Shown here piece after piece: positions 1-64,000 of a stretch of DNA of 64,000 bases. The position numbers and the translations under genes were made by a program. Source of the DNA: Psammoneis japonica (taxonomy: Eukaryota); the NCBI GenBank assembly GCA_008632985.1, contig QPGO01000119.1:62001-126000 (forward strand), in the 5' to 3' direction. Numbering within the stretch: the stretch's first letter is position 1; the number at the start of each line of letters is the position of its first letter. The notes under the pieces are model-generated. The model did no database searches. It had not been told where the DNA came from and saw only the letters and a list, made by a program, of their open reading frames with translations.

Positions 1-10
1 CAAGGCAACC

Positions 11-835
11 ATGAAGCTTTCGACTGGCACAATCCTTCTTGCTGCCTTTGCAGGTCTAGTTTCCTGCGCCAATGGTAAGAATTTGTTGCTGTGATATCTA
101 TCTATGCAAATCATGAGTGTGCATCAAGTCTGACCCCTTGTTTTTGCAATGACTCCTATCATTAGCCCACCGCGATGGCACGGCAGGACTGGAAAAGAGC
201 GAGCAGCAAACGAAACTTCGAAAGGTCCTTAAATATCAGGAAGCAGAGACGCGAAAGAAACTGGACAGTCTTCAGAAAGGAAGAAGTGAAGCAAGCGCAG
301 AGAAATCTGAAGAGGAAAAGTTGTTGACCTTGATCGAAGAGCAGGAACGTGTAAAGGAACACGAAATCAAAAAGAAAGGACAGACCCCAGAAGAAATAGC
401 TGCTGAGGGCAAACTACTGAAGGTGCTCAAATATCAGGAAAACCAGACAAGGGAGAAACTGAGCCAGCTCCATGAAAAAGAAGCCGAGGAATCGGACGAG
501 GAGAAGTTAATGACAATGATTAAAGAACAAGAGAAGAAAAGGAAGAGAGCGAAGCGGAGCCGAGCGAAGCAGAGCCGAGCGGAGCGGAGCCGAGCGAAGC
601 GGAACCAAGCGAAGCGGAACCGAGTGAAGCGGAAGCGAGCGAAGCGGAAGGGACTGAAGTAGAAGAGAGTGAAGAAAAAGAGCCAAAGGGAAGGCCAATG
701 CTCCGCAACCATCCTCACGGTCCCAAGGAGCTACAAGTCAAGCGTCACGTGTTTTGCAGGTTTTGCGCAGAACGTGTCTGCCCCGATCTAAGCCAGGAAG
801 AAGATTGCGTGGAATGCAGGGAAAAATGCGATTGA
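11..835 (+). CDS. Secreted acidic protein: signal peptide, duplicated KVLKYQE coiled-coil unit, (SEAEP)n repeats and Cys-rich C-terminus; one intron, one apparent frameshift
   Basis: ATG at 11 gives MKLSTGTILLAAFAGLVSCA; GTAAG..TAG intron about 75-166; exon 2 joins ORF 321-662. In the 15-nt repeat (545-650) substitutions fall at wobble positions only in the SEAEP frame, which runs to CRFCAERVC...CVECREKCD-TGA(835). This implies a 1-nt indel in the A-rich run near 525-541. Confidence 0.6.
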
Positions 836-1109
836 TTCTACAAGTGCGGGGCAATATTAGATCTGAGTAGATGCTTTTCCGCTAGTGTGTATGTGAGTAG
901 TAGTATGCATTGAGTTCCTTCCTTGAGAGACCACGCTACATAGTGACGCTATTCTACTAGCGTCTTAGGGACCACCGTAAGGTCCTATGCTTTCCCACAT
1001 GTACCCGCATGTAAAAGGCGAGACCTAAATAAATTTCAGAGATGAACACCAGCTGTGCTTCATTCGCAGAAGCACCTTTTACCTTCCACAAGAGCTTTTG
1101 CGGGAGAAG

Positions 1110-1532
1110 TGACCGTGCAAAACTGTTTTTTCTAAATGTTGGGATGTAGAAGTGGTGAAGCCGTGTATGTTGTTTTAGTCGTGGATTCCTTTTTTGGGCT
1201 TAATCTGTGACAGGCACAAATTAATGTCAGGGGTATTTTTTCTCCCAACTCCTCACAGATTAAGTCGGTCCTGTCACAGATTAACTTTTTTTATGGAATC
1301 TTACTTAATCACACCGCTGCCTTTAATCATCCCAAACTGGAGTTTGCTAAAAGTCTCACTCCCTGGCCCCTAACATAAACCCTAAACCCTAACCCTGACC
1401 GTGCAAAACTGTTTTTTCTAAATGTTGGGATGTAGAAGTGGTGAAGCCGTGTATGTTGTTTTAGTCGTGGATTCCTTTTTTGGGCTTAATCTGTGACAGG
1501 CACAAATTAATCTGTCAGGGGTATTTTTTCTC
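1110..1532. repeat. ~135-bp near-identical direct repeat (1110-1244 and 1396-1532) with an internal inverted repeat and a telomere-like CCCTAA tract at the junction
   Basis: TGACCGTGCAAAACTG...GGGGTATTTTTTCTC occurs twice; TTAATCTGTGACAGG (~1200) and CCTGTCACAGATTAA (~1270) are inverted; AAACCCTAAACCCTAACCCT lies at ~1377-1396. Confidence 0.85.
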
Positions 1533-1932
1533 GAATTTATCACAATCATTGTTGTTACGTGAACTTTGTTCGTGCTGATGATGCCACACTCTTCGTGTTC
1601 GAGGCTCAAGTTTAGATCAAGACAACTATCTACCAGTAAACTTAAATTTGTGCCCCTGTTTTAGATCGACGCTAATGCCGGTATGCTGTCAAACAATGCG
1701 TCCTGTACGTGGTAGGTAAACTAGAGCAAACCCATTGATGAAATACCAGAACAACAAATCGCATTGTTGATGCAAACTTCAAGTTATCGTATTGAATTCA
1801 TTATAATAATCATGGAGGATCATTGTAATTGTACATGTTGAATCTTCGGAAAGTATGGTATGATTGTAGATTCAAAGCTACAGTATGCAGAATTTCGCAT
1901 AGAAGCCTAGAATGCATCGAAATTGAAATGAC

Positions 1933-3577
1933 TTAGGAAGCGGCAGCGGCAGCCGCGGCAGGAAGACAACCCCCTTCCTTCACCATGACTTCAAACTCCT
2001 CCAGAATCGCCGGTGCTGCCGGAACGTCCAAGGTCAAGTCGGGTAGAAGCTTGTGCAAGCGACTGAGTCCCTTGGCAACCTGGTACTCCGACACAATGGC
2101 ATTCTTGACCAAGAAGCAAAACAAGGCAGCCATGGCGTCAATAGCCGAGGACGTCTTTTCGGCGTGATCCCGACCGTCCTCTTCCATGGCGATTTTAACG
2201 CCACGTTTCACCAATTCGTGGTGAAAATGCGCCGCTTTCATCTCTCGTACGCACCTAGCGGCTTCATCAAGCTCTCTCGACAAGAGATACTCCTGTGTGA
2301 GGGACAATAGATGCAGGGTTGAAATTAGTGTTCATAAACCACGGCTATCCAACAAACAGATCACCACAATATCAATACGCACCGTGAGCAACTGGTCCAT
2401 TACAGTTTTCAATTCCGCAACAGGCCTTCCATCCCCGGGTCCCCAAATCCTCTCGAGACGGGCCGTACAATGCTCGCGCGACAAGAGACTGACGGCCTTT
2501 TCAATCACGGCATCACCCGGACGATCGTTGTTTTGTTGCGATAAAAAAGCGGGCGGCAAGACCTCATCGACCACCGCCCTGGCCAAGAAGGATCCCACCA
2601 TGATTTTGGCATCGGGAATGTCAATACTCAAGTCATCCAACGATTCCAACAACAGCCCGAATCCCTCCGCCACATTGTCGTCACTGAGCGGTGTCGGATG
2701 AAGACACGTCAAGAGCCGACTCACAAGTTCCCGTTCTCGCGGGCCCTCGTCCAGACTGAGACTTATGGCCCGCTTGACGACTTCGGGATGATACTTGCGG
2801 CACTGTAACTCCTCAATGCTACGAATGACTTCGTCCGCATCGGCCGAATCAAAGTACTCCCGAATGATATCCGCAAGCTGAAGCTTGAACTCGGGCAGCG
2901 TCAACATTGGACCGTAGACGGCCTTTTCCGCGATGGAATCATAGCCGGTTGGATCAACGCCATTGCCGTTTGGAATTTCGCCGTGTTCCGACGAGAGAAT
3001 GTACTTTCCAGACTCGGCCTCTTCCTCGTCGTAGAGCGGGTCGTTCGGGTCTAACGCACCCATGACTGCGTCTTCCGATCCATCCATGTCCTCCTTCCAC
3101 TTGCCCTTGCTAAGAACAAGAAACGATTGTTATTTAATATTCAAACTCATATTGATACAGACAAATCTTATTAAAAACTCACCCATGTCCACCTTGCTTT
3201 TTGTTGCGACTGTCGTATTTTCCCGTTTCCGCCCCATCACTCTTTTTGCGTGTAATGTTTCGACGTGACGATCCCACCTCCTTGACCTTGGTTTCGTGTG
3301 ACATTTCCGCAACTTTAGCCTTGTGTTTTGCCGCCATGGATTGTGCCTGTGAGGAAATGGCACGAACCCCCTCGCCCGTGGGATTGTGGACCTTGCCCTG
3401 CCGCCAAAATGTGAGCAGAACAAGATCATGAGTGCGCGTGACGTGGATTTGAATCATTCGATTGATTCACGCACGCCGAATTCGCACGACGACATGCCAC
3501 CATCATGGATACATACTCACCATGGTCTCCACCGTTACTTCTGGTCGTTTTGAGAACTCTGCCTTGCTTTCCGCCAT
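1933..3577 (-). CDS. PDCD4: Programmed cell death protein 4-like protein with two MA3 (MI) domains; 4 exons (3577-3521, 3397-3183, 3109-2383, 2292-1933)
   Basis: Motifs KKQGGHGKGKW, ALDPNDPLYD, IIREYFDS, VVKRAISLSLD..RERELVSRLL, DLSIDIPDA..FLARAVVDEVLPP, EYLLSRELDEAARC..HFHHELVKR, DLTLDVPAA. Three GT-AG introns restore a single frame. Confidence 0.9.
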
Positions 3578-4999
3578 GATTTATATAAAAAACAATGAAA
3601 GAAAGAGAGAAAACGACAGCACACGCCAATGGCCGGGGTTTTTGAAGGGATCGAAAGCACACGCGGTATGTTCGGATCAAGAAAAAGATTTTTGTGCGCG
3701 ATTTATGACACCGAGTTGATCGGCGTACGTAGGATCCTACACAGGAATTCGTACAAAATGACGCTCTTTTTGACGTCACCATGTCTTCTCATAGCTAGGC
3801 TTCTCACAGAAGAGAAGTGAAACCGTGATGATGCCAAGGATGCTTTGCTCGACAAAAATTCGGATAATCAAAAAGAAAAGCGCTGCAAGAATGAGAGAGT
3901 GCTTCTAACAGTGTGGCAACAATATGGCTCAACCAGAGTCTACTGTAACGAGAAAGATACGCACGAGGATCGATAATAAAGATCACAACTATTTCGAGCT
4001 AGAGTATGCAATTTATGGAATATATGTGAACCAAAACTGTTTGGTACTCCACAAACAATCAATGCCATCATCAAGTTGCAATCAAATATTGATTCCCAGT
4101 CGAATTACGACTGCGTGTCGTCTATTCCATGCTTCCGTCGTCGAGGTCGTTCCACTTTCCTTTTCCACCCCCGCCACCATGCTGCTTCTTCTCCTTTCTA
4201 TATAAAAGAATAAAACAACGTAAAAAAATGTAAAATCAGACATGATGTAGTAGCTTGAATCAATTTTCGAATCTATACTTTTCGTACCTGTTGGGATCGT
4301 GATCATGCTTTCGCGTAATGTTCCTGCTTGCCGAACCCTCCTTCGTTTTCGTTTCTGGAATTGGTTCCTTTCCCTTGTGGTGTTCGCCTCTGTAGAAACA
4401 TTATAGTGAATAAACACAAGTGAGAGGGAAGCATGCACACACAATGTGATTAGCCCAACAAACGCCAACAAGAGCCAATCAGAAAGGAGTGACACCGTCC
4501 ATACGTACGAACGCAACAGTACGTAGAAGGTACGAAAGATTTTTCAGACGCCGACAAGAAACGAGGTTTGAAAGCACGACGAAAACAACAACGAACACAA
4601 TATCCCCGTATTTACATATATACATCTATAACACTCACTCTTTTGGATGAACCATACTGTTTGTTGTTGCTGCTGTTGATTCTTGTTGTTATGAGCCACA
4701 GAAGGAGTGATGGATTTTCGCGTTGTTGATGCGAACTCGCCAGCGAAGATCGAACGTGTCAAAGATTGCGTGGAGCTCGTATTGATTCTACGTGTGACGT
4801 CGAAGAAGGCGATTTCTCGCGATGTCTTGCGCGTTTTTGGCACCTGAGTGAAGCAAGGACTCATTCGACTGGCATTTTGACTTCGCGTGTTCCGCGCGGG
4901 AACTTCAACTTGGAATGAGAACCCCGCGCTCCAACATGATCAGAAAAAACGATGGAACGGACTCGCTGATCGCTGAAGAACAGCACACAAAAAAGAACA

Positions 5000-5635
5000 A
5001 TGAGCACCGAACAACAAGACCCAGAAGACCCTGTTCGTGAGACGGCTGCGGACAGCGCAAGCAAGTCCAGCAATGATGCCTTTCCCGCGCGCTTGGAGAT
5101 TGACATGGACGCGGACCGCGAGATTGACCGTCTCGAACTCTTTGTGCGCCCAATCAAAATGGTGCCAATCCTCCTTCTTTGGATGACGGTTTCCAGCGCT
5201 CTCATTCTGTCGACACTCATCATGATTGTTACTATCCCAAGTGGTGGTTTGACTTTCAGTTGAAGTCTAAGCAGTTTGCGCACCGGGTGTATGCGTATTG
5301 TTGCTTTCTCACCGACAAGTATCCAAGCACAACCGAGTGAGCAGAATGTGCACCTTGAAATTGATTTTCCCGGGGAAGATGTGTCTTCCACACTTAACCG
5401 GTGGGGACCCTTGTACAAGATTCTATTGGGCATTCCTCACTTTTTATGCCTTTTCGGATTGTTTATTGCAACTCTCATAGCCGTCGTCGGAGCTTGGTTT
5501 ATTATGCTCTTTACCAAGCGATACCCACCGGCTTTTGCTATGTTTGTCATTGGATTCTTTCGTTGGGAACTAAGGTTTGAGGCGTATGCTTTGCTCTTTG
5601 TGACGGACAAGTATCCTCCTTTTAGTCTAGCCTAA
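5000..5635 (+). CDS. DUF4389-like membrane protein (two repeats), with two apparent frameshifts
   Basis: Second repeat LNRWGPLYKILLGIPH...RYPPAF..FFRWELRFEAYALLFVTDKYPPFSL. A third frame at ~5230-5335 reads YPKWWFDFQ..FAHRVYAYCCFLTDKYPST, the end of the first repeat. No introns. Confidence 0.7.
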
Positions 5636-5744
5636 TTTTGCATATATATAGGTGTGACGAGTTTCCAACCTTTTCCAGAATACGGAGAATCTAGTAGAGA
5701 CGATCTTATACAAGGTCAAAAGTCGTTTACGCTTGTAAAGAAGC

Positions 5745-6020
5745 TAGTGAATTTTTTGGGTCGGAACCACTCCCAAGAACGAAATGGTGAAAGTTGTCGA
5801 ACATCGCGATGGATCTTTCACGTACAGTAGGAATCAATGCCGGATGAGATGAATCTCGATAATCTCGCCACCAATTCGAAACACATAGACGACTTGCAAC
5901 TATACCTTACTATTTTTACAAAGCTCAAGCTCTCGTTATCAAGAGTGTTGACCTATAGACTTGGCTGGTAAGGTCCCACTTCACAAAAATCAGCGAATGA
6001 AGAGTAAGGAAAAGGATGTG
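5745..6020 (+). repeat. Diverged direct repeat, copy 1 (copy 2 at ~8897-9157)
   Basis: Shared blocks GGGTCGGAAC, GGTGAAAGTTGTC.AACATCGCGATGGATCTTTCA, AATCTCGCCACCAAT, TTACAAAGCT.AAGCTCTCGTTAT.AAGAGTGTTGA, GAGTAAGGA.AAGGATGT. Confidence 0.8.
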
Positions 6021-6318
6021 TGATTCCTGGTAGAGTAGAGTTGCTGCTTGCACCTTCATTATTTGGCACCGTACGTTGCCGTTGACGGCGTTGATGTTGC
6101 TTTTTCTAGTTGGTTTTGAAGGTTATTTTGGATCACAGTAGATCATCCCTTCCCTTAGGAGCTCAATACGGCCGGGGCCCGCAAAATATGGAGCCAGATT
6201 CTACACGAAGGAAGAACGAGGATTCGCAAACGTCAACATATAGAACACATCATTATGGGTGTAGGCTACCTATTCTGTCGTGCAGCATCATGGCACTGCT
6301 CTGCTATTCCTTTTCTTG

Positions 6319-8145
6319 TCAAACTGGTTTCATCTGGATGTTCCACATTTTCATGTTTGGAAGAATGTCGAGTTGATCGCAATCGAGGAGCTCCAAGCCA
6401 ATGTTCTGAATGCCCTTTTTGAACGAGATTTCGCCCAGTTCGTGGATCCGTTCATCAACCGTTAGCGTACTTGCGACGCGAGATTTCCCAGCATAAAACC
6501 GCACTTTGGTACCACTGGGGACAGACGACGCGATAAGAAAGATCCTGTAGGTCGCGGGACGTAGAACTTCCACCCTTATTTCTTGAATGGCACCAATCTC
6601 TCTGAAATAGGAATATGAAAAGAATACGCCATTGTCACCCCTTACTCGATGTGTGTACTCAGTTTCTACATATGGCTCTTCAACTCCAGGAAAGCCTATC
6701 GTTTGTACCGGCACATTCCAGGCGTGCGGGTCCTTGCGAACATAGTCAACCTTTTCAAAGTACCTCTTGCGCATTTCCAGATATTTCTCGGGACTGGATT
6801 TCTTGAGGTCTTTCTTTTGTTGAGGATCAGTGGCTAGATTGAACAGGTAATAGCTCCCTTTTTCATTCACAAGGACCCATTCCCCCTGTATGTAGACTGA
6901 GTCACGCTTGTCCAGTGGCAGAGAATAATTCTTGGTAAAACGATAATCCCACCCGTCAGGTCCACGAAAGGAGCCTATAGCTCCGGGCTGCGCCGTGAAA
7001 AAATCACGTTCATCTGGCCAAGAGGCCTTTTCTTTCCTTAGGAAACGCCTTAAGCTTCTACCATCTAAGGAAGGTGCGTCTTTCTTCCGCTTGTGGCCGG
7101 CTAACTGAAGAAAGGTAGGGTAGATATCCATGACCAATGCCATGTCGCTCACTTCTTTGGCCTTGAATCTAGCTGGACAGTAAATGCCTAACCGGTTTCG
7201 TATGCCGTTTTCCCATCCTGTTGCTTTCTTGGAGCGAAAACCACTTGGGTTACGTGCAGCCCATTCCGTCTTATTGAGATTGTATATCGTATTTAACGTC
7301 GTGTAAAATCCATTTGGCCTCTTTTCGACCAGACGTGTCTTGGGTGTTGGGCCATTGTCACCGAAAAAAGCAATAACGGTGTTGTCGGACAAACCGTTTC
7401 TTTCCAGTGTCCGCATAATTCGCCCAACTTGGGAGTCCAATTGCTCGAGCATACCGAGAAGCATAGCATACGATTCTGAAATGCCCTGCTCTATGTACTT
7501 CTTCTGTAGTGTTTTACGACAGAGCCAGGGTTCATGCGGCTGCGAATACGGAACGTAGATGAAGAACGGATCGGCCTTGTGCCGCGTGATGAAATCGACA
7601 GCTGCGTCTGTAACGCGCTCTACTTGCCATCCGGGGGCTAACCCAGCGTACGTCCCATTAGGAGAAACGGGTGCATTGACGTGGTCATACCGACCTTTGC
7701 TTCTGTCAAAGTCAGCCGCAATCTCGTACGTTTCGTTGAAACCACGGACGTTAGGCCGTTCGGCATCTGCGGTTCCAAGGTTCCATTTCCCAGTCATGCC
7801 AGTCACGTAGCCGGCATCCTGAAATGCTTCTCCAAGCATGTATTCGTCAGGGTGAGGTGGGTCTCCACCATAGCCGACCGAAGAGGTACCTGTGCGCATA
7901 AAGTTCCGACCCGTCAATAGGGCCGCACGTGTAGGACCGCAAGAGGGTGCAGTATAGAAACGAGTGAACTGAACGCCTTGTTTCATCAACCTGTCCAAAT
8001 TAGGTGTTTGCAATGGAGGCTGTCGGAATCCGTAATCGTCGAATCCCTGGTCGTCTGTCATGATTAGGATGAAGTTGAGTTTCTTCTTTTCGACAGCTTG
8101 AACCTTGGCCGCCATCAGCAGCAGTACACACAAGGCAGCAATCAT
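6319..8145 (-). CDS. Secreted formylglycine-dependent (S1 family) sulfatase / arylsulfatase
   Basis: Signal peptide MIAALCVLLLMAAKVQA; NFILIMTDDQG; CGPTRAALLTGR (CxPxR signature); GYVTGMTGKW; PHEP; GDNG; DIYPT; LFNLATDP. No introns. Confidence 0.92.
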   Translation of the reverse strand: MIAALCVLLLMAAKVQAVEKKKLNFILIMTDDQGFDDYGFRQPPLQTPNLDRLMKQGVQFTRFYTAPSCGPTRAALLTGRNFMRTGTSSVGYGGDPPHPDEYMLGEAFQDAGYVTGMTGKWNLGTADAERPNVRGFNETYEIAADFDRSKGRYDHVNAPVSPNGTYAGLAPGWQVERVTDAAVDFITRHKADPFFIYVPYSQPHEPWLCRKTLQKKYIEQGISESYAMLLGMLEQLDSQVGRIMRTLERNGLSDNTVIAFFGDNGPTPKTRLVEKRPNGFYTTLNTIYNLNKTEWAARNPSGFRSKKATGWENGIRNRLGIYCPARFKAKEVSDMALVMDIYPTFLQLAGHKRKKDAPSLDGRSLRRFLRKEKASWPDERDFFTAQPGAIGSFRGPDGWDYRFTKNYSLPLDKRDSVYIQGEWVLVNEKGSYYLFNLATDPQQKKDLKKSSPEKYLEMRKRYFEKVDYVRKDPHAWNVPVQTIGFPGVEEPYVETEYTHRVRGDNGVFFSYSYFREIGAIQEIRVEVLRPATYRIFLIASSVPSGTKVRFYAGKSRVASTLTVDERIHELGEISFKKGIQNIGLELLDCDQLDILPNMKMWNIQMKPV

Positions 8146-8896
8146 TGCTACGCGTGGGTAAAGAGAGCTGAGAGGGCATATAAAGCAACAATTGTAACGT
8201 GAGGATTGTAGAAGAAGTAATTGATGCCAACAAGCAAAACGAGGCAAGATAATATGGAAACAAACTCAAGTTGCGGACCAACTTACAAAATGTATCTCAG
8301 TGAACAGTGAAGGACGATAGACAGGGATACACCGCAACCCGCAACTGCCTTGCCGATTGCTGTCCCCAAACAAAATTAATAAATGAGCTTGACTTTTGCG
8401 AGATCGAACTACATCGGAGCAAACAAAGGGCTGCTCCCATTTTCGATTTTTGGTGTTGCGTCGAGCAATGACTTATGCTGATAAAATCAATGGGCAGTGA
8501 CAATCAACGCCTCGGTCCTATGACACTAAAGTACTATCGTGATTGGATATTGCCCATATATTCTCATAATAATTATGTATGAATGTCTTCCACAATCATT
8601 TTATTTAAAGGTCTCTTTCTTGTACTGTACTGTACCTTAAGCCAAAATGTCTGTGAGATCAGTTTGACTGGGAACAATAATTCTTTCCAAATTGCCCACC
8701 GATAGTTCCCCCAGTTGAGGCACCGTTGATGACCCAAGCGAATGACTCGACTCTGATGACCGACCATGGCAATCGCGGCCGACCACCAGTGCTTCTTGCT
8801 TCCAACCTTTTCCAAAATGTAGATTTATAGTAGAGATGCTCTTACAGTACAGTCTACAAAAGTTCAATAATCAAAGTCGTGTAGGCTTGTAACCTA

Positions 8897-9789
8897 GCTG
8901 GTGAATTCTTGGGTCGGAACAAAAAGGTGAAAGTTGTCAAACATCGCGATGGATCTTTCAAAATTAACAGGCGTTCAGTACGGAGGAAAAAAGATACCGA
9001 TCTTCAATCTCGCCACCAATCGCAACACGGCGACTTGCCACTCTACCTTACTTCTTACAAAGCTTAAGCTCTCGTTATTAAGAGTGTTGAACCGTTAACT
9101 TGGCTGATGAAGTCCCGCCTAAAAGAATCACAGAATGACGAGTAAGGAGAAGGATGTACCATCTATCCGAAACGAGCGTCGCGGATGAAACCAAGGAAAA
9201 GATGCGGATTAAGCTTGCCACAGACGAAACTCAAAGTGCAGTCGAACACGATGAATTCAGAGGCCTTGAAAAGAATATTTGCTTGATTTTGCATTTTCTC
9301 CTGGATGCTTGCAATCGCAGAAAAGTGGAATTGAAGGAGGAGGGACGGCAGAATCAACAAACACTGATTGGAAGATCAGTACGAGGGTTGCAATGATTTC
9401 TGCGCAAGATAACGCCACGGAACTAGGCAAGATTCGATCTGATATCGACAAGCTGACTGGTTTGAAGTACGACAGAGAAAAGAGGCAATGTGAAGATGAC
9501 TTGAAAGGAGGTATTGTCAGATGTGATGTAGAAGTATGTACATCTCGAACGAGGTTCCGAAAAGGCACGTCAGAAGGAGGCGTGAGTGGTGACAATCGAT
9601 GTGAGTATCAAAACATTTTCCTTCAATGCATGGCGACATGAAAGATGTGCTCCTCGGATTGCTGCGAAAATTGCGTTGATCTATCGAACCTGCCGATATG
9701 GTGATGTCACAAAGAGATTCTGTCTTTCTTGCATTACGTTTTGTGAGGCTTGCATCAACCCAGTCTGCGTGGATTGCGTCACATCATGA
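8897..9789 (+). pseudogene. Fragmented ORF with a Cys-rich C-terminus; its 5' part is the second copy of the 5745-6020 repeat
   Basis: Successive short ORFs 9154-9396, 9279-9641 and 9586-9789 ending FCLSCITFCEACINPVCVDC; several frame breaks. Confidence 0.35.
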
Positions 9790-10282
9790 CCTATGAAGAC
9801 TAGTGGGGCCCTATGCCGACAGATGAAATCTCTCCCTGTTATGGTTCTCTGGGTTCGGAAGCGAGATACGAGCCGTTATGACAGACGTCTCTTACACGAT
9901 TCATCCGCGACCCAGTCTCAAGGCGCACGACTGGAACACAAAGATCGATGATGATGTACTTTCCAGTCAAGAAAGCACTCAAAACCGAAAGCAATTTCCT
10001 TTTACAAATTCCATCAAGGGCCTAAACGCACCAGTCAATTTAGCTGCCCAGACCGGCTTGGAATGCTGTCGTAGCGATCCGCGTGACGAATCACTCTCTG
10101 TCTCTCTGGCAGGCATCGAACGAGAACCCAAACTGAAAACGCGCGACACGCGTTCGTTGATCACAAAAGAACGAATACATCGCGAACTCCGCAGAGTACT
10201 CCACAAATCCAAAAATACTTTCGACGAGTTAAGACATAGAAGTCAAAATACTTTCGACGAGTGAAGACGATAGAAGTCAACC

Positions 10283-12327
10283 ATGAAGAAGCATCAGCCG
10301 GTCGAAGGAAAGCACAAGAATCCTCACTCCATGGGTGGTGCGAACGAGAATGATGGAGACCAACCGATGCTGTTTCCGGATACGGTTCCTCCCACTCCGA
10401 CCGCCGACCCTCCCAAGCCAAAGAAGACGCGTGAGTTTGAGGACCTGTCAGTGCCCCATGATATCGAGAGAGGGCGAGAAGAAGTCACGACTTTGACTTA
10501 TTCGGACGACGACCAGCAAGACCAACAAGTCTACCGCGGTGTAGCCGCAGCTGCAGCTGGGGATCCAGGTGCATTCAGAGAAGGAGGGCGCCCCAACGCT
10601 GTTGACGATGACACTACCACGTTCACGGCGTCACCAGAGTCTGCTACTGCTGCTCCAAATAACGAGGACCCTCACCGCGTAGTGTCGGCTCATGTCGTCC
10701 AAGAACCAGATATTGTTTCGGCGATAGCTATGCCGGCTGACCAAGCAAGGTGGTGGTCAAAGCGTCGCAATCGTATGATGTTGATTGGGGGCGCTTTGGC
10801 AGTCGTAACTGGCCTTGTCGTGACGCTTGCAGTGGTCTTGTCAGGCTCTGACAATCCTCCTGCCACTTCACCGCCCTCAATGATTCTTCCAAATGCTACG
10901 AGTCCTCCGACTGTCTCCCCAACAGAAACTTCCACGCCCATGACGGGATCGCCCACACCGCCGTCTACAGTTTCGCCTACGTCGCCTTTGACAGTGCAGC
11001 CGACGACCACATCTCCTACGGCTTCACCAACTACACTCCCACCTACTCCGATTCCGACGGTGCAGCCAACGACAATACTTCCGACGCCGTCTCCGACCTT
11101 GCAACCTACCACGCCCTCTCCGACCTTGCAACCCACTACAAGATCTCCAACGCCTCCACCTTCTAACCCGTTAGTCTTTTCTCAGATTGGCACAGACATG
11201 CTTGGAGACGTGTTGGATGACTTGGAGAGTCGATTTCTTTGAGTGCGGATGGAAGCGTGCTTGCCGTCGGAGCACCAGGGGCCGATGACAATGGTGATCG
11301 GTCCGGCCGTGTTCGTGTCTACGCACGAGCAGGTGGAGGATTCTTCAAACTCGGTAATGATTTGATTGGAAGTCGGATTCAAGAGTTTTTCGGCGGATCC
11401 GTTTCATTGTCGGCGGATGGTACAATGCTAGCTGTCGGTGCTTCTCATGGAGGTGGCAGAGGCACTGGAAGCGTGCAAGTTTTTCGTTTGACGGGGAACT
11501 CCTGGAATCAAATTGGCGAAACAATCCTAGGCGACGGGGAGTGGAATTACGCAGGCATTGTCACGATGTCTGGTGACGGTTCGACTATTGCAATCGCAGC
11601 CCCTTCTAACGATGACGGTGGAGAAGTTGCAGGGCAGGTACGAGTGTATGGACTGGTGGGAAATTCCTGGATTAAACGAGGTGCTGATATTGACGGAAAG
11701 GCGCCAGGTGATCGTTGTAGTGCGTCATCATTGTCATCAGATGGAACCATTCTGGCAGTCGGTTGTCCGCAAAATGGTGGTGGGGAATCGGCTCCTGGAC
11801 ATGTTCGTGTTTTTCAGTTTGGTGAGAGTAGCTGGAACAAACTCGGTGACGATATTGTTGGAGAGACTCTCAATGACAGGACGGGTCATTCTGTCTCGCT
11901 TTCAAGAAATGGCGATGTCATCGCCATCTCGACGCCATATGGAAATGGAAGTATAAACTCAGCCCGGGTCTTTAGACTGGTAGGCAGCACGTGGACTAAA
12001 ATTGGCAATGCTGTCTATGGAGAGTCAGGTGACATTGGCAAGGAAGTGTCCTTGTCGGCAGACGGTTCCCTCTTTGCCTTGGGTAGTGTTTCGCGCAGAG
12101 GCGCTGAGAACACAGGCGTTGTTCGTGTGTATGAGCTAGTCAATGAAGACAGCGAGCAGTGGATGCATGTCGGACAAGTCCTGAAGGGCGACAAGGATTT
12201 GGATGATTATGGAGAGGCTCTGTCGTTGGCTGCTAATGCGCCCGTTCTTGCTGTTGGTGCGAACCAAGGAGGCACGCTGGGACTCGGTCCTGGCTACGTC
12301 CGCGTGTTTGAGCTTGGTCAGCAGTAG
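10283..12327 (+). CDS. Type II membrane protein with a Pro/Thr-rich (PTxSP) stalk and an FG-GAP-like beta-propeller; frameshift near 11235
   Basis: TM MMLIGGALAVVTGLVVTLAVVL after KRRNR; TVQPTT/TLQPTT repeats; about seven repeats of SVSLSADGxxLAVGA...GxVRVY/F...W.xxG.DI.G. Confidence 0.8.
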
Positions 12328-12469
12328 CACGCAGCTTTCAGCAAACTGTATCTATTTGTTTCGTCTTTTACATACACATCATGTACTCAGAAGAAAAATG
12401 ATTCTTGCAGGAAACTATACACTTTTAGTTTAGCCTTTGTTTCTGCCTCTATTAACCGTCGTCTCTAGG

Positions 12470-15400
12470 CTTTGCACTGCCGAACTTTGATTTGAACTTT
12501 TGATGGGTCATCAAAAAGGTTTGAGATGCCAATATTTTAGAGGCCAGTCTGGAGCAGCATTGCTGCACTGCATTCTCGCTGCAGAACAGCTGATTTCATC
12601 ATGCTGTGCTGTTCTCTCCACTCAATGCCAATGGGAATCCTGGTGCACACTTTGTCCCAACCAGAAAGTGACTTTCTGTGAGCTCAAGGCCAACTTGCCA
12701 CTCGAAACCATGACAAAAGCAAGCTCCAAACTCTCAAGCTCATTGGCAAGTAAATTGAAGGCCCCATCCCTTCCCATCTTGCAATGTTGCACCATCTGAC
12801 ACATTTTGAGTTGGCAGTTGACAACTTCCTGGGAACATTTCCTGGCAATCTCTCATCACTCAAGCAGATTTTCCACCCCATGCTGCAGTGCAAAATGAGC
12901 TTGACTTTGCACCACAAGTGTCCCAGATCATGTCTGCAATTTTATGAAGCTCCTTGCCTTTGACACTCTGGGGCAAATGCAGCATCACATCATGGCAAGA
13001 TTTCCTCATGCTTTGGGGGTGCACTTCTGAGTCAAGGATGTTGGTCTCGTGTTTGAAGCCCCTTGGGCATTGTGCAGCACACATGACATCAATGGAGTCA
13101 AGCTGAGTTGCGTGGGTGCAAGGGAACTTGTTGTCCTGCTGGACACTTTGGGCCAATTTTGGGGAGAAAGAAAAACAGGCCAACAGCCAGCGTGTCTCAT
13201 GTGTGTGACACCCTCTGATGTCGAGCACATTTTGGAAAGCAATGATGTCATGGCACAAGCTCTGTTGAGTGGCCTGACACCATGCAACACCTTCTCCAAC
13301 AATGGGCCTTTTGCCAAGAAGCTTTGTTCCAGCATCTTCCATCTTTGAGTCTGGCAAATCTGTGCAAAACAAGCACCAAGGAGCACTGCACACTGCAAAG
13401 TGCACAACAATGGTCGAGTGATGCACCTTTTCCCCAAAAAGCACACCAGTCTGAAACAAGCCATGGTGTGATGGGCTTCATGGATTTTTGCATGGGTTTG
13501 TGGTGACCAAAGCAGCAAACCACAGAAGTTGGTTGAAACAGCCAGTGGCTTGCCATTCTTCTCAGGATCTCTGAACACACAGGGGGCTGCTTTTTTCTCA
13601 TCTGGAAAGGGGCAGCTCTGTGCACTCTCATTGTGATTGTTCTGCAAGCTTCAACCAGTCAAAGTCACCACAGCAGCAGCAGCAGCAAATGACTCAACAT
13701 CACTCAGCATCGCGCATGGCTCCTTTCACCTTTGTTTCTAATTTGTTGGCCGATCATGCTCCACACCAAGTTTGCAGAGCAAAGCAGTGGCTTTGGAAGC
13801 TCCTTTTTTGAAAGCTGTTGTGGCTTCATTGCTTTGACAAAGATCGAGTGTGTCTTCTTGAGATTCCTTGCATTGTGATGATGACTGACTGGAGAGAAGA
13901 AGATGCTTGATCTTCATCTTGTTGAACTTCTTGCTTGAGGGACAAAAAATTCTGTTTGACCTCCATTGCCAAAATTGTCCATCAATGTTTCAACAACTGA
14001 GCTGTGCAAATGGTGGCTTTGTGACAGCTCTTTTTTTGAAAGGCGCCCGTGCTGCACTGCTGCCTCAACAAAGATCAAGTTTGTTCAAACAGCATCCTCT
14101 CCAGACTTTGTCCTGTTGGCCAACTGGAGAGGAGAAGACAAAATGTGATGAGATCATCTTCATCATGTTGAGCTTCTTGCATGAGGGGCAAATTCTTTCA
14201 CCCAAGCTCCTCTGCCACCAAGTTCATTGTCAACATTTTTGCAGCTGAGTTGCGCACAGTCTTTTGGACAGAAAAGATCTCACATTGGCATGGCTTGAAA
14301 TTGTGCGAAAAATCATGTGGTGTTTTCAAGAGATTTCGAGGAGAAAAATGGAAAAAAGAGATCATCAAGAAGGTTGGACACATTCACAAAATTGTCGCCA
14401 GCCATCTCCTTTTGCACTGATTTTTGCGCAACACCAAAGTTCTTTTTGTCATGCTGTGGAAAGTTTCACAGAACTCTCAGTGCACAATGTGATGTCATCA
14501 TCCTTGTCACATCATGATGTGCGCTGCTGCCAACAAATCTTCACTCTTGGTGCCTTTAAAAGAGACAAGCACTTCAGAAGAAAAATTGACACCTTTTGAA
14601 ATTTCCAGCACCTCCTTTAAAAATTCTGCATTCTGACAAATTCCAAGAGACCACTGTCTGTGCTCAGCACCCAATGATGGAGTGACAGCACCACAATGGT
14701 GCAAATGCCATTCACAGAGTGCAGAGGAGGTGCACGGTCAAACACAAGCTCCTCGCCAAGAGATTCAGCCACGTGCCAGACTGCCTCCATTGCGCTCAAT
14801 GAACGGCATTTGTGCTGCTGTTGTTTTGTTCACATGGTGTGCACAAATGCTGGTGGGGCTGTCTTTTTTTCCACAAACAATGACCCCACTGTGCGATTGA
14901 GCAAAAAAACATGTCTCATTTGTGCGGGAGAGGTGCTTTCTGCAAACATGTGTGAAATTCTGCAGTGCTCAAAGCTCAAAGTTGCTGGATTTTTAAGTTG
15001 TTTGTAAAAGGTGCTGGAAATGTGAAAGGTGCTGACTTTTTGGTGGTTTTTCAAAAGGGGTGCTGATTTTTAAAGGTGCGAATCACAGCGCCATCCGGTG
15101 CCAGCACGACTGCTTTCTTGTTCCAGCCAGCAGAGACCCGTCCACGACGGCTTGCTGGCCATTGATGACAAAGATGAAGCGACCATCATGTGTTTTGTGT
15201 GTGCTGTCGATGTTCGACGTTGCTTGCAACCGAGATGCTCTCTCTCTCTCTCTCTCTCTCAAACTCTCTTCTACAAAATGTGCAAATGATGTTGCATCAA
15301 CGATCGACGACTCCACTGGTGCTGTGCCGACTCCCTCCTCTCGAGCTGATGGCGAGTGCACGGGAAAAAGACACCCAAACGCATTGACGTGCAGACATTG

Positions 15401-15471
15401 TGGATTGATGTTTGCTGGGCCTCATCGCATCGCACTCATCACTCATCACTCATCGCATCAGCATAAAGCCG
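12470..15471. mobile_element. Degenerate repeat-derived block, depleted of TpA and CpG (possibly a non-LTR ORF1-like relic on the minus strand)
   Basis: About 7 TpA in 12540-15010, almost all in TTA/TAA. Dense overlapping Cys/His/Gln-rich ORFs on both strands; abuts the copia insertion. Family assignment is weak. Confidence 0.55.
15238..15260. repeat. (CT)n microsatellite
   Basis: CTCTCTCTCTCTCTCTCTCTCTC read directly. Confidence 0.9.
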
Positions 15472-15476
15472 CAGTC

Positions 15477-15823
15477 TGTGGGAAAGCAGCCAGAATTCTA
15501 AGATTCGTCTGCACTTTCAGTGACCAAAAGCTGCAATTGCGATGCAACAATCAATCAGTGACTTCATTGCACCAAAAGTTGAGAGGTGATGATCAGTGCG
15601 TTAGAAAGATCATGAGCAGTTTTTATGAGCAGATGCAGCTGCCATCTAAAGGAAACGCGAAGTTAAACAAGCGCGAAGCTGGGAACAAACATCGCATTCG
15701 TGACTCGGCTTCCGCGGGATTCGAGACTGAGCATCGCACATGGGGTTCGAATCTTGGATCTCTGATTTGAATCGTGGAGGTCCGATGTTGTTGTAAAAAC
15801 ATGCAAATGTGAGTGTTGTCACA
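15477..15823 (-). repeat. 3' LTR
   Basis: TGTGGGAAAG...TTGTCACA; 16 substitutions versus the 5' LTR; PPT (plus-strand CTCCCTTC) at 15824-15831. Confidence 0.97.
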
Positions 15824-18800
15824 CTCCCTTCAACAATGTCGGGTGGAATGATGACTCGAAAACGTCTTGCCACTTAAGGAGCGATTTCCTGTGTTTAACG
15901 AAGAGATTCTGTGGCAGAGGTTTGGTGAAAATGTCTGCAATCTGATCCGCCGCATCAATTGGTGGGATTGATGTGAGACCTTTGCGAACATGGTCTTTAA
16001 AGTGGTGGAGAGTGAGGTTGAAGTGTTTTGTCCGAGGACGCATCTTGGGCAATCTCGCGATCTCCAATGCTCCAGAATTGTCTTCAAAAGCCTCACAATG
16101 TACGACTGGTGTCTTGGAAGGGACATTATGACCGTGATCCATAAATTCTTGAATGAGGTTCATAATTGGGATGGCGCTTCGAAGACTTTCCGAAAGAGCG
16201 ATAAATTCAGCTTCAGCAGTGCTGAGCGCGATCTGAGTCTGTAGCTTGGACGTCCAGACAATCGGACATCCTGCATGGGTGATGACAAACCCAGTTCGAG
16301 ATTTGGAAGTGCCGACGTCATTGGGTGCAGTCAGCTTATTCCAATTGCCCACAAAGTCCGCGTCGGCGTGAACTTCAAGGGACTTGTCCGTTGAGGGCTG
16401 TGGCACAATGCCTTCAGTTCTGGTTGACCTTAGGTGCTTACAGAGCCACAGTGCGGCTTCACCGTGAGAAACCTTGGGATCGGAAGAAAAGCGTGCGACT
16501 TGGTGCACCGCGCAAGCGACATCCGGTCGAGTGCTCTTCTCCAGAAAATTGAGCTTGCCGATGATGGATCGGCAATGAAAGCTCCCTTGGAAAGCAGGCT
16601 CACTCACATGCCTGTGGAGGATCTTGGAGGAAGGAGCAGGAGCAGACTTGTCTGGCAGTCTCTTTGGAACATTGGCCATCTCCAGCATCTGATTGACAAG
16701 GTGAGGTTGGGCAAGTTTCGTTCTGCCATCTGGCAGTGTCTCGACGTTGACACCGAGATAGTCGTCCAGAGTGCCTTGATCATCAACATCAAAATTCTCA
16801 TCTCTGATGTCCTGTGTCGCCTTGTCAATGGCAGACTTGTCAGGGGATGCAAAGATGCCGTCATCGACATGATGAGTGAAAATGACATTGCCACGAAAAC
16901 ACAGGCACTCATCAACCGCCGATTGTACGAAACCAATCCTTGACAATCCATCACGCAAGTGTTCTTGCCATGCTCTCCCTGCTTGCTTCTGTCCATGTAA
17001 GTTCTTGAGCAACTTCAGAACATGAGTCTTGCCATTGCCACATTTTGTTTCAATTCCTGCAGGCAACTCCATGCACATGTCACATTCGATGTCGGCATGC
17101 GGATGCGCCAGAACGAAGTCGACTTGGCGTGCATGCCACTTCTTAAGAATGGCAATGATCAGCAGGAGCCGGACAGTGAACCAGAAGACCACGGCAGAGC
17201 AGGTCTGGAAGTGGTTGACAGCATGCTCTTGCTTTCCGCCGTGCACATTAAGTCGGGACTTCCATTTGTAGACGGCTTGGGTCTTGATGTCTCTTTTGCG
17301 CTTCATGGACCACACCGAAGGGAGAACATCAACATCGTCAGGTACGTTCTCTCTTGGAATGAGCATCCAATGTTTCCTTTCAACATGATCATTGACCTCC
17401 TTAACACAGGCCTTGACAAATTCGTCTCTGTCAGGTTCACGCACAGCCTGATCAAAGTGCATGGTGTCGGGGTCCGAGCTCGCCAGAAAAGAGACAGGTG
17501 AGTCCATGTCGTCCTGCAGTTTGTAATCATCCTCGTGCATCGCATCACAATGTGCCTCTGCCTCTGCATTGTAGGAGACAATGCCTTGAGCCCGTTGTAG
17601 TTGGCTCTCGCGCATCCTTTCGGTCGGGCGTCGTTGTCGGCCGGACCTGCTGGTGCTGGGCTGACCCACAGTGCGCTGTGGCTCAGATGGTGCGTCAGAA
17701 TCATCTGGAGGCATGTGTGGCATTTCGTCATCCGGTTGGGCATTGTCAAATGAGTCATCAGTGGTGGACGTATCAGTGGGATGCAGCAGCTGAGACGGGA
17801 CATCCGAATTCGGCTCAGGTGGTTCCGTTGTGGTGGGGACTGATCCCTCAACCGGTGCGTCACTTGATTTCCCAAAGATGTTGAAAGCACTCCTTGTCTT
17901 GAGTTGTCTGAAACCTGCAATGCCTTGCCATTGTGAGAATGTAGGAGGATTCCCAGCAGATGGACGAACGGTCTCAAAGAAGTCGTCAAATTGCACGTGA
18001 AATTGCGGCGACACGAGTCCGGTCTGCAAATTCAAAACCAAGGTAACTGAACCTGCGTGTCTTGTTGATGGTCCCAAATTGATTCCTGACCTTGCCCTTG
18101 GGTCCCACTTAGGCAGCCTACCTCCTCCCTGCAACCGATTGTGCAAGGCGTAGACGGGACAGCCGAAGGCATGGTGTTGTTTGAGATTGGGCTGGACCTT
18201 GACGGACGAGAAACGTTCCAGCGGAGAAGAACCGTCCTCGTGATTCGGCAAGTGATTCTTGATCTCGTTTGAGTTCCTGAGAGCGCTTGGCCATAAGTTC
18301 AACTCAACAGCCGTTGGCCATCTCACTTTTGCATGCAGGAGTTGCTTCCGAGATTGCTCTTGGAGGTCCCTTGTTCTTTTCTCCGCGATGCCGTTTTGGA
18401 AGTGGGCGTTGACCCCACAACAGGATGTTGTTTGCTGTTGCTTCTTGACGTCTTGCATGAAAGCATTGTCAGCAAATCTTCCATTGTCGGCGTGGCAGTG
18501 TTGAATGTGGACGTGCATCCGGCGTGCGAATGCCTCGAAAGCGTGCTTGGCTTCGAGCGTCTCGGCTGAGGCAAGTCCTTTCTGCAAATGTGTGCATCCC
18601 AATCCGCTGAAATGATCAACAAAAATTGTCGCTGCTCGATGCCTTTGTTTCGCAGGTCTCCCTTTGAGCTGTGGGATCAATCCAGGAGCAGGACTCTCGA
18701 GCTGGTCGACGGATGCGGCTTCTCCAGGCGAAGTTGCCAAGTGGATTCGTCGGTTCCGCTTGGACTTGGAGCGCCATGGTCGTTTCGTCATGGCACCGTG

Positions 18801-19940
18801 TGGGCAGCCGGCACATTTTGGGTTGTGTGCCTTTGTAAGGCGTTTTGGTAGAATGCCTGGGGCGGCCAACAGCTTTGTCATTTTGAATGACATGTGGCCC
18901 AGGCGGCAATGCCAACGCAATGGTTCACCCTGGTCATCTGTGGCAGCAAGGGCGTCATCATTTGGCATGATGTTGATGGGTTCCGGCAAGTCCTGCTGCA
19001 CCTCCGGTGTCGTGAAATCCCTTGGGTTTTCCTCGTCTGAGTCTGAACGACTTGCTCCGTCTGTTGGCTCAAATGAGACAGGAGCATCCTCATCAGTGGT
19101 GTTGCGTGCGTCTTGCGTCTCGGAAGGACGTGTCTCGGATGGACTTCTGAAGACGTCTGTGTCAATTGCAGCCTCGTCATCATTCGCAATGCTCTCGTCG
19201 TCTGGTGGTATGATGTGAGCTTGACAGGCCACGTGCTCGATAGTTTCGATGTCGGTTTGTTCTTCGACAGCGGCTGCAAAGGTCCGGCATTTGTTGGAAC
19301 CGGGTGCGGAGCGCATCTTGGCGACATTAGAGTTGGCGGACCATGGAATCAGGCGATGGCACTTGCGCTGGTCCCACATCAGCAACAGTCCGTCGTCCCC
19401 AGTCCAAGGTGCGGTTCCGTGAGGCTCTGGCGTGTGGTCATTAGCTTGCTGGCTCCATTGCTGCGGGCAGAGAAGACAATGAGGTAAGTCGGGTGCATAG
19501 AGTGCGTCTCGAATTTTAATGCTGTGCACTTGTCCCATGTCGTCCTCAATTGCCCACTGCACTGTTCCTTCTCCCTCAGCACGCAAGTGGCCCTTGACAC
19601 CGAGTGCCACTTTGTTGGATTTGCGAAGAGGACCAATGAAGTGTGCCTCGTCGTTGGACATGGTGCAGGAAGAATGCGAGTCGACACCGATTGCGAATGA
19701 GTCCGAATCGTAAGTGGGCTCCGTTCGCTCGGGACGGTGTGGTGTGGTTGAGTTGTACGCTCCAACCGTCTTGCATCGCGTAATGACACAGTGAGCCTTC
19801 TTGGTGGCCACTCTGGAGCGGTGACCTGGCCTCGTCGACGTATGACACCGTGCGCAGCACCCTCGTCGTTGGCCGTCGCTGGTGAGTCTTAACTCGTCTT
19901 GTGCCTGGTTCAGCCAGGATGTGTGAGATGACCCACTCAC
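15819..19940 (-). CDS. Copia pol polyprotein (protease, integrase, reverse transcriptase, RNase H); frame open but probably inactivated by missense changes
   Basis: IGVDSHSS (PR); WHCRLGH...C..C (GAG-pre-integrase/zinc finger); VDQLES, HADNG, QNGIAEK (DDE); RQVDF, KNLHGQKQAG, HVDDGI (RT); HADADF, STAEAEF, EDNSGA, ADIFTKPL (RH). Confidence 0.95.
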   Translation of the reverse strand: MSGSSHTSWLNQAQDELRLTSDGQRRGCCARCHTSTRPGHRSRVATKKAHCVITRCKTVGAYNSTTPHRPERTEPTYDSDSFAIGVDSHSSCTMSNDEAHFIGPLRKSNKVALGVKGHLRAEGEGTVQWAIEDDMGQVHSIKIRDALYAPDLPHCLLCPQQWSQQANDHTPEPHGTAPWTGDDGLLLMWDQRKCHRLIPWSANSNVAKMRSAPGSNKCRTFAAAVEEQTDIETIEHVACQAHIIPPDDESIANDDEAAIDTDVFRSPSETRPSETQDARNTTDEDAPVSFEPTDGASRSDSDEENPRDFTTPEVQQDLPEPINIMPNDDALAATDDQGEPLRWHCRLGHMSFKMTKLLAAPGILPKRLTKAHNPKCAGCPHGAMTKRPWRSKSKRNRRIHLATSPGEAASVDQLESPAPGLIPQLKGRPAKQRHRAATIFVDHFSGLGCTHLQKGLASAETLEAKHAFEAFARRMHVHIQHCHADNGRFADNAFMQDVKKQQQTTSCCGVNAHFQNGIAEKRTRDLQEQSRKQLLHAKVRWPTAVELNLWPSALRNSNEIKNHLPNHEDGSSPLERFSSVKVQPNLKQHHAFGCPVYALHNRLQGGGRLPKWDPRARSGINLGPSTRHAGSVTLVLNLQTGLVSPQFHVQFDDFFETVRPSAGNPPTFSQWQGIAGFRQLKTRSAFNIFGKSSDAPVEGSVPTTTEPPEPNSDVPSQLLHPTDTSTTDDSFDNAQPDDEMPHMPPDDSDAPSEPQRTVGQPSTSRSGRQRRPTERMRESQLQRAQGIVSYNAEAEAHCDAMHEDDYKLQDDMDSPVSFLASSDPDTMHFDQAVREPDRDEFVKACVKEVNDHVERKHWMLIPRENVPDDVDVLPSVWSMKRKRDIKTQAVYKWKSRLNVHGGKQEHAVNHFQTCSAVVFWFTVRLLLIIAILKKWHARQVDFVLAHPHADIECDMCMELPAGIETKCGNGKTHVLKLLKNLHGQKQAGRAWQEHLRDGLSRIGFVQSAVDECLCFRGNVIFTHHVDDGIFASPDKSAIDKATQDIRDENFDVDDQGTLDDYLGVNVETLPDGRTKLAQPHLVNQMLEMANVPKRLPDKSAPAPSSKILHRHVSEPAFQGSFHCRSIIGKLNFLEKSTRPDVACAVHQVARFSSDPKVSHGEAALWLCKHLRSTRTEGIVPQPSTDKSLEVHADADFVGNWNKLTAPNDVGTSKSRTGFVITHAGCPIVWTSKLQTQIALSTAEAEFIALSESLRSAIPIMNLIQEFMDHGHNVPSKTPVVHCEAFEDNSGALEIARLPKMRPRTKHFNLTLHHFKDHVRKGLTSIPPIDAADQIADIFTKPLPQNLFVKHRKSLLKWQDVFESSFHPTLLKGV

Positions 19941-20127
19941 CCAGCGTCATTGCGGCATGTGACAGGCGCTTACACTTTTCTGAAGGAAGGGACAGCATCA
20001 TGAACAGCAGTGTGATCCAGATCGGTGCTGCACATTTCATGACGCCAGCGACCGCCATCAGGAGCACTGACACAGTGACAGCCATCTGCAAGGACAGCAG
20101 CAGTGTCAGAGTGAACCTGCAGAGCAG

Positions 20128-21633
20128 TCACTCTTGATCCACTTCGTTTAGGATGGTGGAGATAGCACTTGCGAAGGAGACTTTCTTGTCCGACGTGTCT
20201 GTGGATGGAGCAGACTGTTGCTTGCGGAGTCTACAGCCTTGGTTGCCCGGATCATCAGGTGAGTGTATGACCCAAGCAGTGTGACATGGGCACCAGTGAC
20301 AGTCGCGATTGTTGACGTGCTTGTGACAGTGCTGATGACCGTTCACTGTCTTCTTAGGAGCGTCCTCCTTGGGGCGGGACTTTCTTCCAGGCTTCGTCCG
20401 CTTTCTGTCTCTGACGTGGAGTGGTCTTGGTCTTCCTTGACCGTGTGCTTCGTTCCTTGGTTGAACCAGCCTTGGCCTTCAAAGCTTTAGACAGCTGAAG
20501 GTTCTGATCCTTGATGGAGTCTACCTTGGCTGTAAGCGCGACGATTTGCTCTTCAGCCGGTGACAGTGCTCCCCACTTCTTCTCGCGCTTGAGGTTAGTG
20601 TGTTTGTTCAGTGCCAACGTCATGATTTGCGTCGGCGTGAATTCCTCACCGTCGTCGCACCTGTCCTTGTGTGACATGATGTGCTTGACGAATGCTTCGT
20701 CAGCAGCTGCGGCGCATCCTTTGAATGGGTTCATGACAAGGTCGTCGCACTGCTCTCCTCTAGCTTGGAGTCCGTCAACGTTGAGCTTGGCGCACTTGTT
20801 GAACTCTTCGATGTCCGAGTTGACAGCCGCCATGTGCGCATCCAGGCTTGACAAGTTCTCGCGGAAGTAGTTGGTGGTGGAGCGTGTGTCAACGATGGCC
20901 TTTTGCGTAAGTGGCTTGAAGAATAGTGTGCCGATTTGATTTCCATTGATCGCATGGGAATCTATCTCAGCCAACATCTTGTCTCTTGCTTCTTCTGTAA
21001 GGGATTGAGAGATCGCCTCAGCCATCTGCACATTGTTCTGTGCTTGTCGCGTAGGCAGATTCGCGAAGGTGTTCGCGTGGGTTCTGACATCCTGTAGAGT
21101 GAGCAGTCCGTACTCGGAGATAAGATCTCGTGGAGTTCCATTCGCGTCGGGAATGGCAAGCATGTCTCCTGCCCCTGTTTTCCATCCTGCCTCGGCAGCT
21201 CGTTGACTGAGTGTCTCACAAAACCGTTTGAGACCTTCTGAATCGCCGTTAAACTCGTGTGGCAGCGGTGCAGCAGCGGCGTTCCAAAGCTTGAGGCCTT
21301 GCGATGTGCCGCAGTCGATGAAGTTGTTGGGACGGTGTTGACCTGGAGTCAACGCGAAGATCGGCAGTGGTGGCACAGGTGCCAATGGTGGTCCACCTGG
21401 CGGGACTCCACCTGGTGGGACTCCACCTCCGCCTCCTCCTCCACCTCCTCCACCACCTCCTCCTGGAGGTACACCGGGAGGAACGACTGGGGAGGTACAG
21501 GAGCAACTGGAGCGGCTGCAGGAGCAGGTGCTGTTGCCGGAGCAGCAGCAGTGGCAGGAGCTGCAGCGGGTGCAGCAGCGGGAGCTGCAACAGAGGCAGC
21601 TAGAGCAGCCGCGGTTCGTGTCTGCGTGACCAT
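20128..21633 (-). CDS. Copia gag, in three frames (21349-21633, 20354-21385, 20128-20346)
   Basis: ATG 21633, 75 bp from the 5' LTR, with an Ala/Pro-rich N-terminus; FALTPG...LISEYG.LT...RQAQNN..M; ALTAKV coiled coil; WCPCHTAWVIH...C knuckle-like motif; ends DQE-TGA. Confidence 0.85.
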
Positions 21634-21707
21634 GGTAACAGCAGAGTAAAATAGAATCGAGAGCTTAAGATCGATTGACTTAACTTGTAGGTTTCGCAGA
21701 GGAAGCG

Positions 21708-22054
21708 TGTGGGAAAGTAGCCAGAATTCTAAGACTCGTCTGCACTTTCAGTGATTAAAAGCTGCAATTGCGATACAACAATCAATCAGTAACTTTATTG
21801 TACCAAAAGTTGAGAGGTGACAATCAGTACGTTAGAAAGATTATGAGCAGTTTTTATGAGCAGATGCAGCTGCCATCTAAAGGAAACGCGAAGTTAAACA
21901 AGCGCGAAGCTAGGAACAAACATCGCATTCGTGACTCGGCTTCCGCGGGATTCGAGACTGAGCATCGCACATGGGGTTCGAATCTTGGATCTCTGATTTG
22001 AATCGTGGAGGTCCGATGTTGTTGTAAAAACATGCAAATATGAATATTGTCACA
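21708..22054 (-). repeat. 5' LTR
   Basis: Colinear 347-bp copy of 15477-15823, followed by the CAGTC TSD. Confidence 0.97.
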
Positions 22055-22143
22055 CAGTCCTCCGATCTCTGATCACCGAACTAATTATTGTTCTGCCACA
22101 TCTTCGAACTGCTCCTGCGGCACAGATAAACCTGCGAAACACC

Positions 22144-22983
22144 ATGTCAACTAGCTCAGGCGCAACGATAAGCACCAAGAACGGCCGGATGTTCAACTGG
22201 TCTTTACTCGAGAATGCGACCATCCTCGAGCAATGTCGAACAGCACTTGGAGATGATGGTGCCATGATGATTCGAAATTTTGCATCACCCGAGGGGATAC
22301 GACTTCTCAAGGATGAGATTATGTCGTGCCCGTACAATGAATCAACTCAGTACTACACCTGCTGGCAAGATCAGGGCGATGATAAATATCCGCCGTCTCA
22401 TCCGCGCAACTTTATGATTCATGCATCCGCATCCTTTGTGGGGAGGAAATCGTTGGAAGAAACCAGCAATCGATTAGGAATATCTCTTTATGAGGATGAT
22501 CGATTGTTACGCTTTCTTTCGGAGGTTGCTACCAAGCCACTGTACAGATCGACCGATTAAAATGGGTCTGTCTATTCGTATCGGATACACGACAAGCACA
22601 AGGCGCCTTGGCACTTTGACGAAAGTCCCTACACTGCAATTATCTATCTACAAAATAGCGAAAATGGGGGAGAGTTTGAATATGTACCATGGAGTAGACC
22701 CACTCTCGACAAAAATGACACGCAGGGTCACGATATTGTGCGACAAGTTGTCATGGAGGGAAAGGTTGATAAAGTGAGAAGCATCCTTCCCAAACCTGGC
22801 ACGCTCATCTTCTTTTCAGGAGCACACAGCTTTCATAGAGCTGCTCCAGTTACTGGCCCGACTGTGCGGTTAGGTCTTGTGTTTACGTTTGGATTGGACG
22901 ATGCCTTTGCCAATTCTGATTCGGTTCACGCGGCAAATGAATGGAATCCTGTCAATGCGTCTCGACTAATCAAACATGGATGA
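22144..22983 (+). CDS. 2-oxoglutarate/Fe(II)-dependent oxygenase (BesD/HalD-like fold, HxD type); frameshift near 22555
   Basis: After the frameshift: PWHFDESPYTAIIYLQNSENGGEFEYVP...PGTLIFFSGAHSFHRAAPVTGPTVR (HxD...H...R). Starts 90 bp from the 5' LTR. Confidence 0.8.
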
Positions 22984-23244
22984 GGAAGACTAATCGATGT
23001 CTCTGTTTTCCTATGAGTAGCAAGTAGAGAGCATACGTCGAGTGTGCAGTTGAGAGTACTTGCAGTCAGCTCTTTTTCTTCAAAGCACAAAAGGGGCGAC
23101 ACACAGGCTATAGCAATCACAATTCGCGTTTATACCTGCTTGAAACGTCGTAAACCCACGAATGCAAGACTGTTAAAGCTATTTTAAGTGTCCCGATTTA
23201 TTTCCAACTGCTTGCTATACCGACTCGGTGACCGGCTGACTTAT

Positions 23245-24244
23245 TCAAACGACCACTACCGACATGTTACCCTGGGCAAGATGGTCGTTCAGTAATGGTG
23301 TCTGGCTATCTGTCTCTTGGCTGCTGCTTGCGTCGTCGTCCTTACTCACATCTTGTTTCAATGCAGCCAACCCCTTGCCTTCTGCTCTGAGCCTCCACTC
23401 CAAGAACGCAATTGTACGCACAACCGCCATGGTTGGATAATAGATGATACCAACCAAAGCTCTGTAGAAAACGCTGTACTTTAGGAAAACGCCTGGTCCC
23501 CACTCTTCTTCGAAACCCTCAATGGCCGACACATTTAAATAAAATAATACACATGAATGGTACCCTAGGAACACAAGGGCACAGACCCAAACAAAGGGTG
23601 AGTTAATACTCCCTGGATAGAGCTGGCGGGCCCGTTTCAGAGCTTGACCAGCCGACTTGTTTTCGATCATTACAGCAGGAGCAGCAGTCAGACACAACCC
23701 AAACTGAATATAAATGCTCAAAACAAAAACCAACAGCAAAGAGAGCATAGTCCACCAAAAGAATTCAAACCGATCGATTTTTTGATTTTCAACCCAGTCC
23801 CAGTCCCTGGACTTGTCCGTCAGTGTCGGAAAGCTGATTGCAAGTGCAAGATAGGCAGTGCAAATGACAGAGCACCCTACCGCGTTGACCAAGCACAATG
23901 GGATTGTACGGCGGAATGCGTTTTTCCAGCACGTTGCTGGAATTGGCTGGCGTTCAACCAGAATTGTAGCTGCAAGGGAAACCATGGCTCCTTCCGAGAT
24001 GGATTGAATCGTTGCATCCGCCAACATGTTCAACGCCCCAAATAAAAGAAGGAGGGAAACTCCATGGGCCCACATCTCGATGTTGTCCCTATGCTTCATG
24101 TAAAGGCTGACGAAATAGGAGCAGAAAGCAGTCATAGTGGGGACAAGAAGCAACAGGTACCACCTTGCCATCCGAATAAAGAGGGGTGCTTGATCAAATA
24201 GGCGCCCCAACATTGTTCCCGTCGACATGTGGTTAGAAGCTTGT

Positions 24245-24277
<33 letters not shown>

Positions 24278-24307
24278 GGTTGAACTTCTAAAGAAACCAT
24301 TTTCATT
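23245..24307 (-). CDS. Multi-pass membrane protein with an N-terminal polyQ tract
   Basis: Long ORF with about six hydrophobic segments and PAVMIENKSAGQALKRARQL; (CAG)n at ~24247-24276. Confidence 0.7.
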
Positions 24308-25120
24308 GAAACGAGTGCCGCTGCTGTTGCATTCTCTACTCTCACTCTCTTCTCTCTTCTCTATTAGCTAGTAGCTATTAGAGCTACCGTAAGTGGAGAG
24401 GTGAATTCGCGTTTCCAGACAACGGCAGACGTGTCGTCGTTGTCACGACTCAAGCCGTCGCGGGAAGCGTTCGTCGGGAGTGATTCGGGAGCTGTCGATA
24501 GGGAGGGAGAGACTCGGACTAGCAGACAAGCTGCGGGTGGTGGAAACGCTTCTCCGTGCTTCACCAGCAAATACCTGCCATTTCTCTTTCGACAACGTTG
24601 ACGATTATTGAATCGTCTGGAGGAGTGGTACGTAAGTGGAGCATCGTTCCCAAGCTTTTCTGTTGTGAAAAAAAAAAAAAAAGTGAGTGGGTTGTGTGTT
24701 GTGTGACCGTGTGACTAACTCGTTCCATGACTATGACAGATCGAAATGACTCATCTGTTTAACAACCTTCCGAACAAATGACTGTTTGTGTACTTTCGTC
24801 TCCCACAACAGAAGCGTGTTTGCAAACCCGCCACCTCACTCGCCTCATCATCCGCCATCCGCCCGCCAACACGCGTGCACTGTATCGATCGTATCAAGGC
24901 GTCGACAGCAGCCAGCAGCCAACAGTTGTTATTTTCCCAGCTGTTTTCCAGTGCAACACACGGATTTTTTTTTTTTTGCTACAGTCCCCGAGCGACCATG
25001 GGATTACGCTTGGCTTGGCAGCTGAGGGCACCTTTTTCAATCTGCTAGTTTTCGACTGCTCCAGTATCTGGAGAGAGGGCGATACGAGGACCATAAAGCA
25101 GCAGGAAACACTTAAAAAAA

Positions 25121-26281
25121 ATGCCAATCCTTTCGCCAGACCAACGAGTAAAGGCACTCGCCTTTATTCCACGAGTACCTGCTTGTCTGTCAATAGTTGG
25201 ATCCTCCTGTATCGTATTCGCGGTATTTTCCAGGAAGAATGCATTGAATGAGTTTTATCATCGAATGATGCTCGTGTTGAGCGCTTTCGATTTGATTGGA
25301 TCTGTCTGGTTGGCCTTGGGATCCGTACCTGTTCTCCCAGAGTATGGCATTCCGGGTTCGTTTGGGACGACGTTAGCTGTTCAATGCAAGGATTCTTTAT
25401 TCACTTCAGCGCCATTGGTTCCAGTGCCTGCAATGCTGCTCTGATGGTTTACTTTGTACTGAAAGTTCGTTACAATGTACCAGACAATGCCATTCAAAAG
25501 TGGTCGCACTGTATACATATTTCGGCAGTCATTTTGTCACTTGCAATGGCACTATCAGGAGTGTTGCTTCAAGTGATGAATCCTATTGGATTCGGTGGGC
25601 CTTCCAATTCGCCTCTTTGCTACATACAGGCCTTTCCTCCCGGTTGTGATTTTGTGGACGACATGCAATGCACTAGAGGAGCAAATGCCAATGTCATTAT
25701 CTGGCCAATCGCCATTATACCATTCATTCTGGCAACGGTTGTATTTTTAGAGCAGTCGCTACCGTTGTGTGGACTGTCATTGTAAGAGATCGACAAAGCC
25801 GGAAATTCTCTGCGGTCAGCGGAGGGATTCGTCCCAACATTGTCACGGCTGTTGCCGGCGATGTTTTCTGTATGCCCTTGTATTCTTCAATACATTTCTT
25901 TGGACAACCGTGAGCATGATTATACACAACAATGATCCACCAAAATTCGATACCTTTTGGATGGGAATGCTAGCCTTTACTTTCATGCCCATGCAAGGAT
26001 TTTTTAATCTGTTTATCTACGTTCAACCTCGATACTCAAGGATCCGAACGCAGTACACACACAGGTCAAGAATATGGGCCTTTTGGCAGGCTCTCAGAGG
26101 AAAGATAGAATTACAGCAAGGCCGTTCTTTTCTTACTACTGGGACCAAGAATATAAGGAGTTTTAATGCTAGGAGAGACCAAGAATCACCTCAAGACGTG
26201 GAATCAGCAGCCAAGGCCCAATCAACATTGGATGATGATTCGTCCGAGGAGAGTGATGCTTGGAGACAAGTCGACATGTGA
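25121..26281 (+). CDS. GPCR-like 7-TM protein (cAMP-receptor/Git3-like); two apparent frameshifts
   Basis: PRVPACLSIVGSSCI...YHRMMLVLSAFDL; C..QGFFIHF...NAALMVYFVLKVRYN; CYIQAFPPGC; TFMPMQGFFNLFIYVQPRY, spread over ORFs 25121-25444, 25384-25785 and 25769-26281. Confidence 0.8.
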
Positions 26282-26638
26282 GCGTTTCTTTTCATGATTC
26301 TGCTGTTACTGTTGCCGGAGCAGTGATGTGAATGAATGGCTACTCGAACTGTCATACACGCATCTTGCGGAGGAGCTACAATACTTTGATTGCAATTGAT
26401 CAACTAGAGAGATCTGAATAGATTTGGAAAGTGGAGGATCGGCGAGCATCAGTCGACAGAACCTGCGGTGGTAGCCTACTAGAGAGATGATGATGATTCC
26501 CTTTGGTCCTGCTACATGATATTGTACCGGGAAATGACAGACGTCCGCGAACGCGAACCGATGTATGCGCGATGAGAACCTGCGGTCCCTGCGGCCTGCG
26601 GTCTCAGGTCACTAACAACAAGAAAGAAATCCATCACC

Positions 26639-27718
26639 ATGCCCTTCGTTGATGATAAAATGCCGAAGCTTGTCTTAGTGACAGGCGCAAACGGTTACGT
26701 TGGCTCATCACTGGTGAAAACGTTGCTAGAGGAAGGCCACCGTGTGCGAGGAACTGTTCGAGATGTTTCGGACGAGAAGAAGACTGCTCCCTTGAAAGCC
26801 ATGAGAAACGCGTCAACACACCTCGAGCTGGTCCTTCTCGAATTGACTGGACCCGACGATACATTTGATAAGGCTATGGAGGGTGTTGAATGGGTCATGC
26901 ACTCTGCTTCCCCTGTGAGTCAGAGTACCAAGAACGAACAAGCAATTATTAGACCCGCTGTGGAAGGAACCGAAAACTTGCTTCGCGCTGCTGCGGCAAC
27001 ACCCAGCGTTCGCAAATTCATCTTGACATCTTCCATTTCTGCCGTGTATCCTGGTCATCCGCAAGTGTCGTTTAGCGAAGACGATTGGACGAATCTCAAT
27101 GACCCACATCTGCTCCCTTATGACAAGGCCAAGACGCTGGCCGAGAAAGCTGCTTGGAACTTTATGAAAGAGCACAATCCAGGCTTTACGCTCACCTCAA
27201 TAAATCCATCCGTTGTGTTGGGTCCTGTTGCGCATGAAAACACAGCAAGCTCTGCCCAGATTCTTTACTGCCCCTTGCTGGGTGAGCCTTGCTTTGTTGA
27301 CTTTTACATGCCGACTGTAGATGTTCGGGATGTGGTTCGTGCTCACATTCAGGCGGCCAGGCTTCCAGAAGCCGCAGGAAAGAGATTTATTCTCAATCAG
27401 TCAGAAGGAGGGGGGTTCTGGTATACAGATATCGCAAAAATTCTCAAGCGCGAGTTTGAGCCAATGGGGTACAACGTTCGTACGTGGGTGCTTCCGAAGG
27501 TGCTGTGTTGGATATTGAGTTGGTTTAGTGCGGAGCTGGCCTCAATTCTCAAGTCCTTTCAGCAGGAGATAGCATTGGACAATGAACGTTCGAAGAGTAT
27601 CCTGCACATTGAATACCGTCCCGCGGAACAAACCATTATTGATGGCGCCCATTCCTTGATTGAACACAGAATCGTTCCGCGCACCGACGGATACAGAGAG
27701 CCGGGGCGAAAGGACTGA
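26639..27718 (+). CDS. NAD(P)-dependent epimerase/dehydratase (dihydroflavonol reductase / aldehyde reductase-like extended SDR)
   Basis: VLVTGANGYVG, VRGTVRD, HSASP, PAVEGT, TSSISAV, YDKAK (YxxxK), INPSVVLGP, VDVRDV. Confidence 0.93.
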   Translation: MPFVDDKMPKLVLVTGANGYVGSSLVKTLLEEGHRVRGTVRDVSDEKKTAPLKAMRNASTHLELVLLELTGPDDTFDKAMEGVEWVMHSASPVSQSTKNEQAIIRPAVEGTENLLRAAAATPSVRKFILTSSISAVYPGHPQVSFSEDDWTNLNDPHLLPYDKAKTLAEKAAWNFMKEHNPGFTLTSINPSVVLGPVAHENTASSAQILYCPLLGEPCFVDFYMPTVDVRDVVRAHIQAARLPEAAGKRFILNQSEGGGFWYTDIAKILKREFEPMGYNVRTWVLPKVLCWILSWFSAELASILKSFQQEIALDNERSKSILHIEYRPAEQTIIDGAHSLIEHRIVPRTDGYREPGRKD

Positions 27719-27939
27719 CTCAATGCAACCAGCGAAGGTAGTTAGGAAAACTAAAAGCCTGTTCTAGGGCAGTTGTTACTATAGAGAGTGGTCTTCTGCA
27801 CTAGAGCTCTCTACAGTAGAGGAGGGCAGAGAAGATTATTGCTCTGTTCCTTTCTTTCCGCAGTACAAATAATGTGGACGCCGACGTCTTCAACTTTACC
27901 CTTGAATAATTTACGCGACATAGCAACGTCTGGCATTTA

Positions 27940-28090
27940 GGCCTCTAGCTACTCTCTACTCTCTAGCTAGTAGAGAGCTAGCTAGCTAGCTAGCTAAGAG
28001 CTAGGGCCCTAGAGTACTCTCTAGAGCCCTTAGAGCTAGATAGGGCTACTCTCTACTCTCTCTACTCTATCTAGAGAACTCGAGCTCGCG
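27940..28090. repeat. Low-complexity CTAG/CTCT/CTAC tract
   Basis: CTCTAGCTACTCTCTACTCTCTAGCTAGTAGAGAGCTAGCTAGCTAGCTAGCT... Confidence 0.85.
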
Positions 28091-28395
28091 CTCCGCTATC
28101 TTTCTCCGCCTCCTGACGAAATCGAATCTTTGTCATCAACACTATGTAATGAGCCATTTCCAAATTTCACAAAAAGGCAAGGGGGTATCGCCGTACCTGC
28201 GCTCTCTACTAACTAGAGGCTCCACTTTCCTACCGTGCCAAACAGAATGCTCAAAGCTATTTCAGTCATTGTCCACCAATCGATCAAAAAACTCAACAAT
28301 GGATTTGACCGAGAATTATTTTGATATTTTATAGTCAAAGTTTTAGAGAAAAAAGGTGTCACACGATCACAAGATACATCGACAAAGCAGACATC

Positions 28396-29106
28396 ATGAG
28401 CAGTAGTGATAATGACAGCACCGAAGCTACCACATTAGCAGAGACACTATGTTGTGTATCAATCAAATCTCGCGACACCGTGGTGGACTGGATGCTCTTG
28501 GACGACGGCTCGAGCTACAAACCATCGTTGTTTCAACGTGTTTTATGTCAGTGTTCTCCGAAACCACGAATTCCTTCGGGAATCGAGAATCAGCCGGAAA
28601 TTGCCGCCCTCGCCGGAGCGACACTTCAGCGTGGCAATTATGGAGTCACCATGTCGTTAAAGTGGGCCGACTTTGACCCCGCCAAGCGCGAAATTCGTCT
28701 CGAAGTCTTTGGAGGATGCGGCGGACGGTCGCATCATTCGCAATGGGCCGAACCTGTGACGGGTACATGGATCTGTCTAATCAACGTGGCTCGTCTTTGC
28801 GATTATACCTACAAGATTCAGTTCAGTGAGGATTGGCAGCGTGCTGATATTCGCATCATGGGCAATTTAGGAATCTGTTGCCTTCCCGCGTGGTTTACCC
28901 TTCCAGAAAAGTGTGTTCAATTTGAAATGGTCCAAGCCGAGGGTAGTAATGATGGGAGCTTTTGGTACCGCAATTCGGCAAAATTTGGAGGCGAACTGAG
29001 TAAAACGTACGACCTGGTGGAAGCCTTTACGGTGGATGGGCAGCCCGGACGATACCATTCTGATTTTCTAACCGAAGCTCCGGAAAGGATGCTAATCTCA
29101 AGGTGA
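28396..29106 (+). CDS. Hypothetical protein (~236 aa)
   Basis: ATG in ATCATGA context, uninterrupted ORF with normal composition; no family recognised. Confidence 0.65.
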   Translation: MSSSDNDSTEATTLAETLCCVSIKSRDTVVDWMLLDDGSSYKPSLFQRVLCQCSPKPRIPSGIENQPEIAALAGATLQRGNYGVTMSLKWADFDPAKREIRLEVFGGCGGRSHHSQWAEPVTGTWICLINVARLCDYTYKIQFSEDWQRADIRIMGNLGICCLPAWFTLPEKCVQFEMVQAEGSNDGSFWYRNSAKFGGELSKTYDLVEAFTVDGQPGRYHSDFLTEAPERMLISR

Positions 29107-29795
29107 ACACTTACTTTGTTGTTGCATTCATTTAACAACAACGATTCTAGCTAACAATGCATAATGAAATAAATGAAGTTCTCTCTAGTAAACGCCATGT
29201 AACAACTATGGCATGTCGAAATTCAAAAGCACTGGAACATAACATGATGCACTCCCGATCCCGAGTCAAGAAAGCCACGCCGCTTTTCAAGTTTGCAATT
29301 TCTGCTGACTGCTTATGGAATTCCGATTCCTTATCTTTTCTCCCCCATCCCTAGTACAGTAAGGTTATAATGCTGCGGAGAAGGTTGGGGACGCCATTGA
29401 AGTTTTTCTCAAAGCATTTGCCCGCGAACCCTAGTTTCTTCGCGACATACTGTAGAATGACATTCGAGCTGTGCTGCTGAAGATGTCAAAGCATCAACAC
29501 GGAAGGCATCGCAATTGGTCCTCTGCTCTATTCTAGATGCGAGACGATATTTGCTGTGTCTTGATCAAGTCTCGCGAGACCTATGTAGTACTTTACAATG
29601 CCATGGTGGACTGAATACATGATGTTGCGGACGCCAACTTTTTATGATAAATTGTGGGCGAATGTGCTTTCTTGTGTTCGCATGATGACGTGGCTATTTT
29701 TGAAATCTTCAGGGCTGAAGATCGCTGAACCAGCATCCCTCCATCATCATCGCGTCAGTGAACTTCATCATCATCTTGAATGCTTGCTGCGTTGC

Positions 29796-31581
29796 TATTG
29801 CTGTTTGAGGTTAAAATGTCACAGGGTTCGAGAGAGAGAGGTGTCTTCTTTTTTTTTTTTCCTTCGACAACACCTTTCCGGGTTCCCCTCAACAGCCACG
29901 TAGAATCGTACACAAAATAAGTACTAGAATTGATGCAACCATCAAAACACACCGATATCAACCATGAGGACCGCCGCTGCTCCGCCGCCAAGCGGCACGC
30001 AACTAACCAACCCGAACACAATGATCGTGCATCTAGTCGAAGTATGAAGCGTTCTGCCATCAATCTGGGCTCGTATGATTCTGAAGAGGGCTCAGAAACC
30101 CACGAGAAACCGAGGGTCGCAACTGCGAACTTCTCATTCACTTCGACAAACCGTGTTTGTCTGAAGCAAAAAGGATCATAGACGAACCAAAGCCCACTCT
30201 AATCTACTGAAAGTTTCAGTTGCACCAGAAATACTACAGGAGCTTTTGACATCTTTCTTGGAGCCAGCTCAGAGCTCAGAAGGACCCAAACTACTCTGTT
30301 CGTGTCACCTCAAAGACAACTCCAATTTTCGAAGTAGAGTATGATCTCTCCCGTTCCATGTCAAACGGATTGGTGAGTACGAACCAAAATTCTCTCTATT
30401 TTTTCTACACTAATTGCTTGCACTTACCTTCGACCTGTTCATTTTGTAATGCAGAGCAGGGAGGAGGATATGTCGCAACTCTCGCACTCGGACCGCGATG
30501 AGGCGACAACGACGAGGAAAACGGAGATTTTCACGTTGACAAGGATTTTTCATGACATAATCAAACATGCTGCAACACATACTAAACTGAAGAAGCACTA
30601 TGCGTAGGACAAGAAGACATACTTTAGGGTAACTATTATATTACTAGGCACTCTAGATGCTACTCGAGACCAACTATTTACTACTCGAGATGATACCGCT
30701 CGAGACTAGGGCCCTACAGTAGCTAGACGATACCACTTGAGACTATATTATACAGTATTTACTACCGTACGATACTTGAGACGATAACACTCGAGACAAT
30801 ATTTATTGCTCGAGACGACACCACTCGAGATACGATGTTCACTGCTCGAGAAGACACCACTCGAGATTAGATATTAACTCGAGACAACACAATACCACTC
30901 GAGATGACACCCCAACCACCAACCTTGAACACTCTAATTCTTCATCCCCGGCACCCCTCCTTTTCGATACCGCTTCGCTGCTACAGTAGGTATGCCGGTA
31001 GGCCGGGAGTTACTGACAGCAACGCCCGCCCCACAATGCAAGTCTTGCCAATCCGCCTGACTACCCTCAAGTTCTCCATGGCGACGAAGGTGTGCTTCAC
31101 ACACAAAAAGCATTTTTTCGACTGGTGTCGAATGGTAGTTCTCCATAAAAGAGATAGTGCTTGTACCAACGTCGGAGTTGACGTTCACTACTAGAAGTAG
31201 CTAGTGCGAAATATCCTTGCACCCGCCCTGTCTCAGCAGTCTCAGCACGGCGGCGGCAAGGCTTGCCGTGCCTGCCACCAGTTGAACGTGATCAACAATG
31301 TATTCAATAGCATCACTTTGAGTCGTTCGGGATGCCTTTCCAAAAGCAATCCCTACTCTAGAGAGAGCAATGTGATGAAAAACGCGAACAAACGGACCGG
31401 CTTCATTGCCATTGTTTTTGATCTTGTGGTGGCTGTATCTCAAATTCTAGTACTTATTTTGTGTACGATTCTACGTGGCTGTTGAGGGGAACCCGGAAAG
31501 GTGTTGTCGAAGGAAAAAAAAAAAAGAGAGAGACACCTCTCTCTCTCGAACCCTGTGACATTTTTACCTCAAACAGCAATA
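29796..31581. mobile_element. ~1.8-kb segment bounded by ~135-bp inverted repeats (putative non-autonomous foldback/MULE-like element)
   Basis: 29796-29930 is the near-perfect reverse complement of 31443-31581. No transposase and no clear TSD; internal CTCGAG array. Confidence 0.6.
30655..30905. repeat. Degenerate tandem array of ACTCGAGA-containing units (about a dozen)
   Basis: Repeated (ATACC)ACTCGAGA(C/T) and ATTTACTACTCGAGA variants at irregular 15-35 bp spacing. Confidence 0.8.
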
Positions 31582-31677
31582 ACATGGCATTGATGTTGAG
31601 GGTTGTTGTAGTCCTCGTTCCACATCCTCTTGAAATTGTTAGCTGAACGCTCTTATACTATATACTCGCACATTATC

Positions 31678-32034
31678 ATGAGTTCCAAAATATGGGTTCC
31701 AAATACTGCCAAAACAATCATCAAGAAAACCATGACCAAAAGCCCGACCAATTCTCCAACACGAAAAGAAGCGCTTAGTTTGTACCGAGAAGTCTTGAGA
31801 ACGTGCAGGGCCTTTCACTGGGTAGACGATACGGATGGACAGCCATGGAGTACCAAGCTAAAAAATCAGGCAAAACAGGAATTTTTGGAATCCAAACAAG
31901 AAACGGACCCACTCATTATTGCGAGAATGTTGGTGGTGGGGCGGGATTGTGTGCAACAAATTCAAAACAAATTCAACGAAGCAGATCGAAAAGCGTGGGA
32001 GAGGATTGAAAATGATTCGTCAAGACGAAAATGA
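31678..32034 (+). CDS. Mitochondrial LYR-motif protein (Complex1_LYR, LYRM1-like)
   Basis: RKEALSLYREVLRTCRAFHW...AKQEF...ETDPLII. Confidence 0.85.
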   Translation: MSSKIWVPNTAKTIIKKTMTKSPTNSPTRKEALSLYREVLRTCRAFHWVDDTDGQPWSTKLKNQAKQEFLESKQETDPLIIARMLVVGRDCVQQIQNKFNEADRKAWERIENDSSRRK

Positions 32035-32142
32035 AAAATTTTGGAGAAGCAATGTTTATAGAATTCATAGTGCAACCGTCGCTGATAGTATGCGAACAGA
32101 CGAAAGAATAGAGGAATCGCAACATCACACGTGTATTATCAT

Positions 32143-33885
32143 CTATGTTACTGGCTCTACCGCTTGCCGCTCTTTATTCTTTTGAAACACGCCATTGACT
32201 CGTGCTGCACCAATAAGGGCAGTCACAAGTCGTCCCACAAACAGCGTGACAATACCCCGCGACCAAATGGCTTCGACCGACGTTGCCTCTCTTAACTTTA
32301 TCATGGAGAGCACCGTGGAGATGCACGTTCCAATGGCAAGCGTGGCAAATTCGTTTCCACCCACAGCCAAACCCTCCGTGACGAGCGTCCACGAAATGAG
32401 CAATTGTTGCCACGCCAAGTGTGGCATGAGATTTTTCAAATGCATTCGAACCATTGCGTTTTTCGTAAAGACATGAGGAACCATGGTTGTTCCGAGTGCA
32501 TAAATAAGTGCCGTACTCGCCAAGCCTTGGGCAGTAGCCAGTTTGGCCATGAACCAAGACAAGGATCGTTTCTTTTTGTTCGTAGTGGCTCGACTCATGA
32601 GGACTTGAGCCGACACGGCAGCACCGTCGAGCCACAGAGCAAAGACGAGCCAAAAACTCAAACCAACCTGATGAGCCGCCACGTGATGGGTTCCCAAGCG
32701 AGTGGCGCGGGCCGTGGCATAGGCCCATGCCAACAAGAGGGAACCTTGTTTGGCCATCATGGCCAAGTTGGCATTCACAATGGTCTTGACGACACGCCAC
32801 GTGTCTTTGGAAAATGAAAAACGAGTCTTCCAATTAGCAGTAGCAGTAGTAGTTTTCTGTGGTGACGCGGTTTTGTTTCTCTTCCATAATTTCCACGTTT
32901 GTTCCTTTAACATTTTTCGTTTCCACAAAAAGACCGCATAAACAATGGCGGCTCCAACTTGAGCAGTCGCGGTTGCCGCCGCGGCGCCCATGACTTGCCA
33001 TCCAAATCCAAACATAAAGAGTGGATCCAGTATTAGATTCATCACGGCCGCCACCATGCTGGCAACCAGTGGAATCTTGGTGTCACCATAACCCCGAAAG
33101 GCGCCCTCGGCCACAACCACCCACAAGACAAAGGGTGCCGCCCAACTGCGGGTCCTCAAATAAACCCACGCGGCGTCAAATAACTTTGGCTGCGAATGGT
33201 CCACACCCATGCAATGCAAACACCACGGCCCCGCAAGGACCCGCAAAAATAAAAACACTAGTAGACCCAACTTGAGTCCCAGTGCCAGTGATATTTGTGT
33301 CACTTGTCGAGCTTCTGGATTGGGTTCTGGTATAAAACTTGTCGAGTTGCTGTGATTTTCGTCTTGTCCTAGACTGGTGGCAACCAGACTTGTTGTAGCG
33401 GTAGTTGTCGCACGAAAGGCATTAAAGGCCAAGTGAAAAATGGATGTACACGCACCCAAGGCTGCCAATTCCGTTGATCCGACACGTCCCACAAAGGCGG
33501 TATCCATGAGACTGAGCAACGGATCCGTCATCATTCCAATCAAGGCCGGCAGAGCAATATCCAACGTGGGGCCCGTCCATGAATATGATTCTTGATTGTT
33601 GTTATTATTTTCAGATTCAGTTGTTGAATAAACTTGACTCATGTGTCGTATTGTACAACGCCGAGGACTAGAGCTTTTTGTACTAGCAAGCAATTTCCTT
33701 CCACAACCTACAAATCTTGCTGTCTGTCTCGGGAAGTTAACGTGAGTTGATACAGACGAAAAGGCCGTGGCTGAAGGGTCAACCACAAAACACCAGCCAA
33801 TCATTACTATCCATATGCTTTTCCATGTTCGAATAGGATACTCTTGTTGTAGTCGTCGTCTCTGAAGCGTTGAGACCGTCATCAT
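32143..33885 (-). CDS. MATE-family efflux transporter, probably plastid-targeted
   Basis: IALPALIGMMTDPLLSLMDTAFVGRVGSTELAALG; GAFRGYGDTKIPL; NLILDPLFMF; GAAAAT; AAHQV. Signal peptide ending ATA-F followed by a Ser/Arg-rich transit-like segment. Confidence 0.92.
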   Translation of the reverse strand: MMTVSTLQRRRLQQEYPIRTWKSIWIVMIGWCFVVDPSATAFSSVSTHVNFPRQTARFVGCGRKLLASTKSSSPRRCTIRHMSQVYSTTESENNNNNQESYSWTGPTLDIALPALIGMMTDPLLSLMDTAFVGRVGSTELAALGACTSIFHLAFNAFRATTTATTSLVATSLGQDENHSNSTSFIPEPNPEARQVTQISLALGLKLGLLVFLFLRVLAGPWCLHCMGVDHSQPKLFDAAWVYLRTRSWAAPFVLWVVVAEGAFRGYGDTKIPLVASMVAAVMNLILDPLFMFGFGWQVMGAAAATATAQVGAAIVYAVFLWKRKMLKEQTWKLWKRNKTASPQKTTTATANWKTRFSFSKDTWRVVKTIVNANLAMMAKQGSLLLAWAYATARATRLGTHHVAAHQVGLSFWLVFALWLDGAAVSAQVLMSRATTNKKKRSLSWFMAKLATAQGLASTALIYALGTTMVPHVFTKNAMVRMHLKNLMPHLAWQQLLISWTLVTEGLAVGGNEFATLAIGTCISTVLSMIKLREATSVEAIWSRGIVTLFVGRLVTALIGAARVNGVFQKNKERQAVEPVT

Positions 33886-34481
33886 TGTTGCCTTCACTCA
33901 AAGAGTAACCACACAAACAGCAACAACGAGAAAAAGTGCCGATCCAGATCGATCCGGATCTTGAATCTGAAATCACATCCGGACGACGGACGCGCTCTCA
34001 GGGCGGGACGACGACTCGATCGACTCTTCCTTCAACGCACTCGCCAGAACTGCGTCATCGTACAACAGCACTATCACACAGACTGTACAACGTCAATGTT
34101 CAACTTCCAATGATTCTTATTGGACGAACGCAAAGAACAAATCATAGACATTACAAGGCTCTGATGTTTTATTCGTCTTCACTATCAAAAGCGTGACATT
34201 ATGTTAACGTACGTATTGAAGATTAATATTAATTTCTCTTGAGTTTTACTATCAGATTTTCCTCTTTCGCTTGACACCAATATCGCGAAATTTTTACGAA
34301 ACAGCTGTAACTCCCGCCATTTTTTGTCCAAATCCGAAGCCCGAAGCTCACCAGATCTTCCCACCATTCACTCTCTCACAAACAAGTGCAACAACAAGTA
34401 GCCCTACTCTAGAGTAGCAGGAGGCATAAAAGCCATTGACAATCTTGAAAAGAAAGCCCATCGATTTTATTGTTCTTCAAT

Positions 34482-36328
34482 ATGACGAGCAAGTCTCCAT
34501 GTATGTGGTTCAAGGAGATCTACTCCACGCTGTTGCTGATTTTCTGTACAGTAGTCGTCATGGCCCTCATCTTTACAGAGCAAACCAACCTCTCTGAGGA
34601 AATTCACCCCGCTGTGGTTTTCTTCATCCTCTGGATAGCCCTCATTTGGTTGTCGTTCGTCGAAGGTGGACAGGCGTCTCTTGTCGGTCTTCCTCCCGTG
34701 GATATGATTTTGTACAAGGATTCTCATCCCACCACTCACAAAATCATGCAAGTCGTCAACAAGGGTGACAACCTGGATCGATACCTCATGGGCCGGCAGT
34801 TTATGGTTCTTGCCCTTGTCTTTATTGAAAACTTGTGCGGTGAACCAATCGAAGATGCTCAAGTCTTGGGTTTGCCTGACGCCGTAATGAAGATCTTTTT
34901 GTATTCGGGTCTCGCGCTCTTTTTCATGACGGCAATGATTGCAAAGGTTCGTAATAATATGGTATCCGTGTATCGTTGCTGTTGCATATCTGTATCTTTC
35001 TAACCTTGCCATGTCTCTCTTTTTGCTGCGCAGATTTCTGCTCAAGTGAATGCCTCCCGTTGCATGCTTGACTACGCCAACAACTATGCCAACTATTTCA
35101 CCATGTTTGTGGCAATGGCGATTGAATTCTCGGGCCTGTTGCACTGCTGCTACCTCGTTCAATATTTCTTTGCATGGGCCGCGGGTCAGCCACTTGAATC
35201 CAAGGAGGCTCCCCGTACTCCTGTCCAGCAAGTCTTTTTCTGGATCCGTGTCCTTGTGTCTCTTCTCATTTTGGCGTTTGCCTTTGCCGTGACATTGTCG
35301 GCCCTATTCAATGGTCAGACCACCATGTGGTACGTCACGTAACCGTGTCCTTGAACTATTTTGCTTACCAATGAGTAGCTAACGCGCGCTTTCGTTGTTG
35401 AACAACTCCACAGGGATAGTATCCCGCCGGCAGCTTCGGTGGTGCTCTTTTTTGTATTCATGGCAATTGTGGGAATGCTCGAGGGTATGCAAATTGCATT
35501 CTTTGCCGTTGCAAAGATGACCGAGGAGGAACGAGCGCAGCACAGGTGGGCCAAGAAGACTTGCGATGTGCTCTTTGAAGGCGAGGCGAGAAATCTACCC
35601 GGATTCATGGTTGTAAGTATACACATCAACAGAGAAGTTCAAATGAAAAGTGTTTTTCTTGTTCGATGCTCATGATTCTTCCATGTGTCTTTCAGGGTCG
35701 GCAAATGTGCGTGACAATGTGCTTCTTCATTGTGGCTCGCGTCACTACCATTAAACTTGAAGAAGGGGACGAAAACATCTTTGGCGTCTCGGACGGTATG
35801 CAGAAATTCTTTGAAACCGGTTTGCTTGGCGCACTCATTACCACCATTGTAGCCTCCATCACGTGGCAGCTTGTGGCATCGGCGTTTCCCATGGCCTTTT
35901 TGTCCACCCCCATTACATATATTTTTCTTCGCTTCTGCCTCTTTCTCGAGTGGACGGGTCTTTGCCAGGGCGCATGGGTCGTTGCTAGGGTGTACAGGAA
36001 GATTGCGCGTTACAAGCGTGATGAAGTTTACATTGGAACTGCCGAAGAGCGAGCCGCCAACAAAATGAAGGATCCCAGTGTTGCCCCCGAGGACGATGAG
36101 TACAAGGTGGTTCCTGGTCACCTTTACCCTGGCGTTCCCAGACTCCCTCCTGACTTTGGACACGCGGAGACTCTTGAAGAGGTGGAAGAACTGGAAAGCG
36201 AGCTACTTGAACACATGCACGAAATCGAAGACCGTCTAAAGGTAGTTCAAAAGCGAAAAATGGATCTCATGGGAGTGCAGGATATTGAGAGGAGCAGGCA
36301 CCCTATTAGGTACGGTGTGTACGGCTAG
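34482..36328 (+). CDS. SIT: Diatom silicon transporter; 4 exons (34482-34946, 35034-35329, 35414-35612, 35696-36328)
   Basis: EGGQASLVGL, LDRYLMGRQF, QVNASRCMLD, LEGMQIAFF, PGFMVGRQ; about 10 TM segments; C-terminal coiled coil; three GT-AG introns restore the frame. Confidence 0.96.
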
Positions 36329-36724
36329 AGAGAATAGCGCCAAGCGTCTACGACCAAAGAAATGAACTACTTTAATAACTAAAATGCATATACATGCCCA
36401 AAGAATTATCTGTTTTTGTGCATAAAGTCGTGATGACGATACGAAACTGCTAGAAATACGACCAACGGCTCCAATCCAACTGCCCGGAATAGAAACAAGC
36501 GGAGAGTCTAGAGTGTTTCCGACGAGGTGGGCACAAGTATCGTGTTTCCGCAAGAACATCATACGATCAGTCATCTCGCAAGAAGCTTTTCAATCAGTAA
36601 CCGTGCTTGGCGCTCGACCGAGCACTCGGGAGGACTAAACATAAAGTGCCAGTACAATAGTAGGTAGTATTCATTCCTTCTTTATCTATTATTTGTGTAG
36701 CAAAACTGTTCATCATCTCGTTGC

Positions 36725-39540
36725 CTATTGAGGAGGCATGGACCAGCTGGACGGATCATTTTCGATGTCAGACAGGAGCTGCCTTGCTGATTCGAGTCTT
36801 GCGCTTTGTTTCGGGGCGTTTGCGGCTACCGGAGTCGCCTGAACCGTGACGCTATTTGAGGCTTCTGGCTCGAGTAGTTCCGCTTCCTTTTCTTGAGGCT
36901 TTTCCGGCGGTGGAATAGTCATTACTTCTCGTTCTCCCTTTTCCAATCTGTTGGCCGTCAGGGTGAGCAATTGATTTGCCAATCGATTTCCCGTCAATAC
37001 AATTCCACTCGTCGGTCCCACAGTTTCTGTACCAACAGTGTGGAAAATTCCAAAAGTTCTTCTCTTGACAAGGTTGACAAGTCCAAGTTGGAATGTTCGC
37101 TGGAAATTTGTTGTTGCATCAAATTAATTAGATTGCGGCTCGTTTCAATCGTTTTGGAATCCAGTTCATTCATACGCACAATCGGACTGGTGCGCCACAT
37201 TCCAACGGATCAACGACGTACCCAAGACGGTACGTCCATTGGGTAATGTCCAGAGCGTTCCCGGAGAGTCGTCCACACGGACCGACTGGTGGAACTCAAC
37301 AGTTTGGCAAACTGTTCAATGACAATGCTTTGAATCGGCGTCTCTTCTTCGGAAAGAACCAAATCCAACACTTGATCTGACAAATTTTCCAAAAGCGCCG
37401 TTTTCGAAGAGGCATCGCCGTCTGCAGCCAAGAGTGCACCAGACGCGGACGTTGTGTAGTCACCAAAGCCAACGACAAGTTGCTCGACGCGTTCGTAATC
37501 GATAATGCGGGTATCGACATTGGATTTGTCGGGACCAAAGATAAAGGTATTGAGTGCACCGCCTGCTCGAGACGATTTGTCGGTCAAGAGACGTTTTGAC
37601 ACGTACGGGAGACACTCATTGATAATGCTGTATTTGGGATTGTTGCTCAAACCGATACCCTCCAACACCGAGAAGCTCTTGGCAATGTACGCAAAGTAGG
37701 GAGGAATTTGAAACAAATTGCCCCGCGTCGCGGTCAAATCTTGCAATTGTGCAATCACCTTGTTGACATTGATAGTAGCCGCACCACCACCCTTGGTCCA
37801 AGCTCCGTAAATATCCGCAAGCGTCTCGACAACACCGGAATCACGAATCGAGTCCTTCTTTTCGGGTGGAATGAATCCCAACAGTAGCAAATCCTTGGGG
37901 ATCTCGGCATAATCAGCACTGGTCAAGTGTGCCATGTGTTCAATGAGCGTCAATTGCAAATTCTTGTCAAGACGTGTCACCATGCCCCAATCTAAAATAC
38001 AAAGACGACCGTCCGCCTTGGTTCTCAGCAAATTGCCAGGGTGTGGGCTGGGCAAAAAGGGAAAAAACACAAATATAAGCAAAAATTGACACGACAGTGT
38101 AAATCTACATACGCACAGTGTAAACTTACTCGCAATGCAACAAGCCGGTTTCCAACATCATGGTTAGATAGGTATTCATGGCAATGGAGCAAGAACCGTG
38201 ACATCCTCGGACGAGGATTGATCCAATCGTTCTCCGTCCACCCATTCCGTCATTAACACTTTACGCGTCGTCCATTCATCCACGACGGGCGGTGCAAACA
38301 CCACCTTGGCCAAGGGCGTCGATTGAATGCTTTCCGTAAAGGTCTTTGCGTTTTGTGCTTCGGATATATAGTCCAATTCATCGACAAAGCCGTCACCCCA
38401 CGCATCGACGGTCCCGACCGTGTCGGTATTCAATTAAAGAGTCGTTTGGCTACCGGTGCCACCTCGCGCAACAAGTGCATGTCGAGGGCAATTTGATTCA
38501 TAATGTTGGGTCGTTGCACCTTAATGGCAACCTCCTTTCCATCCAATGTGGTGGCCTTGTAGACTTGTCCCAAACTGGCGGCAGCTACGGGTTCGGGTGA
38601 AATTTCTTTAGCACAGAATCCACCGGCACACCCCACTCTTCTTCCAGCATTTTGTAGGCAATTTTGGAATCAAACGGTGGCACTTGATCTTGCAGTGTTG
38701 CCAATCCCCGAACGTACGGCGGACTCAACAAGTCGGTTCGAATCGATAGGCTTTGACCAATCTTGATAAAGCTGGGTCCCAATTTGGTTAACAATTGTGC
38801 CAATTCGACGGCACGGATTTCGGCATTTTCATCCAACTTGTTTGGGCATAATCCATGGCGAGATTCAATCCAAATTGCAACGAATTCAAACCCACCTCGA
38901 GTCCACGTTGCAACACGACATGGAGGCGTTGGTCGTAATATTGACGTGCCGATGTTGAATCATATTTCAACAATGGATAGGGTTTGGACGGTGGTGGTTC
39001 CTTGCCCATGCTGAGCATGGAACTGACAACCCAATATGTCGTGACGCTCGACACCAAGACTTGGACGAGTGGTGGCAAATCCACTTGTTGTAAAAAGGCT
39101 TGCGCCGATTGATAGTACGGCTCGACTTGAGGATGGGACTTTATAAATTCTTGCAGTGACGTTTGCAAGGATTGACCGAGATTTTCCAATTCCTTCAACA
39201 CGGTAGAGTCTTTTAGCTGATCCAAGAGCTTGGTAATGTCAGCCTTGTTTTCCAAAAACGCATTGACACTATCCGACAGCTTGGAAATGTCGGGCTTGTT
39301 TTCCAACAACGAATTCAAGCCATTCATTTCTTGTGAACTTGTCTTGAAAGGTCATTTCGGTTGTTGGCAATTTATTCATAATGTTGCTCCATTGATCTTG
39401 CAAATCGGGTGTGGCATGGAGTGATGATGCTGTGAACTACTACTTGTAGTAGTTGTTGGATTATTGTATGCGGGTGGTGGAGCAACAAAGGCATTTCCGA
39501 CATGGTTCAAGCACAAGAGCGCTACAATTGGAAACTTCAT
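36725..39540 (-). CDS. ABC1/UbiB atypical kinase, plastid-targeted; one intron (~38046-38129) and several apparent frameshifts
   Basis: MKFPIVALLCLNHVGNA-FVAP presequence; LGPSFIKIGQSLSIRTDLL; LQDQVPPF; PVAAASLGQVYKA; VAIKVQRP; ELDYISEA; VLMTEWVDG; PHPGNLL; ILDWGMV; FQIPPYFAYIAKSFSVLEGIG. Confidence 0.9.
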
Positions 39541-39898
39541 GATGATGTGGTGATGTTGCCACCCCTCTTGTATAAAACGACGGGACGCGATAAAAATGAA
39601 TGAAGCGGAACGCAATTGGGGTTGTTGTTGTTGTGTTTGACCAACGCAGAACAAAAAGCGTCTCCATCATGACCCAACTTTCGCGCCATGCGAACCACGT
39701 CAGTGCATTCACGTTTTGTGACATCATCATGACCTTCATCGAATCGAATGAATCAATCATTGATCCGTTCAGTCGAACCAATCATGGATGTCTGCCGTTG
39801 GGCGTTGCGGGCGGCGGGCGCGTTGAGAGGATGAGACAACGCAATGACCCCCGTCGTGGCCTAGACTAGCTAGGTAATCTTGCATCATTCAGTGTAGA

Positions 39899-39946
39899 CA
39901 ACAAGCAAGACAACAACAACAACAACAACAAAACAACAACACAACA

Positions 39947-39984
<38 letters not shown>
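39899..39984. repeat. (AAC)n microsatellite between the divergent ABC1 and MFS genes
   Basis: CAACAACAAC... tract ends about 10 bp before ATG 39995. Confidence 0.9.
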
Positions 39985-39994
39985 CTTCATCACC

Positions 39995-41722
39995 ATGTTG
40001 TACTCGGCCGTCTTTTGGGTGGCACTGTTACTGAATGCCGTCGTGACGGTTCGTTCCTCCTCCCTCTATCAACGCTACTTTGTTTCTTCTTCTTCGTCGT
40101 CATCTGCCACAGAAAAAGAAGAGAATGTGTTGGAAAAACAACGTCACAAATCCTTATTGACACGCTATTTGATTGTCTATTTATTGGCAACACTCAGTGA
40201 TTGGTTGCAGGGTCCGTATGTTTATGCGTTGTATGATAGTTATGGATACAGTCAACATGACATTGCCGTCTTGTTTGTCGCTGGCTTTGGTTCGTCCATG
40301 GTGTTTGGATCCTTTGTGGGGGGCATGGCCGATTGGGGTGGACGACGACGTTTTGTGGTTTTGTTTTGTGTCATTTATGCAGCGAGTTGTATTACCAAAC
40401 GTGAGTTGATGAATGTGTATATATGATGTTTGTATGGGAGAAACGATTCAGCTTACACTGCTTCAACTATTCACGTTATAGACTTTAAAAACTTTCACAT
40501 TTTAATGCTGGGAAGGCTTTTGGGTGGTGTCGCCACGTCGCTTTTGTTTTCCGTATTTGAAGCGTGGCTTATTCGGGCTCATGCCGATGCTAATATTGAC
40601 AAGGTGAGTATGAATGATTTTGTAATTTGTATCATGTTATATGCTTTAGTTTTCTCAAGATTACTGCACGTTCCTTACACTCTCATATTTTATGTACGCA
40701 CAGTCATTTCTATCCACATCCTTTTCTTCGGCTGCCTATGGCAATTCCATCATTGCCATTTTGGCGGGTCTTATTGCCAACAAGGCTGCCTCCGCTTCCA
40801 ATATGGTGCCATTGATCAATGGCGGCAATACTACTACCCAAGACGCTGCTGTGATGGTGGACATGAAGAAGCCTTGCTTTTCATTGGTGGTTTCCTAAGT
40901 CCCTTTGACATTGCACTCTTGGCTCTTTGTGTCTGTGGTACGTGTGCGGTCCTTTTATGGGATGAAAATTATGGAGACACATCTGCGTCTCTACGAAACA
41001 ATGACGCCGCATCCGACGATGGAGCTGCACATCCATCGTGGCATGATGGTTTGAAGAATGCACTCGATACCACCATGCGCAATCGTGATGTGCTTTTGTG
41101 TGGACTCGTGTCGAGTTTGTTTGAAGGATCCATGTATGTCTTTGTATTCATGTGGACACCGGCTCTCACGGCCTTGTCGGAATCCAAGGACGAATTGCCA
41201 TTTGGTCTCATCTTTTCTACGTTCATGGTTTGTTGCATGGCTGGTTCGAGTATCTTTTCCATTCTCATTAAACATCTTCGTCCCGAAGCATTGGCCGTGA
41301 TTGTTTTTTTGATTTCCAGTCTCGCCATGGCCATGGTATCCATGGCGACTAGCAATTTGATTAGCTTTTTGGGCATGAATTTGTTTGAAGTGTGCGTTGG
41401 CATGTACTTTCCCATTATGGGCACGTTGAAAGGGACCATTGTTCCCGAAGACAAGCGTGCGGCCATTTACAATTTGTATCGGATACCCTTGAATTTTATT
41501 GTGCTCTTGGCACTCTTGACGGATTTGACACCCACCCAGTCGTTTGCGTGCAACACGGCAATGCTGGTAACCGCCACGGTCCTTGCCGTCAATCTCATGA
41601 AGAGACGTCGCTTGTATTCGCAACAAGAATCATTTGTGAGCAATAAGGAAGAGCAACAAGAGGAAGAGACGGAATTGACCAAGGGTTTGGTGGTGGCGGC
41701 GGCTGCAGAGGAAGCCGTCTAG
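39995..41722 (+). CDS. MFSD5: MFS molybdate-anion transporter (MFSD5/MOT2-like); introns ~40402-40480 and ~40604-40703, frameshift near 40850
   Basis: YLIVYLLATLSDWLQGPYVYALY; LFVAGFGSS; GRLLGGVATSLLFSVFEAW; SLFEGSMYVFVFMWTP; GLIFSTFM; FEVCVGMYFP; RAAIYNLYRIPLN. Confidence 0.9.
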
Positions 41723-41929
41723 TAGTTGAAAGCATATCTGGGGTAGATATTTATGAATTGTAGTTTGATAAATTTTAGCGCTTACTGCATTGTGATTACA
41801 AGCGATGTAACAAACTACGGTAGACAAAAGTGACATTGTACTATACTTTCCGCTCTAAGCTAAAAAACAACACATGTCCGCTCGATGCTAATCAAGATTC
41901 ACTAACGAGCGAACACTGCGAAAGGCGAG

Positions 41930-44900
41930 CCTGATTTGTTTCAACATTGTGGCACAACTGGGTTCGGGCACCTCAACAGCCTTCTCGGGTTCGTCACGGT
42001 GTTTCAAAAATTAATGGTGCGGAATCTTGAAGAATGTTCATCAAATGCATCGACATGTTCCACAACGCAACTCTTGTCTCCCAATGTTCAACATTCCACT
42101 CCATTGTGGAGTGACAGTCAGACAGAGTTGAGTTCAGAAGCAGCAAGAAAACCTTTTCAAAAGCAGGCTCACCTGTGCCTTTGCTGGTGCAGTCAAGTGC
42201 ATTGACATCTCCAACAAAACTCTCTTTCCCCAGTGTCCAATGTTCAATTTGATCTGAGAGAGATGGTCAGGCAAGAAGGTTGGGTTCTGAAGGAGCAAAA
42301 AATTGTTGTGTTCCTGCTGAACACAAGTGCCTGAGTCTGGATTTGCATGATGACATGGGGTGTTTGACATTTTCATCTGCTCCCTTTTGCCAAAGTTGAA
42401 ATGCTCCTGCCTTCTTGGATTGATTCCAAAAACATGAAGTGTTTGTCTGACAAGAAAGCTGGGCTCTCACATCTTGCGATGGGGCTGACTTTTTGGCTCA
42501 ATCATGATGCTGCTGTCAGGAGCAGTGTTGTGAAAAAATTTGCTGGAGGCTGCCATTGGACCCACCATTGTTGTCCTGCTCAAAACAGTCAAAGACACAT
42601 GGCGCTGACTGTTGGTGCAACCATGGGCATGGCACTGTGCAAGAAATCTTGGGTGCAGTCAGGAGATTTGTCGTTGTTGCCAAAAAACAAGTGCAAAAAC
42701 TGGAGCATTTTTGAGAAGCACAGTGCTCCTCAGGGAGCGGCACTGCCAATGATGTCACGAGAGCACAGCAGCTGTAGCTGCTTTTGAGGGGTTGGCATTG
42801 TCCAAAAACTTGTGCAGGAGAACTTGTTTGACTGTGCTGGTGTGGTGCCATCAAGAAAACCGAAATCTGTTTTACCGCTGCCTCGCTGCCGCCCACACCA
42901 ACACCGACCACAGTGGACCCATGTTCCCCAGTGCCCACAAAGGGCAGCAGGGACAATTCAAACACTGTCAAATGTTGTCAGAAAGACAATGCCATTGACA
43001 CGTTGTCCAAAGGCAATGCTGTCAATGTGTCATCAGAAAGAGGCTGTTTGTTTTAAGTCAGAATGGCACTGGCCAGATGCTTGTTACACGGCAACACAGT
43101 TGCTGTGCCTCGAAGAATGGACAAGCCCAGCCACACTGCTTGGGAGACACCAAAATGAACACTGCAGAAAACTAAAACTCTCGTGTCCATCTCCAAAGAC
43201 AATTTGAGCGTGAATGAAATTCCTGGCATGAAGCCATCCAGGAAGTCCAACACGGACCGCAACGATGAAAGGAAATGACAATCGTGGAAAATGCCATCAC
43301 ACGCAGAATTGTGCAGGAATTGTGTGCTGAAGCTGCAGCATTGAAGTGCAAAAAGAGCAAACACTCGGACCTGGAAATGCTGGCCACTTGAAAGACTTAT
43401 GAAGACCCACTTTGAAGCACCGTGAAATGTTGGTCATGACATTGAATTGCACTGCAAAGAAAACTTGGAGGAAGAACGTTGGCAAGAAAAACAAAGGATG
43501 AAACTTGAAACGGTCTCCACTCAAAATTCTGGCCAAACACATGGAATTGTACATGGAACTTGCACTGAAATGACCGACTTGGAAATTGCTGAATCACGCA
43601 GAAAAATTGACATAGAAAACATGCTGACATGTGGAAAGAAAATGCAAAGAGGTGCCCCCTCTGACACCTTTTGGTTTCTCTGTCATTGGCGCAACTGCCT
43701 GACGTCCCAAAGTGCCCAAAGAGGTTGGCATGCCACCACACTCTCACACGGGGCAATCCCACGGGTGCTTGCGTAGAATTGTCTGGTGTGGTGCTGTCAA
43801 CTGACACCGTGATCAGAGCAAGATGGTGCTGACACAGAGTGGTTTGCCATGTTGACAAACACAGGGCAGAGAGTGTGAAGGCTGGTGCAGTGGTGGCACA
43901 ACAACAGCATCAGAGATCATGCAGAAAAGGGGCGCTTTCATGGTTGAACTGACTGCAACAACAAAAAATGTGATGGCTTCAAAAAGGCAAACATTTTTTG
44001 CAAAGGACGCAGAAAGCTTTGTGCAAAACATGTGTTAGAATCATCTGTGTGGCAGCACGAGCCACTCATCATGGACATGGGCACCATTGAATGGTGTTCA
44101 AAAAAGTTTGCTTGACAGCCATGTGTCGCAATGACACCTTCACCAGCAGGTGTTGGAGGGTGCCGTGGTGTCGGAAGAGAGTGGTTGGGGAGAATGGGTG
44201 GTGGAAAGGGGTGTGTGCAAAGTGTGCTCGGCAATGGAGAAAATAAAGATGAGTCCAAAGTGGGGGCAGACAGTTGGGGAAGAGAGTTGTTGGTGATGGT
44301 TGGGTGTGATGGAGAGGGAGGGTTTGACGCACAGAAAGGTGGGTGGAGGGGGGCGTGGCGAAGTTTGCACCAACAAGGATTTGGGAGGCCCAAAGTTGGG
44401 GAGCAGCGGCGTGGTGGGGAGTGCCAAAGGGGTCCAGTGAGATTTGTTTCCAGCTGGTGTTGGAGTTGGCAAGGAGGTTGGATGGCATGAGAAGGGAGGT
44501 TTTGAAGGCAGAAAAGAAGGATGCCACAAAATCGGAGAGGGAGGGTGGCTCAGTCCAGGGTGGTTTGGTGGGAGGGAGAGGTGGGGCAGAAGCAAGAGGA
44601 CGTTGTGGTGGAGGTGCCGAAGAAAAAACATGAAAGAGGCATCCAATGCCGCCAAGATGATCAACGGTGAAAGGGAGAGGAAGAGGCCAGCTTGGTTGAT
44701 GGCATCGATGATGTCGGGCGAGCGGCAGGCAGATGGCATGGTTCGACCGAGGAGCTTGTCTCGCGTGCTATGCTGCTGAGGCAAGCCTTGTTTTAGGAGG
44801 TTTTCTGGGGCAGGCAAACTGGGTGCAGGAGGCGGGGTTGGCCATGAATGGACGTTGGACGGTTTCTTCGTGAACCAACGAACGAGCCGAACGAATGACG

Positions 44901-44930
44901 AGCGAGTAACAGGCCAAGGGCCAGCAAAGC
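41930..44930. mobile_element. Degenerate TpA-depleted repeat block, family not recognised
   Basis: Abrupt loss of TpA after ~41930 and return after ~44930; Cys/His-rich overlapping ORFs; G-rich low-complexity stretch 44150-44610. Confidence 0.5.
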
Positions 44931-45225
44931 AGATAGTCGCGTCTGTTGTCTATGTTGCTGCAAAGAAAAACTTTTATGTCGGTAGCCTGTGCTGCTGCCG
45001 CATATTTTACCACAGTGATTAGAGGCTAGAGTGGAGATAGCTCTCAGCATGGCCGCAATTCTTTTACGAAAGACTCGATTTCAAAGCTTTCGGAACAACA
45101 GTGGACGCGGGACGATTTTGTTAGAGTGCGGCATTCAAGGCTACTTGTTCCCTTGGTGGTGTATCATCAATCATAACTGTGACCATTGACCAATTGCAGC
45201 TGTCAATATCGAGACGATTATTACA

Positions 45226-46300
45226 ATGACGACGAGCTCAGTACAAGCCAGACCCCCTCCTTTCGCTTCCAGAGGATGCTTTGCTCGATTCGTTCTGGTG
45301 GTGGTTGCGTTCTTGTATTATCTGACAAACTTATACAGCTCGAATATCTACAACCAATCCATTCAAAACGTCGGCGAAGAGCAACCACAACGATTTGACT
45401 CTGAACCTCTTTTTATTATTCAAGAGAAGCACACGCCAAACACAGGAAAACCAGGTACGATGGCAGAAACCTTGAATGCGTCGACTTACCCGGACAAAGA
45501 TAAGGATGAGCATTCCATCGCTCCATCGCCCCCTCTCATGTTGAGAACGCGACGAGAAATTCTCAACGAGCCATAGACATTTTGTTTGCAGCAGCCATGT
45601 CGATGCAACGCTCGAGCTCAACAACCCTTTTATATCATACACTCGGCACCTCAAATCCATGCTTTCTCTTCCATTGAATGAAATCTTCCAAGCCAAAGTT
45701 ACTCGCAGTCGGGAGGTGCTTGGCAGAAGGAGGGGAAGGAGATATTGTTGGCAACATTTCATCTCGGCAAGAGAGTGATTCCACAGCCGCTCAAAACGAT
45801 TCCTCCACAATGTCGCACAACGACGGTGTTTGAATCGAGCGTCACGTGTATCTTGTGGAGGAAAATGGTTTTTGGAATGAGAGACGCTATGGACGCTCCT
45901 GTACGGCACAACAATATCGTGCCGATTATTCTGGATTGGGACGTCAATATCATTGGTGGAAACCAAAGTAGTTGCTCTTCAAATAGGCGATTGGGACACC
46001 ACCGGCTCTGTAGGGCACAAGGAAGATATTGCTGCGTTGGACGCATCCCACCAATCTCGTTCCCTCAGTCAGATGAAATCAGCTATTACAATATCATACT
46101 GCGATCTTTGTGTGTAACTTTAAATAAAGCTCACAAGGAGTGGCATGCCCTGGCACGATCTACTTCTCTCCGACCCGAAAAGCGAGTAGAAGAAGTGTCA
46201 TTTTGAGATCGTCACACAAGACAATGGGACGGCGGCGCTGGAAATAGTAGTGGATACCTTTCCAGCCTCGTTTCGGGAATGGTGGAATGCAATGAAGGAC
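45226..46300 (+). pseudogene. Fragmented type II membrane protein-like gene
   Basis: MTTSS...RFVLVVVAFLYYLTNL TM followed by a stem; downstream coding-like sequence breaks into several frames. Confidence 0.35.
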
Positions 46301-47270
46301 AACTCGTTGACACTCTTTTTGCAGTTCAGCACGAGGCTGACTAGGGGGGGAAAGTTGACACAGAAAAATCGTCACCCGTGACGAGTGCAAAGTATTCTTC
46401 AGCCTAGCTTCCGTGTCCTCTTTTAGGTTCTACTTGTTGATCTAGAGTCTACCGTACCTCACGTTGCTTCTTGCAGCACGTACTGTGTGCAATACCAGGG
46501 CTTGCTCAATCTGAACTGCTCCGACTGAGATTTCGCCTTGTATCATGCGAGTATTCACCTAAATCTCCCTCTGAGCCTCCGAGCAACACAGACGTGGCGC
46601 ACCGGTATAGGCAACAAACGACAGCGACCATCCACAAAAATCTGATTGTGGAACCGAGAGACGAAGCCCTCTTGAAGAAAAAGTGCCAAATCACGATTTT
46701 TTGCGGCAGAACTCTGTGCATCGATGAATATCGCAGAAAAAAATGGTTTAAGGCTTGAAAGAAAGAAGCCTACCTAAATGCGATTGCCGGCAGTCGACCA
46801 GACATGCGCTTGATGCTTCGACCGCTGTTACGGAGATATGGTATGTTGTGCATCACTGTCATGATGTTGTGTGCCGGCTGGAATTGACGCCGAACCAAAA
46901 TCATAATTTACCGTGGCTGTACGCTGGTCACGCGTTTCTTTTTTCTTATTGCAGGTGTACGCATTGGTGCCAAATCAGTCCGCCTCAAGAATGAGACACT
47001 GACCAGGCACCTCGTGGCGCTCCTCCAAACTCAGAAACAAGCATGCCGAATGCCGCATGGTTTTGTCTGTGGATCACACGACAGAAACCATGTCGGGCAG
47101 ACCAGCAATGTCGACAGCGCTTTAAACGGTGGTCGAATCTCAGCAATCTGAAAATCAAGCCTTCATCTCAACATAAAGGACGCCGCCGATCTTCCAGGTG
47201 CGCCCTGCTATTGGACGAGCAACTTCAAATTTGGCGCACTTGGAAAAATGTGAGGGAAGCAGGTTCACAA

Positions 47271-47353
47271 GATCTCCAACGGCTTTCAGTCCTTCAAAAT
47301 CTACTGATGATATAATCACACGATCTCCAACGGCTTTCAGTCCTTCAAAATCT
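47271..47353. repeat. 32-bp direct repeat, two copies
   Basis: GATCTCCAACGGCTTTCAGTCCTTCAAAATCT at ~47271 and ~47322. Confidence 0.9.
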
Positions 47354-47653
47354 GTAATATTGTATTAGTACATTAATACTAATAAAACACAGTTTCAACC
47401 GCCAAATTATACCCCACGTAGAAATAGTGCGACAAATCACACGACTTGAAATTTGAAATCGCACGATCCCGCAAAAAAATATACGATCAACCCAATACTT
47501 TAGATGTCCAAGTAGAAATGTACTGAGTTTCTACACAACTGTTAGTGGATCGAGTCTTGTGTTTGCCTCATTTTTTTCTGCATGAACCTGTTGCTTCTCA
47601 TTCTCACAAGACTCTCACATTTCTCTCGCCCACGGCAATCGCAGTTGATCACC

Positions 47654-48730
47654 ATGAAGCTTACGTCTCTAGCAGTGCTTTTGCTAGCACCCGCCGCATC
47701 CGCTGTGGAGGAATGCGTGCGACCTCTCATGGAGTGGGATGAAGCCTCGCTTTTTACGTGTTTCACACAGCTGGGTCAGACCGGATTTATGGAGCAAGTC
47801 ATGGGTCAATTTTCTAGTTTCATAGACATGGATTGCATTATCGAAGCTACAATATCTGGTGACGCCGCCGTCGCCAAGATGGAAGAGTGTATCAACGGGG
47901 TAACCATGACCGAACTGTTGGAAATCGGCGTCATGACTGGCATTCCGTGTCTACAACCGACTGAAGGTAGCAGCACGGAAGACTACATGCTGTGCGCACA
48001 AAAGTCCTTGTCCGCTATAGCACCATGCTTTACCGTCGAAGACCCATTGCAAATGGCCCTCTGCGGCTTGCAAACCATCCCAGAGATTGAAAACATGTTT
48101 CAAGTCATTGAAGAGGCACCCACCTGTACCACAACAGCGCTTGCCGAGTTGGGTGCCTGTATGGAGTCCAACATGTTTACTTGTGGTGTCGAATGCGCGA
48201 CCGAGTTGATGTCAAGCGTGCCAATGGTAATGCTACAAATGCAATACAACGCCGATCTCTTCAATTGTGCGGTACTCCAACTTGCACTTGCAGATCCAAT
48301 GTGTGCCATGACCGCCGGGTGCTGCGATACGTGCTCGAAGTACATGCAGGAACTTACCAACTGCATTGCCATGGACGTGATGCCAAAATCGCTCAAAGTG
48401 AACGAACAGTGTTCTTTGAAGTGCCCGTCTAGGCGTCGTGACTTGGGCCAAGGGGATTGCGACAACAAGGACAATAGCAGCAGTGCACCTCAAGCAACTG
48501 AACCGGCGACTGTCAAGGATATGACGGCCGAGAAGCAAGCTCTTGTACACTGTGCAGAGATGCTTGAAGGAGAACGCCGGTCTCTTGCCACGGTGGAACA
48601 TCTCATGGAGTGTACTGCAGCTGAGTATGCTCATTTCTATGGAGTACAAGTCAACTCTGCTGCAGCAAGCAGCCGGACGGTTGGATCCGTCATGGCTGTC
48701 TTGTTTGTTTTGGGTGCCATCATGTGGTAA
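47654..48730 (+). CDS. Secreted Cys/Met-rich protein with a GPI-like C-terminus (paralog of 61092-62537)
   Basis: Signal MKLTSLAVLLLAPAASA; many Cys; CPSRRRDL; C-terminal NSAAASSR plus a hydrophobic tail. Confidence 0.85.
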   Translation: MKLTSLAVLLLAPAASAVEECVRPLMEWDEASLFTCFTQLGQTGFMEQVMGQFSSFIDMDCIIEATISGDAAVAKMEECINGVTMTELLEIGVMTGIPCLQPTEGSSTEDYMLCAQKSLSAIAPCFTVEDPLQMALCGLQTIPEIENMFQVIEEAPTCTTTALAELGACMESNMFTCGVECATELMSSVPMVMLQMQYNADLFNCAVLQLALADPMCAMTAGCCDTCSKYMQELTNCIAMDVMPKSLKVNEQCSLKCPSRRRDLGQGDCDNKDNSSSAPQATEPATVKDMTAEKQALVHCAEMLEGERRSLATVEHLMECTAAEYAHFYGVQVNSAAASSRTVGSVMAVLFVLGAIMW

Positions 48731-49348
48731 AAAGTCTCCTCTCGAGTGTTATTTCCAGAGGGGTATGGCATAATCTATAGAATACGTGTATGACTGTCAC
48801 TCTCCTTATTGCCTAGCTCTAGAGAGGGCCCTCTACTCTAGCTAGAGGGAGTATGACAGGAACCCAGGCATGGGCTGGATGGAGTGCGGCGACGGCATAC
48901 CGTAGCATGCAAGCGCAACATCTCGACAGCAAGCCTTTGTAAGAGTTAGTAGAGACGTTTGATATAATGTCCATGTGACTTCTTCCTACACACGGCCCTG
49001 CTTGCGACAACGCAGCATTTGCAAAAGGAGTTCTCTTTTCAAAGATGACCATCCAGATCGATCGGCGGTGATACTGGCATGTAGCTAGCTGCTCTGAAAA
49101 CACATAATATATTGTAAGAACCACCATGACGTTCGTATTCTCCGTTTGTGAGTCATTCACTTTTTTTGAAGTTGGGCATGAGGAGTTCGTTGCGAACGAA
49201 CGACCTGAAGACTCCAGTGAAACCGGTTTGGTGAGTAAAAGTGAGCGTTTTCAACAGCATTGATGCAACGATTTTTCTAATATATAAAACAATTAATCCT
49301 ACACACCGTTCAGTCAAGCATAAGAAGACATCAGTGTCTTGGCTACCT

Positions 49349-50349
49349 CTAGGATGGAGATAACTTATTCCAGTATCCGGTGTCGTCTTTGTGAGCTATA
49401 AGACAATCAGTCGCACGTACTTCTTCGCCGCTTTTTGGATGGTGCTGCTGCGTGAGACAACCCTGCATGTTACTCATCACGGGACGAATATCAAACCTAT
49501 AGTCATCCAAATCACCTTCGCCAGCTTCAAACCGTTGAAGCTCTTGTCCTGCATCACATTGCTTGAGTTCGAGCGTGCGGCCTCTATGGTGCATTTCAAA
49601 GCACAGGTTGGTTCCTTCCACCTGAATTTGCCTGCCGCGTCCAGATGATTCCAAGAACCTAAAGTTGGTATTGCCTTCGTCGCAGCCCTTGATTTCTATC
49701 CTATCGTCTTCTTGACAGCTCCCCCCTGTGCATTCCATGCACCACTTGCTTTCTTTGTGCGATCCTTGCCAATGGTAACCTGAAGAGCGTCAAAAACAGA
49801 TCACAGTCATCAGAATAGGAAACGCATTGCGAAAAACGAAAAATGGACAAAACATCTTACCTTCCTCCCAGTACAGCTTCATTCGAAAGGCACCTTCCGG
49901 TGGCTCATCATCGGCAGGATTGAAACAATAATCCTTTGCAGCTGTTGGTGTCCCCGAGCATCCAGGGATAGTTTTGTCGCTGCTGCCGCGCTGATAGCAC
50001 ATTAGGTTGCTCGCACAGTCGCTATCGCTATCGCAGTCACCTATATCATTGAGTGTTGCGAGAACAAAACATCTATTTAGTTGGTGTGGCACAATGATAA
50101 CAGTGAAAGGACCTCATAGACATACTCACCTTCGCATTTACCGAGAGGGAACGCAGACGCCGGCTTCCGATTGTCACCGGCAATGTTCAGAGTAGCGAGC
50201 TTTCTGTGACCTTGTGCGTTGTAAGTCTCTGGTTGTTGCTTTTCTAGATTGTAGCTTTCTGCTACATAGCTGTTTCGCAAGTATCCCAGCTTGTTGCCAC
50301 TAGCGAACGTATTGGCAACTAGTAGGAAGGCGATAAGAGATACTCTCAT
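49349..50349 (-). CDS. Frustulin-like cell-wall protein (one acidic Cys-rich ACR domain plus a Trp-containing C-terminal domain); 3 exons (50349-50130, 50040-49861, 49779-49349)
   Basis: Signal MRVSLIAFLLVANTFASG; RKL; spliced PLGKCEGDCDSDSDCASNLMCYQR...IPGCSG...DYC (frustulin CEGDCD motif); FRMKLYWEEGYHWQ...KWCM; CLTQQHHPKSGE; GYW. Confidence 0.88.
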
Positions 50350-50849
50350 GTGGTTAGTTATCTGCGAGAGCGGAGTAACAAGAAAGAAGAAAAATGATTC
50401 CAGTGAGAAGATGTCGTCGTAGCGGACCGAGAAAGATGGCGGTCCCTTCCAAGTGAAGGAGATCACGTGCATTGACTCACTTTGTTATTCTTGGTTATAG
50501 GCATTTTGTGAGAACAATACAAGCATTGCGCCTCTGTGCTTTTGGGTCGTGATTCAGGAATGCGATATGCGATCGCGTTTTCGAAATATGGAGGAGTCGT
50601 CGCGAGACAATCGCAGACACTCCCTATCAAACATATGTCTTCTGTACTTCGATCACAGCTTTTACAATGTGAAAACAACAAAGACCGACATACGGGCAAA
50701 GGACAGAAGCAATCACAATACGATGGGGAGTGAAAGTTGATGGCTCACACGCGACCAAAACGACGCGGCAAGCGCAAAACAAGAATCAACACGAATCATC
50801 AATCACGACTTGCGAACAGCCAAGACACAACAACTTCGGATCACAGCGC

Positions 50850-53050
50850 AGAATTCAGCCCCCCATGCGGTGTGACGAGCACAGCGATTTCTGTTTGGTT
50901 GGTTCACCACATCCAACCCAAGGCCTTGATCAATGCATCCGCAGGGTTGACAATGACACCCCGAACATGTCAGAGTGACAATTTTCCCTGCCTCCCACCA
51001 GCCTTGGACATGGCAAAGTGTCGAGTGCCAACATGTCGGGTGTCGGGAGCGCTTTGCAGGTGCCCAGTTGTTGGCCATCTGAGTGGCAGACAAGTTGTCA
51101 ATGTGCAATGGGGTGGGGCCATTCTGGGAGAAGCCCAGCTCCTCAAATGCTGAACATGCAGCAAAACACAAATTCTGTTTGTTTGCACCAGCAACGCTGG
51201 CCAAAAACTTCGCTTCCAAGAAGCTGGTGGCAGCAGTTGCATGAGTCTGACAATGGCAGTCAAGCACAGCTCCCACAAGCACATGAGCATGGCTGGCAGC
51301 AGATCAATGATGGCAGAGATCATTGGCATGTGCTGCATTGACAAACCCAAGAAACTGGAAGAGACCTTTGTGGCACCAGGAAACTTTGGAAGATGGGCCT
51401 TCCTCAAGCCACTCAAACAAATGTGGTGGAAGGCCTGGATCACACTTTGATTTCTTGCACATGTTGGGCCCCAATCCTTGGCACAGTGCAAGTGCTTTGC
51501 AACCCATTTCAGGGATGAATGGCAAACAGCATGAGGGCCCTTTGAGAATTTTGACAACGTCGCGATGGGGTTTCCAGTGCAAAGTTCAGTTTGCCAAGCA
51601 GGCAGTGACATGAGAAACCTTGACTCTCCACCAAAGTGTTGTTCTCAGAGGCACACCTTTGCTGGGGCCTCTTGAAGCAAACAACTCTGTGATGATGACA
51701 CAGTCAGCCGGAGCTCGCATTGCCTTGAAATTGTCACCCGGCTCAGCAGCAGCAGAGGCAGGAGGGAGCATTGCTCCCATCCGTGGGTGTGGAGAACATG
51801 CTCGATGCAGCTGTGGCAGCTGACAGCAACCAAGATGTCATTTTGAACAATGCCCAATTCATTGAATTTGGCACAGAGCCCCCCAAATGCTTGAAAGGAG
51901 CACTCCCCCCCCAATTGCCTGTTGTGATGCCCCCACCCCACAGCAGGAGGTGCGCATGCACCATTTTTTGATTGACAGAAATCCACAGACACATCATGCC
52001 AATCCAAAATGCGTGCCCATCTGTGTTGTGTCTTGTTGCTGGCAAACATCATTTTTTGTTCTCCAGCAAAGACTGGGCCAGTTGACACTGATGAGCAAAA
52101 CATGTGCTGTTTGGCTCTGACTCAAAAAAGAGCAAGACTGTGGTTGGAGTGTCAAAGCCTGTGTGGCATCAGTGCATTTGCGTGCAACAAAAAGCAGAGT
52201 CAACTGAACATTGCTTGCTCTCTTCTCACTTTGCAAAAGGTCCTTTCCATTTTCTCTGTTCCAAGTGAAGAGCTGTCCTCACATGGGCGCCAGTCATGAA
52301 AAAGCACCAAAGCCAGTCAAGGTTGTTCACATGCTGCACATCCTTGCTGACCCCATTGCTGCAACAACATCTTCAGGGAAGGCTCTTGACTTTTCCAACA
52401 CTGTCATTTCCTGTGCCAAGACTTGCAGTTGGACCACAAAAGAACCCCGTCAAGCAAAGGTCAAGTTTGCTCTGACCACAAGGTGGGAGGAACAAATGCA
52501 GTCAGGGAAGATGTGGCAGTTGTGAATGCCTGCAGGGGGGCAAAGACCACAGGACAGCTGGCACCATGGGCATCATGATCAAGACCATCTGCAACCCACA
52601 GAGCTTCACACAGTGCTGAGAAACCATTGGCTGTGACTTTTGCCAGGCACTTGAAAATTCCAGCGCTTGCCACAGCCAATGCAACATCTTGTCAGTGGTG
52701 CACTTGAGGTTGCTGCAGAGGTCTTTGCCCCAGTTGAATGTGGGTCCCCCAATCAAAGTCAACCATCATGTTTTGTCCAAAAATCTCAACAACCATCCTG
52801 GGAAACATTGAAGCAGATGTGAGAGCAAAAGAATGGCAGGCAGAGATGACTGCAATGTGTGCCAAAGGATCAACATGCCCAAGGTCAGATGCAGCCACTT
52901 GCTCTGGACCAGCAAAAGGAAGGCAGCACCTGACATTGTGGAAAACATGCATGCAGCCAATGGCTTGAAATTTCCAAAGCAGTGGATGGAAACATGATGT
53001 CTCAACAGCTGGCATGTTCAGGCCCCAGGTGGAAACTTGCACTGCTGCTG
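50850..53050 (-). mobile_element. Heavily mutated Ty1/copia RT-RNase H relic
   Basis: Recognisable remnants: SCHSCIEHVLHTHGW; IATLSKFS...LKWVAKHLHCAKDWG; GFVNAAHANDL; ATAATSFLEAKFLA; EELGFSQNGPTPLHIDNLSA; KRSRH. Nearly free of TpA. Confidence 0.8.
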
Positions 53051-53949
53051 GGCTGCAAGAACATTTTCTTGCCTGACCACGGATTCAAAAAATGCACATC
53101 ATTCCGCGCAGAAACAAAACGTTTCTTTTTTCAGCCATTTTGAGGTGCCATTTTCACTTGCTGAAGTGCTCAATCATGAGCCTCTCTGCAGGCCAGCTCA
53201 CATTCTCTGACATCAGTGGCAGATTTTGCAGCCATGCACCAGACAATCATGGCACCACAAATCTGCCTTTTTTTGCAAAATTCTGTTGCTCTGGCTGTGT
53301 TTTTCAGTGGCAGCAATTTCAACTGCTCACAAATGACATCACAGTGCTCCAAAAACATCGTCAAAGTGTCAGCAGATTTGGCAGTGCTGGTCATGTGATG
53401 GATGGCACATGGTTTTAACTGGCTGGACAATGCAGAGCAAGCTTTTTCTCAGACAAGATTTTGGGTGCATCACAAAGTTACAGCCAACCTTGACACAAAA
53501 AGGTGCAAAGCACACTTCACCTCACTGTGAGAGCAACAGCAAGACAACACAGATTGTGTTTGTTGCAGCAGATCCAATGTTGCAACCATCTTGGGGAGTT
53601 TTTGACCAGAAGACTTTAAAAGTCAACTTGCAACATTGCTTGTTGTTGGGTCAAAAAATCAAAACACCAGGCGCCCAAAGAAGATGTGCATGACACAGCA
53701 ACACCTTCAAAAATGGAGCAGTTTGGATGGTGCCACCATTTCTTTGAGTTGCACAGCTTGCAGAAACTTGTGCACCACTCAAAGACATCACAATGGACGA
53801 GAGCACCTTTGGCTTTGGGCTGCAGTGAGTTTTGGGTTTTGTGTGTTTTTTTTGTTCATGTTTGATGCTCACTGCATGAGCGCCATTTGTTTGTCAAGAT
53901 GCAAATGTTAAAATGAAAAGAGCTGGCACACAAGCTTCTGTGGCAATGT

Positions 53950-55380
53950 GTTGCAAAGACTTCCCTCACAGGGCTCCTGGAGTGCACTGGCCTGGGGGTG
54001 AGGAAGGTGGCAGACTGGGGTGCTGAAGAGAGAAGGCCACCTCAGATCTGAAACCTTCCAGAAGGCATTGGCATCAAAGCACATGGCAGGCCAGATTCTT
54101 GCCCACAATGGTGTCCTCACCCAGCAGATCATGCAGGAGCCCACATCCTTGAATGCAGAGGAGACCAAAATGCTGAAACACAAAATTTGCAAGTTGCAAA
54201 TTAATTTGCAAAGACAAGTGGCTCAAATGCTTTCATGATGAGAGCATGTGCAAGGTCTGTGAGTGCTTCATTTTTTGCTTCAAATGAGCAAATGCTGCTG
54301 TTTTCACAACCGCAGGTCTGCGCAAGTGATGTGAGACAACAAGCCAGTTGGATCATTGTCATCATGAAGAGCTGTGCAATGTTGTGTTTGTGAGGAAAGG
54401 CAATGAAATCATCCAAAAAGGTTCTTTTTTTAAATCTGGTGATGCGTTGGCATCAGCTGCTGTCACAAGAAGGCAGTTTCCTTTGAAAATGAGGATTTCT
54501 TGTCATTTTTCATGCATCATGTCTTTTCTTGTTTGAAGCAGAAAGAATGCAAGCACCTTCTTGTTGAGCTGCACCAGAGGATGTTGCCCACATTGCAAAG
54601 ACCATCTTGGAGGGTGACAGGGTTGTTTCTGGACTCACCGCATGGCAGTTGTGCAGGGATTTTGGAACTTGTCACAAATTTTTTGATGTCACAATTTTTT
54701 TGATTTGTCAGCAAAGAGCAGACAAGCTGTGGACTTGGATGACACAAAAGTGTGGGCAAATCCCAAAATCATGTGGAAGCCACAACCCAATGACTTGGAC
54801 AATGGAAGGAGAGCTTCCCGGCAGTGCTGACAACTTCCCAAGATGAGTTGACACAGAGAAAGCAGTCAATGTGCAGGACATTTTGGGTTAGAGCAGATTC
54901 GTTGAAGGCTGTGCAGCACACTTGACTGGCAATTTGCCCCAAGACTCATGTTGCTGAAGGGCCCGTTCTCAGTGGCAAAGGGCCAGCAGTGGGTGAGGCA
55001 ACTTGTTGTGAAAGTGTGCAATGTTGCCTGGGACTGTCAGCGGGAATGCCAGGTTGGCATTGTCCATCTCATCCAACCATGCTGGACTTGCACAAGCACA
55101 AGTGGAAGCAATCTAAGAGCAGGTTTGTCAAAGAACATTGTGGTTCAGACTGCAACAACAGCACCTCCCTCTCCAATGGACCAGTGGCTTTTCAAAGGCA
55201 TGGCAGAAGACCTTTTTCAGCAAAATGCCAGAGCACTTGAAGAAGTGGCTCATCAGTGTGGATGTGACAAGAGATTCCTGTCAATGAACTCAAGGAGAAC
55301 AGCAACATGTGGAGCCAGAGTTGATGCTAAATCGGCTCTGCAGTGCAAACAACAACATTTGACATTTATGCTGCAAGATG
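53950..55380 (+). mobile_element. Probable non-LTR retrotransposon (LINE) 3' relic, TpA-depleted
   Basis: AVNVQDILG*EQ and GQQWVRQLVVKVCNVAWD resemble the Q..IGW..F..G...W...LI..LW..AWD.W C-terminus of LINE ORF2 proteins (from memory, not a search). Confidence 0.5.
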
Positions 55381-55685
55381 GTGGGGGGGGGTGCTCGTCT
55401 TACATGTTGCATGTGGGTTTATCCAAACCAGTCGGGGAACTCTGTGACTACGTTGGGCGACGTAATAAAAGCCATTTGGCATGTCAATTAACACAAAATC
55501 TGTGAGTTACTCATTTATTTATTGTCATGGGCAACGAGGGAACGGATCAGTTCTTTGTGGCACAGGATTTGGCCTCGGGTTCGATTGGAAGATGCATGGT
55601 TCATTGGATGCGCTGCGCATTCCATCCTTGTCAGCTCGACACAATACAAGGTGGTACTTTACTACTGCCCAGGAGGTGGATGATC

Positions 55686-57155
55686 TTAAGCAACGTTTTC
55701 TTTCGAAGGTCTCCCATTGTAACGTATTCTGGATCCTTGTTCTTCATCCCTTGTCTCGCTGTTTGCGTCGTTCAATGCAACCGGTGGCATGATTTCATCA
55801 GGCATGATTTCGCCATCGTCGCCTGCCACCACCGTGTATTGTGTACTCGTAGGTCCTGAATGCCTCACAGTGCTCCAGCACGCAAAAACGTACACCCCCA
55901 CCATGGTGCGCACCGTGCTCATCCAGCCAAAAACGTGAACAACAATTGTTAGTAAAATCAGCACAAAAGCAACTCTTAACAACCAAAAAATGCATCTTTG
56001 TGGACCACGCATTAGTTGTCTGTTGTACTCGGTATTGTCCTCAACCACACGAGTGTTCAAAGAGGGCTGGAGTAGTGCCGTTTTGGTTTCCTCGTGAGTC
56101 TTTTGATCTGCATCCACTTGCATTTCAAAAACGACCAAGCCTGAGTCATGCCCAGCCGCCACTAGATTGCGAGCATTCGAACCATGACCGACGTCAAGGC
56201 TCCAAAATCTTCCCATGTTATCCGTTTCAGTAGGTTGAATGGTTTGAATCGGGTGGTCACGCATGCCAGTGAAGATGCCGGCATTAGGGGTTGGAGTCTT
56301 CCAAATGCGGATAGTGGCATCTTCACTGGCACTCAGGAGCACATCTTGTGTAGGATGAAATATGCAGCAAGAGACATTGTGGGAGTGTCCGTGAAGAGTG
56401 CCGACTTCCGAGGCCTCGGTTTCACTCATGCGCCACAGCTTGACTTGACCTCCGTCGGCCGCCGAAGCCCCAAGCGGCAAGGTTGGGTGAAAGGCTGCCC
56501 AGTTGACTTGACTATCGTGTCCCTCCAAGACTCGCTTGACGACAACCTCATTGGTAGCAGAAAGTCCTTCTTTTGCTCCGGTGGCCTCTTCAGCCTGCTT
56601 CTTGCGTAAGCCTCCCGTATCCCAAAGTTGAACCGTCCGATCTAGCGATGCAGAAAAGATCAAGTCTTTCGTGGGATGGAAGGTAGCACACATCATGTAA
56701 TGATTTGTGCCCCCAACGAACAACAACTGGCGACTCTCAGAATCCCAAATCCGAATTGACATGTCATCCGAAGCGGACACAATCCAGGGCAGCTGGGGAT
56801 GGAACTGCACCGATCGAATGTAGTCGGCGTGCGCGTCACGAATAGTGTAGATTCCTCGTTTCGTTTCATAATCCCACACCTTGATCTTGAAGTCGTCTCC
56901 TCCAGACACAAGGAGAGGCTCTGTTGGGTGAAAATCCAAGGCTCGGACTGGAAGCTTTGTACGTGCATGTACGAAGCGAACGACGAGCTCTGGCCGTTCG
57001 TAGTTCCAGACCTGCACCACGCCATTGTACAAAGCAGCAGCCAAGAGTGCCTGCGGATTATTGCTGATGCTCGGGAGAAAGCGGACGCACTTGACACGTG
57101 CGGATCGCATTTCGAAGACAACGGGGGTGAAGTTCTTGTCGGGGGGCGTCACCAT
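55686..57155 (-). CDS. Coatomer alpha (alpha-COP) N-terminal WD40 propeller fused to a C-terminal region with two predicted TM helices
   Basis: [126 protein letters not shown]; then [23 protein letters not shown]...[10 protein letters not shown]. No introns. Confidence 0.85.
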
Positions 57156-57299
57156 GGTGTACGGCGTCCATAACACACCGCAGTTCTTACTGATGATGAT
57201 TGATGAAATAATGGATCATGTCATGGATGGATCGTCGTAATCCGCGTAACGCGCAACATTCATACATCCGCGGTTCGTGGTTCGCATGGCCGGATACAA

Positions 57300-60200
57300 C
57301 GCATGACGCATTGTTGCTTTGACACAAAGGAAAAGGGAAAAAAGGATGCAACGAGGGATTCGACCGTTGAACGTTGAACGAGCACAAAAAAAAAATTGAT
57401 GAGACGTGCGAGACGTGAGCGCGTTTTGAAACACGAAATCGTGCGCATCGTGCACCAATTACACAACATCATCACGCAGCAAATGCAATGGGACAGCAGC
57501 AAGTTCAATTTCTTCATCATTTAACCATGCGCACCCTGCCGTCGGGAGCCATCTAAGCGTTCATCTGCTGCAGTCATGCAGACGTCGTTTGGCCTGAACA
57601 ATGACCTTGTCTCCTCATTGAGCCCTGCCCCCTTTGGCAACATCATTTGCCGCACACGTCACAAAAAAAGACATGCTGTGTCTGTCTTCTTTTGCTTTGT
57701 GTTTTGTTTCTGCTTTCTCCGGGATGAGATGCTGCATTTTGTGCAGCTTGATGCAGAGTGCAGAGTCAGGTGCACACTTGCCAGGAGGCAGTTTTGTCTG
57801 AAAGGAAGAGCTGCACACCAGCAGGCCATTGTCTGGGGGTGGCGTGTGCGGCTCTGCACACTCCTGTGGTCAACGTTGAGAACATCTCTCTTCCAGCTGG
57901 CGGAAGTGAGTCGTTGTCATCAAAGCAACAAAATTTGTTGCTGGTCAGAAGCCTGCCCTTGTTTTGAGAAAAGCCCAGTGTTTTGTTGTCAGTCATCATC
58001 TGCTGACTCTCTGATGTGCCGGGCTGCTTTTCGGCAGGCCACCCCCTCACAGGCTCGCTGCTGTTGGGGAGTGAGAAATTTCTGTCTGTTGAGTTGAGCC
58101 TCACAACTTCTTTCTCAAGTCCTTGTTTTTTCCTTCTTTTGTAAAAAGCAGAGCAGCAGCAGCAATGTTCTCTTTTCATTTGAGCTCATTCTCCAGCGTG
58201 CCGCGAGTGTTTGCAGAACACATTTTTTTGCACAAGTGGTCTCTTGCTGTCATCTTTGCCTTTGACAACTTGACTCCAAAAAATTGACACCTCACTCCCC
58301 TGAATGCATGAACAATTGTCTGTTTCAGCTTGTCAGCCTTCTCAATGTTTTGGCAGCTTGTGTGCAGCTTTGTCAATGGAAAGAAATTGATTTCAGCACA
58401 TGACTTTGCTGGTGTGATGCATGTTTTCTGACCAAGTTTTTTGCAAGCCAGGAGGCCAGTGCAGGCAAATCCTGGTGCTTTGAACCTGACTGATCACTGT
58501 TGACACCTTTTTTGTCCAAACTCTCATCTTCAAGAAAGCACCCGCTGGCTTCATGACTTTGTTTTCTAGACAGACTGCTGGTGCCCTCAATGCCAAACTC
58601 CTTTCCATTGTTTTTGAAGTCCTCAGTCATCCCCCACTTTAAATGGGGCATCTCAAGCAGAGAGAGTTGTTTCTTGTTGCTCAGCTTCCCAGCCATTGCA
58701 GCAGCAGTTGGCACTTTTGCTGAGCAGTTTAAGAACAAACACACACTGATGTGTGCCACGGATTGGCAAATGTGCTCACATGTGACAAACACACAACAAG
58801 CCAGGGAGAAAGCAGCCAGGCCACTGCCAATGACCCAAAGCAGCAGCTGTCTCACTTTTTGGTGACATTCTTCATGTGTGCTGGCTCCGCAAAGGCACTC
58901 AAAAAGTGGAAATCAGCACAGGTTCATGCCAACTTGAGCGTGGTGCATGATGTTGAAAAGATGTGATTCTCTGATGCCACTTTTGAATGTGACAAAGTGT
59001 TGACTTGCACAGGTGCCATGCATTTTTTGAAAGAGTGACTTCTTGAAGTGCATTTGCAAGGAGATTCTCTGCCTTTGTGAAATCTTTTTCCAACTTTTTT
59101 GGGCCTGGTGCAGTCATGAGGCATGCAGAGGTGTGCAAGACTGCCTGGCCAAGGCCCAATGAGATCCTCTCATTTGCACAGCTTGTTCATCTCAGCTGCC
59201 AAAGCAGGCAATTTTCCATGTGTGCATGCTGTGCCCAAGTTGTGCCCATGGAGCAATTTAAGTTGCACTCAATGAGCAACATTGAGAAAAAATAAAGCTG
59301 GGGAGAGGGGGTGAAAAATGAAATGATTTCAGACTGTTGAAAACACAGAAATGTGGAACATGCCATGTGGTGCAAGCACAGAGATGTGCTTTCTTGCAAT
59401 GCTGTCATTTGTTTGCAAAAGGGAGACTTGACCTTGCTGAAACTGTAATTTGCACGCACCAAATGGCACAGAGTGAGCCATTTGTTGTCACACAAGTGTG
59501 GCGCCAGTGGACTCAAATTGGACCTTCTGGGGTTGGTGCTGCAGGCTTGCAAGAGTGCAGTGGTGCTCACAAGCAGAAGCAGGAAGATCCCTGGAATTCC
59601 CGCACCACTTTCATCACAGCAAAAAATGTGGCGACCAGGCCAAAAATGTTCATGAAATTGTTGAACTTGAGGGTGTCTCCAGGACTTGGCACAAGCTTTC
59701 TAGAAGAGGCAAGCAAGTCAGTCTCCCAGTTTGATGATGGTGCAGTTCTGGGAAAAACACCTTTCCCCAACAAGGGGCTGAATCTTCCAGAAAACAGAGC
59801 CATCCTTGTCAACTGCCAATCTTGAGCAGTCAAGAATGTCGCATGGCAGAGCTTTTTTTTTGGAAGTTGATGCTTGATTTTTTGCAGAGCACATGTTTTG
59901 AAAATTTCAAAGCTCAGGCAGCCAGACCAGCAATGCCACGGTGGCGCTTTTGATGCCAGCAGCTGGAAATCCTTCCCAACAAAGTGCTCAGCTGGGTGTG
60001 CTCTGCTGCTGGGAGCTGCTGGAGCAAACTCCTGTTCTTGACTCAACCCGGAGAAAAAGGGTCTGGGTTGCTTTCCCCACCCTTGACACGAGATGCACAA
60101 AGACCACAATGTCCATTTGGCCCATCAACAACTGCCCCTACATTCCCACCTCCTGTTTCGCCAACAAGAATCTGCTCAGATGAGAGCGGCAAAGGAGCGA

Positions 60201-60630
60201 AATTGCGCGAGAGACCCTGGTGCTCCAACTCATCTCCTCCTTGTTTGTTTTGGTTTCTGGCACCATGCTTGGCTGCAAGGGCACCTCCATCTCAAGAAGC
60301 TTGGAGAGAAGCAGTGGGAGGCTCCTCAGGGCTCAGCACCCCCCCTGTCATCGTGCTGGCTGAAACTGGAAAGGAGACAAAAGAGTGGAAGAGACCAGCA
60401 CGAGAGCAAGAAGGAGATAATTTCCTGCTGAAAGCTGATTTCAAAGTGTCAGAAGTGGTGATGGAGTGACAGCTCTGTGTTTTTCTGTGGCACGCAAGAA
60501 CATCCATCAATGCTTGAGGTGCTTGAGGTACAGCAGCACAGCATGGTGAGGCCCTGTCTTCTACCGGCACCGGTGCCGTACCGTGCCGGCACATGCTGCA
60601 CTGTACGGTGCATACGGTACGGCACGTTCT
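57300..60630. mobile_element. Degenerate TpA-depleted repeat block with a palindromic CCGTAC/CGGTAC cluster at its right edge
   Basis: About a dozen TpA in 57560-60530, mostly TTA/TAA; repeat cluster at 60560-60626. Confidence 0.55.
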
Positions 60631-61091
60631 ACAGTAAAAATCTGTTTGTCGGAGTACTGTATCGATTTTTTGAATCGTGCTCCAGCTCTTTTCGAGTTAT
60701 GAAAATCTTCAGATTTTATAGGTTTTTATCTAAAACGAGGAATCGGTGTCGCAGCGAAATTATAACCTCCAGTGACTAAGTACTTGAATGTTGCAAAACA
60801 TGTCTCAACGGTAGCAAGGGCTTTATCCAATTATTCATTCTGGAATAAATTTCATTTTCTTTTTCGGAATCTTCTTGGAAGTCGTTGAGACTCTGACGAG
60901 ACTTCGTGGCACACAAGAAACCTCTTTTGCTTCTGCGTTCGTTCCTACCGGTAGAAGTACCTGCCTGTGTGAGGATTTTGTGGGGCCGGTCGTGCAAAAG
61001 AGCCCATTGAAGTTGTTGCTGTTACAGTATCACGCTTCACACAACACATGGCAAAACCCCTTCACCTTTGTATCTCACAGACCTTATGTTG

Positions 61092-62537
61092 ATGATGAAG
61101 GCCACTACTGCTTCTCTCTTGCTGTTATTGACGGTTCCCGTCGCTTCCGCTGATATTTTTGATTGTTTTCGAGTCCAGGAAAGCATTTTCGACATGACAC
61201 TGGATGAAATGCGAGAGTGTCTCAGCGATACCATGAGCGATATGCTTGCCAAGTTTGGAGAAATGATAGATAACGAGTGTTTGATGAATGCTAATATGGA
61301 CGAGTTTAAATTGGGAAATTGTTTCGAGCAAACCGCGGGTAAGAATTCAGAAGAGTTGAGTGAAATTACCGGAATCAAGTGTTTGAAGGCGGCTGCGGAC
61401 GAAAAAGATTGGAACGCCATGTGGAAATGTTATCGACAAGAACTACATCCCTTTTCAGAACCAGAGTGTATCAGGGAAGGCATGGAGTTGGGTGATATGA
61501 TTGCTTGCATGAACAAAACAATCGATGATACCTTTGCCGAGATGGAGGAGCCAGAACCCTGTGTCGTTAAATCTCTACAAGATTTGAGTGACTGTGCCAA
61601 AGCACAGAGCGACGTGTGTTCCGAGCCATGTGAAGAAACCACCTTTAGCGCACTCGAGAAACTGCAGTACAAGGACATGACGTGTGGAGGCCTTCAATCT
61701 GGACTGATGAATCCCGTTTGCGAATTTGCCAGCTGCTGCAAACCCTGTTTGAACATGGTGGCGGAGGTTGGAACTTGCATGGTGAATGACGTTTTGAGGC
61801 GCAAGGGGGACGACAGGTGCACCATGACTTGTTCTACTTTTCAGTCTACTCGTCGTCTTGGTGCTGGTCGTAACTTGAATGGAACGAGTGACGTGTTTGG
61901 GCGTCCCACTTCGGAACCAGAGGAACCCGTTGTGCACTGTGGAACCGAGCTTCAAGGACAACGTCGTACCTTGGAAACTGTGGAGAATCTTATGGACTGC
62001 TCTCTTGCAGAGTATTTGGAGCTCATTGGCGAGAGTGTCCCCGAGCCGACTGATCCTCCGCAGGTTACTGAACCCCCGCAAGTGACGGATCCTCCTCAAG
62101 TTACCGATCCTCCTCAAGTGACGGACCCCCCTCAAGTTACCGACCCTCCTCAACTTACTGATCCGCCGCAGACGACCGATCCTCCTCAAGTTACCGACCC
62201 TCCTCAGGTTACTGATCCTCCTCAAGTTACTGATCCCCCTCAGGCGACCGATCCTCCTGAGACTACCGACCCCCCTCAGGCGACCGATCCTCCTGAGACT
62301 ACCGACCCCCCCCAGGCGACTGATCCTCCTCAAGTGACCGATCCGCCTCAGGTAACTGATCCTCCTCAGGCAACTGACGCTCCCGAAGCTACAAATCCTC
62401 CGCAAGCCACGGATCCTCCGGTTGTAGACAACGGCAACCCCTCCCAATCAGAAGAGCCTCTTGATGACTCTGGAGCCAGTCTTCGTGGGTCTGTTCTTTT
62501 GTCTACATTCGTACTAGTCATGGCGACTCTTGTGTAA
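61092..62537 (+). CDS. Secreted Cys-rich protein with about 21 tandem TDPPQV hexapeptides and a GPI-like C-terminus
   Basis: Signal MMKATTASLLLLLTVPVASA; Cys-rich domain; TRRL; 18-nt repeat at ~62047-62425 varying at wobble positions; DSGAS plus a hydrophobic tail. Confidence 0.9.
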   Translation: MMKATTASLLLLLTVPVASADIFDCFRVQESIFDMTLDEMRECLSDTMSDMLAKFGEMIDNECLMNANMDEFKLGNCFEQTAGKNSEELSEITGIKCLKAAADEKDWNAMWKCYRQELHPFSEPECIREGMELGDMIACMNKTIDDTFAEMEEPEPCVVKSLQDLSDCAKAQSDVCSEPCEETTFSALEKLQYKDMTCGGLQSGLMNPVCEFASCCKPCLNMVAEVGTCMVNDVLRRKGDDRCTMTCSTFQSTRRLGAGRNLNGTSDVFGRPTSEPEEPVVHCGTELQGQRRTLETVENLMDCSLAEYLELIGESVPEPTDPPQVTEPPQVTDPPQVTDPPQVTDPPQVTDPPQLTDPPQTTDPPQVTDPPQVTDPPQVTDPPQATDPPETTDPPQATDPPETTDPPQATDPPQVTDPPQVTDPPQATDAPEATNPPQATDPPVVDNGNPSQSEEPLDDSGASLRGSVLLSTFVLVMATLV

Positions 62538-62889
62538 ACGAAAATGGGGACCTTTTTTTTTTTAAAGTGGAGTCTAGCTGTTTTCACGCTTGCATGGCTT
62601 TTATTTTATACTGGTGTCGATTCAAGTGCTACGTAATGAGAAATGTTTAGGCTAAGGCTTTTTATAATGCTGTCTTCTGGACTTGTCACACTTTGAGGCA
62701 AACAACGCGTACTTGCATTCACTTGTGCCCAGAATGCCGCTTCTGGCAGTAGCCATGCTTTTTTGTATGTTGTGGACCAGCCGAGGGAGATAAAGGAGAG
62801 AGAGCGTCGACCTTGCGCATCCTGAACGACCTGTCGAGCGATGAACAGTTCATACAAGAGCGTCGTAACTAGGCTGTTTATTGCATTCA

Positions 62890-64000
62890 CCCGCAATCAA
62901 CCACAAAAGGACTTGATAAACTGCCAAACAGCCTGTGTGGAAAAGAGCTCTCAAACACTGAGCAGTCCACGTCTCCTGTGCTGCTCCAAATCTGATGATT
63001 GCAGCTGCTGCTGTGACTGGAAAAAATCCCATGCTGAGAATGTGACAACAGAAAACATCATTGGCAAAGGAACCACCACCAAATTGCAAAAGAGACAAAC
63101 ATTCATTCCACTGCTGGGGCACCACCATGCAAAGCACATGCAGTTGCTCTGTTTCCTTGATGGCCCTCGTTTTGTGTTGGACCCAGCACCCACTGTTGAA
63201 CAAAGTTGTGTTGAATCTGTTGTTGGGATTGAGGTGAGGATTGGGGGGAAGCTTCAGCCTTGTGGGTGGTGATGTGGCAAAAGGGGAGACACAGTTGGCT
63301 CCAACAAGGCTTTTGCTGTTGGCATGAGTGTTCTCCACTGCCGAGTTCTTGTTGGTGGAGCCGCCGTTGCCAGATGTGTTGAAAGGCAAACACGCTTGTG
63401 CAACCACCACACCAATGCTGCTCTGCTGCTGAGTGCAACCCCACACCCACAGGGGCTTGTTGTGACATCATTGAAAAATCCCCTTCGTGCACTCAAGCTT
63501 GGTGTGCGCAGCTGGCACTTTTTGGATGTCCGCTGCCTGGGCTTGGATGTGCAGCTTTTTCCTGCCAATGTTGCAGTGGCAAAACAAGCTCTGCTGGTGC
63601 TGCCTTTGGTGACATGACATGGTGATGAAAGATTTGAGTGAACAGTTTTTCACCCAGACATTGTGACACTCATCACAACTCTTTCGAGAGGTGCCGCGCA
63701 CCCTCGCCCAATGGCAAGTGTGTCTTTTCTTTTTGTGCTGAGCTTTCCGGTGGCTCCAGTTCTCAATCTTCCTGTGAACACATCTGAGTCTAGCTCCTGT
63801 CAATTTCTTCCTTCTTTCGCATTTCTTCTTCATTGTTTTTGGCAGCATTGCATCATTGAGCCTTCGGCGCATTCGAGAGCTGGAACTGGTCAATTGTTGG
63901 TTCTTCGTCCGAATGTCCGAATGCGATGTTCCCGTCCGCGGCAAAGATTCAAGCTGAATTCATTATTTTTGTCACGAATGAATTGGAATCGCGGTTTTGT
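62890..64000. mobile_element. Start of another TpA-depleted repeat block (probably extends to or past the window edge)
   Basis: Almost no TpA between ~62920 and ~63960; overlapping Cys/His/Gln-rich spurious ORFs. Confidence 0.5.

Follow-up and report, generated by a model that had tools for sequence, protein, structure and literature searches.

Probable domain-wide A-to-G hypermutation at TpA in and beside a copia retrotransposon of a diatom

The two long terminal repeats (LTRs) of a retrotransposon in the diatom Psammoneis japonica differ from each other by transitions only, most of them at TpA dinucleotides, which raises the questions of the direction in which these changes ran, whether they arose before or after integration, and what marked this DNA as a target. 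The original prediction was that a repeat-targeted process converts A to G at TpA. The window that we studied, i.e., the whole 64-kb stretch of DNA that was analysed, contains the following parts of the element:

15472-15476, no strand: left copy of the target-site duplication CAGTC (5 bp, intact)
15477-15823, minus strand: hypermutated 3' LTR of the element, here called LTR A (347 bp, TG...CA ends)
15819-19940, minus strand: open reading frame of pol, 1373 aa, with a protease-like barrel, integrase and RVT_2, assigned by Pfam domains
20354-21664, minus strand: upstream open frame, 436 aa from stop to stop, in a frame different from that of pol and presumed from its position to be gag
21708-22054, minus strand: 5' LTR of the element, here called LTR B, with very few mutations (347 bp, TG...CA ends)
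22055-22059, no strand: right copy of the target-site duplication CAGTC (5 bp, intact)

The presence of RVT_2 with an integrase upstream, the LTRs and the target duplication identify a Ty1/copia LTR retrotransposon on the minus strand. Its pol frame contains, in order, PF07727 (E 8.7e-29), PF13976, PF25597 and PF22936, and a Pfam scan of the frame at 20354-21664 gave no match. With its RVT_2, integrase and GAG-pre-integrase domains, 347-bp LTRs and 5-bp duplication, the element resembles the diatom Ty1/copia CoDi groups as described in the accessible text of PMC2806351, in which the terms hypermut-, deaminat- and LTR identity are absent; unlike these relatives, this copy is tyrosine-starved and TpA-depleted. 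No second copy was found in the 64-kb window, where a tblastn search with 240 copia proteins gave matches at 15834-20067 only. Relatives of the polyprotein in the protein collection reach a top identity of 58-62% over their full length and of 70% among shorter proteins, and no near-identical family proteins were found there. Relatives are plentiful in marine and freshwater assemblies, the one named match being from the diatom Fragilaria crotonensis, and some relatives are also tyrosine-poor (P0003, P0020, P0145 and P0229). Read-derived contigs indicate tens of sibling copies in the sample.

The LTRs were found as a direct repeat in a repeat search of the 64-kb window, and their bounds were set by alignment. 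This alignment recovered all the differences originally described: the 16 differences are 16 transitions, without gaps or transversions, and, when A/T is taken as ancestral, 13 lie in TpA, 3 in AAT and none in CA or GA context. The sequence contexts quoted at the time were also found in the LTRs, including the site that reads GATGATC in LTR A and GACAATC in LTR B. For the pair, the changes hit 13 of the 36 A/T positions in 5'-TA, 3 of 66 in AA and 0 of 101 in CA or GA; the excess in TA context is highly significant (Fisher p = 8e-9) and, by arithmetic from these counts, TpA-context sites changed ~37 times as often as all other LTR sites. None of the 17 CpGs, all of which are common to both LTRs, has changed, as had been stated, and the 13 hits per 36 TpA copies versus 0 per 34 CpG copies bear out a rate above that of CpG decay. 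Concerning the three AAT changes, either the process is largely but not strictly TpA-specific, or these are background mutations.

The original prediction did not include the lopsidedness of these differences. LTR A has G/C where LTR B has A/T at 14 sites, and the reverse is found at 2 (binomial p = 0.004). LTR A carries 12 TpA-context and 2 ApA-context changes and has 6 TpAs left (observed/expected ratio, O/E, 0.24), while LTR B carries one change of each type and has 17 TpAs (O/E 0.59). The changes in LTR A yielded 8 TpG-type and 6 CpA-type products, in agreement with the claim that both strands are affected.

Taken alone, the LTR pair fits either direction. CpA to TpA is the classical context of RIP, and at several sites most sibling copies have A/T, as would be expected if TG/CA were ancestral and LTR B and most copies had undergone ordinary RIP-like or 5mC-type C>T changes at CpA. 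This reading is extremely improbable, being already contradicted by the outgroups (42-62% identity): positions at which they carry Tyr, Ile, Leu and Val are occupied by Cys/His, Thr/Val, Pro and Ala in this copy. The polyprotein contains 0.58% Tyr versus 3.26 ± 0.64% in 38 outgroups, and only 4 of the 26 columns with conserved Tyr (codon TAY) are kept, 10 having become Cys and 8 His, versus 442 of 494 other conserved columns. Conserved Asn (16 of 16 columns) and Lys (22 of 23) are kept as well. A single TG>TA or CA>TA step restores 38 of the 71 conserved residues that were lost; on the sense strand these correspond to 21 TA>TG and 17 TA>CA changes. Other transitions among the 71 number 4 in total, so that 38 of the 42 polarised pol transitions consist of either A>G with a preceding T or T>C with a following A. 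The tyrosine of the Y-x-DD motif of the reverse transcriptase (RT), moreover, is gone from an open pol frame. Finally, LTR B (0.59) matches the family norm for TpA O/E, and LTR A (0.24) does not: the median for pol is 0.53 in 79 environmental relatives, just 2 of which are at or below 0.30, whereas pol of this copy has 0.19-0.20.

The sibling copies point in the same direction. Their variation was taken from contigs into which runs from a single sample had been assembled independently, and the data comprise 36 listed rows in the element, of 927 variant rows. Among the transition sites listed that are G/C here and A/T in siblings, the A/T state makes a TpA at 24 of 29, and the outgroups side with the siblings at 15 of the 17 non-synonymous sites listed; the other 2 favour this copy as ancestral, and both are in a poorly conserved stretch. 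Thus, the direction is A:T to G:C at TpA, on both strands, faster than CpG decay and background, and TpA is hit far more than ApA, as originally claimed; TG/CA ancestry, which had been named as the counter-possibility, gave way to the opposite outcome, with TA ancestral in outgroups and siblings. At the LTRs, all copies pile up in the read-derived contigs, and the 16 sites are not among the variant rows listed. We infer TA ancestry at these sites from the coding region, the pattern of the domain described below, and one loose-end contig representing a third copy, which has CA..TG at the positions occupied by TG..CA in LTR A and by TA..TA in LTR B. An analysis of the surviving TpAs suggests that the mutated TpA has a 3'-neighbour bias of T>C>G>A.

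Because a change of TpA to TpG or CpA makes no stop codons, the pol frame remains open while its tyrosines become Cys or His. The frame is indeed uninterrupted, yet at least 38 conserved residues have undergone TpA-type replacements, including Y1024H in the RT Y-x-DD motif. Judged from its translation, this copy is probably inactivated by the loss of catalytic and structural tyrosines to Cys/His.

The depletion of TpA is not confined to the element. It extends from 12540 through LTR A and the element interior to ~21470, and spares the leader and LTR B, the O/E values along the locus being 0.05, 0.24 and 0.19-0.29, and then 0.83, 0.59 and 0.63:

12540-15476, no strand: left-flank block, nearly TpA-free, CpG-poor, adjoining LTR A (change point at 12540)
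21470, no strand: right boundary of the tract, inside the element (likelihood change point, O/E 0.21 to its left and 0.64 to its right)
21481-21707, minus strand: 5' leader beside LTR B, spared (TpA O/E 0.83)

The left flank has 10 TpAs (O/E 0.05), a CpG O/E of 0.32 and a CpA+TpG O/E of 1.74. Its read depth over 15000-15447 is 49-81, a single-copy level, versus 594-3500 in the element, and the block showed no Pfam match above cut-off, no copia similarity and no recognisable gene or transposon. Four flank positions differ between the assembly and run X1 (15106, 15107, 15314 and 15317); none is in TpA context, and they are therefore uninformative on ongoing activity. It should be noted that the flank is more depleted than the element (0.05 versus ~0.2) and that its edge is the insertion site, a combination that no simple model explains. 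At its other end, the tract stops ~240 bp before LTR B.

The tract thus ignores the borders of the element, takes in a flank of single-copy depth and leaves LTR B nearly untouched, and the mutation spectra of other repeat pairs in the window are ordinary. These results do not support the repeat-targeted part of the original prediction in the form in which it was stated; it is apparently a region, and not repetition, that is targeted. Fungal RIP acts on duplicated sequence and changes CpA to TpA, i.e., in the C>T direction. The process studied here shares with it dense, context-specific transitions on both strands that alter a YpR dinucleotide and inactivate, here probably, a transposon. However, the direction is reversed, TpA is depleted and no stop codons are made. 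Nor does duplication define the target, given that one of the two LTRs escaped and that the flank of single-copy depth was hit.

The intact target duplication and the 14:2 asymmetry of the LTRs support mutation after integration, in chromosomal DNA, as had been proposed. This support would be weakened if the leader and LTR B had been gene-converted from an unmutated copy, an event that could also produce the sharp boundary at 21470 and the LTR asymmetry. Such conversion forms part of another explanation, in which the RNA or cDNA of the element was edited in the particle before integration (ADAR-, ADAT- or APOBEC-style), the leader and LTR B regained their unmutated sequence afterwards through the conversion, and the TpA-free flank is a coincidence. 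The tens of sibling copies are possible conversion donors, and the depletion becomes a little weaker as the primer-binding end is approached (O/E 0.29 versus 0.19-0.20) and absent in the leader, a slope that resembles the editing gradients known on retroviral minus-strand DNA. Nevertheless, we consider pre-integration editing unlikely. Editing of RNA or minus-strand DNA gives one type of change, whereas the strands are balanced here (21:17 in pol, 8:6 in LTR A); the LTRs would be expected to be identical at integration, but LTR A is hit as heavily as the interior; the edge of a depleted block coincides with the insertion site; and the same purge is found in blocks without signs of a retroelement (see below). 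A variant in which deamination of minus-strand cDNA hit the 3' LTR only was ruled out because LTR A carries both strand types. The footprints left in retroelements by APOBEC3 (C>U on cDNA) and ADAR (A>I on dsRNA), as covered in the available part of PMC4866542, are likewise clustered, deaminase-type transitions in genomic copies, and the 5'-T preference found here resembles that of ADAR, which prefers a 5'-U neighbour according to the accessible text of a recent preprint (bioRxiv 10.64898/2026.01.13.699255). In those systems, however, editing precedes integration, is of a single strand type and leaves the LTRs alike, whereas here both strands are changed, the LTRs differ and non-retroelement DNA is hit. 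A transcription-coupled process was considered as well, and would suit the fact that the spared leader is transcribed while the hit U5 of LTR A presumably is not, the start site being guessed from an A/T-rich box.

The left flank is one of five TpA-poor blocks, 1.1-4.65 kb each, in which TpA is at 3-7% of expectation. The other four are:

41951-44750, no strand: TpA-poor, CpG-poor block (12 TpAs versus 179 expected; CpG O/E 0.38)
50701-55350, no strand: TpA-poor, CpG-poor block (10 TpAs versus 310 expected; CpG O/E 0.20)
57301-60500, no strand: TpA-poor, CpG-poor block (13 TpAs versus 216 expected; CpG O/E 0.31)
62901-64000, no strand: TpA-poor block running past the end of the window (3 TpAs versus 70 expected; CpG O/E 0.42)

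The second of these includes a 2697-bp stretch (50719-53416) with zero TpA. When 103 frames of the five blocks were compared with Pfam, 3 matches were obtained, all under the curated cut-offs and taken as noise; the blocks showed no copia similarity by tblastn and no mutual similarity at the DNA or protein level. Nothing in these Pfam, tblastn and block-versus-block comparisons marks the blocks as foreign DNA. Elsewhere in the window, four consecutive open frames (34449-36328) encode a diatom-type silicon transporter (PF03842; profile positions 3-452 of 513 covered, E 2.5e-58 to 9.1e-28 and 6.6e-60), as expected of a diatom host, although such a gene might also occur in another silicifying stramenopile.

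The individual LTR differences, which are known from the assembly, might in principle be an assembly or polishing artefact, and low TpA could also reflect selection against UpA in RNA. Both are highly improbable. The pattern is context-specific over 9 kb plus four other blocks, and copies vary in the same manner among the contigs of the independent assembly, while UpA selection cannot account for the loss of catalytic residues or the depletion of non-coding flank.

We therefore favour, with a probability of about 0.7, a chromosomal, TpA-specific A>G hypermutation that acts over delimited domains and not on repeats as such. In such a process, an A following T would be changed to G on either DNA strand, so that TpA becomes TpG or CpA. 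One domain reaches from 12540 to ~21470. It comprises an older, almost fully purged flank and, next to it, the 3' LTR and almost all of the interior of a copia element of recent insertion, in which about two thirds of the TpAs are gone; the 5' leader and 5' LTR lie outside it.

As to the agent, Pol-eta has an error signature of WA context and mainly A>G. A polymerase of this type, which the original prediction had named as a candidate beside a TadA-like deaminase, could have made errors at WA motifs during repair synthesis in a chromatin domain prone to repair, in which case no deaminase would be needed. The WA context, the A>G outcome and the three changes in AA context fit this signature. 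Such an origin is, nonetheless, quite improbable, given the extreme preference for TA over AA in the LTR counts, the retention in pol of conserved Asn and Lys, the absence of transversions from the 16 LTR differences and of an accompanying C>T phase, and a purge that is nearly total, with 0-5% of expected TpA over kilobases. ADAT2/ADAT3 and TadA deaminate A after U/T (tRNA position 34, after U33), and it is likewise an A following T that is changed here, a likeness on which a link to such a deaminase may be hypothesised. A member of the ADAT2/TadA family, amphioxus BjADAT2, is described as active on DNA in the accessible part of PMC10354150, and the preprint cited above also discusses these enzymes. 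Speculatively, the agent might be an adenine deaminase of ADAT2/TadA type that acts on DNA and is recruited to silenced chromatin, with antisense RNA as a possible guide. The 210 frames scanned in the window contained no domain of a deaminase or of a Y-family polymerase, consistent with the earlier statement that the causal gene is not located there.

The original prediction knew of no description of such a process as a diatom defence pathway. This stands for diatoms, for which no report of TpA hypermutation was found in the literature searched, which omits most subscription journals; the signature itself, however, was reported in 2026 for the chlorarachniophyte Bigelowiella natans. According to the accessible text of that preprint (Mettrop et al., bioRxiv 10.64898/2026.01.13.699255), integrated viral DNA in B. 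natans undergoes TpA-only AT>GC hypermutation, 124 TpA-depleted clusters are present, de novo changes arise during vegetative growth at ~1000-fold background in a mutation-accumulation experiment, RT domains are enriched among TpA-poor coding sequences, and single-copy DNA is hit. The two cases share changes that are nearly only A>G/T>C, converting TpA to TpG or CpA on either strand in delimited regions, from which we infer that they may represent the same kind of process. As far as the preprint's available text goes, they also differ. The host here is a diatom, a stramenopile, and the target an LTR retrotransposon instead of integrated viral DNA; an LTR pair, outgroups and sibling copies supply the evidence in place of mutation accumulation; the tract extends over an element border and leaves out the 5' LTR; CpG is scarce in the blocks as well, its loss not being mentioned in that text; and 3 of the 16 LTR changes are in AAT, whereas TpA only was reported there. 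The CpA+TpG O/E of the element (1.38-1.49) lies below the cut-off of 1.52 that the preprint gives for B. natans. A more tentative and rather doubtful extension is that Rhizaria and Stramenopiles have a chromatin-domain-targeted defence by DNA adenine deamination, maybe ancient within SAR, that clears silenced DNA of selfish or foreign origin of its TpAs, down to TpA-free kilobase blocks; it would be guided by antisense transcripts of the family, spread past element borders from a nucleation site, halt before the active 5' LTR, and follow the substrate rule 5'-T-A and then T or C.

To our knowledge, the genome-defence hypermutation systems known before 2026 (RIP and APOBEC) all ran in the C>T direction, and the A>G counterpart on chromosomal DNA has so far been described in one preprint on one chlorarachniophyte. 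If the same signature is present in a diatom, this would add a second, ecologically dominant lineage, and CRISPR knock-outs have been made in the diatom P. tricornutum (PMC9998398). If true, retrotransposons would join the targets, and an LTR pair would provide a natural clock for the process. Dating by LTR divergence would at the same time be badly inflated, as all 16 differences may stem from the process. Mutated copies keep long open frames though they are probably dead, and gene callers and estimates of transposon activity would consequently be misled. Finally, TpA-free blocks could mark silenced foreign DNA genome-wide.

The two LTRs belong to one Ty1/copia element, which is composed of the following parts:

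15477-15823, minus strand: LTR A, 347 bp, the 3' LTR
15819-19940, minus strand: pol open frame, 1373 aa, with RVT_2, GAG-pre-integrase, SH3-like and beta-barrel domains
20354-21664, minus strand: presumed gag open frame, upstream of pol in a different reading frame, without a Pfam match
21708-22054, minus strand: LTR B, 347 bp, the 5' LTR

The TG...CA termini of both LTRs and the 5-bp duplication CAGTC on either side show that this is a single intact insertion, and its minus-strand orientation makes LTR A the 3' and LTR B the 5' LTR. The pol frame terminates at a stop codon 2 bases into LTR A, and the purine run GAAGGGAG (minus strand, 15824-15831), as expected of a polypurine tract, is located immediately upstream of the 3' LTR. 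No second copy of the copia element was found within the window.

The original prediction started from 16 differences between the LTRs, every one of them a transition and none at a CpG. Repeat search, pairwise alignment and a script confirmed this (17 of 17 CpGs are identical); the pattern is genuine and far exceeds what chance would produce. Assuming that A/T was the ancestral state, changes are seen at 13 of the 36 A/T positions preceded by T (5'-TA), at three of the 66 preceded by A (each of them aAt) and at none of the 101 preceded by C or G (Fisher p = 8e-9). The changes are distributed unequally, a skew not mentioned in the original prediction: at 14 sites LTR A carries G/C where LTR B carries A/T, against two sites with the reverse (p = 0.004), and the TpA counts are 6 and 17, respectively. 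From two LTRs alone, a RIP-like CpA>TpA process acting on LTR B and a TpA>CpA/TpG process acting on LTR A are indistinguishable.

Related proteins provide the direction. Tyrosine codons are TAY, so that Y>C corresponds to TA>TG and Y>H to TA>CA. Tyrosine makes up 0.58% of the polyprotein of this copy versus 3.26 +/- 0.64% in 38 relatives (45-62% identity). In an alignment with 58 relatives, this copy has Tyr at four, Cys at 10 and His at eight of the 26 conserved-Tyr columns, and it retains 442 of the 494 conserved columns of other residues. At the codon level (55 relatives, three Tyr-poor ones being excluded), 71 of 516 conserved residues are gone, 38 of which are restored by a single TG>TA (21) or CA>TA (17) step; the rest require other transitions (4), transversions (23, mainly conservative) or two steps (6). 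These 38 include Y1024H in the Y-x-DD motif of the reverse transcriptase.

Sibling copies were sought among contigs of three sequencing runs of one sample, aligned to 15000-21707. Depth rises from 49-81 in the flank to 594-3500 within the element, and 1206 contigs of run X1 matched, nine of which leave the LTR edge into differing flanks, which indicates tens of element copies. Among the 40 variant rows listed out of 927, 36 lie within the element; these include 29 transition sites with G/C here and A/T in other copies, the A/T state forming TpA at 24 of them, six sites of the reverse pattern, none in TpA context, and one transversion. At the non-synonymous TpA-context sites in these rows, outgroups side with the other copies in 15 of 17 cases; for instance, the other copies have Tyr, Tyr and Leu in place of His982, Cys482 and Pro340, as do 55, 55 and 50, respectively, of the 58 outgroups. 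The two exceptions lie in a poorly conserved stretch. The variant assembled from run X2, a TpA-rich, unmutated form, differs from this copy by C>T or G>A at 103 places, by A>G or T>C at 14 and by four transversions. After position 15558 a third copy reads CAACTTTGTTG, LTR B TAACTTTATTG and LTR A TGACTTCATTG, so that each of TA, TG and CA is found at this pair of dinucleotides, the outcome predicted by independent hits on opposite strands of an ancestral TA. Together, the outgroups, the sibling copies and the third copy give the direction TpA>TpG/CpA, the reverse of RIP; we infer the same direction for the 16 LTR sites themselves. The predicted A:T>G:C direction and TpA context were therefore correct. 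The contrary outcome, TG/CA being ancestral in the family or outgroups, was checked for specifically, and the result favours the prediction.

The depletion extends well beyond the element. TpA observed/expected (O/E) is 0.05 in a block that adjoins LTR A on the left (12540-15476), 0.24 in LTR A and 0.19, 0.20 and 0.29 in succession through the interior. Depletion ends at a change point at ~21470, inside the element, past which the values are 0.83 (5' leader), 0.59 (LTR B) and 0.63 (right flank). Compared with the family norm of 0.53 (median of 79 environmental relatives, two of which do not exceed 0.30), some 60-65% of the TpAs of the tract have been converted, in agreement with 12 of 18 in LTR A. 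The O/E scan revealed four further blocks, with 3-13 TpAs each versus 70-310 expected:

41951-44750: TpA-poor block
50701-55350: TpA-poor block that includes a 2697-bp stretch without TpA
57301-60500: TpA-poor block
62901-64000: TpA-poor block

All five blocks are complex sequence with a CpG O/E of 0.20-0.42, versus about 0.8 in the whole window and the element. They show no copia similarity and no resemblance to one another, and their 103 frames gave no Pfam match above the cut-off. Host genes in the window are ordinary (Tyr 1.4-4.9%, TpA O/E 0.45-0.70). A WD40-repeat gene (55686-57215, minus strand) between two blocks (50701-55350 and 57301-60500) has a somewhat low O/E of 0.45 and a normal Tyr content (2.2%), and may be a host gene preserved by selection within a hypermutated domain.

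Other repeat pairs in normal DNA of the window have ordinary mismatch spectra. An inverted repeat (29793-29947/31424-31584, ~160 bp, 92.5% identity, ~1.5 kb between the arms), which could represent DNA transposon ends, has four transitions and two transversions; a direct repeat of ~360 bp (5663-6019/8800-9157, 72% identity) flanking a sulfatase gene (6319-8265) has 30 of each. Tandem arrays are present at 62049-62419 (periods 18/36/72 bp, ~20 copies, within the open frame 61011-62537) and at 541-674 (period 15/45 bp).

The proposal that repetition itself is targeted is not supported. LTR B is spared, DNA at single-copy depth is hit, and the boundary lies within the element; hence, the process looks domain-targeted rather than duplication-targeted. 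A live alternative for the sharp boundary at 21470 is gene conversion, in which an unmutated copy would have served as donor for the leader and LTR B. The element sits at the right edge of the older left-flank block, a ~1-in-100 coincidence by our own arithmetic (ten block edges in about 57 kb), which hints that the process spread from the block into the newly inserted element or that integration is directed to borders of this kind.

The two strand types are balanced in pol (21:17) and in LTR A (8:6), the LTRs are unequal, and DNA without retroelement features has been purged as well. These observations speak against editing of RNA or cDNA before integration and for a process that works on chromosomal DNA. 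Judged from the mutation pattern, a sequence-specific adenine deaminase would fit better as the candidate agent than Pol-eta-type synthesis, against which speak the extreme preference for TA over AA, the lack of any transversion in the 16 LTR differences and the almost complete TpA purge. No deaminase or Y-family polymerase domain was found in 210 frames scanned in the window. An exploratory comparison of 48 TpAs surviving in blocks with 1747 in normal DNA showed enrichment of TTAA (31% versus 4%) and scarcity of ATAT (0% versus 7%), ATAC (2% versus 14%) and GTAC (2% versus 8%). Most classes were fitted by an additive model with the 3'-neighbour preference T>C>G>A, a candidate rule under which Tyr codons (T-A-Y) would be the preferred substrate, in agreement with the loss of 22 of 26 conserved tyrosines.

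Contigs of run X2 that are 95-99% like the element (17065-21495) lack pieces of 70-113 bp. Among the joints listed, eight of 13 have GT..AG on the plus strand, the antisense strand of pol, GTAAGT and GTGAGT being examples of the donors, and four others become GT..AG or GC..AG with a shift of 1-3 bases, by our reading of the flanks. If X2 is an RNA run, a type that we guessed, the element family would seem to produce spliced antisense RNA, which could supply double-stranded RNA for targeting.

The nature of the host is indicated by one gene of the window:

34449-36328, plus strand: diatom-type silicon transporter gene, split over four open frames that together span positions 3-452 of the 513-position Pfam profile, so that short introns or frame changes are implied

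Together with a Fragilaria protein among the copia relatives, this gene indicates that the host is a diatom or a silicifying organism closely related to diatoms. TpA loss together with Tyr>Cys/His replacement also occurs outside the window. Four of 240 public relatives (P0229, P0020, P0145 and P0003) are Tyr-starved with raised His+Cys, P0229 having no Tyr in 728 aa, and conserved Tyr is replaced by Cys or His in P0003, P0020 and P0034. P0003 is strand-skewed (Cys 13 versus His 2). In L072, a 4773-bp microbial-mat metagenome contig, TpA O/E is 0-0.3 nearly throughout (0.47 in the last 400-bp window), and aligned query-Tyr positions have 3% Tyr, 17% Cys and 12% His, whereas eleven control loci keep Tyr at 36-74% and have Cys at 0-6%.

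The phenomenon is of the same kind as that described in 2026 in another lineage. The B. natans preprint (Mettrop et al., bioRxiv 10.64898/2026.01.13.699255) describes two integrated viral regions that mutate ~1000-fold faster, with A>G or T>C in 230 of 231 changes, all of which the authors place on TpA; it also describes enrichment of reverse-transcriptase and DDE domains in TpA-poor coding sequences, and proposes an ADAT2-like protein as the agent. The window carries the same TpA signature. No diatom report of such hypermutation was found in a literature search largely confined to sources other than subscription journals, nor by a term search of the diatom CoDi paper (PMC2806351), and where a diatom DNMT paper deals with RIP, it does so only as a function of fungal DNMT4 relatives. 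What is new with respect to B. natans is the diatom host, the retrotransposon target and the timing provided by the LTR pair, as well as a tract that crosses the element borders and spares the 5' LTR, the concurrent loss of CpG and the candidate 3'-neighbour rule.

Follow-up and report, generated by a model that had tools for sequence, protein, structure and literature searches.

A Ty1/copia-type retrotransposon with probable TpA-directed hypermutation after integration

The minus strand of the 64-kb stretch of DNA analysed here (the window) carries a complete LTR retrotransposon of the Ty1/copia type, whose LTRs measure 347 bp each and which is flanked by a target-site duplication of 5 bp. 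This copy has very probably been hypermutated after its integration, by a regional, strand-symmetric process that acts on DNA and turns TpA into CpA or TpG. The substitution spectrum and its direction, the post-integration timing, the strand symmetry and the regional gradient are directly apparent in one assembly and in contigs from sequencing runs of one sample; the events themselves were read from sequence and not caught de novo.

Architecture of the element

The target-site duplication, GACTG in the orientation of the element, has its upstream copy at 22055..22059 and its downstream copy at 15472..15476 (window positions; the element and its parts are on the minus strand). The 5' LTR (21708..22054) and the 3' LTR (15477..15823) are each 347 bp long and match at 95.4% identity in a blastn self-comparison, which found no further copies of the element within the window besides this LTR pair. 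Direct LTRs at this level of identity, with TG...CA termini and the same five bases at both ends of the element, are those of a Ty1/copia-type retrotransposon. A purine run, GAAGGGAG, adjoins the 3' LTR; no tRNA-complementary PBS was identified.

The pol ORF (15819..19940, 1373 aa) comprises a beta-barrel/protease region, integrase-associated domains, an RVT_2 reverse transcriptase and an RNase H region. Pfam places Pol_BBD at residues 86-162, gag_pre-integrs at 332-382, SH3_retrovirus at 583-653 and RVT_2 at 865-1091, the last with 8.7e-29 and 101 bits against a cutoff of 31.6. The integrase-associated domains lie 5' of the reverse transcriptase, in the copia order PR-INT-RT-RH. The Pfam rve core model had no match in pol, nor is it among the domains precomputed for the homologs. 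The gag ORF as listed (20354..21385) encodes 343 aa from a TTG codon and has no in-frame ATG, though its frame is open from 21664. Between gag and pol, the frame map shows an open segment in the third frame (20131..20478) that contains a Cys/His-rich, zinc-knuckle-like stretch.

Loss of tyrosine codons and of the pol stop codon

The pol protein contains only 8 Tyr residues (0.58%) among its 1373 aa, together with 73 His (5.3%) and 32 Cys (2.3%). The medians of 120 pol homologs, which are unnamed metagenome proteins, are 3.4% Tyr (minimum 0.76%), 3.8% His and 1.55% Cys, bearing out the remark of the first-pass annotation that pol is poor in Tyr, with about 8 residues. Host ORFs in the window have 0.8-5.0% Tyr and a TA observed/expected ratio (o/e) of 0.44-0.69, compared to 0.19 for pol. 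We aligned pol with 99 homologs no shorter than 1150 aa, derived a consensus from 98 of them (P0002 was excluded), and defined conserved columns as those with at least 80% consensus. The query deviates at 40 of these 365 columns. The first-pass annotation had proposed such a tabulation, and it singles out tyrosine: 14 of 15 conserved Tyr columns are changed (6 to His, 5 to Cys and one each to Ser, Phe and Leu), against 26 of the 350 other columns (Fisher p = 4.9e-14). Conserved Ile columns are changed at 7/11 positions. The substitution classes predicted from TpA changes make up half of all changes at conserved columns (20/40), and the codons are as predicted, with CCA for Leu>Pro, ACA for Ile>Thr and ATG for Ile>Met; a T stands immediately before each of the three Ile>Val and the two Thr>Ala codons.

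The affected motifs include the reverse transcriptase motif YVDD, which reads HVDD here through a CAT codon at 16869..16871. This column is Tyr in 91% of the 98 homologs and Cys in P0002. The consensus is likewise Tyr at the changed positions of LHG (99% of homologs), HCRS (99%) and VACAV (95%), and WHCRLGH, HCHADNG, NHFQTCS and MCMELP also fall on consensus Tyr columns, so that every His/Cys motif quoted on first pass was found in the translation and on such a column. Residues conserved in at least 98% of homologs have been lost, as has the Tyr of YxDD. The gag protein, compared with 138 homologs, has lost Tyr at 9 of its 10 conserved Tyr columns. The sequence NPFKGC, which had been read as a changed LFKGY, indeed combines L220P (codon CCA; Leu in 93% of homologs) with Y224C (Tyr in 96%).

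Most relatives have kept these residues. At 20 conserved Tyr columns, 117 of the 120 homologs have His or Cys at no more than one, compared to 15 in the query, 13 in P0004, 11 in P0002 and 7 in P0024. The choice between His and Cys differs column by column among these four proteins. Because the choices swap from one protein to another, the hits in the query and in the three affected homologs are independent.

A further comparison came from X1, a sequencing run of a single sample that is possibly the assembly's own data. X1 contigs differ from the window at 294 places, 269 of them transitions, and at 187 places the window has C or G where the reads have T or A. Among the 26 in-element differences listed, 21 have CA or TG in the window and TA in the reads, and the listed differences include TAA>CAA at 15869, five Tyr>His and two Tyr>Cys changes. 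The window's CAT/TGC, CCA, ACA and CAA correspond to TAT/TAC, CTA, ATA and TAA, respectively, in the family contigs. The same His/Cys residues in active relatives, named on first pass as evidence that would speak against its reading, are not seen in abundant relatives at the visible sites, where the family copies carry TA. Of the 31-mers sampled from the element, a fraction of 0.45 is present in X1; the variants of this copy itself are absent from the X1 contigs, which drop rare variants, so that their absence speaks neither for nor against its exact sequence.

These comparisons bear on the idea that TA avoidance was inherited and selected in the element lineage, for example as an escape from a TA/UA-directed nuclease, and that the His and Cys residues are functional. 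Host genes in the window are also low in TA, as noted above, and under-representation of UpA/TpA is common in genomes and viruses. The tyrosines kept by nearly all homologs, the nature of the lost residues (nearly invariant positions, the Tyr of YxDD and a stop codon), the TA at the listed sites in abundant family copies from the same sample, and the divergence within this copy's own LTR pair (see below) all argue against inherited avoidance, the probability of which we consider close to negligible.

The stop codon of pol was erased in the same manner. Of the 99 aligned homologs, 92 end exactly at the Trp/Phe/Tyr column that precedes a CAA codon (Gln1358, 15867..15869) in the query, at the position where the family stop codon stood. 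Past LLKW, the query continues through this CAA and 15 more codons to a TGA made of bases 3-5 of the 3' LTR. At 15869, an X1 family contig has A on the plus strand where the window has G, giving TAA in the sense direction. The TAA>CAA change and the extension of the ORF into the LTR, both proposed on first pass, are thus confirmed by the homolog ends and by the family contig. Enumeration of codons also agrees with the statement that A>G and T>C cannot create a stop from a sense codon: no such change does so, and five of them erase stops. The further claim, that ORFs stay open, holds for the long pol ORF with its erased stop; gag, the zinc-knuckle-like segment and pol, however, lie in three frames.

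In this copy, the N-terminus of gag, gag itself, the zinc-knuckle-like piece and pol are in different frames, and the sites of frame change coincide with 1-nt indels relative to the family contigs, which have one base fewer than the window at 20372/20375 and at 19860 and one extra at 21488. The frame-breaking indels are all within short runs of C or G.

It is reasonable to suppose that the copy was disabled by missense changes and that annotation pipelines would score such copies as intact; this copy is probably non-functional. No stops are made and TAA and TAG are deleted, and dead copies would therefore retain long reading frames and look intact to tests based on domains. DNA that is free of TA also yields long spurious ORFs on both strands. 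Intact elements and genes would consequently be overcounted in such genomes.

Timing, strand symmetry and regional extent

Comparison of the two LTRs yields 16 differences, which are without exception transitions; 13 of them set TA in one LTR against CA or TG in the other, and one site has TG facing CA. The 5' LTR has retained 17 TA dinucleotides and the 3' LTR only 6, and these changes therefore postdate integration. Both LTRs contain 17 CG dinucleotides, none of which changed while the 13 TA-type changes accrued; the LTR pair shows that loss of TpA outpaces loss of CpG. Together with the homolog proteins and the family contigs, the LTRs form three lines of sequence comparison by which TA is shown to be the ancestral state, in agreement with the direction read on first pass from TAY>CAY/TGY and CTA>CCA. 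A minority of changes fall outside TpA, namely 3/16 between the LTRs and 5/26 among those listed within the element. These non-TA changes are in ApA or, equivalently, TpT contexts, compatible with either of the chemistries discussed below. GC-biased gene conversion was rejected as a cause, since it is not dinucleotide-specific, whereas 13/16 LTR changes are at TpA.

The mutations are distributed about equally between the strands. At the 20 conserved Tyr columns of pol, there are 8 His and 7 Cys, and the 3' LTR has 7 T>C and 5 A>G changes. CA and TG are each at an o/e of about 1.4-1.5, and CG is not enriched.

The timing and the symmetry are difficult to reconcile with A-to-I editing of the transcript, by an ADAR-like or fungal TAD-like enzyme, before reverse transcription, in which case the copy would have been mutated when it inserted. 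Retroelements do pass via RNA, and the 5'-T preference of RNA adenosine deaminases fits the observed context; adenosine deaminases acting on RNA favour U before the edited A. A single template gives rise to both LTRs, however, which under RNA editing would therefore have been identical at insertion, in contrast to the 13 TA-type differences and the 17 versus 6 TA dinucleotides found. Editing of the sense transcript would give only sense A>G, whereas T>C is about as frequent as A>G in both pol and the LTR, and neighbouring blocks and the flank beyond the element have also been struck. RNA editing is thus a highly improbable source of the changes, and hypermutation of the integrated DNA is the preferred reading.

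Damage is graded along the element. The TA o/e is 0.10 in the left flank, 0.24 in the 3' LTR, 0.19-0.21 in pol, 0.32 in gag, 0.59 (near the host background) in the 5' LTR and 0.62 in the right flank. The left flank belongs to an older neighbour block (12400..15476) that is almost without TA in a 1-kb sliding map (TA o/e 0.01-0.19, CG o/e 0.12-0.6), and the element adjoins this block by its more heavily mutated 3' end. The window contains six sharp-edged blocks with a TA o/e below about 0.3, and its oldest blocks are also poor in CG (o/e 0.09-0.4). The same Tyr>His/Cys signature was found in L048, a locus on a microbial-mat contig with a TA o/e of 0.16 and a CG o/e of 0.98. Other ORFs of the window include a WD40 ORF that resembles the N-terminus of coatomer-alpha, with matches at about 50% identity in a length range that excludes full-length coatomer, and a 359-aa epimerase ORF, for which the best match has 60% identity and the first named match, a Bacillariaceae MAG, 45%. 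These matches indicate no more than that the host is not among the genomes whose proteomes are deposited.

We also considered an assembly or base-calling artefact, in which a modification of TpA in silenced DNA would have been miscalled by a long-read caller and polishing would have failed in a multi-copy repeat. The 1-nt indels in short C or G runs do resemble long-read consensus errors, and less than half of the sampled element 31-mers are in X1 although the flanks match perfectly. On the other hand, an X1 contig with a word depth of 61 has 0 differences to the window over 12000-13690, including 1.3 kb almost without TA, though X1 may itself have been used for polishing. The signature also recurs in P0002, P0004, P0024 and L048, which are from other sources. 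Strand-specific miscalls at the palindromic TA should presumably yield CG as well, yet no LTR site has TA versus CG and CG is not enriched. In addition, the corresponding events in Bigelowiella natans were called from Illumina data (preprint by Mettrop et al. 2026, 10.64898/2026.01.13.699255). An artefact is therefore very unlikely.

Mechanism and comparison with known systems

In the mechanism that we propose, a DNA-level process would act after integration to turn T:A pairs into C:G pairs, almost only within TpA, and would strike either strand about equally, leaving CA or TG. Tyr would become His or Cys, CTA-Leu would become Pro, ATA-Ile would become Thr or Met, and TAA would become CAA. Tyr codons and stops would be eroded because TAY, TAA and TAG all contain TA; after a codon-final T, the codon that follows would be altered at its first base (Ile>Val, Thr>Ala). 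The action would be regional, with damage declining from the 3' LTR beside the old TA-free block to the nearly untouched 5' LTR. Such a process is presumably a host defence aimed at silenced or foreign DNA.

The same genomic process could involve thymine chemistry, if TET/JBP-type enzymes oxidised the T of TpA to 5-hydroxymethyl- or 5-formyl-uracil, which would mispair with G and lead to T>C. 5-formyluracil is known to cause T>C mutations, and in dinoflagellate DNA 5hmU occurs preferentially in TpA. A T>C change at TpA on one strand is indistinguishable from A>G on the opposite strand. The sequence gives no reason to prefer thymine oxidation to adenine deamination, and we consider oxidation rather unlikely. 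By analogy with B. natans, it is more probable that an enzyme deaminates adenine to hypoxanthine where the adenine lies in 5'-TA-3'. This is the hypothesis put forward in the preprint, whose Discussion also likens the 5'-T preference to that of adenosine deaminases acting on RNA (10.64898/2026.01.13.699255). An ADAT2/TadA-like deaminase is a candidate effector.

More tentatively, though as a serious possibility, the element may reflect a TpA-directed defence that is widespread among marine microbial eukaryotes and not confined to one chlorarachniophyte. Such a defence would track chromatin domains, act after insertion, spread from silenced neighbours, proceed faster than methyl-CpG decay, leave "zombie" copies with open or lengthened ORFs and employ a DNA adenine deaminase. 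If so, P0002, P0004, P0024 and the microbial-mat contig would mark further host lineages. Tyr-poor, His/Cys-rich transposable element proteins and maps of TA o/e offer cheap screens for further hosts and, subsequently, for the enzyme.

RIP, in Neurospora and other fungi, causes C>T transitions, mostly CpA>TpA, and thereby makes TpA, lowers GC and creates stops; in our codon check, CAA, CAG and TGG become stops in that direction. As in RIP, the changes described here are in-place transitions in one dinucleotide context that affect repeated or foreign DNA and may leak into neighbours. The direction, however, is opposite: TpA is destroyed, CpA and TpG are gained, GC rises and no stops are possible. 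APOBEC3, which causes G>A hypermutation of retroviruses and endogenous retroviruses, also leaves context-specific transition footprints in retroelement copies. It acts on minus-strand cDNA during reverse transcription and is thus strand-asymmetric and pre-integration, and it makes stops (TGG>TAG), unlike the symmetric, post-integration change seen here, which makes no new stops. ADAR hyper-editing affects double-stranded RNA derived from repeats in metazoans, with A>G changes that have U/T before the edited base; differences between LTRs and equal sense-strand T>C set the present case apart from such pre-integration editing. Decay of 5-methylcytosine at CpG in methylated transposons also feeds CpA and TpG and is present in the oldest blocks of the window, but it is separate and slower, as seen from the unchanged CpG sites of the LTR pair and from the low TA and near-expected CG of L048.

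A full-text literature search for this type of mutation found only the B. natans preprint (10.64898/2026.01.13.699255), and a term search of Maumus et al. 2009 (PMC2806351) gave no match to RIP, dinucleotide, point mutation, YVDD or degenerate. The preprint describes a mutation accumulation experiment with de novo TpA>CpA/TpG changes in integrated giant-virus and virophage DNA, directly observed as ongoing at about 1000-fold the background, and an enrichment of reverse-transcriptase and DDE domains in TpA-poor CDS (10.64898/2026.01.13.699255). The likeness is close: nearly all changes are A>G/T>C, lie in TpA and occur on either strand, with TpA lost and CpA plus TpG gained, and only blocks of foreign or mobile DNA are affected while the remaining genome is normal. 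The corresponding figures here are 16/16 transitions between the LTRs and 269/294 relative to the family contigs, with TpA involved in 13/16 and 21/26 listed differences. The element appears to be the second case of a process that has to date been described from a single alga. The host is apparently not the B. natans reference, as the 359-aa host ORF has no protein match above 60% identity, though it may be a relative of that alga; if the genome is indeed not that of B. natans, this would be an independent case of "reverse RIP", extended from integrated viruses to LTR retrotransposons. Unlike in the B. natans work as described, damage here declines with distance from an older, saturated block, and saturated blocks are also CpG-depleted. 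The target is an LTR retrotransposon, the timing of which can be read from its own LTRs, and the LTR pair provides an internal clock, lacking in the viral case, that separates pre- from post-integration events.

Element structure and tyrosine loss in pol and gag

The element is an LTR retrotransposon on the minus strand, bounded by two 347-bp LTRs, each of the form TG...CA, at 15477-15823 (3' LTR) and 21708-22054 (5' LTR), which are 95.4% identical to each other. The same five bases, GACTG in the orientation of the element, flank it at both ends (15472-15476 and 22055-22059). The pol ORF of 1373 aa (15819-19940, minus strand) contains the Pfam domains Pol_BBD, gag_pre-integrs, SH3_retrovirus and RVT_2 in copia order, with an RVT_2 score of 101 bits against a cutoff of 31.6. 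There were 1127 relatives of pol at E ≤ 0.001; the 120 listed, metagenome and genome proteins of ≈1200–1500 aa, share 49–65% identity. For the gag ORF (20354-21385, minus strand), 2698 relatives reached E ≤ 0.001, with 47% identity for the best of them.

The first-pass annotation had described pol as tyrosine-poor. It contains exactly 8 Tyr (0.58%), together with 73 His and 32 Cys. Among the 120 listed homologs, the Tyr content is never below 0.76%, with a median of 3.4%, and in host ORFs of the window it is 0.8–5.0%. All of the pol motifs quoted at that stage were found, each at a consensus Tyr. The tabulation at conserved columns proposed there was carried out on the 99 homologs with a length of 1150 aa or more, with the consensus taken from 98, since one homolog, P0002, itself carries the same anomaly and was excluded. 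Consensus reached at least 80% in 365 columns, and the query copy deviated at 40 of these. Conserved Tyr was altered in 14 of 15 columns (6 His, 5 Cys, 1 Ser, 1 Phe and 1 Leu), whereas all other conserved residues were altered in 26 of 350 (Fisher p = 4.9e-14); for conserved Ile the count was 7 of 11. The codons at the altered columns match the prediction for a change of TA to CA or TG: His is encoded by CAY, Cys by TGY, Thr for Ile by ACA, Met for Ile by ATG and Pro for Leu by CCA, while the codon preceding Ile to Val (3/3) and Thr to Ala (2/2) replacements always ends in T. These predicted classes account for 20 of the 40 changes, and the other 20 (e.g., Ala to Ser three times, Pro to Ala, Gln to His) are ordinary divergence. 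In gag, aligned with 138 homologs, conserved Tyr was altered in 9 of 10 columns (3 Cys, 3 His, Trp, Phe and Ala), and NPFKGC, which had been read as a changed LFKGY, corresponds to L220P (codon CCA) and Y224C.

TA as the ancestral state and the erased stop codon

Three independent sequence comparisons, with homologs, between the two LTRs and with other copies of the family, show that TA came first, in agreement with the direction proposed earlier. Alignment of all 120 listed pol homologs gave 20 conserved Tyr columns, at which the query carries His eight times, Cys seven times and Tyr once. His or Cys occurs at none or one of these columns in 117 of the 120; the affected homologs are P0004 (13/20), P0002 (11/20) and P0024 (7/20). 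The choice between His and Cys varies column by column among these three and the query, as expected if the same TAY codon had been hit independently in each, and not for an inherited functional variant.

Both LTRs of an element derive from a single template and are initially identical. Here, 16 positions differ between them, every one by a transition, and 13 of these are TA versus CA or TG; one site has TG in the 5' LTR and CA in the 3' LTR. The 5' LTR retains 17 TA and the 3' LTR only 6, while CG is found 17 times in each. This asymmetry shows that the process works on DNA in place.

Contigs from a sequencing run, X1, were compared with the window over 12000-24000. They differ at 294 places, 269 of them transitions; at 187, C/G in the window corresponds to T/A in the reads. 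Forty of the 294 were displayed, 26 of them inside the element, and in 21 of these 26 the window has CA or TG and the reads have TA. At the codon level, the reads have TAT/TAC for CAT/CAC five times and for TGC twice, as well as CTA for CCA, ATA for ACA and GTA for GCA. Summed word depth in X1 was ≈60–110 on the flanks and 700–2950 within the element, indicating that the family is multi-copy in that sample, although depth of this kind does not give a copy number.

Contigs from X2, a run of the same sample as X1, omit pieces of 70–113 nt from the element (window 17336-21265). Of the 15 joints listed, 9 are bordered by GT..AG on the plus strand, antisense to the element. X2 depth was uneven, at 0 over 12.8–16.8 kb, 200–700 over 16.8–21.6 kb and 7–20 on the host flanks. 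This pattern looks like spliced antisense RNA, but X2 is not recorded as an RNA run. In one X1 and one X2 contig, 12344 is joined to 22810, omitting 10,465 bases that contain the older TA-free block and the entire element. A contig with this joint has 23 differences on its 12032-12344 part, and the joint could come from a divergent allele, or from a paralog that lacks the transposon island.

The C-terminal end coincides with the W of LLKW in 92 of 99 pol homologs. In the window, LLKW is followed by CAA and 15 further codons before a TGA formed by bases 3–5 of the 3' LTR, and at position 15869 a family contig has TAA in place of CAA. The homolog ends and this TAA directly confirm the reconstructed stop loss, with the ORF running on into the LTR. 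Enumeration of the standard code upheld the accompanying claim that such changes cannot make stops: a sense codon never becomes a stop through one T>C or A>G substitution, and five such substitutions remove a stop, while the opposite transitions made by RIP and APOBEC editing (C>T and G>A) yield five kinds of stop.

The further claim that the ORFs stay open needs qualifying, as this copy lacks a single clean gag-pol frame: gag, a zinc-knuckle-like segment and pol are in different frames. The sole ATG upstream of gag is out of frame, and the gag frame, although open from position 21664, holds no ATG. The Cys/His-rich, zinc-knuckle-like segment (20478-20131, minus strand) is in a second frame terminated by TGA, and pol is in the third (19946-15822, minus strand). 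Single-base indels relative to the family contigs at 21488, 20372/20375 and 19860 fall at the points where the frame must shift, from the gag N-terminus to gag, on to the zinc-knuckle-like segment and then to pol. All are within short C or G runs, and may reflect either true slippage mutations or errors that remain in a long-read consensus assembly. A pipeline based on structure and domains would very probably call the element intact. Thirteen additional ORFs of 113–228 aa occupy the opposite strand and the remaining frames (window 15819-21650). Such ORFs are expected in a TA-poor element, where few TAA and TAG are left, and they are a likely source of spurious gene calls.

A regional process, probably specific to TpA

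The process is strand-symmetric: pol has 8 His versus 7 Cys, the 3' LTR has 7 T>C versus 5 A>G, and CA and TG are raised equally. It is also regional. A map of the observed/expected ratio (o/e) of TA in 1-kb sliding windows revealed six low-TA blocks in the 64 kb. Five nearly TA-free blocks, at 12.4–14.5, 42–44.3, 50.6–55, 57.3–60 and 62.8–64 kb, have TA o/e of 0.00 to ≈0.15, CA/TG of 1.7–1.9, CpG of 0.09–0.45 and sharp edges, compared to a TA o/e of 0.45–0.95 in host DNA. TA is absent altogether from three 1-kb windows, which start at 51001, 51501 and 52001. A Pfam search with ORFs from two of the five blocks gave no match. Between two TA-free blocks lies a 496-aa WD40 ORF (55686-57176, minus strand) that matches only the N-terminal propeller of coatomer alpha (homolog residues ≈5–325, ≈50% identity); the rest of a coatomer gene was absent from the 64-kb window. 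With a TA o/e of 0.44 and 2.2% Tyr, this ORF is not visibly hypermutated.

The element adjoins the first of these blocks, and its TA o/e is graded, from 0.10 in the left flank through 0.24 in the 3' LTR, 0.19–0.21 in pol, 0.32 in gag and 0.59 in the 5' LTR to 0.62 in the right flank. The oldest blocks have lost CpG as well (o/e 0.09–0.4), but the element has not (0.75–0.97), and the LTRs have no CpG differences. This retention of CpG indicates that TpA loss is separate from, and faster than, CpG decay.

We considered most seriously the possibility of a base-calling artefact at modified TpA, because the indels of the window copy sit in homopolymer runs and just 0.45 of the words of the element are present in X1. 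Contigs drop rare variants, however, and absent words are therefore expected for one mutated copy among many. Furthermore, an X1 contig matches the window without a single difference over 12000-13690, including nearly TA-free DNA, there are no TA>CG calls, and the same footprint, loss of TpA with gain of CpA and TpG, is found in other sources. Events of a like kind in Bigelowiella natans came from Illumina data (preprint, 10.64898/2026.01.13.699255). We consider it highly likely that the mechanism is a regional, post-integration, TpA-specific A:T>G:C hypermutation of DNA. For the chemistry behind it, adenine deamination is the leading candidate but is unproven.

The surviving TA favour TTA/TAA, tentatively suggesting a flanking-base preference, although numbers are small. 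T precedes TA in 4 of 42 converted half-sites, taken only from the displayed subset of X1 differences, versus 70 of 194 survivors (p = 4e-4). In the 3' LTR, 6 of 6 surviving TA are in TTA/TAA, versus 4 of 11 converted (p = 0.03).

Recurrence and comparison with known systems

Besides P0002, P0004 and P0024, the footprint was found in 1 of 79 related metagenome loci, and is thus rare yet recurrent in independent data sets. This locus, L048, is a microbial-mat contig (1-4773) with TA o/e of 0.16, CA/TG of 1.43 and CG of 0.98. Along the contig, TA o/e is 0.06–0.19, rising to 0.34 in the last 773 bases, and CpG is normal at 0.88–1.29. No Tyr remains at 25–28 reference Tyr positions. The copia element in L048 is only distantly related to that in the window (36% identity). 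The three affected homologs are Tyr-poor, His/Cys-rich proteins from NCBI and ENA sources; P0002 continues ≈93 residues beyond the usual C-terminus.

The footprint differs in a defining feature from what fungal RIP, from what APOBEC editing and from what ADAR editing would leave. A literature search found only the B. natans preprint as relevant. There, 231 of 302 nuclear point mutations in mutation-accumulation lines fell in two integrated viral regions; with one exception these were A>G or T>C, and the GC-biased changes were always at TpA; reverse-transcriptase and DDE domains were enriched in TpA-poor CDS, and the authors proposed an ADAT2-like DNA adenine deaminase (10.64898/2026.01.13.699255). 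The element carries the same footprint as those viral regions, and the TpA hypermutation described here joins a kind known from one recent preprint. The host nevertheless seems to be distinct from the B. natans reference: for a complete host ORF of 359 aa, no match exceeded 60% identity, and the first named one was a Bacillariaceae MAG at 45%. New here is the target, an LTR retrotransposon with a built-in control for the states before and after integration, as well as the gradient running away from an older block, the blocks saturated to zero TA, the separability of CpG decay from TpA loss, and the visible consequences at the protein level.
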